The notes beneath the pieces are model-generated. The model was not told the origin of the DNA, did no database searches, and saw only the letters and a list, made by a program, of their open reading frames with translations. A DNA stretch of 24,000 bases from Methanobacteriota archaeon (GTDB lineage Archaea > Halobacteriota > Methanomicrobia > Methanomicrobiales > Methanoculleaceae). Below, piece by piece: positions 1-24,000 of this stretch. Location of the stretch: positions 165,344-189,343 of the forward strand of contig JAENYE010000002.1 in NCBI GenBank assembly GCA_016841955.1, written 5' to 3'. Within the stretch, counting starts at the first letter, position 1. Each line of letters opens with the position of its first letter. A program made the translations under genes and the position numbers.

Positions 1-1
1 T

Positions 2-1318
2 TTCCTCGCGAAGACTATCCTTTCCCTGGTCAAAGCCCGGCGGGCGCACGGGGAGCGGATCCGGGTGGGGGTGACGGCGTTCACCCACGCCGCCATCGAG
101 AACCTGCTCGTCAAGGTGCAGGGCTCGGTCGACGAGTTCGACCTTGCGGCAGGCCTCCCGATCTACAAGCTGAAGGACATCCGGACGCCCGGAGGCGAGC
201 GGAGCCTCGAAGTTCTGCCCCACGACCGGGCCGAGACCGTCGTCGGCTACCCGTCCCTTCTCCTCGGCGGGACGGTGCACAGTTTCGGCAGGCTGGAGAA
301 GTCCCTCCCGTCCCTCGACCTCCTGATCGTCGACGAAGCGTCGCAGATGAGGCCGGCGGAACTCGCGATGGTGCTCCCGATGCTCGGCGAGGGCGGAAGG
401 CTCGTCCTCGCGGGGGACGACCTCCAACTCCCCCCGGTCGTCCAGGGGGCGTATCCGGTGCCGGAAGACGGGCTGCCGGGGCTCGAGGATTCCGTCTTCG
501 CCTACCTCCGGCACCGTGACGACCCCGGCCGCCCTGTCTACACCTGCCAGCTCCAGGAGAACTGGCGGATGAACCATGCTCTCTCAGGGTTCCCGGCGGA
601 GACGCTCTACGGCACCGGGTATGCTCCCGCCACCGACGCGATCGGTCGGCAGCGGATTGCCCTTGCCCCGGGTATGCCGGGGGAGGAATGGACCGGGTGG
701 ATCCTCGATCCGGCATACCCGCTCGTGCTCTGCGTCCTCGAGGGCGTCCGGACGACGGTGGAGAACCGGATCGAGGCGGCGCTGGTCGCCCGGCTGATCG
801 GAGCGCTCCGGGAGAGGCTCGTCGACCCCCGCTCGGGGGACCCGTATCCGGCGACGGAAGACGGGGATTTCCGCTTCTGGCGGCACGGGCTCTTCGTCGT
901 CAGCCCGCACCATGCCCAGATCGGCGCCATCCGGAACCATCTTGCCGGCGTGCGGCCCTGGGAGTACCCGCCGTTCGTGGACACCGTCGATAAGATGCAG
1001 GGGCAGGAGGCGGAGGGTGCAATCGTCAGTTACGGCGTAAGCGACGTCGAGACCGCTCTCGCCGAGGCCGAGTTCATCTACAGCAGAAACCGCCTGAACG
1101 TATCGCTGACCCGGAGCCGGGCGAAATGCATGGTCTTTCTGCCCCGGCCACTGCTGGAGCCGCCGCTTGAACTGGTGCAGAACGAGAAGGCGGCGGCGGG
1201 ACTCCGGCATATGCTCGACCTCCAGGAGTTCTGCCGGGCCCACGGGGAAGAACGGACATTCGACCTCGATGGCGAGGCAGGGGTCCGGCTCACGGTGCTC
1301 CGGGCGCGGGAGGGGTGA
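2..1318 (+). CDS. Superfamily-1B (Upf1/DNA2-like) DNA/RNA helicase, C-terminal part; the 5' end lies outside the window
   Basis: The frame is open from nt 2, with no stop before the listed GTG at 65. Helicase motifs are readable in translation: GVTAFTHAA (Ia), LLIVDEASQM (II), LVLAGDDLQLPPVV (III), ENWRMN (IV), VDKMQGQEAEGAIVSYG (V), NRLNVSLTRSRAKCMVF (VI). Confidence 0.85.
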   Translation, partial: FLAKTILSLVKARRAHGERIRVGVTAFTHAAIENLLVKVQGSVDEFDLAAGLPIYKLKDIRTPGGERSLEVLPHDRAETVVGYPSLLLGGTVHSFGRLEKSLPSLDLLIVDEASQMRPAELAMVLPMLGEGGRLVLAGDDLQLPPVVQGAYPVPEDGLPGLEDSVFAYLRHRDDPGRPVYTCQLQENWRMNHALSGFPAETLYGTGYAPATDAIGRQRIALAPGMPGEEWTGWILDPAYPLVLCVLEGVRTTVENRIEAALVARLIGALRERLVDPRSGDPYPATEDGDFRFWRHGLFVVSPHHAQIGAIRNHLAGVRPWEYPPFVDTVDKMQGQEAEGAIVSYGVSDVETALAEAEFIYSRNRLNVSLTRSRAKCMVFLPRPLLEPPLELVQNEKAAAGLRHMLDLQEFCRAHGEERTFDLDGEAGVRLTVLRAREG

Positions 1319-1463
1319 GTGGCTGGGGGAGGAGAGGCGGAGAGGGTGACGCGACCGCCGGTTGTCACTCCAAAACCAGGCATCTTTTCGAGTAGCTGGC
1401 ATTCTGTCCCTCGCAACCCATATACGGATTTCCAGTGGATATCGCGTCTGGGGGGTGGGGACA

Positions 1464-1488
1464 GGGGAGGGGGGAGACCCCCCTCCCC
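1464..1488. repeat. Perfect 11-bp G/C inverted repeat (GGGGAGGGGGG-AGA-CCCCCCTCCCC), the core of a longer imperfect hairpin at 1435-1520
   Basis: Read directly. Arm 1464-1474 is the exact reverse complement of arm 1478-1488. An outer arm GTGGATATCGC (1435-1445) pairs with GCGATATCCCCAC (1508-1520) with a 2-nt bulge. It lies in a 390-bp gap with no credible ORF. Confidence 0.5.
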
Positions 1489-1707
1489 TGCAACCCCTCC
1501 ACCTGTGGCGATATCCCCACGGTCCAGTTTACCGGGACCGTCGGGAAAATTCCAACCCCTGCCACCATCCCCCCGGAAACAGGGGCTTGAGCCCCGGCAA
1601 GCGTGAAGGGACATCTCTTTGAGTAGGAGGGCGTTGCGACTGCCATTCTCAGTGCCATTTAACATCCCCACATCCCCGGCCCAACCTATTTCCCCCCGTC
1701 GGACAGA

Positions 1708-2601
1708 ATGATCCCTGTGATCGGCAGCCTCGACCCCGACCAGAACGAGCGCGAACGCCGGCTCCTTGAAGAGATCAGGGAGCAGGGGGCAACCCCGGAG
1801 ACCATCCGCCTCTTCCGGGACCTCATCCTCTCGTACTACCGGGCCCACGGCCGCGATCTCCCCTGGCGGCGGACCATCGACCCCTACCGGATCCTGGTCT
1901 CCGAGATCATGCTCCAGCAGACGCAGGTCGAGCGGGTCGCCGTGAAGTATCGTGAGTTTCTCGAACGATTCGGGGACTTCGAGAGCCTTGCCCGTGCGCC
2001 CAGAAGCGAGGTGCTCCTCGCCTGGCAGGGCATGGGATACAACCGCCGGGCAATCGCGCTCCAGACTACCGCACAACGCGTCGTGGACGGGTACGGCGGT
2101 CGGCTTCCGGCCGCCGTCGAGACGCTCGCAACCTTCCCCGGCATCGGGAAGGCGACCGCGTCGGCCATCTGCGCGTACGCGTTCAACATGCCGGTCGTCT
2201 ACATCGAGACGAACATCCGGCGAACCTTCATCCACTTCTTCTTCCAGGACAGGGAGGATGTCCGGGACGACGAGATACTCCCGCTCGTCGAACAGGCACT
2301 CTACCGGGAGAACCCGCGTGAGTGGTACAGTGCGCTGATGGATTACGGCACGGGTTTAAAAAAGCGGACGGCGAACCCGAACCGGCGGAGCGCGTCGTAT
2401 ACCCGACAGAGCCGGTTCGAGGGCTCCGACCGGCAGGTCAGGGGAAGGATACTCGCGCTCGTCCTCGAGGAGGGGACGGTCACGGAGGAGGAGTTGATCG
2501 CCCGGTTCTGCGAGGAACCCGGACGGGTGAGGAGGGTCCTCACCGACCTCGCGCGGGAAGGGTTCATCGCCGAGAGCGGGGGGACGTATACGTGCCGGTG
2601 A
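1708..2601 (+). CDS. HhH-GPD DNA glycosylase, MutY/A-G-specific adenine glycosylase-like, without the Fe-S cluster cysteines, with a C-terminal wHTH-like extension
   Basis: LPWRRTIDPYRILVSEIMLQQTQVERV, GMGYNRRA, the HhH hairpin FPGIGKATASAI and catalytic-Asp context ALMDYG are typical of the MutY/Nth family. There are no Cys residues after the GPD region. The tail RILALVLEEGTVTEEELIARF...LTDLAREGFI looks like a winged helix. Confidence 0.8.
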   Translation: MIPVIGSLDPDQNERERRLLEEIREQGATPETIRLFRDLILSYYRAHGRDLPWRRTIDPYRILVSEIMLQQTQVERVAVKYREFLERFGDFESLARAPRSEVLLAWQGMGYNRRAIALQTTAQRVVDGYGGRLPAAVETLATFPGIGKATASAICAYAFNMPVVYIETNIRRTFIHFFFQDREDVRDDEILPLVEQALYRENPREWYSALMDYGTGLKKRTANPNRRSASYTRQSRFEGSDRQVRGRILALVLEEGTVTEEELIARFCEEPGRVRRVLTDLAREGFIAESGGTYTCR

Positions 2602-2668
2602 GAGCCGCTCCGGGAGAGGAGGGGCATCCGGCAGGTTGATGCCTGTGTAGTATCACCCCGGGAGAGGC

Positions 2669-3574
2669 ATGAAGATCGGCTACCCGTGCATCAACCGGAG
2701 CGTCGGCTGCTCTTCCGGCCGCACGTTCAGGCTCTCCTCCTACTCCGACGAACGGCTTGAGGAGACCGTCCGGGAGAACCTCCGCTGTCTTCAGGAGATC
2801 CTCCGCTTCAACCTCAGGGAATCCATCCTCTTCTTCCGGATCGCCTCGGGCCTCGTGCCGTTCGCATCGCACCCGGTCTGCACCGCCGCCTGGCAGGACA
2901 CCTTCGCCGGGGCGTTCCGGGAGGTCGGTCGGTTCGTCAGGGAGCACGGGATGCGGATCTCCATGCACCCCGACCAGTTCGTCGTCATCAACGCGAAAGA
3001 CCCGGGCATCGTTGATAAGAGCGTCGCGGAACTTCGCTACCACGCCGCCGTCCTCGACACCATGCGCCTTGATGGAAGCGCGAAGATCCAGATCCACGTC
3101 GGCGGCGTATACGGGGACCGGGAGGCGAGCATGAAGCGGTTCGCGAGCGTATACTCCCTTCTTGACGAGAGCATCCTCCGCCGGCTGGTCGTCGAGAACG
3201 ACGACTCGCGCTACACCCTGGCCGACTGTCTCCGCATCCACGAGGAGACCGGCGTCCCGGTGCTCTTCGACGTCTTCCACCACCGGGTCAACCCTTCAGG
3301 CGTTGGGGTTGCCGAAGCGATCGAACGGTCCGGCGCGACCTGGCGACCCGAAGACGGCATCCTGATGATCGACTACAGCACCCCGATGCCCGGCGGGCGG
3401 AGGGGGCGGCACGCAGAGAGCCTTGACGGCGCCGACTTCGAGCAGTTCCTCGCCGACACCGCGCCGACGGATATGGATATCATGCTCGAGATCAAGGATA
3501 AAGAGAAGAGCGCTCTCGTGGCCGTCGGGATCGCCCGCCGGGACGGGCGGTTCCTCCTGCCGGCAGAGCGGTAG
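2669..3574 (+). CDS. uvdE: UV DNA damage endonuclease (UvdE/UvsE family)
   Basis: Family hallmarks are readable: FFRIASGLVPFASHP, RISMHPDQFVVIN, KIQIHVGGVYGD, LVVENDD, PVLFDVFHH. Length 301 aa. Confidence 0.9.
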   Translation: MKIGYPCINRSVGCSSGRTFRLSSYSDERLEETVRENLRCLQEILRFNLRESILFFRIASGLVPFASHPVCTAAWQDTFAGAFREVGRFVREHGMRISMHPDQFVVINAKDPGIVDKSVAELRYHAAVLDTMRLDGSAKIQIHVGGVYGDREASMKRFASVYSLLDESILRRLVVENDDSRYTLADCLRIHEETGVPVLFDVFHHRVNPSGVGVAEAIERSGATWRPEDGILMIDYSTPMPGGRRGRHAESLDGADFEQFLADTAPTDMDIMLEIKDKEKSALVAVGIARRDGRFLLPAER

Positions 3575-3589
3575 TCCTGGCGCTCCTCC

Positions 3590-4015
3590 TCAGGGTGTAA
3601 CGACGTCTATCGTCGGCGGGACGAGCGCCGCGCTGATGGCGTGGCAGATCCCGTTGGTGCAGAACGCATCGGCCTCGACGATGGGGACGCTGTTGACGGT
3701 GATGCCCTTATCAGACGACCGTATGACAAGGTCGGTCCCGAGACTCGACCTGACGGCGGCGATGCTCCGGAGGTCCTCCGAGGTCAACTGCCCCGGCACG
3801 ACATGGTAACTCGTGATGAGAAGGAGTTTGTCCGCGTCCTGCCGGATCTCGTCCATCCGCCCCTTTGGAACCCTCGAAAATGCCTCGTCCGTCGGGACGA
3901 AGACCGTGAACGGCCCCCTCTCGCGGAGCATCGGTTCCATGCCCGCGATCCGGATCAGTTCGAGAAATACGGTGAGGTTATTGGAGTCCTCTAGAGTTTC
4001 GATGATGTTCTTCAT
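3590..4015 (-). CDS. Small single-domain fasciclin (FAS1) protein, paralog 1, no signal peptide
   Basis: FAS1 motifs FTVFVPTDEAF, SYHVVPG and TNGICHAIS. ATG confirmed at 4013-4015 (cat on the + strand). 141 aa. Confidence 0.85.
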   Translation of the reverse strand: MKNIIETLEDSNNLTVFLELIRIAGMEPMLRERGPFTVFVPTDEAFSRVPKGRMDEIRQDADKLLLITSYHVVPGQLTSEDLRSIAAVRSSLGTDLVIRSSDKGITVNSVPIVEADAFCTNGICHAISAALVPPTIDVVTP

Positions 4016-4049
4016 GCTGCTCTCTCCACTGGCACCACTACATGTGCCG

Positions 4050-4062
4050 GATTATTTATACG
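4050..4062 (-). promoter_or_regulatory. Candidate archaeal TATA box for fasciclin paralog 1
   Basis: The minus strand reads CGTATAAATAATCC about 40 nt upstream of the ATG at 4015. Confidence 0.4.
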
Positions 4063-4075
4063 TTCTGGGCCGACC

Positions 4076-4501
4076 CTACGCAGCAGCAGCTCTCGCAACG
4101 GGGGGCAGGAGCAGCGTGGAGACTGCGTGGCAGATCCCGTTGGTGCACCACGCGTCGGCCTCGACGACCAGCACGTTGTTGACCAGCACCCCCTCCGACG
4201 CTACCTCTACGGTCAGGTCTTCCCCCTGGAGCGACCGCAGGGTCCGTATGCCCAGGAGGTCGATCATGGAATGCACCCCCGGGACGATATGGTAGTTCAG
4301 GGTCTCGGCGAGCCGGTCGGCAGTCCGGCGGAGCGCGTCGAGTTCCGACATAGGTATTGCCCGGAACGCATCGTCGTCCGGGACGAAGAGCGTATAGGGT
4401 CCTTGGGCGCTCAATCGCTCTTCCATGCCGGCTGTCCGTACAAGGTCGAGAAACGTGGCAAACGATCCCGATTCCTGCAGAGTCGCGAGGATACTCTTCA
4501 T
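4076..4501 (-). CDS. Small single-domain fasciclin (FAS1) protein, paralog 2
   Basis: The listed ORF 4076-4723 has an R/G/C-rich N-terminal extension that overlaps the next gene. The internal ATG at 4501 gives MKSILATLQESG..., colinear with paralogs 1, 3 and 4 and also 141 aa. Motifs YTLFVPDDDAF, NYHIVPG, TNGICHAVS. Confidence 0.8.
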   Translation of the reverse strand: MKSILATLQESGSFATFLDLVRTAGMEERLSAQGPYTLFVPDDDAFRAIPMSELDALRRTADRLAETLNYHIVPGVHSMIDLLGIRTLRSLQGEDLTVEVASEGVLVNNVLVVEADAWCTNGICHAVSTLLLPPVARAAAA

Positions 4502-4538
4502 GCGAACCAACTCACGGCGGGAGATGGAGAGGAGGGAG

Positions 4539-4549
4539 TATATAAAATT
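4539..4549 (-). promoter_or_regulatory. Candidate TATA box for fasciclin paralog 2
   Basis: The + strand TATATAAAATT at 4539-4549 reads AATTTTATATA on the minus strand. An identical 11-mer followed by RCGG occurs upstream of paralog 3. Confidence 0.5.
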
Positions 4550-4641
4550 ACGGGTGGTTCTGCACGGCTCCCGGGGCAGGTTTCCGGCATCCCCCGACCC
4601 CCGCCGCCGGACGTACCCGGTGCACACGCACCTGTGCGGGC

Positions 4642-5076
4642 TCAGACATGCCCCTTCACCCGCGCCTCGACCGCTCGCGGCACGAGCACCCTGTCGATGA
4701 CATGATAGATGCCGTTCGTGCACTCGACGTTGGGCTGGATGACGGCGGCATCATTCACCCGCATCGCCTCCGGAGACCCCGAGATATCCAGGTGATCCCC
4801 CTGCAGGGTCCTGATCGCCTCCATCTGTGCCAGTTCCCACGTGGTGAGTTTGCCCTGGATCACGTGGTACAGGATCATGCCGGAAAGCCACTCCCGGTCA
4901 TCCGTGATAGCGTCCAGCACCTCCCCGGGAAACCCGGAATAGGCCTCATCCGTTGGAAAAAACGCCGTATACTCCCCCTCTCCCCGGAGTGTATCCGCCA
5001 TCCCCCCGGCCTGCAGCATCGCAACAGAGGTGCTCAACCGGTCGTCTTCCCGGGCAGTCTCAAAGATACTCTTCAT
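4642..5076 (-). CDS. Small single-domain fasciclin (FAS1) protein, paralog 3
   Basis: Motifs YTAFFPTDEAY, LYHVIQG, TNGIYHVID. The start is set at ATG 5076 (MKSIFETA...). The listed start at 5091 is only about 10 nt from the TATA box at 5101-5111 and would lie upstream of the expected transcription start site. Confidence 0.8.
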   Translation of the reverse strand: MKSIFETAREDDRLSTSVAMLQAGGMADTLRGEGEYTAFFPTDEAYSGFPGEVLDAITDDREWLSGMILYHVIQGKLTTWELAQMEAIRTLQGDHLDISGSPEAMRVNDAAVIQPNVECTNGIYHVIDRVLVPRAVEARVKGHV

Positions 5077-5100
5077 AGACACACGAATCATTTAGCCCAA

Positions 5101-5111
5101 TATATAAAATT
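5101..5111 (-). promoter_or_regulatory. Candidate TATA box for fasciclin paralog 3 (leaderless arrangement)
   Basis: TATATAAAATT at 5101-5111 lies 25 nt upstream of ATG 5076. The same 11-mer occurs at 4539-4549. Confidence 0.5.
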
Positions 5112-5269
5112 GCGGACATAATGGTGCGGGGCTCCCGGGGCGGCCGTCGAGGGAGATAGGCGCCGGATTTGCGTACCTTCTCCGGCCGGAAGGAAACGGG
5201 GGATTACCCCGCAACCGGCGGGAAAGAAAGGGATTTCTGGCCGGACCGCGAAGTTCTGCCCGCCCGGGC

Positions 5270-5713
5270 TTACTCGCTCGCTGCGTAGGCCTCGAAGGCC
5301 TGCGAGAGCGTCACGAAGGGAACGCTGTCAAGGATATGGATGATGCCGTTGTCCGCCTCCAGGTTCCCCTCGAGCACGACGGCCTCGTCCACCTGGGTGC
5401 CCTGCTCGGTCTTCCGGACCATGATGGAATTCCCTTCGACGGTCTGCACGACATTCTGCGCGAGCAGCGCATCGAGCGTGCACTTATGCCCGCTGATCGT
5501 GAAGAAGTCGATCAGGTGCGAGAGCATCTGCTTGTCGTTTAAGATCATCGCCCGGTTCGGCTCGGGGATCGCATCCCATGCCGAGTCGACCGGAGCAAAG
5601 AACGTCATCGGCCCTTCGCCCTGCAGCATCTTCTCCTCGCCGAGGGTCCGGATAATCTCGATGAGCCTGCCGAACCTTCCATCGTTCTGTAACGTATCAA
5701 AGATCTTCGCCAT
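5270..5713 (-). CDS. Small single-domain fasciclin (FAS1) protein, paralog 4
   Basis: Motifs MTFFAPVDSAW and DNGIIHILD, with the same N-terminal architecture (MAKIFDTLQNDGRFGRLIEII). 147 aa. Confidence 0.85.
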   Translation of the reverse strand: MAKIFDTLQNDGRFGRLIEIIRTLGEEKMLQGEGPMTFFAPVDSAWDAIPEPNRAMILNDKQMLSHLIDFFTISGHKCTLDALLAQNVVQTVEGNSIMVRKTEQGTQVDEAVVLEGNLEADNGIIHILDSVPFVTLSQAFEAYAASE

Positions 5714-5753
5714 ACCAGGTACCTCTCTGTAGAGGCCCTTCGTGGTATGTTAT

Positions 5754-5764
5754 CGTATATATGG
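5754..5764 (-). promoter_or_regulatory. Candidate TATA box for fasciclin paralog 4
   Basis: The minus strand reads CCATATATACG about 42 nt upstream of ATG 5713, inside an AT-rich patch at 5750-5800. Confidence 0.4.
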
Positions 5765-5929
5765 ATTATTATATTCCAAGTCTTATGAAAATCTTGAGAA
5801 GTGATGCGTGCCCCCATCTTCGGGCCGGGCGGCGGGGTCCGCCCTCGCTCCCCGGGAAGAACGGGGCTCTCCGGTCTTTTCGGGACCGGCAACGGCGGGA
5901 GTAACAACAGCCGGGCCACGGGAAAACCG

Positions 5930-6505
5930 TCACTCGCGAGTCAGGTCGCCGATATACCGCTCAAGGAGTTCGAGCGCCTCCCACTCCCGGGCGCCGCCGC
6001 ACTTCCGGGCGAGACCGGTGTGGTGCTCGATCAGCCGCCTGAGCCACGGGTCGCGGCTCCTGACGTAGCGGGTGGCATGGACCGTTGCGTCCACGATGCT
6101 TGAGAACCCCCGGTTCACCGGGTGCAGCCGCAGGTCGAGCACCTCCTCGTGGAAGGGGACGAGCCGGACGACGAGCGCCTCGTCGCTCGACCGCTCCACA
6201 TCGGCGGCAAACGCGGCCCAGGCCTCCGCGTCGCGGAGGCGGCAGACGACCATCCCGTTGATCTCTTCCCGGACGAAGGCCTCCTCGGGGAGGTCGTCGA
6301 AGGCGGTCCGGACGTAGATCACGGGATCGAAGACGAAATTCGCCACCACCCAGCGGTCCCGGGCGATGTTCCTGGCCGTATGGCTCCCCCGGAAGAGGAC
6401 CATGTGCAGGGAGCCGCTCCGGTTGATGATCCCCATGGGGGCGGCGTTGCAGTCGGTGGTCGCGATCACCTCGTTGATCCCCTCGGTCAGCAGTCCCACT
6501 GCCAT
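5930..6505 (-). CDS. DUF447-family protein (flavin-reductase-like fold family found next to CitG-like genes in methanogens)
   Basis: From ATG 6505 the product reads MAVGLLTEGINEVIATT...NAAPMGI, which I recognise as DUF447-like. The longer listed ORF start at 6583 adds an R/H-rich leader inside the upstream gene. The start overlaps the upstream stop by 19 nt. Confidence 0.6.
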   Translation of the reverse strand: MAVGLLTEGINEVIATTDCNAAPMGIINRSGSLHMVLFRGSHTARNIARDRWVVANFVFDPVIYVRTAFDDLPEEAFVREEINGMVVCRLRDAEAWAAFAADVERSSDEALVVRLVPFHEEVLDLRLHPVNRGFSSIVDATVHATRYVRSRDPWLRRLIEHHTGLARKCGGAREWEALELLERYIGDLTRE

Positions 6506-7311
6506 CCCTCCCCGAGCGCCACGTATATCCCGGCGATGGTTATGTCGGCGATCGAGCCCGGGTTGATGCCGGCAGTGACGCACTCGGCGTCGAAGGCGTC
6601 AAGATCGCGCCCCCCGTCGAGCACCTCGGCCGCACACCTCATCGTCCTCTCCGCCACCGCCTCCCCGTACTTCTTCGCGATGAAGGTGTCCGGCACCGAC
6701 GCGAGGAGGTCGAGGAACGATGCGACGATCGCTTCACGCCCACTCCCATGCGTGTGAAGCAGGTCCGCGCACCGGCGGGTCAGGGCAAACCCGTTCGTCC
6801 ACTCCCGTGCGACCATGTCACGGGGCGCCGAGTGGGCCATGATGTCGGCAAGGGTCATGCCACGCTCCCGGATGGCGGCGACCGAGGCCGGGTCGTCCAC
6901 GTCCAGGTCGTCGCTCTCGGCCATCCGGACCCTCGTGAGGCCGAACGCCGCGTAAAAATCGATTGCGTCCTCGACATCGGTCCCGGCGGCGACCCTCCGC
7001 GCCCCGTCGATATCTCCCCCGAGGACGAGGGGGATGAGCAGGATGAACGCCCCGAAGTGGGTGTTTCCCCCGGCATGGTCGTTCGTACGCATGACCGCCT
7101 CCCGGATCAGGCTCCCGACCCGGCCGCCGGTCCTCTCGGCCGCATCGAAGACGGGTCTCGCGAGGATCGTCGAGGCGAGGAAATGCTCGAGACGGGTGTC
7201 CGGATAGTCGTGGCACCGGTCCACGTTCCCGGGTTTCGGGTAGGCGCAGACCTCGAGCATCATCGCCATCTGCGCACGTTCAGCTCGATTCATCGGCGGT
7301 TTCTTCCCCAT
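6487..7311 (-). CDS. CitG/MdcB-like protein (triphosphoribosyl-dephospho-CoA synthase family)
   Basis: MLEVCAYPKPGNVDR, GGNTHFGAFILLIPL and a helical remainder are typical of the CitG family. The start is uncertain: ATG 7311 or ATG 7293. Both overlap the upstream gene, which ends at 7280. Confidence 0.7.
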   Translation of the reverse strand: MGKKPPMNRAERAQMAMMLEVCAYPKPGNVDRCHDYPDTRLEHFLASTILARPVFDAAERTGGRVGSLIREAVMRTNDHAGGNTHFGAFILLIPLVLGGDIDGARRVAAGTDVEDAIDFYAAFGLTRVRMAESDDLDVDDPASVAAIRERGMTLADIMAHSAPRDMVAREWTNGFALTRRCADLLHTHGSGREAIVASFLDLLASVPDTFIAKKYGEAVAERTMRCAAEVLDGGRDLDAFDAECVTAGINPGSIADITIAGIYVALGEGWQWDC

Positions 7312-8419
7312 CGAATACCCTGTGCAGGATCTTCTCCGAGAGCTGGTGCTTGCACCGCATGTACTCCCGCGGAGAGAGGCCTTTCTTCTCAAGCGTCATG
7401 TTCCGGAACATGCAGGGAGAACTCATCTTGCAGCACCAGGCGAGGCTCCCGAAACAGGTGTTCTTCCCGTCGTCGAGCGCCGTCCCCTTCACCGCCTCCT
7501 GTTTGACTCTCAGGTAATCGTTCCGGGAGAGCCCGATCCTCTCGAGGGTCGGGATGAGCGGGCAGGCCTTCACCGGCATGCAGCAGAAGGTGAGCGCCCG
7601 AATATCGCCGCCACGGCAGAGCTGTTTCGGGGCGTTGTACCAGCCGCCTTCATCGGCAGACCGGGTGATGGCGGCATCGAGACCGGCGAGCGTCCAGGGA
7701 TCGGACTGCCGGGCAAGCGAGACGATATCCGCGCCGTGGGAGAAGGCGTCCATCGCCCGGTCGAACGTGTTTATGGAGTTGTTTGCGATCAGCATCAGGG
7801 GAGAGGCGTTGCGGATCTGGCGGACCTTGTTGTGCCCGAAGTCCATCAGGTCCACGTGGAGGATATCAGCCCCCGCCTTCCAGACGGTGCGGGCGAGATC
7901 GGCGTCATTGGCGGCGACACCTGCCCGGATCTTCACCGAAACGGTCACATCCGCCTCTTTCAAGGCGCGGACGATCTCCACGAGTTTTGCCGGGTGGTGG
8001 AGAAGGTACTCGCCGCACCCGGCCTCAAGCATCGCAGGCTGCCGGCAGTGAGCGTCGATCTCGTAGACCACGCGGTTTTCAAAAGCCTCAGCAATCTCCC
8101 CGTACGCAGCAGGAGTGCTCCCGCGGAGGTTGATGCCCGCTACGACATCGCTCTGTTTCAGGGCATCGATCTCTCTCTCCAGCGCTTCCAGGGGATCGTC
8201 GTATAAAAACTCTTTCCGACCCGCCTCTGCCATCTGCCGGCTCGCGTCAAGGGTGGGGCCGTCGATGGAATAGCCGCCTATGAAGGCCGCCCCGACATGA
8301 GCCGCGCGCTCAAGGACGTAGGCCGCATCCACGATCCCGGCCATGGATGCGATTGCTATCGGTGTTTTCACGATCCGATCGTTTATGAGGAGTTCAAAAC
8401 GATCATATGCTTCCATCAT
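7280..8419 (-). CDS. NifR3/Dus-like TIM-barrel protein fused to a C-terminal Cys-rich methanogenesis marker domain 9
   Basis: The N-terminal ~260 aa look like a flavin TIM barrel (PIAIASMAGI, GINLRG, EIDAHCRQP, VSVKIR, ILHVD). The C-terminal ~110 aa carry 9 Cys, including FCCMPVKACP and WCCKMSSPCMF. As I recall it, the marker-9 signature is two [WFY]CC..K/P.C motifs. Confidence 0.7.
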   Translation of the reverse strand: MMEAYDRFELLINDRIVKTPIAIASMAGIVDAAYVLERAAHVGAAFIGGYSIDGPTLDASRQMAEAGRKEFLYDDPLEALEREIDALKQSDVVAGINLRGSTPAAYGEIAEAFENRVVYEIDAHCRQPAMLEAGCGEYLLHHPAKLVEIVRALKEADVTVSVKIRAGVAANDADLARTVWKAGADILHVDLMDFGHNKVRQIRNASPLMLIANNSINTFDRAMDAFSHGADIVSLARQSDPWTLAGLDAAITRSADEGGWYNAPKQLCRGGDIRALTFCCMPVKACPLIPTLERIGLSRNDYLRVKQEAVKGTALDDGKNTCFGSLAWCCKMSSPCMFRNMTLEKKGLSPREYMRCKHQLSEKILHRVFDGEETADESS

Positions 8420-8913
8420 ACTTCTCCATCTGTTGGCGGTGAGAGAGGATATTGATTTGTATCCAGCCCCGGGAGGTCGTACTCCTCACCGGAGCGGGTG
8501 AGCGCACAGCAGAGCCTGAAATCGTCTATCGAGATGCCGGGCACGTTCCCGTAGTATTGAAGCACCGTATCCCAGGGCATGAGGTATGCCTCCTTCGCCC
8601 TCCCCGCACCGAACCGGAACTCGACGGCAAGAAACCCCCGCCGTCCGGTCTTCCGGATGAAATCGGTGATCGCGTCTATCTGGTGGACGTTGTTTTTGTC
8701 GGAGTGGAAGTGCTGGGAGAAGTAGAGTTTCTTGCCCGATATCGACTTGCACTCGATGGCCAGGTAGTAGCGGGGGTCGAGAGAGTCCACGAGGACGTCG
8801 ACGTACTGGGTATTGAATTTGCTCTGCTTGAGCCGGTAGGCGAACCCGTGAGCCTGCCGGCGAGCGAAGAACCGGTTGATGCAGTAGGTGATCTCCCGTT
8901 CGAAGTTTGCCAT
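8416..8913 (-). CDS. Hjc-like PD-(D/E)XK endonuclease-fold protein (Holliday-junction-resolvase family-like)
   Basis: The pattern E(FEREI)...YVDVLVD...LAIECKS matches the E/D/ExK arrangement of archaeal Hjc. It is followed by a FLAVEFRF strand as in Hjc. The stop TGA (8416-8418) overlaps the ATGATG start of the next gene. ATG at 8913 is preferred over GTG at 8916. Confidence 0.5.
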   Translation of the reverse strand: MANFEREITYCINRFFARRQAHGFAYRLKQSKFNTQYVDVLVDSLDPRYYLAIECKSISGKKLYFSQHFHSDKNNVHQIDAITDFIRKTGRRGFLAVEFRFGAGRAKEAYLMPWDTVLQYYGNVPGISIDDFRLCCALTRSGEEYDLPGLDTNQYPLSPPTDGEV

Positions 8914-8935
8914 CACATAGATCTTGAACCGGGCC

Positions 8936-8966
8936 CTTAAAAATAATCGGTAATTATTTTAATATA
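8936..8966. promoter_or_regulatory. Divergent promoter region with two TATA boxes (Hjc-like operon to the left, cfb operon to the right)
   Basis: ATTTTAATATA at 8956-8966 is centred about 27 nt upstream of cfbA ATG 8989 (leaderless). On the minus strand GATTATTTTTAAGG (8936-8949) is about 29 nt upstream of ATG 8913. Confidence 0.45.
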
Positions 8967-8988
8967 GTCTCGTAGTACCTTGTAATAT

Positions 8989-9396
8989 ATGGGTAGAAAA
9001 GGAATGTTACTGGTCGGCCACGGGAGCAAGCTCCCGCACAATAAAGAACTGATCGAGACCACAGCAGAGATCATCGCCGGAAAGACCGATGATTACCTCG
9101 TCAAACCCGGCTTCATGAGCCTCAACACGCCGTCGGTGGAGGAACAACTCGAGGCGTTCCGGAAGGAGGACATCGAGATGCTGGTCGTCGTCCCGCTCTT
9201 CCTCGCGAAAGGCGTCCACATCAACCAGGACATCCCCGAACTCCTCGGCCTCCCGGCGGGGGAACGGTGCGGCACGTTCCAGCTGAACGGGAAGACGGTG
9301 CCGCTCGTCTACGCAAACCCCATCGGCAGCGACCCGCTCCTTGCCGAACTGATGCTGAAGAACGCGTCCGACGCGATCGCCGAACTGAAACCCTGA
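8989..9396 (+). CDS. cfbA: Small CbiX-type chelatase; by context the sirohydrochlorin nickelochelatase CfbA
   Basis: A 135-aa CbiX(S) with LLVGHGSKLPHN and VVPLFLAKGVHI, followed directly by cfbE, cfbD and cfbB homologs. Confidence 0.8.
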   Translation: MGRKGMLLVGHGSKLPHNKELIETTAEIIAGKTDDYLVKPGFMSLNTPSVEEQLEAFRKEDIEMLVVVPLFLAKGVHINQDIPELLGLPAGERCGTFQLNGKTVPLVYANPIGSDPLLAELMLKNASDAIAELKP

Positions 9397-9401
9397 AGGA
9401 T

Positions 9402-10559
9402 ATGCGAATCCTGGTGCTGGATACCATCCACGGCGGGGCGGAGCTCGCCGGGGCACTCCGTGGTGCCGGCCACCAGGTGGACGAGGTGGACGTCTACCGC
9501 GGGAAGGCCGGTATTCCCATCGAGGAGGCACTCGTCCGCACCTACGATCTCGTCACCGCACCGGTCCACCTCGACTCCGACCACCCTCTCCTCCGGCACC
9601 ACGGGCCCGCGGTTCCCCACCACGAGATGGTGAAGCGGGTCCTCGACGGCCGGCTGCCGCATCCTTTCATCGAGATCACCGGGGCACGGGGAAAGACCAC
9701 CACCGCCCACGCCCTCGCCTCGCTGCTGCCGGGCCCGGGCATCCTCCACACATCGACCGGGACCTACCGCTACCCGGAGCGGGAGCTGCTCTGGAAGAAG
9801 AGCATCACCCCCGCCTCCCTGATAGTGGCGGTGCGTGAGGCGGAGCGGATCGGGGGCTGGCTGGTCGCCGAGGAGTCGCTCGGGGTCACCGCCGCCGGGG
9901 ACGTGGCGGTGCTGACTTCAGCAGAGGATTACCCGATCGCTGCGGGGAAGAAGCACGCGATCGCGGAGAAGTGCCGGCTGCTCTCCGGGGCGCGGACGGT
10001 CGTGCTCCCGCCCGGCATCGATCTGCCGGGAACGACGGTCGCCGCCGACGGGATGGTATCCTTCGACGGCCCGGTCTGCCGGTACGCCGGGTGCGGGATC
10101 GCCGGCACCTTCGAAAACCCGCTCTGCACCCTTGCGGGCTACCGCACGGCGCTGACGCTCGCGGCCGCGACCGCCTGCGTGCTCGGGATCGATCCTTCCC
10201 CCCTCGGGCGGTTCGCCGCCCTGCCCGGCCGGATGGCGGCCCGGCGGGAGGGAGACCTCCTGATCCTCGATAACGCAAACAGCGGGACGAACATGGCCAC
10301 CACCATTGAAGCCGCCCGCTACGCGAGAGAACTCTCGGGCAACGGCCCGATGACTATGGTCATCGGCGAGGAAGCACGAGCGGTCTGCGAGGGGTTCTCG
10401 GCGGAGGACATCCGGCGGACGGTATCGGCCGTCGGCCCGACGGCGACCGTCTACGTCGGGGAAGGGCATCCCGCGGCGACGCTCGATGCGGGGCTGGATG
10501 CCGCCCGGAAGATCACCCCGGCGGGCACGATCGTCCTCGCAGTAAAGACGTGGAGATAG
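9402..10559 (+). CDS. cfbE: Mur-ligase-like coenzyme F430 synthetase CfbE
   Basis: Mur ligase P-loop ITGARGKTTTAH. The start is set at ATG 9402 (MRILVLDTIHGG), 5 nt after the cfbA stop. The listed start at 9267 would overlap cfbA with an R-rich leader. Confidence 0.8.
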   Translation: MRILVLDTIHGGAELAGALRGAGHQVDEVDVYRGKAGIPIEEALVRTYDLVTAPVHLDSDHPLLRHHGPAVPHHEMVKRVLDGRLPHPFIEITGARGKTTTAHALASLLPGPGILHTSTGTYRYPERELLWKKSITPASLIVAVREAERIGGWLVAEESLGVTAAGDVAVLTSAEDYPIAAGKKHAIAEKCRLLSGARTVVLPPGIDLPGTTVAADGMVSFDGPVCRYAGCGIAGTFENPLCTLAGYRTALTLAAATACVLGIDPSPLGRFAALPGRMAARREGDLLILDNANSGTNMATTIEAARYARELSGNGPMTMVIGEEARAVCEGFSAEDIRRTVSAVGPTATVYVGEGHPAATLDAGLDAARKITPAGTIVLAVKTWR

Positions 10560-10562
10560 ACT

Positions 10563-11627
10563 ATGCACTACATTCAACCGAGACCGAGTTCAATTGTCGC
10601 GGCGCTCTACACCGCCCGCGACCTGGGGGTGGACGTGGCGATCCTCCACGGCCCGTCAGGCTGTTCGTTCAAGCACGCACGTCTCCTCGAGGAGGACGGC
10701 ATGCGGGTGCTGACGACATCGCTCGCCGATAACGAGTTCATCTTCGGCGGGCACGAGCCCCTTATGCGGGTGCTCCGCTACGCGGAGGAGACGTTTGCGC
10801 CCCGCCGGATGGCGGTCGTCGGGACGTGTGTTTCGATGATCATCGGGGAAGACCTCCTGTCCGCGATCCGGGACGCAGAGGTTGAGACTCCGGCGATCGC
10901 CGTGGACATCCACGCCGGGTTCAGGGAGAACATCGACGGCGTGCTCGCGACACTCGAACCGGCGGCGGCCGCGGGCTGGATCAGCGGCGACGAACTGGAA
11001 CGCCAGCGCTACCTACTCGCCAAGGCAAACGAGGTGGAGCGGCTGCGGGGAGCGGCCTCCCGGAACTACATCGAGCCGACGCGCGGCGACCTCAAGCACG
11101 TCGCGGCAGAGCGCCTCATGGAACTCGCCGAAGACGGTGCCACCGGGGTCGCGGTCATGAACGCGAAGAAAGAGACCGCCTATATGTTCGCCGACGAACT
11201 CCTCGCCCTCCACGATGTCTGTCCTGAGGGCAGGGTCACCTACCTCGCGAACCTCGAAGACCGGGGGCTCCCGAAGGTGCGGGAGGACGCCGCCCGGATC
11301 CTCGCCGGCATGCAGGGGCGGGGGGTCGACCCCGGACTCCTCGGGGCGCTCGACGAGTACGGGGCAAACGGTCCCGCGATCGGGGAGCGGATACGGGAGC
11401 TCGAACCGGACTTCGCCCTCCTCGTCGGTGTTCCGCACGCCGTTCCGCCGGAGTACACGGAAGGTATCGAGGTCTTCTCGATCACGAACGGCCCCCGGCA
11501 GGTGGAGCCGCTCCGGGAGATGGGGCACCGCCACGTCATGGTCGAGATCGACCTGCACCCGAAGACCCTCGGCGTCCGGGATGTCGTCGAGAGCGAGTTC
11601 GGGGCGGTCCTGCGGAGCATGCGATGA
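10563..11627 (+). CDS. cfbD: Nitrogenase NifD/E-like subunit of Ni-sirohydrochlorin a,c-diamide reductive cyclase, CfbD
   Basis: ILHGPSGCSFKH and VVGTCVSMIIGEDL are nitrogenase component-1-type cluster-ligand contexts. 354 aa. ATGA overlap with cfbB at 11624-11627. Confidence 0.75.
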   Translation: MHYIQPRPSSIVAALYTARDLGVDVAILHGPSGCSFKHARLLEEDGMRVLTTSLADNEFIFGGHEPLMRVLRYAEETFAPRRMAVVGTCVSMIIGEDLLSAIRDAEVETPAIAVDIHAGFRENIDGVLATLEPAAAAGWISGDELERQRYLLAKANEVERLRGAASRNYIEPTRGDLKHVAAERLMELAEDGATGVAVMNAKKETAYMFADELLALHDVCPEGRVTYLANLEDRGLPKVREDAARILAGMQGRGVDPGLLGALDEYGANGPAIGERIRELEPDFALLVGVPHAVPPEYTEGIEVFSITNGPRQVEPLREMGHRHVMVEIDLHPKTLGVRDVVESEFGAVLRSMR

Positions 11628-12991
11628 AGTCCTTCCTCGTCGCCGGCGACCGCTCCGGGAGCGGGAAGACGAGCATCACCCTTGCGCTCTCGGCCCTCCT
11701 TTCGGCCGACCGGACCGTCCAGACCTTCAAGGTGGGGATGGACTACATCGACCCTTCCTACCTCGCGGGGGTGACGGGCCGGCCCTGCCGGAACCTGGAC
11801 GGCTACGTGATGAGCCCGGGCGAGGTCCGGGCGGTCTTTGCGCACGGGTGCCGGGGAGCGGATATCGCCGTCGTCGAGGGAGTACGGGGGCTCTTTGAGG
11901 GCGCGGAGGCGCTCACCGACCTCGGGAGCACGGCCGCGATAGCAAAGCAACTCGACCTGCCGGTTGTTCTGGTCATCAACGCCCGGAGCATCACCCGGAG
12001 CGCGGCGGCGATCGTGAAGGGCTTCCAGGCCTTCGATTCGGATGTCGATATCCGGGGAGTCATCTTAAACAACGTCACCGGGACCCGCCACCGGGAGAAG
12101 GCGGTTCGTGCGATCGAGCACTACTGCGGCATCCCGGTCGTCGGCACCATTCCCCGGACGGCGGAGATGGAACTCGCGATGCGCCACCTCGGCCTCGTCC
12201 CCTACCGGGAGGGGCAGGGGCACGGGGAGTTCCTGGAACGGATCGACGTGATCAAGCAGAAGATCGGCGAGCACGTCGACCTCGACGCCCTGCTCGCGCT
12301 CGCCGCGGATGTCGAGCCCCCGGCGGAGGAGAACTCCGTCTACGCGGCGGCCGATCCGGACGTCCGGATCGGCGTCGCGCTGGACGAGGCATTCAACTTC
12401 TACTACGCCGACCTCTTCGACGTGCTCTCGTCGTGCGGTGCGGAGGCGGTCCCGTTCTCCCCGATCCACGACCGGCTGCCGGAGGCCGACGGCTACATCC
12501 TCGGCGGCGGCTACCCGGAGCTCTTCGGCCGTGAACTGGAGGCGAACACCGCGATGCGGGAGGGGCTCCGCGAGGTCTCGCGGAACGGCACACCAGTCTA
12601 CGCGGAGTGCGGGGGGCTGATCTACCTCACCGACCGGATGGTGCTCGCCCCGGGATTCATGGACGCGGATAAGGAGAGGGTCTATGAACTCGCCGGGGTA
12701 TTTTCGGGCGAAACAAGGATGCCGGCCCGGCGGATGCTCGGCTACGTGGTGGGGACGAGCGCGGCGGGGAGCCCCATGGGCGAGGCGGCGTTCCGGGGCC
12801 ACGAGTTCCACTACAGCAGCGTCCGCCTTGCGCCGGAGACGCGCTACGCCTACCGGCTGACCCGGGGGAGCGGGATCCGCGGGGGGTGCGACGGTGCGGT
12901 CCGGGACCGGACCATCGCAAGTTATACGCACCTCCACCCGGTGGCGAGCCGGGGGATGCTCGCGCACTTCGTGGGCTGCTGCCGGACCTGA
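11624..12991 (+). CDS. cfbB: CbiA/CobB-family amidotransferase; by context Ni-sirohydrochlorin a,c-diamide synthase CfbB
   Basis: N-terminal P-loop GDRSGSGKTSITLAL, a C-terminal glutamine amidotransferase part (VYAECGGLIYL, HEFHYS), 455 aa. Confidence 0.8.
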   Translation: MKSFLVAGDRSGSGKTSITLALSALLSADRTVQTFKVGMDYIDPSYLAGVTGRPCRNLDGYVMSPGEVRAVFAHGCRGADIAVVEGVRGLFEGAEALTDLGSTAAIAKQLDLPVVLVINARSITRSAAAIVKGFQAFDSDVDIRGVILNNVTGTRHREKAVRAIEHYCGIPVVGTIPRTAEMELAMRHLGLVPYREGQGHGEFLERIDVIKQKIGEHVDLDALLALAADVEPPAEENSVYAAADPDVRIGVALDEAFNFYYADLFDVLSSCGAEAVPFSPIHDRLPEADGYILGGGYPELFGRELEANTAMREGLREVSRNGTPVYAECGGLIYLTDRMVLAPGFMDADKERVYELAGVFSGETRMPARRMLGYVVGTSAAGSPMGEAAFRGHEFHYSSVRLAPETRYAYRLTRGSGIRGGCDGAVRDRTIASYTHLHPVASRGMLAHFVGCCRT

Positions 12992-13144
12992 CGGGGTTCG
13001 CGGCAACGCTTTTCTCGTGGCGGTCGGGACACCGGGATCGTTCTCCGGGGCCGATGCCGGCCGTCGCATCGTTCCCGGTCGCCGCAGGGTGGTTCGGCGC
13101 ACGAAACGCAAAACATACAAACAAATCGAGACTACACTGACTGC

Positions 13145-14014
13145 ATGATAATTTACCTTGACGGCAGATTCGTCACGGAGGAGGAGGCGAAGGTCTCGGT
13201 CTTCGATCACGGTCTCCTCTACGGCGACGGTGTTTTCGAGGGGATACGGGCCTACAACGGCAGGGTCTTCCGTCTTGACGAGCATCTCGCACGGCTCTAC
13301 GACTCGGCAAAGACGATCGACCTTGCCGTCCCGATCACGCGGGAGGAGTTTGCCGAGGCGATCAAGGAGACCCTGCGGCGCAACAACTTGAAGGACGCCT
13401 ACATCCGCCCGATCGTGACGAGGGGCGTCGGCGACCTCGGCCTCGACCCCCGGAAGTGCGCGAAACCGACCGTCATCGTCATCGCCGTCACCTGGGGCGC
13501 CATGTACGGCGACCTCTACGAGAAGGGCCTCCGGGCGGTCTGCGTCTCGGTCAGGCGCACCCCCCCTGAAGCGATGCCGCCGAACGTGAAAAGCCTCAAC
13601 TACTTAAACAACATCCTCGCGAAGATCGAGGCGAACTACCGCGGCGTGGACGAGGCGATCTTCTTCGACATCCACGGCAACATCTCCGAAGGGTCGGGGG
13701 ACAACATCTTCGTCGTCAAGAACGGCGCCATCATCACCCCGCCGACCCTCAACAACCTGCGCGGCATCACCCGGCAGGTCGTGCTGGAGATCGCGGCGTC
13801 GATGGGCATCACCCTCCTCGAGCGGAACCTCGGCTACTACGACCTCTACGCGGCCGACGAGGTCTTCGTCACGGGGACCGCGGCGGAGGTCGGTCCGATC
13901 CGCGAGATCGACGGGCGGGTCATCGGGAACGGCAAGCCCGGCCCCATCACCCGGCAGCTGATGGCGGCCTTCAAGACCGTCACCCAGAGAGAGGGAAGCC
14001 CGATCTACGAGTGA
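13145..14014 (+). CDS. ilvE: Branched-chain amino acid aminotransferase (class IV PLP enzyme)
   Basis: [18 protein letters not shown], the AYIRP.VTRG context, [12 protein letters not shown] and [10 protein letters not shown] are typical IlvE motifs. 289 aa. Confidence 0.9.
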
Positions 14015-14162
14015 GAAGTCCGGGTTTTCTCCGGCAGACATCCTTTTTCCTGATCCTTTACCGGCCATTCGCAGATGTATAAGTAGTACGCAGGGCAAGA
14101 CTGGATTGATCGCTTTCGCCCGTGCGAGGCCGGAGCCGGGCCCAACCGATGAAGGACATCCT

Positions 14163-15359
14163 ATGACGACCACCAGGGCAGTGAAGATCCCCCGGGCGAC
14201 ATGCAAGCTCTTCGGCGCGATAAAGGCGCTCGCGACCATCAAGCAGTGCGTCGTGCTCGTCCACGGGCCGAAGGGCTGCGTCTACCATATCAACTACATC
14301 CTCGGGATGCGGGGCGACCGCCCGTCCGAGATCTACTCGACGTGCCTTGACGAGCACGACGTCATATTCGGCGCCGAGGAGAAACTCAGAGAGGCCATCG
14401 AGGAACTCGATGCGCAGCTGCGTCCCGACCTCATCGCGGTCCTCTCCTGTTGCGTCTCAAGCATCATCGGCGAGGACATCGCCGCCGCGGTGAAGGCCGC
14501 CGAAACCGATGCACAGGTCGTCGGGATTGAAGCCGGGGGGTTCGAGGGCGATTTCCGGACGGGCTACAGCGAGACCCTTCGTCGGCTCGTCGAAGAGTTC
14601 GTCCGGGGACCCTGCGTTGTCGAGGAGCGGTCCGTCAACCTGATAGGCCTTCTCCGAGGCGGGCCGGACCTGCGGGAGCTCGTGCGCATCCTCGATCTCG
14701 TCGGCGTCCGGGTCAACGCGGCGCTTACCGCCGACGCAACGGTCGAAGACATCGAGCGCCTGGGTTCTGCGGCGCTCAACATCGTCGTCTGCGAACCGGC
14801 GGGGAAGGAGGCCGCAGAGATGCTCGAGCGGATCTGCGGCACCCCGTTCATCGTCGCCGACATCCCCATCGGGCACGCCGCCACCGTCCGGTTTCTCGAC
14901 TGCGTCGCCGAATCCCTCGGGCTTCCAGACTACGCAGGGCAGGGCCCCGACTCCGACGACGCCTGCCGCGAGGTCCTCGCGGGCCGGCGGGTGGCGATCG
15001 TCAGCGGGCCGACGCGGGCAATCTCCATGACTCTCTTCCTCGCGGGTCTCGATCTGGCGCCGTCTCTCATCGTCGTGGACTTCGACTCGGATACCCTAAA
15101 AAGGCTGAGAGATCTGGCCGGCCCGGAGTGCGAGATCCTGATCGAGCCGGAGCAGGAGGAGATCAGGGAGAGGCTCAAGACATGCCGGATCGACCTGGTC
15201 TTCGGCGGCATGCTCGAGAAGCCCCTCGCTGCATCGCTCGGGATCGAGCACCTGGACATGATGCACGGCAGCCAGAGGACGCTCGGGTTTGCCGGCGCAG
15301 AGCACCTCATCGCGGCGCTCGCGAAGCAAAAACCCCGCCGCCCCGGCGGATGCGGATAG
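14163..15359 (+). CDS. Second nitrogenase component-1 (NifD/NifE)-like metalloprotein paralog; possibly methanogenesis marker 13 family
   Basis: LVHGPKGCVYH and AVLSCCVSSIIGEDI parallel the cfbD motifs HGPSGC and TCVSMIIGEDL. The start is set at ATG 14163 (MTTTRAV). There is no NifH-type P-loop, so it is not CfbC. Confidence 0.65.
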   Translation: MTTTRAVKIPRATCKLFGAIKALATIKQCVVLVHGPKGCVYHINYILGMRGDRPSEIYSTCLDEHDVIFGAEEKLREAIEELDAQLRPDLIAVLSCCVSSIIGEDIAAAVKAAETDAQVVGIEAGGFEGDFRTGYSETLRRLVEEFVRGPCVVEERSVNLIGLLRGGPDLRELVRILDLVGVRVNAALTADATVEDIERLGSAALNIVVCEPAGKEAAEMLERICGTPFIVADIPIGHAATVRFLDCVAESLGLPDYAGQGPDSDDACREVLAGRRVAIVSGPTRAISMTLFLAGLDLAPSLIVVDFDSDTLKRLRDLAGPECEILIEPEQEEIRERLKTCRIDLVFGGMLEKPLAASLGIEHLDMMHGSQRTLGFAGAEHLIAALAKQKPRRPGGCG

Positions 15360-15435
15360 ACGGGACGCCGGCATGCCCCGGAGAAGGGGAAAGCCGGGCC
15401 ATTGACCGAATCCGCCCGGTTCCCTCCGGCACAAC

Positions 15436-15444
15436 TTTTTTATC
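15436..15444 (+). promoter_or_regulatory. Candidate TATA box for the tRNA gene
   Basis: TTTTTTATC lies about 35-40 nt upstream of tRNA position 1. Confidence 0.3.
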
Positions 15445-15478
15445 TCCAGGCATCGAAGTTGTATGGCACATTGCATGG

Positions 15479-15551
15479 GCTGCTATAGTGTAGGGGCCAA
15501 TCATGTCGGCCTTTCACGCCGACGACTGGGGTTCGAATCCCCATAGCAGCA
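15479..15551 (+). tRNA. tRNA-Glu (anticodon UUC)
   Basis: Hand-folded. Acceptor stem GCTGCTA/TAGCAGC plus discriminator A. Anticodon stem TCGGC/GCCGA with loop CTTTCAC (TTC). T arm TGGGG-TTCGAAT-CCCCA. The D region GTGTAGGGGCCAATCAT resembles archaeal tRNA-Glu. No encoded CCA. An oligo-T tract (TCTTTGTTTTT) follows. Confidence 0.9.
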
Positions 15552-15775
15552 TCTTTGTTTTTGAAAATTGTTCTAATCTAAGTACAGGAAGTGCTTTATC
15601 TTAAAGTGATATTAGGTGTGTGGCCTTCTGAAGTTATTTTGTTTCTAGAAGCCACATAAAGATGACAGAGAAAGGCACGAAGGCTAGGTTTTATGAATCA
15701 GGTGTGTGACACTGGGCTAACAAAAAGGAATTATCTATGCGTACAGTTGAATATGGTGAATTATGACCCATCGGA

Positions 15776-16207
15776 CTATCTGGGTCTTAATAACAGGGCC
15801 TTTTCCCGGAAAACCGTCCAAAAATATATTAATTTCCGATTCACCAACCATGCATAACCCGCTGATATTAGTGCTCCGACTATAATCGCTAGCACAGATA
15901 GTGCTAGTATTACCAAATAAACATTCGTTAAATCTGTAAACATCCTGATCCCTATTGGGAGTGCTACAAAACAAAAGCCCATTATCGTACTTGTGTCTTT
16001 TTTTTCTTTTTGGTAATGTTCAATCCGATTATCGCATATATCAAGAAAGTTATTCAATTCCTCGCTTGTAACATGCTGTTTAAAGAACTTTTTAATGGTC
16101 TCTTGCTCTACCTGAGAAAAGTTAGGATTGTAAGTATACCGTACGATCGATTTTTGAGGGAGTATGGCGCTTTCACAGATTCTTATGAGTTCCAAAGCCT
16201 TGATCAT
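15776..16207 (-). CDS. Hypothetical small membrane protein (two predicted C-terminal TM helices)
   Basis: A 143-codon ORF in AT-rich DNA. Hydrophobic stretches IMGFCFVALPIGI and VYLVILALSVLAIIVGALISAGYAWLV. The T-rich element TTTTTGTTATGG lies about 27 nt upstream of the ATG on the minus strand. Confidence 0.5.
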   Translation of the reverse strand: MIKALELIRICESAILPQKSIVRYTYNPNFSQVEQETIKKFFKQHVTSEELNNFLDICDNRIEHYQKEKKDTSTIMGFCFVALPIGIRMFTDLTNVYLVILALSVLAIIVGALISAGYAWLVNRKLIYFWTVFREKALLLRPR

Positions 16208-16303
16208 ATAACAGTATTTTCTGTGACCATAACAAAAACTAGATCCTTCTTGGGTAATGTCTCAATCTTCTGTAATTTGCCTGAGCCCTGTCCCCTTGCC
16301 TGA

Positions 16304-16969
16304 TCATTCCTTCTCCATCGTCAAATATCTTCTGCCGGTGATCTACTCCACGTTGCTATCCATCAGGATAGATTCAATCAGCCTGAGCAGTGCCTCTCCA
16401 TTCGGGAATACCCCAACCACCTTGGTTCTCCGTTCAGTTCCTTATTGACTCATTACATCATGTTCATGGTTCAGATCCGTTTCCAATGTTGTTCCGGGAA
16501 TGCGGTGTAACTCATGAGCTCTGGAAGGGACCCTTCAACAGTGTTAGCTGCTTTCCGGTAACACTGTGTATGCAGGTCATTCGAGAAACAGAGACAGGAG
16601 ATAGCTGATCGACGCCCAGTGGGCAACGATCTCCTAGACCCTTCTCGTCGCGATTCCTAGTGGAGGACGCAACAATCATATTCACTAGAGCCTTCCCCAT
16701 CCGGGCATAGCGTCCAAAGACTGTATCTCGAACGGGAGCTCCAGGAACTGCGGTTTTTTGAGGATGATCTCACTGTACCGGGTTTTGAGGGATCGATTCT
16801 TGTACCTGTTCCGATATGCTTTCCGCGTATTGGTTCTCTCGTACGGGGTGGCTCCTGCCTGCTCGAGTGCCTCTTGCAACATCACCTGGTTTCTCAACCA
16901 GATGGTGAGCGTCTTCATGCCGTTTTCATGAACGGAAAAATAGTCTTCGATAAACGCTAGGGGATCCAC
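16304..16969 (-). pseudogene. IS256-family (Mutator-like) transposase pseudogene, with the DDE core internally deleted plus frameshifts and stops
   Basis: The N-terminal part reads ATPYERTNTRKAYRNRYKNRSLKTRYSEIILKKPQF.ELPF. After a frameshift it reads GKALVNMIV.SSTR...VSVSR. A C-terminal part is recovered by hand translation: FPEQHWKRI*T, then ERRTKVVGVFPNGEALLRLIESILMDSNVE*ITGRRYLTMEKE, where TAG replaces the conserved TGG. Only about 665 nt remain of the roughly 1.2 kb expected. Confidence 0.75.
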
Positions 16970-17030
16970 GGCTCTGCATCTCCTTTCTGCAGATCCAGGT
17001 TAGATTAAGATCCTATTCGACATTTACAGA

Positions 17031-17792
17031 ATGTTCGCTACGTTACCCTTAAAATCACGAATGGAAAACTATTTTAAGAGCCTGTTTTTAGTTATTGATT
17101 GTGATCATCGTATGAATGAAGAGATCGATGTCAAAGAACACGCTAAAAATTTAGTCTGTGCCATCCAAGCGTTAACCCCATCGAGGAACCTACTCATTCA
17201 GTTTCTTGCCATGTCATCACTGGACTTTCCAACAATGTACGATACATTTCCAGAGATCCTAAAAGATAAAGAGTGGCGTAAAGCATTGGAAATGGCCTTT
17301 GGCGTATCCTTCGGGGAAAAAGTTGACTTAAACCATGGGAATAACCTGGGCCGTCCTATCGTCGAATTATACGAGAAGGTTTTCAACACGCTCACCGACG
17401 AGAAAGTGCGCGAAGGACTGGCTCTTTTGAGTGGTATCCCTCAGGAAAAAATCCCAAATCCACGTAAGGAATGGATTCATTTACGGTTAGAGGGGCTAGC
17501 ATTGGAACCAAGTGTTGGTGAGGAATCACTTTTAGTACTAAAGACGATAAAGAGAGTTGCTGAAGAAAGGGACTCAGCATATCCACAATATAAATTAAGT
17601 CTGTCAGATGTTGAAGCGTTGACTAATATTGACGAGAGACGCATCCTATCGATTGTAGACCTCTTACTCAAGTATAAATTGGTTGGAAAATCCTCAATTC
17701 GCGAAGATGATGAGGAGGGTCGTTCCATCTGGAAAGATGCGATTGAGTTCGGGACAGATCTTCGAGATGAGGTCGATCTGCTTACAGGATAA
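17031..17792 (+). CDS. Hypothetical protein with a wHTH-like C-terminus (island module 1, gene 1)
   Basis: A 253-codon ORF in roughly 40% GC DNA, which is unlikely by chance. The C-terminal LSLSDVEALTNIDERRILSIVDLLLKYKLVGK resembles a winged-helix recognition unit. An alternative start at ATG 17112 (MNEEIDV) has TATA-like TTTTTAGTTATT/ATTTTAAGAG upstream. Confidence 0.6.
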   Translation: MFATLPLKSRMENYFKSLFLVIDCDHRMNEEIDVKEHAKNLVCAIQALTPSRNLLIQFLAMSSLDFPTMYDTFPEILKDKEWRKALEMAFGVSFGEKVDLNHGNNLGRPIVELYEKVFNTLTDEKVREGLALLSGIPQEKIPNPRKEWIHLRLEGLALEPSVGEESLLVLKTIKRVAEERDSAYPQYKLSLSDVEALTNIDERRILSIVDLLLKYKLVGKSSIREDDEEGRSIWKDAIEFGTDLRDEVDLLTG

Positions 17793-17812
17793 ACCCTAAT
17801 GGCATTACACAG

Positions 17813-19561
17813 GTGTTTCGTGTGCATAAGACGAACCGACTGCATAACCAGGAAGACTACAATAGGCAAGTTCGGGCTAGACGTCAAAATCTAAAACAAG
17901 AACAATCAGAAGGCACCGAGATTCAACGAGAATCCGGCGACTCCCCGCCCGGAGCAGGCTATGAAAAAGAAATAAGTGTTACAGCAGCCCTGTTTGCACG
18001 GCAGTTTCAGAAAATCAAAAGAAGTTCACGAATTCCCCCCGTCAGCCTCAAAGTAAGTGCAAACAGCCCCAAAATCATCATTCATGATGCAGGAGTACAG
18101 GTAGCTAGTAAAAGAATTCCTCCACCGAAGGTTCGAGGATGTGTTGCACCAAAATTGATACTTCCTATAAAGGGTTTTCAGACGCTTGAGGTAGCGCCCA
18201 TTCTGAAACCGATCTCATCGCCATCCAGTATGGTTCCGCCAACGCTCTCGACAGAGCCACTCATGACGGTACAACAGCACCTATCCAACCCCTGCCAGAT
18301 GAGATCCTTACTGACCATAAGACCTACTGAGCGCCACTTGCCGGTACTGAAATGCAGGAAAATTATCACTCAGTGTATGTCACCTTTGGGAGGTTCGAAA
18401 CCGTCAACGCCCCAACCTGAGGAGAGTTCTGATCTACCCCCATTAGATGATGATATATTTGACATATTCTTCCAACAAGAGGGGCCGGGAAGGATCGACG
18501 ATGGTAAGCCAGCTGTAATCTGTGTTGTTGAACCATCAGAGGATAGGGTTTTTGGCTTGATTGAAACGTTTTGCCAGCGGATCTACAGAGAAAAACGCGG
18601 GGGGAACCCCGAACCACTCAAAATAACAAGTCTTTCCGAGCTTAAACCAGAGATACCGTTCCTTCAGGCTTCGAATAAAATCGTGTCCATTCAGTTGACG
18701 AAAGAAGATTGGGTAAAACTGAGTGGAGAGAAGGAGGATTGGGCGAATTTCCAAAACAGGATTGATCAGCTGTATTCCCAAAATTTAGGTTTCATCATTA
18801 TCAACTATCCCCGTCCATTCCGTAGAGCTCCTAGCGCCCATAATGTCCGAGTTATCAATATTTCCCCAAAAATTTTAGATACTAAATGTAAACGAAATTT
18901 TGCGGAACTGGCATGGGGTTTTGTCTGCATCGATGACACGTTAGAGAGATGGGAAGAGATCTTTGAATGCGGGAGGATGCACTATGAAAAAGCACTCGAG
19001 CGCATTCGACGTGAAAACGGCAATAAATGGGAATTGGCAACAAATCACAATGAAAACGGTGAATCCGAGGAACATTTCTCGATCAAGTGCTTCATCGTTA
19101 AAACGCTCACTGAAAAGTATGTGCGGGAGGGTACGCTGGAAACGAATAGCGAACCTTCGGAGATAAAAGAGAAGGTACTCACAGAAGTTAAGGAAGCAAC
19201 ATGCGGGATTGTACCTGACATTACTTATCATGAAAACGAATTTTATGAGATCGAGACCTTGTTTTCTAGCGAAAGGCAGAGTAAGAGCGTAATAAAGAAA
19301 ATTGCTGAAAAGATTGAAGCCTATGAGGGCGTTAGGAAAAAAGTAGTAGTCCATATTGTACTCGAAAATATCACCCTATTAAGGCATCTTAGCGAGATCA
19401 GAGATGTTTTAAAGAATTACCAAAAGTGGCAAAAGACCCACAATATTGACATCCACATCTCGACACTTAATGTCAGGGAGGGAAAACTCGTTTCCCTTCA
19501 GGAGTTTCAGAGATCCCTTCGAAATTTGATGGGAGAATGCAGTAAGGTATCAAATGTGTAG
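17813..19561 (+). CDS. Hypothetical 582-aa protein: P/S/K-rich N-terminal region, unknown middle domain, C-terminal CoiA-like PD-(D/E)XK nuclease signature (island module 1, gene 2)
   Basis: A long ORF that begins 20 nt after the previous stop. The start is GTG 17813, or GTG 17822 which lies 6 nt after AGGTG; the first in-frame ATG is at codon 140. The C-terminus reads EEHFSIKCFIVKTL...LTEVKE...GIVPDITYHENEFYEIETL, giving the pattern H..hK / E / PD / ExE. Confidence 0.65.
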   Translation: MFRVHKTNRLHNQEDYNRQVRARRQNLKQEQSEGTEIQRESGDSPPGAGYEKEISVTAALFARQFQKIKRSSRIPPVSLKVSANSPKIIIHDAGVQVASKRIPPPKVRGCVAPKLILPIKGFQTLEVAPILKPISSPSSMVPPTLSTEPLMTVQQHLSNPCQMRSLLTIRPTERHLPVLKCRKIITQCMSPLGGSKPSTPQPEESSDLPPLDDDIFDIFFQQEGPGRIDDGKPAVICVVEPSEDRVFGLIETFCQRIYREKRGGNPEPLKITSLSELKPEIPFLQASNKIVSIQLTKEDWVKLSGEKEDWANFQNRIDQLYSQNLGFIIINYPRPFRRAPSAHNVRVINISPKILDTKCKRNFAELAWGFVCIDDTLERWEEIFECGRMHYEKALERIRRENGNKWELATNHNENGESEEHFSIKCFIVKTLTEKYVREGTLETNSEPSEIKEKVLTEVKEATCGIVPDITYHENEFYEIETLFSSERQSKSVIKKIAEKIEAYEGVRKKVVVHIVLENITLLRHLSEIRDVLKNYQKWQKTHNIDIHISTLNVREGKLVSLQEFQRSLRNLMGECSKVSNV

Positions 19562-19567
19562 TCTTGA

Positions 19568-19657
19568 TACTCCCTCTTTTACAACAATGAGTGAAATTTT
19601 TCGGAGATGAGGGTTTCAACAGGGCCTAATCCACCAAAATTACATTAAGAGGGAGTA
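19568..19657. terminator. Inverted repeat between the convergent island modules (possible bidirectional terminator or structured element)
   Basis: TACTCCCTCTT (19568-19578) is the exact reverse complement of AAGAGGGAGTA (19647-19657). A second small palindrome GTAAAATCTTTTAC at 19655-19668 overlaps the stop of the minus-strand gene. Confidence 0.3.
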
Positions 19658-19664
19658 AAATCTT

Positions 19665-20597
19665 TTACTTACCCAGTATTTTCCCAACTTCATTTATGAA
19701 GTCATTTTTATTGTAGATTACTTTTCCCTCTGCTGCGCATTTATCCAGATTTAGATCAGCCCTTGAGATTATTTTCATAGTTTTTGGCCAAGTCATATTC
19801 CATGGTACAGAATCGTGAAAATTACTGCCCCGATAGCAGTCTGAAAAGGAAAAGTCATCTTTTACGTCAATAAATTTCTTAAAACTCTTTGAAAAAAAGA
19901 GCTCTTGAAGATTGCTTAAGGACTCTACAACATCTTTTTCTTTTCCTCGTGATCTCATTGCTTGTATTCTCTGATACGTCAATTTCTTGATATTATGGGG
20001 ATTAGTTTCTTTGAGCAAACGAACACCTATCTCTAACTCTTTACGGAAAGATGGAGGAATAACGGTGTTAATATCGTTACTTATGCCAACATCTATGCTA
20101 AAGTCGATATCCTCCAATTCAAGTTTACCATATTTTGTCTTTAGAACGCTGGGATGTTTCAACTCTGCATGAATCCAATATTCATTTTGACTTTCCGTTG
20201 GAACTTCTTTTGCTCGATGCTTTTCTATCAGAGCGTCAAGATAGTTAGGATTCTTTATATCATACTCAAGATCCAACACAAACGTATCAATATCAGACAT
20301 ACATCTTGTATTCAATTCAAACCCATTTGGGGTAACTGTTATCGCTGAGGAAAGATCCTCAAGACTTCTTAGTGGTCTTAGTTTTATCCGTTTTGGAACA
20401 CCATATGGAAATGGAATTTTTTTAGGTACAATACCCCCTTTCGCTTCGAATGCTATGGAATACTTCTGAAGATTCTCTGGACAATATACTACCATCTCCG
20501 GAGGGTATACGGTATATGAGCCTCTTATTGTTTCGTATATCTTTGACGCATTTTTAATAATCTCCTCAGTAACTTTCTGAGCTATTTCATTTACCAT
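19665..20597 (-). CDS. Hypothetical 310-aa protein (island module 2, gene 2)
   Basis: A long ORF in ~35% GC DNA. The start is set at ATG 20597 (MVNEIAQK), which is preceded on the minus strand by GAGGGGGG (20602-20609) with 4-nt spacing. I recognise no domain. Confidence 0.65.
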   Translation of the reverse strand: MVNEIAQKVTEEIIKNASKIYETIRGSYTVYPPEMVVYCPENLQKYSIAFEAKGGIVPKKIPFPYGVPKRIKLRPLRSLEDLSSAITVTPNGFELNTRCMSDIDTFVLDLEYDIKNPNYLDALIEKHRAKEVPTESQNEYWIHAELKHPSVLKTKYGKLELEDIDFSIDVGISNDINTVIPPSFRKELEIGVRLLKETNPHNIKKLTYQRIQAMRSRGKEKDVVESLSNLQELFFSKSFKKFIDVKDDFSFSDCYRGSNFHDSVPWNMTWPKTMKIISRADLNLDKCAAEGKVIYNKNDFINEVGKILGK

Positions 20598-20611
20598 TTT
20601 GCCCCCCTCAA

Positions 20612-21628
20612 TTAACCCCAATTAAAAAGGCAATGGATCGGAATTTTTACAGGAACTGTGCACTCACTAATTTCGACCTCAATAGGTGGTATTTCAATTT
20701 CTGGGTACTCGTTAAAGGCTAAATCGGTTCTTTGAAGGCTTAGATGTATTATTGTTGGGGTTTGTTGAACTTTTAGTACTTCAATCGAGTTATGAATAAC
20801 TATCTTATTTTTCCCTATTGAATCCAAATAATTTAAGAAACTTTCAATCTTTGTAAGTAATTTCAGGTTTTTAAAATAGGAATAGGTAAATGCTAAAGAA
20901 AACTTTTCGTGAAAATCTCCATTTTCTTCAAACTTATTTGAGAGGTTTGAAAATGTTGCATTCATTTTCACTCTCCCTTCTTCATCTAAAGACACTGGAT
21001 TCTTTAGCAAATCAAGCACATCATCAACTACTGCGTTATACTCAACAAATTCTTTCTTTACTTCTTCCATTTCATTTTCAAGATCAACAATAACTTTCTT
21101 TTTAAATTCGCCCATTCCATCAGGAGTTGATAAAATCGCGTCTTCTGAGGGTTGAAGTTTTACTTCAATCAATGCAGTACCCCCTCCACAATTTTTAACA
21201 TTAATTTTCTCACTTAAATGGAACTTCCCTTGTTCACTATCATATCGAATTTTGATTCGTTCAGGGGCACTGATTAGCTCAATATCAGGCCTAAATAAAT
21301 CGATGCTTTTAGGAATTCGTTCTACTTCACCAGTGGCAGTATCTTTTACCTCAAATAAAACAAATTCAATTGCCCTAGGGGTTTCCGATAATTTTGAAGA
21401 AAATACAAAACCTGCATAACCATTGATTTCAAATTGAGATAGCTTAAAGGAGGATTCTTCTATCAGTTCTATACTGCCTTCCGGTACATTGTAAACGTCT
21501 TTCAACTCCAAGTTTTTTGAGAGTGTAAAAGTGATCTCAACTAGATCTGCCTTATTCCATAAAATATGAGCGGGAAAATCATCGTTTTGAATAGATGTAG
21601 TCGGCATATACAGTGATTTTATCTGCAT
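20612..21628 (-). CDS. Hypothetical 338-aa protein, beta-rich N-terminal half and helical middle (island module 2, gene 1)
   Basis: The listed ORF starts at a TTG (21709). ATG 21628 (MQIKSLYMPTT) lies about 27 nt downstream of the minus-strand CATATATACTATT (about 21650-21662), a leaderless archaeal arrangement. The stop at 20612 is 14 nt upstream of the next gene's ATG. Confidence 0.65.
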   Translation of the reverse strand: MQIKSLYMPTTSIQNDDFPAHILWNKADLVEITFTLSKNLELKDVYNVPEGSIELIEESSFKLSQFEINGYAGFVFSSKLSETPRAIEFVLFEVKDTATGEVERIPKSIDLFRPDIELISAPERIKIRYDSEQGKFHLSEKINVKNCGGGTALIEVKLQPSEDAILSTPDGMGEFKKKVIVDLENEMEEVKKEFVEYNAVVDDVLDLLKNPVSLDEEGRVKMNATFSNLSNKFEENGDFHEKFSLAFTYSYFKNLKLLTKIESFLNYLDSIGKNKIVIHNSIEVLKVQQTPTIIHLSLQRTDLAFNEYPEIEIPPIEVEISECTVPVKIPIHCLFNWG

Positions 21629-22128
21629 AATTACCAAAACATTAACATAATAGTATATATGACTTTTCATTAAAACCGATAAACATAAGTTATTTCCATC
21701 AAAAAACAATTAATTACAGCCCGTTATATGGATAAATAAGGAGCCTTCGTTTTTTGAAAGTGTATAATCGTCGCTTAAGCATACAATTGAACGTAGGAGT
21801 GTGGCCCATGCCTTCTGCTCCAGCAATGCCAGAAGGTGGCGAACCGGCCAACCTGATACAACCGTCTCAATGAAACAGGACGATCCCTCGCCCGGTCGGA
21901 AGAGACAGTCATCCAACAAAATCACCCTCTTCCACCAGACAGGCGGCATCCCTCAACCCGCACGCATCCAGAACCATGAACGCACCTGCCCTGAGCACGA
22001 TTCTCACCAGCAAGAAGATGAGGAACTCAATCAGCCTGTCAGGCAGTGTAGAAAGATAGCGACCAAAAACCTTCAGACCAATCCTATTTCGGAAGATACA
22101 TCAGCACTAAAACGGAGCGTGTATTTGT

Positions 22129-22476
22129 ATGTCTTTAACAGAAATAGGCAGCTGTGGGGCGTATTGCGGGACATGCCGGGCATTGAAGGAACAGGCATGC
22201 AAAGGGTGCAAGATCGGCTACGATACCGGCGAGCGGGATATCGATAGGGCCAGATGCAGGATAAAGGTGTGCTGCGTGAAGAAAGGCTATACATCCTGTG
22301 CGGATTGTCCCGAGCTCCATGGATGCCGGACACTGAATGAATTCTATGCTAAAAACGGGTACAAATACAAAAAGTATAAGCAGGCAATCGAGTTCATCGG
22401 ACAAAACGGGTATTCTGCATTTCTCAAGATAGCCGATACCTGGACGAATGCCTACGGAAAATATGAAAATAGGTGA
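22129..22476 (+). CDS. Cys-rich DUF3795-family protein
   Basis: The CGAYCGTCRAL..ACKGC...C.I..CC..KG...CADCPE...C pattern fits DUF3795 as I recall it. 115 aa. GC is intermediate (~48% by eye), below the host genes. Confidence 0.6.
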   Translation: MSLTEIGSCGAYCGTCRALKEQACKGCKIGYDTGERDIDRARCRIKVCCVKKGYTSCADCPELHGCRTLNEFYAKNGYKYKKYKQAIEFIGQNGYSAFLKIADTWTNAYGKYENR

Positions 22477-22503
22477 CCGGGAGGAGTCCTCCGGATAGTA
22501 CCC

Positions 22504-23187
22504 TCACCACACCCCGGGCACCAGCCGGTAGCGCGTCTTCTGCCGGTACTCCGCATACCCCGGGAGTTCCCTCACCAGAACCTCTTCTTCGTTCCGGATC
22601 CGGAGAATGATGAGTACGGGCACGGGGAGGAATACGAAGAGCGCCCAGAAAGACCCGAGGGCGAGCGGTGTTGCAAGAAACATCAGGATCGTTCCCAGGT
22701 ACATGGGATGGCGGACGACGGCGTAGGGGCCGGTCTCGATCACCTTCTGCCCCGCCTCGACCTCCACCACCCGGGCCGCATAACTGTTCTCCCGGATTGT
22801 CAGGAAGAATATGAGATAGCCGAGGAGAACCACTCCGTCGGCCGCGAGGACTACGGCAACCGGCAGATCCGACCACCCGAACCGGTAATCGAGGCCCGGG
22901 ATGACAAAGCCGACGAGGAGGATGATCGTAGAGAGCGTTATGATCGTCCGCTGCTCGCTCTCCTGCTCCCGCGTCTTCATGCGCCGTTCGAGGAGCTCCG
23001 GGTCGTGCCTCACGAGATACAGGACTGCAGAGGCTATGGGGATGAAGAGAACGCCCAGATAAAGCCACCCCTCCCAGTAATGGATCGAACCGGCGGGGAC
23101 GAAGAGGAGCAGGGCTACGACGATGAGCCCCGCGATGAACCTGGCCAGAACTGCTCCCGCCAACCGGGCAGCGCTCCCCTCCGTCAT
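22504..23187 (-). CDS. Isoprenylcysteine carboxyl methyltransferase (ICMT)/phospholipid methyltransferase-family membrane protein
   Basis: Multiple TM segments and the C-terminal signature GPYAVVRHPMYLG...RNEEEVL..ELPGY.EY...TRYRLVPGVW. Confidence 0.75.
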   Translation of the reverse strand: MTEGSAARLAGAVLARFIAGLIVVALLLFVPAGSIHYWEGWLYLGVLFIPIASAVLYLVRHDPELLERRMKTREQESEQRTIITLSTIILLVGFVIPGLDYRFGWSDLPVAVVLAADGVVLLGYLIFFLTIRENSYAARVVEVEAGQKVIETGPYAVVRHPMYLGTILMFLATPLALGSFWALFVFLPVPVLIILRIRNEEEVLVRELPGYAEYRQKTRYRLVPGVW

Positions 23188-23194
23188 AGATACA

Positions 23195-23788
23195 TTACCC
23201 TGCTCTGTTCCTTCTGGGTGTCCTGCTTCGGATCTCTCTCGTTGCTTCCCGAGGTCTGCATGCCTTTGAAGTATTTCTCGATGTTGTCATCTTCGGCTGC
23301 CCTACGCGTTTCCACCAGATTCCCGGTTCTGCAACACTTCCCGAAGTTGTTATCTCCGGTTGCCCTACACCTCTCCCCCCGATCTCCGTATTCCTTCCCG
23401 TCTCTGTGTCGACAGCCGATCCCGCCTCTACCCCGGCACGCGACACCGGAGGTGCCCGACCCTCAGGAATGGCAACATCATTCAGCACCCGAAACAGCCG
23501 CAGCCCCAGATCGGTCGGCTCGTAAAACACCTTCCGTTTATCGGCAAAATCCTCGAATTTCGCAATCTTTCTTGCTACAAGCCCGCCGTCGACAAGACCT
23601 TTCAGGATCGGTCCGATAGTGTTCGGGTTCGCCTTGAATTCGTCTTTAATCTCGCTGAAGTACTTTCTGCCCTCAAGCGTCAAGGCTATGTACACAGCCC
23701 ACCGGAGATCGCTATTCAGTTCCCTCACGGCAGCCCGGGCCTCGTAGGGAACTTCGTTCAGGAATTTTTCAACGACCGTCTGCTCCAT
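23195..23788 (-). CDS. Winged-helix (ArsR/PadR-like) transcriptional regulator with a repetitive low-complexity C-terminal tail
   Basis: The N-terminal ~110 aa read LRWAVYIALTLEGRKYFSEIKDEF..NPNTIGPILKGLVDGGLVARK. The tail contains an imperfect 21-aa duplication. The stop is 7 nt from the ICMT start, so the two are probably co-transcribed. Confidence 0.65.
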   Translation of the reverse strand: MEQTVVEKFLNEVPYEARAAVRELNSDLRWAVYIALTLEGRKYFSEIKDEFKANPNTIGPILKGLVDGGLVARKIAKFEDFADKRKVFYEPTDLGLRLFRVLNDVAIPEGRAPPVSRAGVEAGSAVDTETGRNTEIGGRGVGQPEITTSGSVAEPGIWWKRVGQPKMTTSRNTSKACRPREATREIRSRTPRRNRAG

Positions 23789-23821
23789 ACCTCACCCCAA
23801 CACGGACATTAGTTACATATG

Positions 23822-23859
23822 GCTAACTGATATTAACGATATCGCCAATATCGGTTAGC
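23822..23859. promoter_or_regulatory. 13-bp imperfect inverted repeat in the AT-rich region upstream of the wHTH gene (candidate operator)
   Basis: GCTAACTGATATT (23822-23834) matches the reverse complement of AATATCGGTTAGC (23847-23859) at 12 of 13 positions. The centre contains the palindrome CGATATCG. It lies 34-71 nt upstream of ATG 23788. Confidence 0.35.

Positions 23860-24000: not shown

Follow-up and report, generated by a model that had tools for sequence, protein, structure and literature searches.

Hot spots for defense genes have been described in bacteria, both between core genes in the pan-genome of Escherichia coli (PMC10121019) and as core defense hot spots in Pseudomonas aeruginosa (PMC10250203). 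Bacterial defense hot spots are frequently at tRNA loci, and at some of them no mobile element can be detected (PMC10121019). Genomic islands and integrative elements that are integrated at tRNA genes, from archaea as well as bacteria, are catalogued by Islander, as outlined in PMC4383910. We analyzed a 24,000-nt window (the whole stretch of DNA under study) from the metagenome-assembled genome (MAG) of a Methanoculleus methanogen, which contains 6.3 kb of foreign, low-GC DNA behind tRNA-Glu(UUC) (Table 1). As at the bacterial defense hot spots, this slot is adjacent to a tRNA gene and has fixed flanks, and its content varies among related genomes: it includes restriction-modification (RM) systems, nucleases, ATPases, and toxin-antitoxin-like pairs, and some occupants lack mobility genes. 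Unlike at those hot spots, the host is an archaeal methanogen, the occupants in our window match no defense model, and the comparison covers ten relatives. Compared to islands of the kind outlined for Islander, the foreign DNA likewise starts 3' of a tRNA gene, has a deviant composition, and is absent from relatives; however, its far end has no integrase or displaced tRNA fragment, homology to relatives continues into the T-rich tail, and the content is mosaic. The locus is of an ordinary kind, with uncharacterized cargo.

Table 1. Features of the tRNA-Glu slot and its flanks (window coordinates)
Feature	Coordinates	Strand	Support or size	Remarks
tRNA-Glu(UUC)	15479..15551	+	ARAGORN; Rfam RF00005, 62.4 bits	left anchor of the slot
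T-rich post-tRNA tail	15552..15568	+		common to relatives; synteny is lost in or right behind it
o143, small protein	15776..16207	-	intact ORF, GC 0.37	hydrophobic C-terminal half
IS256/Mutator-family transposase remnant	16346..16999	-	Pfam PF00872, GC 0.52	DDE core deleted
o253, cassette A gene 1	17112..17792	+	226 aa from homologue-supported start	helical protein
o582, cassette A gene 2	17813..19561	+	582 aa	GTG start
o318, cassette B gene 2	19665..20621	-	310-318 aa	GC 0.36, GC3 0.31
o365, cassette B gene 1	20612..21628	-	338 aa from homologue-supported start	GC 0.34, GC3 0.27
Right junction with flank segment X' (conserved)	21763..22128	.		GC jump near 21800
DUF3795 gene	22129..22476	+	Pfam PF12675, E = 9.5e-6	conserved right flank; not cargo
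ICMT/PEMT-family methyltransferase	22504-23187	-	Pfam PEMT/ICMT	host side, rearranged right flank
Winged-helix-like regulator (wHTH) gene	23195-23788	-		host side, rearranged right flank

We think it quite probable that positions 15569 to about 21800 are a horizontally acquired mosaic that fills a variable hot spot behind the tail of tRNA-Glu(UUC), and that its two gene cassettes were retained as defense or exclusion modules. Its long ORFs form two conserved two-gene cassettes, A (17112-19561) and B (19665-21628).

On the left, the flank is conserved, with an F430-biosynthesis cluster and the tRNA. The sequence of the tRNA is almost invariant over 10 Methanoculleus or Methanomicrobiales relatives. 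Blastn alignments to the relatives stop at 15552-15569, with divergence beyond in all comparators, and a multiple alignment of their tails gives the consensus TnCTGTTTT and then divergence. A sequence-only reading of this DNA had placed the insertion exactly at the tRNA's 3' end. The island does adjoin the tRNA, but homology with the relatives reaches roughly 5-18 nt past the discriminator base, so the break is just behind the tRNA and not within it. More broadly, that reading was right about low-GC foreign DNA at a tRNA, but not about its right edge, the label of "orphan" genes, or a single element.

The GC content is 0.647 at 1-15478 versus 0.404 at 15552-21870, and the change from 0.65 to 0.40 takes about 15 nt from the end of the tRNA (15551). 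Adjacent 30-nt windows have GC contents of 0.60 (15521-15550) and 0.20 (15551-15580), which is the abrupt switch that had been noticed; the hand counts reported with it (42/60 and 21/60 GC) were exact on recount. GC and tetranucleotide profiles, which the sequence-only reading had suggested, distinguish the island from its flanks in GC, GC3, and oligonucleotides: GC3 is 0.27-0.45 in the island genes versus 0.85-0.91 in four host genes, and the tetranucleotide correlation is 0.22-0.46 between island and host segments versus 0.85-0.87 among host segments. The island itself falls into three or four GC classes, among them cassette B (0.34-0.36), cassette A (0.42-0.48), and the IS fragment (0.52), which suggests a mosaic and argues against a single acquisition.

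Synteny is broken at tRNA-Glu in every Methanoculleus relative examined, and the content of the slot is different in each. When the tRNA-Glu locus was aligned, the relatives diverged after the tRNA, and the block was missing from all ten. In M. horonobensis, the slot is 1.5 kb and encodes a PDC-S11 protein (E = 3e-140), and synteny resumes at position 21871. The slot of M. nereidis encodes an LmuB-like ATPase, a type II restriction endonuclease (E = 2e-55), and a methyltransferase (E = 8e-97); that of relative L002 encodes HepT and MNT, of which MNT matches PDC-S09 (E = 8e-33); and that of L001 encodes a NYN-LOTUS nuclease. Known or candidate antiviral genes occupy the slot in these four relatives. 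Elsewhere, the slot holds AAA_14 and DUF4143 (L006), TnpB (L073), or housekeeping genes with normal GC content (L005 and L007). The slot is probably a tRNA-adjacent variable hot spot for defense, judging from this comparison. Given the PDC-S11 protein, the RM pair with its LmuB-like ATPase, the HepT-MNT pair, and the NYN nuclease, "defense or accessory island," as the locus had first been called, is a reasonable description. Because neither the four long ORFs nor the membrane protein matched any model in Pfam, NCBIfam, PHROGs, or PADLOC (5027 models), it is solely the location and the neighbors that point to a defense role.

We searched the ORFs and 53 stop-to-stop fragments (at least 45 amino acids, in six frames across 15540-22140) against Pfam. 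The sole match in the six-frame scan was Transposase_mut, so the sequence-only reading was right that there is no integrase or split integrase fragment. It had also seen no repeat of the tRNA at the right edge: in a search for a repeat of the 3' half of the tRNA (an att site), the best local alignments scored 9-11, which is no higher than chance (10.5 ± 1.0 for shuffled queries). The transposase is gutted, as had been described. Like IS256 (Mutator-family) transposases, it matches the N- and C-terminal ends of PF00872, and all that is left of the 379 profile positions is 21-82 (16688-16999, E = 2e-7), 301-332 (16474-16656, E = 0.019), and 346-373 (16346-16441, E = 8e-5). Unlike in an intact IS256, about 220 central positions, including the catalytic core, are gone, and the pieces are in different frames. 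Judging from its sequence, the IS256 remnant is dead, and the island is not self-mobile today. Composition, synteny, and profile searches all bear out the view of foreign DNA that is missing from relatives and has no working mobility genes.

The sequence-only reading explained these features by one old, immobilized element. In such a model, an integrative element that encodes a tyrosine integrase (plasmid or provirus) would have integrated into the 3' end of tRNA-Glu and later lost its integrase and attR, leaving a fossil with selected cargo. We consider this unlikely, although it would explain the location and the foreign composition, and the deletions could stem from the IS remnant. Also, in another archaeon (L087), the cassette B pair has a Phage_integrase gene and a gene for a primase-polymerase-like protein as direct neighbors, all within a low-GC island that spans 12 kb or more (the host has 59% GC). 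However, that element and our island share no counterpart except cassette B. Neither an integrase fragment in any frame nor an att repeat above chance was found here, and an integrase was called just behind tRNA-Glu in none of the ten relatives (in the stretch examined). Three or more compositional classes also argue against one element, as does the occurrence of cassettes A and B apart, in unrelated contexts, in other genomes. A better fit than the decay of a single integrative element is a hot spot whose content was replaced repeatedly and piece by piece.

With piecemeal turnover, the small membrane protein, the IS256, cassette A, and the two overlapping genes of cassette B would have been acquired separately. 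They might have entered with integrase-bearing elements that target the tRNA, or DNA that was taken up might have undergone homologous recombination with the conserved flanks. Cargo already present would have been replaced or worn down through deletions and the activity of ISs, which could explain why no integrase or att repeat is left.

The four long ORFs are intact, as the sequence-only reading had stated, and so is the ORF of the membrane protein, but the long ORFs are not strictly orphan genes: all four have metagenome homologues, arranged as conserved gene pairs. The membrane protein (o143) does form a singleton cluster (one member), with no family match in the four model collections and no relative among viral contigs; it has one or two predicted membrane helices, with a Kyte-Doolittle peak of 2.98 at residues 89-123.

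In cassette A, the homologues of o253 (45-50% identity) begin at the same residue, and a homologue of o253 is immediately upstream of a homologue of o582 at L081, L082/83, L090/91, and L098. In L090, the pair adjoins a HEPN-MNT pair. The C terminus of o253 is possibly a winged helix; the only hint about its fold is a match to the winged helix of E2F8 that is not significant (E = 0.66). The o582 family includes at least 449 representative clusters (E ≤ 1e-3), without annotation. Full-length homologues span 95-98% of o582; the annotation of the MAG covers only its last 334 amino acids. The protein has an N-terminal helix, a disordered proline-rich linker of about 165 amino acids, an alpha/beta domain, and a C-terminal nuclease-like domain. 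In the AlphaFold2 model, pLDDT is above 90 for most of 221-580 and below 50 for 37-203.

The C-terminal domain of o582 (pLDDT of 92.5) has the order alpha-beta-beta-beta-alpha-beta and carries a cluster of residues (H421, K425, E458, D469, and E479) that are invariant across 68 sequences. Cap-snatching endonucleases of bunyaviruses and influenza virus have a His-containing variant of the PD-(D/E)xK fold. The o582 domain is similar in that His and Lys are on a helix, which is followed by strands with Glu, Pro-Asp, and Glu-x-Glu, all invariant. It differs in that the strand motif is E-x-E instead of (D/E)-x-K and the invariant Lys is on the helix. The domain had no Pfam match and no sequence match in PDB. 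The best Foldseek matches in PDB were bunyavirus cap-snatching endonucleases (from La Crosse and Ebinur Lake viruses; E = 0.11-0.4, TM around 0.2, rmsd around 12 Å), with I-Bth0305I, XPF, and McrBC below them; none of these were significant. Foldseek with all of o582 gave weak matches to AAA+ proteins. Based on the modeled structure, the C-terminal domain is a candidate nuclease-like domain.

In cassette B, alignment to homologues of o365 (40-41% identity) sets its start at MQIKSLYMP. Homologues of o318 (56-59% identity) are immediately downstream of those of o365, and the overlap of about 10 nt is kept (L087, L088/89, and L092). We found no match for o318 in family, PDB, phage, or plasmid searches. 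Neither cassette was found in 2.9 million viral contigs and 50,697 phage records, and the only relative among 72,556 plasmids was one distant fusion: a homologue of o582 within a 1403-amino-acid protein on a Halorussus plasmid, where the gene upstream encodes a PLD/NgoFVII-type nuclease domain.

The island might instead carry acquired cargo that is not for defense, such as toxin-antitoxin-like addiction modules, leftovers of element maintenance or replication, or niche-specific accessory functions. This seems doubtful, more so than the single element. The pairing of a small helical (possibly winged-helix) protein with a nuclease-like protein resembles many toxin-antitoxin layouts, cassette A sits amid housekeeping genes in several genomes, cassette B accompanies the integrase and primase-polymerase element of L087, and none of the PADLOC models matched. 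Set against this are the recognized or candidate defense genes in the slots of four relatives, and the near absence of the cassettes from viruses and plasmids argues against a core function in either. In the reading that we favor, both cassettes were kept because they act as defense or exclusion modules; o582 would then cut nucleic acid at a metal site formed by H421, K425, E458, D469, E479, and E481, and o253 would be its DNA-binding sensor or regulator partner. From these comparisons, it is reasonable to consider cassettes A and B as candidates for new archaeal defense systems.

The island had been drawn to end at 22480, but the border is really at about 21763-21870: the earlier edge took in 600-700 nt of conserved flank. 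Positions 21871-22528, which include the conserved segment and the DUF3795 gene, match M. horonobensis (L094, 9743-10399) with 87.6% identity at the equivalent relative position, and 21763-21880 are 80% identical to L001 (6505-6623). With respect to the slot, the DUF3795 gene is located as in M. horonobensis, and the 90%-identity cluster of its protein has 15 members, from Methanoculleus spp. This flank also makes an assembly chimera very improbable. The source is a MAG, and a misassembly could have started at the tRNA, whose sequence hardly varies within the genus, but Methanoculleus-like DNA resumes on the far side of the island in the same contig, so the assembler would have had to err twice independently. 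Also, 18,225 nt are identical, with no mismatch, in assembly GCA_016841295.1, the island's proteins are present on a 497-kb contig as well, and the isolates M. nereidis and M. horonobensis have a low-GC insert of a similar kind at this tRNA. The idea that the block is native, ancestral Methanoculleus DNA of odd composition has nothing but the intact reading frames in its favor and is refuted by the synteny comparison, as none of the ten relatives carry the block. Its GC3 is also 0.4-0.6 below that of host genes, and homologues of the cassettes are found in unrelated archaeal genomes with 30-45% GC.

Conservation of the right flank within 10 kb was found only in L001 and M. horonobensis and not in the other relatives compared, so tRNA-Glu may also be a general rearrangement breakpoint. 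The methyltransferase gene is 92.6% identical (nucleotide) to a truncated copy in L001, and the orthologue of the wHTH gene in L001 (5514-6158) is behind that genome's own tRNA-proximal insert. Finally, 21767-22050 has a paralogue (80-82% identity) immediately outside the window, at about 24138-24762.

The low-GC island behind tRNA-Glu(UUC) lies in a tRNA-adjacent variable slot that is probably a defence hot spot, which is a known kind of locus. Because genomic islands beside tRNA genes are commonplace, this one is not in itself surprising. What varies among relatives is the content of the slot. To find relatives, we searched one-genome-per-species collections with the nitrogenase-like gene beside the tRNA (14106-15359), which yielded 79 loci. 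In the 10 closest comparators, the left flank is always followed by tRNA-Glu, as in the window, and alignments to relatives end at 15552-15569, in or just past a short T-rich stretch that follows the tRNA. The right flank is conserved in Methanoculleus horonobensis from 21871 onward and partly in L001, the locus from the closest relative; in more distant relatives, no conservation of this flank was found within 10 kb. M. horonobensis is 87.7% identical to 5945-14018 of the window and also matches in the tRNA region, and homology restarts at 21871-22528 (87.6% identity), which takes in the conserved segment at the right junction (X') and the DUF3795 gene. The interval between these flanks, 15562-21870 of the window, has a counterpart of just 1.5 kb in M. 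horonobensis, also of low GC (0.39-0.43). The right edge belongs at about 21763-21870, not at 22480 as a sequence-only reading of the window had placed it.

Related genomes show eight distinct occupancy states of the slot, two of them without an island (see the table). Known defence systems are present among the occupants; matches to PDC entries of PADLOC, which are unvalidated candidate systems, count as candidates only. Such variation is the mark of a variable hot spot filled mostly with defence-type genes, and it gives comparative support to the earlier description of the locus as a defence or accessory island. Defence hot spots are well described in bacteria: tRNA loci host many of them, and in some no mobile element is detectable (PMC10121019). 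The sequence-only reading had also suggested looking for an empty site. Among the comparators, no site was found in which the tRNA is joined directly to the methyltransferase and winged-helix-like (wHTH) genes. The nearest cases are L002, a comparison locus in which a C-terminal wHTH fragment begins 16 nt after the tRNA, and L001, in which a 1.3-kb insert precedes the orthologous wHTH gene.

Features of the window and of the compared loci
Feature	Locus	Position	Strand	Content
Coenzyme F430 biosynthesis cluster	window	upstream of tRNA-Glu		CbiX/CfbA, CfbE, two nitrogenase-like genes, CfbB, aminotransferase; GC 0.647
tRNA-Glu(UUC)	window	15479-15551
o143	window	15776-16207	-	singleton protein; C-terminal half strongly hydrophobic
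Dead IS256	window	16346-16999	-	positions 21-82, 301-332 and 346-373 of 379 of Pfam PF00872 left, in different frames
Cassette A	window	17112-19561	+	o253 and o582
Cassette B	window	19665-21628	-	o365 (338 aa) and o318 (310-318 aa), ~10-nt overlap
Cassette A pair	L081			identity 48% (o253), 41% (o582)
Cassette A pair	L082/83			identity 30% (o253), 32% (o582)
Cassette A pair	L090/91			identity 50% (o253), 38% (o582)
Slot occupant	M. horonobensis (L094)	after tRNA-Glu		360-aa protein, end-to-end match to PADLOC PDC-S11 (E 3e-140); weak NucS_C
Slot occupant	M. nereidis (L003)	after tRNA-Glu		LmuB-like SMC-type ATPase (2e-24); type II restriction enzyme (REase_II, 2e-55); D12 adenine methyltransferase (MTase_II, 8e-97)
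Slot occupant	L002	after tRNA-Glu		HepT ribonuclease and MNT partner (PDC-S09, 8e-33)
Slot occupant	L001	after tRNA-Glu		NYN-LOTUS nuclease
Slot occupant	L006	after tRNA-Glu		AAA_14 plus DUF4143 ATPase
Slot occupant	L073 (more distant relative)	11505-12314, after tRNA-Glu		TnpB (IS605 OrfB/Cas12f-like)
No island	L005, L007	directly after tRNA-Glu		housekeeping genes, normal GC
tRNA-Leu(UAG)	L007 (more distant relative)	11773-11859, after tRNA-Glu

The composition of the island sets it clearly apart from the host, as had been claimed from the sequence alone (the earlier hand counts of GC for two 60-nt lines were exact on recount). In 30-nt windows, GC is 0.60 in 15521-15550 but 0.20 in the next window, 15551-15580; values of 0.31-0.52 continue across the island to about 21800, where GC jumps to 0.64. 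GC at third codon positions is 0.27-0.45 in island genes versus 0.85-0.91 in host genes, and tetranucleotide usage in island segments correlates with that of the host at 0.22-0.46, versus 0.85-0.87 between host segments. In the host region, a local dip in GC (to 0.53-0.57) at 8251-9250, around the divergent junction between a 165-aa gene and cbiX/cfbA, is probably an intergenic promoter region.

We then considered how the island arose. It starts at the 3' part of the tRNA (the tRNA ends at 15551 and synteny at 15552-15569), as expected of a tRNA-integrated island. The other two marks of an Islander-type tRNA-integrated element, an integrase and an attR repeat, are both missing in the window, as the sequence-only reading had reported. 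Pfam searches of the island's ORFs and of 53 six-frame fragments matched only Transposase_mut, and tblastn of the window with the integrase of L087 (a locus that also carries cassette B) and with the neighbours of that integrase matched nothing. To look for a displaced copy of the 3' half of the tRNA, we searched for exact 10-mers and ran gapped local alignments of the tRNA with 15601-24000 on both strands against a shuffled null: no 10-mers of the tRNA were shared downstream on the + strand, and the best local alignments within the window (9-11) were no better than the null (10.5 +/- 1.0). A general repeat search of the window found no repeats bounding the island, and Rfam and tandem-repeat scans found nothing besides the tRNA. 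The IS256 transposase, which had been described as gutted, is indeed left as fragments of its Pfam family in different frames and is not a complete DDE transposase. There is no working mobility machinery in the island.

Besides this, we favor repeated piecemeal turnover at this hot spot because the island's composition is mosaic (GC 0.34-0.36 in cassette B, 0.37 in o143, 0.42-0.48 in cassette A, and 0.52 in the IS fragment), the two cassettes are distributed separately in other genomes, and no integrase was called in the stretches examined just behind tRNA-Glu in the ten relatives. Cargo may have entered on integrase-bearing elements, which is possible as in L087; alternatively, it could have entered by recombination through the conserved flanks. 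Deletion and IS-mediated erosion would have followed. The sequence-only model, in which the island is one old, immobilised integrative element, is not supported: its start at the tRNA fits such a fossil, but we consider this origin improbable. That the island is explained by an assembly chimera is very unlikely, because a single contig has Methanoculleus DNA on both sides of the island; isolate genomes also have the same kind of insert at tRNA-Glu. The source is a Methanoculleus genome: 18,225 nt of the window are identical to contig JAENZM010000019.1 of GCA_016841295.1, and proteins of the window recur on a 497-kb contig.

The island had been described as made almost entirely of orphan genes. 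This is fair only as a statement about family libraries: none of the five intact island proteins had a match in Pfam, NCBIfam, PHROGs, or PADLOC (for PADLOC, none at E <= 1). But the family of o582 is sizeable and both cassettes are conserved elsewhere. Seven scans of viral contigs, with single proteins and with alignments, identified no relatives, and neither did tblastn against phages (o582, o318, and o365) or plasmids (o318 and o365). Profile searches of the PDB with o582, its C-terminal domain, o253, o318, and o365 gave nothing meaningful.

First, cassette A comprises o253 and o582. The public annotation of the MAG contains just the last 334 residues of o582. Its homologues show that the gene really encodes a 582-aa protein starting at the GTG at 17813, because these are full length (572-609 aa, with 95-98% coverage and 32-41% identity); the closest of them begins with MFCVDE, compared to MFRVHK here. 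When 1.84 billion representative proteins were searched with a profile, 449 clusters matched at E <= 1e-3, 179 of them at E <= 1e-30, so o582 belongs to a sizeable, unannotated family and is no orphan. The start of o253 was also fixed by its homologues, giving 226 aa; it is a small helical protein, possibly a winged-helix one. (A relationship between o253 and the neighbouring wHTH protein was considered, and hhalign showed none.)

A homologue of o253 lies directly before a homologue of o582 at four sets of loci from other genomes (L081, L082/83, L090/91, and L098). The surrounding genes vary by locus and include PolD, PAC2, TldD, and LonB with an adjacent HEPN-MNT pair (L090) or SepF and RsmB (L098). 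In three cases the GC of the pair is 4-10 points below that of its flanks, which suggests that the cassette A pair is itself an inserted module. More distant homologues of o582 (26-32% identity, in L084, L085, and L086) are preceded by a 387-aa protein in place of the o253-like partner, and in L084 and L085 an additional protein of 373-374 aa is also ahead of the o582 homologue; hhalign detected no similarity between the 387-aa partner and o253. The one plasmid match to o582 is the C-terminus of a 1403-aa Halorussus protein (20% identity, E 1e-5). It is encoded by the Halorussus pelagicus plasmid NZ_CP035121, where 335-9161 contains three large co-oriented hypothetical genes (629, 792, and 1403 aa); the second gene, upstream of the o582-like fusion, has a PLD/NgoFVII-type nuclease domain. 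Cassette A may have a larger relative in this trio.

Five residues of o582 are invariant across 68 aligned members (H421, K425, E458, D469, and E479), and ten more are nearly so (S418, E481, T482, L483, F484, Y504, R259, E260, G264, and P266). An AlphaFold2 model of o582, built with the family alignment, has an N-terminal helix (7-33), a proline-rich disordered region (37-203, pLDDT < 50), and a globular body that includes an alpha/beta domain, with pLDDT > 90 over most of 221-580. The C-terminal domain is modelled in the order alpha-beta-beta-beta-alpha-beta, and it would place the His and Lys on the first helix and the Glu, the Pro-Asp, and the Glu-x-Glu on three strands. We read this predicted layout as a putative His-containing restriction-endonuclease-like metal site. 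The PD-(D/E)xK nucleases have a core of that same order, with acidic residues on strands 2 and 3 plus a Lys. The predicted order of secondary structures fits theirs, and there is little or no variation at D469, E479/E481, and K425. Against this, the Lys is on a helix and the strand motif is E-x-E.

Searches with the o582 sequence and model did not link it to an established family. No established PD-(D/E)xK member matched the C-terminal domain significantly in sequence or structure: its best Foldseek hits in the PDB were to the cap-snatching endonucleases of bunyaviruses and were not significant (E 0.11-0.4, TM ~0.2). The whole model gave only weak matches to AAA+ proteins (TM 0.16), a fold search of the viral library BFVD gave nothing, and sequence profiles gave nothing in Pfam or the PDB. 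We also considered whether this domain is related to the PDC-S11 protein of M. horonobensis, and hhalign showed no relationship.

Second, cassette B is found with the same overlap between its genes in L087, L088/89, and L092, where the proteins are 41% (o365) and 56-59% (o318) identical to those of the window. A metagenome scan for it returned a single short locus. In L087, cassette B is at the right edge of an island of at least 12 kb whose GC is 0.33-0.45 (versus 0.59 for the archaeal host), and its immediate neighbours are a Phage_integrase gene and the gene of a 760-aa primase-polymerase-like protein. The arrangement in L087 shows that integrative elements can carry cassette B. The window has no counterpart to the rest of that element. 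Positions 1-12100 of L087 encode the tyrosine integrase, the 760-aa protein with its NrS1-1-type primase-polymerase helical-bundle domain, and several unannotated genes; 66-nt direct repeats occur at 1299 and 3000. No remote homology for o318 or o365 emerged from the phage, plasmid, viral-contig, or PDB profile searches.

A defence function for the two cassettes is plausible, and the evidence for it consists of their location and their neighbours. The strict form of this claim is tentative: cassettes A and B would be two archaeal defence systems, against viruses or plasmids, that have not been described before. If it is true, the tRNA-Glu slot of Methanoculleus is a practical hunting ground for more defence systems of methanogens. 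To our knowledge, defence in methanogens is poorly charted. Here, a biogas-relevant genus has a defined slot with conserved flanks in which the defence-type genes differ by species. In the window, the slot contains two conserved gene pairs without annotation, and for o582 there is a family of at least 449 clusters, a confident predicted fold, and a clear candidate active site. The locus therefore offers testable candidates and a simple route to more of them: the contents of the slot, from tRNA-Glu to DUF3795, across Methanoculleus.

Rearrangement has also affected the right flank of the slot. A paralogue of window 21767-22050, 80-82% identical, lies at about 24138-24762, which is 2.3-2.7 kb downstream and past the end of the window (read from the comparison locus L080). 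The downstream paralogue flanks a 110-aa gene, the copy at the junction is without the middle 330 nt, and the orthologue of the junction copy stands before DUF3795 in M. horonobensis.

Changes are also seen on the other side of the tRNA and in the tRNA itself. M. horonobensis is without the nitrogenase-like gene at 14106-15359 (NifE/N-like, Oxidored_nitro), which adjoins tRNA-Glu in the other Methanoculleus relatives examined. It has 24 nt in place of 1409 nt (window 14019-15427), so there was an indel on the upstream side of the tRNA too. In L001, tRNA-Glu (4049-4121) is unlike all others in one T-stem pair, where a compensatory swap has turned T...A into A...T, with both changes in the 3' half. 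This could be ordinary covariation, or it could be a trace of the replacement of the 3' half by an element-borne copy. Further along, L001 5433-7662 looks like a second variable spot, with two decayed methyltransferase-wHTH copies: one retains just the first 21 codons of the methyltransferase, and the other has lost 181 nt from within the methyltransferase and all of the wHTH but its C-terminus. An additional 5.3 kb or so of DNA precedes the point where synteny with the downstream region of the window restarts.

Follow-up and report, generated by a model that had tools for sequence, protein, structure and literature searches.

The E-x-E variant of the PD-(D/E)xK nuclease site is known from BamHI, whose active site is formed by E77, D94, E111 and E113. 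Systems of defense and conflict are far less charted in archaea than in bacteria, and most discovery pipelines have been built on bacterial models. One described archaeal example is the type V BREX locus of H. hispanica, where the junction between brxC and pglX carries an accessory nuclease gene (NucS-like) that its authors likened to brxU and found to be dispensable for defense (bioRxiv 10.64898/2026.04.28.721311).

We found two adjacent genes, ORF1 and ORF2, both on the + strand of a 24,000-nucleotide window (the whole stretch of DNA that was analyzed) from a Methanobacteriota archaeon of the Methanoculleaceae (GCA_016841955.1, contig JAENYE010000002.1), and we predict with a probability of roughly 0.5 that they constitute an undescribed accessory nucleic-acid-targeting conflict module, directed at viruses or plasmids and acting like a restriction nuclease that either stands alone or resembles type IV. 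Taken more broadly, the role of the pair is probably either defense or addiction.

Gene calls and the low-GC island

The features of the locus on which the argument depends are as follows:

15479..15551, + strand: tRNA-Glu(UUC), the left edge of the low-GC island (ARAGORN, Rfam and GC profile)
17031..17792, + strand: ORF1 as given in the ORF list, 253 aa
17070..17079, + strand: TATA-like A/T-rich element tattttaaga, 33-42 nt 5′ of the ATG at 17112 (direct sequence reading)
17112-17792, + strand: most likely coding sequence of ORF1, 226 aa, the partner protein (A) of the pair
17793..17812, + strand: spacer of 20 nt separating the TAA stop of ORF1 (17790-17792) from the GTG start of ORF2 (17813)
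17813..19561, + strand: ORF2, 582 aa with a GTG start (ORF list), the predicted effector protein (B) of the pair

The two co-oriented ORFs lie 20 nt apart, precisely where an earlier, sequence-only reading of this DNA had placed them. Its length for ORF2 likewise stands, but ORF1 probably starts at 17112 and not at 17031, since all its homologues (P0008-P0012, 45-51% identical), together with the NCBI call (P0007), begin at the position of Met28. The TATA-like element at 17070-17079 is a possible archaeal promoter of the operon and, if it is in use, the ATG at 17031 would be upstream of the transcription start. A scan for bacterial promoters and terminators, which is inapplicable to archaea, gave counts at the level of shuffled sequence. 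For ORF2, the public annotation of the contig calls just the last 334 codons, from an internal Met at residue 249; the 582-aa form is backed by homologues that are full-length at 570-650 aa, including P0002, which shares the start 'MF.V', covers 98% of the query and aligns with the N-terminal 211 aa of ORF2.

The earlier claim of a horizontally acquired island is in line with the GC content, which falls to 35-47% over approximately 15550-22000, versus ~65% for the genome, in a stretch that begins directly after tRNA-Glu(UUC). A Mutator transposase fragment (16685-16969) lies beside the pair; it was the sole match when the two proteins and their neighbors on the island were scanned against Pfam, PADLOC, NCBIfam and PHROGs. 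The 3′ end of the tRNA-Glu gene has no att-type repeat elsewhere in the window.

Domain architecture of the two proteins

Structure prediction and alignment divide the two proteins into the following regions:

17112..17501, + strand: N-terminal helical region of ORF1, residues 1-130 of the 226-aa form, with conserved P-S-R-N and F-P-E-L/I motifs
17517..17747, + strand: C-terminal winged helix-turn-helix of ORF1, residues 136-212 of the 226-aa form
17831..17908, + strand: N-terminal charged helix of ORF2, residues 7-32, pLDDT 77-83, family consensus EEER..R
17918..18400, + strand: disordered Pro/Lys/Glu-rich region of ORF2, ~160 residues (36-196), pLDDT <50 across 36-111 and 115-196
18455..19042, + strand: central alpha/beta domain of ORF2 with a helical lid, residues 215-410, pLDDT 85-98
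19061..19552, + strand: C-terminal nuclease-like domain of ORF2, residues 417-580, alpha-beta-beta-beta-alpha-beta

ORF1 is predicted to be a DNA-binding protein, and structure prediction confirms the C-terminal winged helix that the sequence-only reading had suspected. Its AlphaFold model displays the H1-strand-H2-H3-strand-strand topology (helix 136-153, strand 161-163, helices 164-171 and 175-187, strands 192-199 and 205-212; pLDDT 84-93), and a Foldseek search against the PDB retrieved the winged helices of TFE-alpha/TFIIE, MarR, PadR and ROK proteins at a probability of ~1.0 and E of 0.02-0.2; there is no match for ORF1 among the HTH families of Pfam. The N-terminal helical region, which is modeled with low confidence, is family-specific and aligns with a family of longer partner proteins of ~385 aa (hhalign probability 85%, E 6e-6, 216 columns), indicating that the ~220-aa and ~385-aa partner types are homologous.

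ORF2 begins with the charged helix, in which E14 and R18 are conserved, followed by the disordered region with degenerate copies of a hydrophobic-proline motif (IPPV at 74 and LPVL at 176), a further copy of which (LPPL at 208) lies beyond it. Family members contain [ILVM]P[ILVFYMP][ILVFYM] 3.3 times more often than shuffled sequences do, with a dominant spacing of 30-39 residues. The central domain, marked by the conserved stretches C254-x-R-I-Y-R-E...G-G-x-P266 and G326-F-I-I-x-N331, is predicted to adopt a P-loop/AAA+-like fold with a helical lid: almost all of the best 50 Foldseek matches of ORF2 in the PDB are AAA+ proteins (ATAD2, FtsH, NSF, p97 and ORC/Cdc6), at a modest similarity (E 5e-4 to 3e-2, probability <=0.85), and the matches in BFVD are P-loop NTPases, albeit weak ones. 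The earlier statement that neither protein contains a P-loop holds for the motifs. Neither Walker A (GxxxxGK[ST]) nor Walker B (hhhhDE) is found in ORF2 by regular expression or in its family consensus, and ORF1 lacks both; Walker A occurs anywhere in the sequence of just 3 of 100 ORF2 family members, and none of 80 members has a Pfam AAA match. Because the nucleotide-binding motifs have been lost, the AAA+-like domain probably serves as an oligomerization or regulatory scaffold. The sequence-only reading had passed over this degenerate domain, along with the disordered N-terminus of ORF2 and the probable later start of ORF1.

The C-terminal domain of ORF2 is modeled at pLDDT >90 with helix 419-438, strands 455-457, 470-472 and 476-481, helix 493-502 and strand 511-517. 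Helix 1 bears E417, S418, H421 and K425; T457 and E458 are on strand 1, D469 is at the start of strand 2, and E479-I-E481-T482 lies on strand 3, which is followed by helix 2 and strand 4 (V516 and N519). Among 101 aligned homologues, which share 19-44% identity with the window protein, H421, K425 and D469 never vary, and conservation reaches 90% or more at E458, E479, E481 and T482. The ordered residues picked out from the single sequence are all present (H421-F-S-I-K425, E458, P468-D469 and E479-I-E481), and, as judged from the alignment, the catalytic-looking positions are under strong purifying selection. P468-D469 precedes E479-x-E481, and the position of the canonical lysine is taken by a glutamate, with the invariant K425 found on helix 1 instead. 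From this motif and the predicted topology, we infer a PD-(D/E)xK fold for the domain.

No known nuclease matches the domain by profile or structure search. A comparison of its profile with BamHI (the sequence of which was checked against 1bam) returned no relation (hhalign probability 0.2%), and Pfam gave only chance-level single matches across 80 ORF2 members (XhoI, E 0.006; SfsA, E 0.035). The best 50 Foldseek matches listed for ORF2 are dominated by its AAA+-like domain. This lack of a nuclease match by sequence or structure, the missing canonical strand lysine and the already degenerate ATPase-like domain would suit a non-enzymatic B, whose C-terminal domain would bind DNA or protein and use its conserved charged residues to contact a ligand or partner, making the pair a regulator or scaffold. 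We regard this as very unlikely, given that the conserved set, which has a single Asp, two or three Glu, a His and a Lys at canonical core positions, has the look of a two-metal nuclease site and is invariant across very divergent sequences. The preferred reading of the domain is a putative nuclease.

Phyletic spread, pairing and genomic contexts

The proposal that neither protein can be placed in a named family is upheld by Pfam, NCBIfam, PADLOC and PHROGs, none of which has a match for either window protein, and by sequence searches of the PDB, which found nothing whether they started from one sequence or from a profile of 6 or 101 sequences. Across 80 ORF2 family members, PADLOC gave only single chance-level matches (E >0.002), and it has no match for the haloarchaeal or thaumarchaeal copies. 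All public copies are labeled 'hypothetical protein'. With PADLOC-DB v2 blank and no description of the pair found in our literature searches, it indeed corresponds to no known system, as the sequence-only reading had stated. This is not a small family: of 1.84 billion representatives, 459 clusters of ORF2 homologues at 50% identity pass E <= 1e-3 and 164 pass E <= 1e-30, and members are found in at least five archaeal groups, including Methanomicrobia, Methanosarcinales, Halobacteria, Thaumarchaeota, Lokiarchaeota and Promethearchaeota. The family, which comprises hundreds of clusters and spans methanogens, haloarchaea, Thaumarchaeota and Asgard archaea, has no model in any of the four resources. 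Its distribution is very patchy, with a motif scan matching 9 of 185,579 species genomes, just 2 of them haloarchaea. A word-indexed homologue search with an 80-sequence alignment, in which low-complexity words were dominant, returned 7 proteins. Some ORF2 forms are very long (809, 1392 and 1403 aa); they are not fusions to the partner, as none has a partner-HMM match.

The two genes travel together. Wherever the ORF2 homologue is intact and the locus extends far enough upstream, a co-oriented ORF1-like gene or its longer homologue is directly upstream (the ~220-aa ORF1 type in 26 loci and the ~385-aa type in 44), which confirms the anticipated co-occurrence of the pair outside the window. In most loci, the genes abut or overlap (gap of -41 to +20 nt), and A and B are translationally coupled there. 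In many thermophile and Lokiarchaeota loci, two tandem partner paralogues precede B, and several loci hold split or frameshifted copies. The flanks of the pair vary between genomes of Methanomicrobia, and in 17 of 24 loci its GC content is more than 2 points under theirs (median -6), which may in part come from its Lys/Glu-rich composition.

The neighborhoods are partly rich in defense genes. In Haloarcula argentinensis, Haloarcula sp. CBA1127 and Halorubrum persicum, the pair is lodged between brxC and pglX of a type V BREX system; it is not a fixed constituent of BREX alongside brxA/B/C, pglX and pglZ, as most copies, including that of the window, have no BREX genes nearby, and the type V locus described in H. 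hispanica lacks it. Since the nuclease at the H. hispanica junction is dispensable, this position is no proof of a defense role. Elsewhere, the pair is found near HEPN/MNT, OLD/GajA-like and NERD, ParB_N, AbiEi/AbiEii, type II methyltransferase and wHTH+DUF6036 genes, and on a Halorussus plasmid near PLD-nuclease-like and integrase genes. The suggestion of a defense-island setting is borne out in part, many other loci having housekeeping neighbors alone (e.g., RFC-like, aminotransferase and radical-SAM genes).

Several of these observations are compatible with a toxin-antitoxin or addiction module, which would pair a nuclease toxin (B) with a winged-helix protein (A) that serves as antitoxin and autorepressor, and would stabilize the host island, plasmid or BREX locus with no sensing of invaders: the DNA-binding gene comes first under tight translational coupling, the cassette is small, autonomous and placed in variable contexts, HEPN/MNT and wHTH+DUF6036 toxin-antitoxin pairs adjoin it, one copy is on the Halorussus plasmid and split copies exist. 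We nevertheless consider such a module unlikely, as proteins of 226 and 582 aa, with partners that reach ~400 aa and are sometimes duplicated, are far above the typical size of type II toxin-antitoxin systems, a palindromic operator upstream of the partner gene did not exceed shuffled controls in 16 loci, and a simple toxin leaves the disordered repeats and the pseudo-ATPase domain unexplained.

In one lineage (L002, L008, L017 and L019), the gene order around the pair is stable and includes a phosphodiesterase, a gene of ~110 aa and a RimK-type ligase, which is atypical for a defense island. Together with the size and broad archaeal spread of the family, the loci with housekeeping neighbors alone and the purifying selection on the catalytic-looking residues, this could point to a lineage-restricted housekeeping complex for DNA transactions (repair, recombination or chromatin) that is vertical in some archaeal lineages and occasionally transferred. 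The probability of this is low, for the patchiness noted above, the differing positions of the pair in related methanogens, its GC content under that of the flanks, the foreign island beside a tRNA in the window and the insertion within BREX all speak against it. Even if the pair were housekeeping, the family would merit a curated model and corrected gene calls.

The presence of the cassette at many unrelated sites, an AAA+-like domain joined to a restriction-fold-like one, the integrase and plasmid context in Halorussus and the transposase remnant beside the window copy could also be accommodated by mobile-element machinery, with the nuclease and the DNA-binding protein integrating, transposing or replicating the cassette or island in the manner of a TnsA-type restriction-fold nuclease with a DNA-binding/AAA+ regulator. 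This is highly improbable: no terminal inverted or direct repeats surround the pair in the window, the other island ORFs of the window (143, 318 and 365 aa) do not co-occur with it elsewhere, the ATPase motifs needed by such regulators are absent, and no homologue came up in virus collections, either in a motif scan of IMG/VR or when phage records were searched by tblastn. For the same lack of viral homologues, there is no signal of counter-defense.

Proposed mechanism and comparison with known systems

The reading we favor, an accessory conflict module, would have ORF1 and ORF2 as an autonomous, horizontally mobile operon of a large undescribed archaeal family, with two genes as in the window or three in some lineages. 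The winged-helix protein A would interact physically with B and direct or restrain it on DNA. B would be the effector, comprising the charged helix, the disordered linker with its hydrophobic-proline motifs, the pseudo-AAA+ domain and a C-terminal metal-dependent nuclease of the PD-(D/E)xK type, with a putative active site made of D469, E479, E481 and probably E458, in which H421 and K425 of helix 1 would replace the canonical strand lysine. More tentatively, we posit that the pair could be the founding example of a new and widespread anti-virus or anti-plasmid system specific to archaea. In it, the winged-helix protein, present once or in duplicate, would act as sensor or targeting factor and control the effector, in which an unusual restriction-fold nuclease of the E-x-E type would be regulated by the catalytically dead AAA+ domain as a scaffold and by the disordered arm with its repeats. 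Such a system would be deployed either by itself or plugged into type V BREX at the brxC-pglX junction. Were a defense or addiction nuclease confirmed, its architecture would be new among effectors, with an atypical restriction-fold site joined to a pseudo-AAA+ domain, and it would mark the brxC-pglX junction as a cargo hotspot of archaeal BREX. It would also offer a tractable test case, since close relatives occur in haloarchaeal hosts with genetic tools and viruses.

Of the described systems, ORF2 may resemble the PD-(D/E)xK enzymes of the BamHI type in its predicted alpha-beta-beta-beta-alpha-beta core, in an acidic residue at the start of strand 2 (D469, which follows a proline) and in the E479-x-E481 of strand 3, with E458 completing a four-acid set comparable to E77/D94/E111/E113. 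ORF2 differs in that neither sequence nor profile comparison relates it to BamHI or to any Pfam nuclease family, in the family-specific invariant His and Lys of helix 1, and in its fused pseudo-AAA+ domain and long disordered N-terminus. The type IV system McrBC may be comparable in joining an AAA+-fold module to a restriction-fold nuclease module, in doing without a cognate methyltransferase and in occurring in defense loci. However, its AAA+ part forms a subunit of its own with GTPase activity, whereas the AAA+-like domain of ORF2 lacks Walker A/B and is fused to the nuclease-like domain; moreover, the partner is a winged-helix protein and not McrB or McrC, and PADLOC and Pfam detect no match.

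The accessory nucleases of BREX (BrxU/GmrSD of Escherichia fergusonii and the NucS-like protein of H. hispanica) are comparable in that the pair occupies the brxC-pglX junction in three haloarchaeal loci, but the proteins are unrelated and the pair has two genes and is also found without BREX, as in the window. Shedu (SduA), like other defense nucleases that act as single effectors, resembles ORF2 in the placement of a nuclease domain of the restriction-fold type (putative in ORF2) at the C-terminus, after a variable N-terminus, and in an accessory, island-borne distribution; unlike Shedu, ORF2 has no DUF4263 or PADLOC Shedu match, has an obligatory partner gene and includes a pseudo-AAA+ domain. 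Finally, residues 215-410 of ORF2 recall Orc1/Cdc6-like and classical AAA+ proteins in the alpha/beta core and helical lid detected by Foldseek, but these residues have no Walker A/B, and what lies at the C-terminus of ORF2 is a nuclease-like domain in place of a winged helix.

The gene pair and its island

The best-supported reading of the pair is an undescribed accessory operon, in which the winged-helix protein encoded by ORF1 would cooperate with the effector encoded by ORF2, and the latter would join an atypical restriction-fold nuclease with a dead AAA+-like scaffold. The candidate undescribed two-gene system proposed from sequence alone stands, and to that reading we add a large, pan-archaeal family, variable partner forms and an effector that has a predicted pseudo-ATPase domain and whose disordered arm bears repeats. 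The two co-oriented genes lie 20 nt apart, exactly where the sequence-only reading had placed them, inside a stretch of 35-47% GC (~15550-22000, vs ~65% for the genome) that begins directly 3' of a tRNA gene.

Features of the low-GC stretch (window coordinates)
15479-15551: tRNA-Glu(UUC), left border of the stretch
15776-16207, minus strand: 143-aa ORF between the tRNA and the transposase fragment, hydrophobic C-terminal half, no family match
16685-16969, minus strand: Mutator-family transposase fragment (94 aa), from Pfam/PADLOC/NCBIfam/PHROGs scans of the island ORFs
17031-17792, plus strand: ORF1 as in the ORF list (253 aa)
17813-19561, plus strand: ORF2 as in the ORF list (582 aa, GTG start)
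19665-20621, minus strand: 318-aa ORF, overlapping the 365-aa ORF by 10 nt and converging on ORF2
20612-21709, minus strand: 365-aa ORF, overlapping the 318-aa ORF by 10 nt and converging on ORF2

With just the Mutator transposase fragment in place, and neither an integrase nor a repeat of the tRNA 3' end found at the far edge of the island in the window, the stretch resembles an integration that is old or has decayed. That the pair is itself mobile-element machinery is an explanation weakened by the failure to find element ends. The 318- and 365-aa ORFs, which have no Pfam, PADLOC, NCBIfam or PHROGs match and whose homologues are absent from all ~90 fetched loci, are a separate module of the island, and none of the island's other ORFs (143, 318 and 365 aa) accompanies the pair in other loci. 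The high-GC upstream flank (~9000-15359) carries a coenzyme F430 biosynthesis set (CbiX/CfbA, CfbE with CfbE_C, two Oxidored_nitro proteins and a CbiA-type amidase), which identifies the host as a methanogen.

Every ORF1 homologue starts where Met28 lies, as does NCBI's own call, so that the true ORF1 coding sequence is most likely 17112-17792 (226 aa); a TATA-like element read from the sequence (tattttaaga, 17070-17079) would suit a transcript beginning between the two ORF1 ATGs. The public annotation of ORF2 comprises its last 334 codons alone (P0001) and places an opposite-strand 46-aa gene within the N-terminal region (window 17813-18556; L016 9257-10000). ORF2 homologues, however, are 570-650 aa long, and one of them, P0002, spans 98% of the full 582 aa; the N-terminal 211 residues, though poorly conserved, align from a common 'MF.V' start (E 4e-4). 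Sequence comparison with these homologues indicates that the 582-aa ORF2 is real and that the reference gene model is truncated.

A pan-archaeal family with variable partners

Neither protein could be placed in a named family, as in the sequence-only reading: Pfam, PADLOC, NCBIfam and PHROGs scans gave zero matches for ORF1 or ORF2, sequence searches of the PDB with a single sequence, a 6-sequence profile and a 101-sequence profile were empty, and individual scans of 80 diverse ORF2 family members revealed no recurrent Pfam or PADLOC family. All public copies are labeled 'hypothetical protein'. A word-indexed search recovered just six relatives each for ORF1 and ORF2. When 1.84 billion cluster representatives were searched with a profile built on the 371 conserved residues at the ORF2 C-terminus, 459 clusters scored E <= 1e-3 and 164 of them E <= 1e-30; almost all are 570-650 aa long, and the match starts near residue 210-260. 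The family is large and pan-archaeal. The genome scan yielded 9 loci and the metagenome scan 72, the named sources including Methanomicrobiaceae, Methanolliviera, Methanosarcinales, Halorubrum, Haloarcula, Thaumarchaeota, Promethearchaeota and Lokiarchaeota; IMG/VR and phage records yielded no homologue. A contig binned as 'Desulfobacteria bacterium' (L009/L019) bears the pair in a synteny shared with L002 and L008, both archaeal; it may be archaeal DNA that was wrongly assigned to a bacterial MAG, e.g., from a methane-oxidising consortium.

We called ORFs in all fetched loci and searched them for partners with HMMs. In 26 loci the gene immediately upstream of the ORF2 homologue is of the ORF1 type (~220 aa); in 44 more, mostly from hot-spring and sediment metagenomes, the upstream gene is ~385 aa long. 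The gap between the two genes is -41 to +20 nt in most loci, for short and long partners alike. The two partner profiles are related (hhalign probability 85%, E 6e-6), with an alignment running through the P-S-R-N/F-P-E-L region (216 columns at relaxed settings), and by this comparison the long partner looks like ORF1 with ~100 additional N-terminal residues. Many long-partner loci and one Lokiarchaeota genome feature a second, tandem partner paralogue upstream of the first, giving a three-gene operon of roughly 370 + 390 + 600 aa; the partner exists in short, long and duplicated forms. A plain toxin-antitoxin pair is an explanation weakened by the protein sizes and by the lack of operator palindromes found upstream of the partner gene. 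The ORF1 homologue is split (135 + 91 aa) in Haloarcula argentinensis DSM 12282 (L012 8738-9417) and intact (226 aa) in Haloarcula sp. CBA1127 (L091 9328-10008), and ORF2 copies are split in L014, L065, L082, L083 and L088; the split copies may be pseudogenes or assembly errors.

Predicted structures and a putative active site

The first 130 residues of ORF1 are poorly modelled helices (six-sequence input), and residues 136-212 are predicted as a winged helix (H-strand-H-H-strand-strand, pLDDT 84-93), whose best structural matches in the PDB are the winged helices of TFIIE/TFE-alpha, MarR, PadR and ROK repressors (probability ~1.0, E 0.02-0.2); this bears out the winged-helix-like C-terminal segment of the sequence-only reading. 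The ORF2 model, from a 101-sequence alignment, has a mean pLDDT of 76, with 326 residues at pLDDT of at least 90.

Regions of the ORF2 model (residues of the 582-aa form)
7-32: charged helix
36-196: disordered region
215-410: confident alpha/beta domain with helical lid
417-580: second confident domain

Across the family, the disordered region displays a motif, roughly I-P-I-[IV]-[KR]-L-E-x-P (3.3-fold over shuffles), in tandem ~33-residue repeats; the spacing peaks sharply at 30-39 residues, and many members have three to four copies. Repeat-bearing stretches include residues 54-166 of the homologue P0005 and 70-210 of the window ORF2, where the copies are degenerate (IPPV at 74, LPVL at 176, LPPL at 208). 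One possibility is that these motifs are binding sites for the partner protein. Very long forms also occur (1403 aa at L089 6133-10344, on Halorussus pelagicus plasmid NZ_CP035121.1; 1392 and 809 aa in P0126 and P0046), with the conserved module C-terminal. The extra N-terminal sequence of the 1403-, 1392- and 809-aa forms matches no Pfam family or partner HMM, and that of P0126 includes a segment resembling, by eye, a winged helix.

The best 50 PDB matches listed for residues 215-410 are almost all AAA+ proteins (ATAD2, FtsH, NSF, p97, ORC/Cdc6; E 5e-4 to 3e-2), and BFVD gives weak P-loop NTPase matches. Walker A and Walker B are absent from both the window ORF2 and the family consensus, confirming that the protein has no P-loop motif; the family instead conserves C-x-R-I-Y-R-E...G-G-x-P, which follows the first helix, and G-F-I-I-x-N, which lies on a later strand. 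We read this domain as a catalytically dead AAA+-like scaffold. In residues 417-580, the predicted order of elements (helix 419-438, strands 455-457, 470-472 and 476-481, helix 493-502, strand 511-517) matches the core order of restriction-fold (PD-(D/E)xK) nucleases. D469 immediately precedes strand 2 and E479-x-E481 lies within strand 3, the canonical positions, with a glutamate where the strand lysine is usual, as is likewise the case in BamHI; H421 and K425 are on the first helix. The ordered residues H-x2-IK, E, PD and ExE picked out from the single sequence recur in the 101-sequence alignment, where H421, K425 and D469 show no variation and conservation is at least 90% for E458, E479, E481 and T482. 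Because the aligned sequences share just 19-44% identity with the window ORF2, this conservation strongly suggests a putative active site; the invariance of such a residue set also weakens the alternative of a non-catalytic scaffold.

Genomic contexts and comparison with known systems

The flanks of the pair are completely unlike among related methanogens: tRNA-Glu and F430 genes in the window, ribosomal protein S8e, SRP19 and RNase P genes in L001, and HEPN/MNT, TldD and LonB in L004. A motif scan of one genome per species (185,579 species) returned just nine loci, two haloarchaeal species among them, even though the haloarchaeal proteins of the family keep the scanned motif. Of 24 non-redundant loci that have flanks, 17 show a GC content of the pair that is lower than that of its surroundings by more than 2 points (median -6), to which a Lys/Glu-rich composition may contribute. 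The differing flanks, patchy presence, low GC and split copies speak for an accessory cassette, and the patchiness and low GC weaken the explanation of a lineage-restricted housekeeping DNA-transaction complex. In one lineage (L002, L008, L017, L019), a constant gene order joins the pair to a phosphodiesterase, to a coupled gene of ~110 aa (L002 6393-6734; L008 11092-11433; L017 3438-3767; L019 11050-11364) that overlaps the ORF2 stop by 4 nt (23 nt in L017) at 58-85% identity among loci and, wherever the contig reaches far enough, to a RimK-type ATP-grasp ligase. The ORF2 stop of L015 is overlapped similarly by a 92-aa MJ0235-family gene, which is unrelated. The constant gene order of this lineage counts against an accessory or defence role, as do the many ordinary neighbours and the negative result in IMG/VR and phage records.

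The defence-island neighbourhood held in some loci, with BREX, HEPN/MNT, OLD/GajA-like and NERD neighbours, but not in many others, where ordinary metabolic or replication genes adjoin the pair. In Haloarcula argentinensis, Haloarcula sp. CBA1127 and Halorubrum persicum, it lies between BrxC and PglX of type V BREX (PADLOC model scores 2549 and 2473 bits), with BrxB and PglZ nearby. For the corresponding brxC2-brxX1 junction of H. hispanica type V BREX, a 2026 preprint (10.64898/2026.04.28.721311) describes a different, NucS-like nuclease gene, which it compares to brxU of E. fergusonii and reports to be dispensable for defence; accordingly, the junction seems to take up accessory nucleases as cargo. 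In Haloarcula, a second pair, a double winged-helix HVO_2833-type protein and a DUF6036 nucleotidyltransferase, is inserted between brxC2 and ORF1/ORF2 (L012 6911-8652; L091 7513-9242), so that this junction houses two cargo cassettes. The thaumarchaeal copy (L010) has an OLD/GajA-like ATPase-TOPRIM 4 kb away and a NERD protein; flanking it are an ORF of 222 aa, which shows a textbook P-D...E-V-K motif but no Pfam match, and the NERD-domain protein (7109-7777 and 11372-12067). Lokiarchaeote neighbours include ParB_N and TnpB genes, the 1403-aa Halorussus plasmid homologue adjoins a PLD-nuclease-like protein and an integrase, and AbiEi/AbiEii and type II methyltransferases were seen among 148 scanned neighbours.

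The most probable role of the accessory operon is conflict-related, either type IV or stand-alone restriction-like defence or addiction. It is not a BREX component, since most copies occur without BREX. In working mode, the closest analogues would be McrBC-type systems, BrxU-like accessory restriction modules and Shedu-type single-effector nucleases; the pair is a member of none of these types, as every sequence-based membership test failed.
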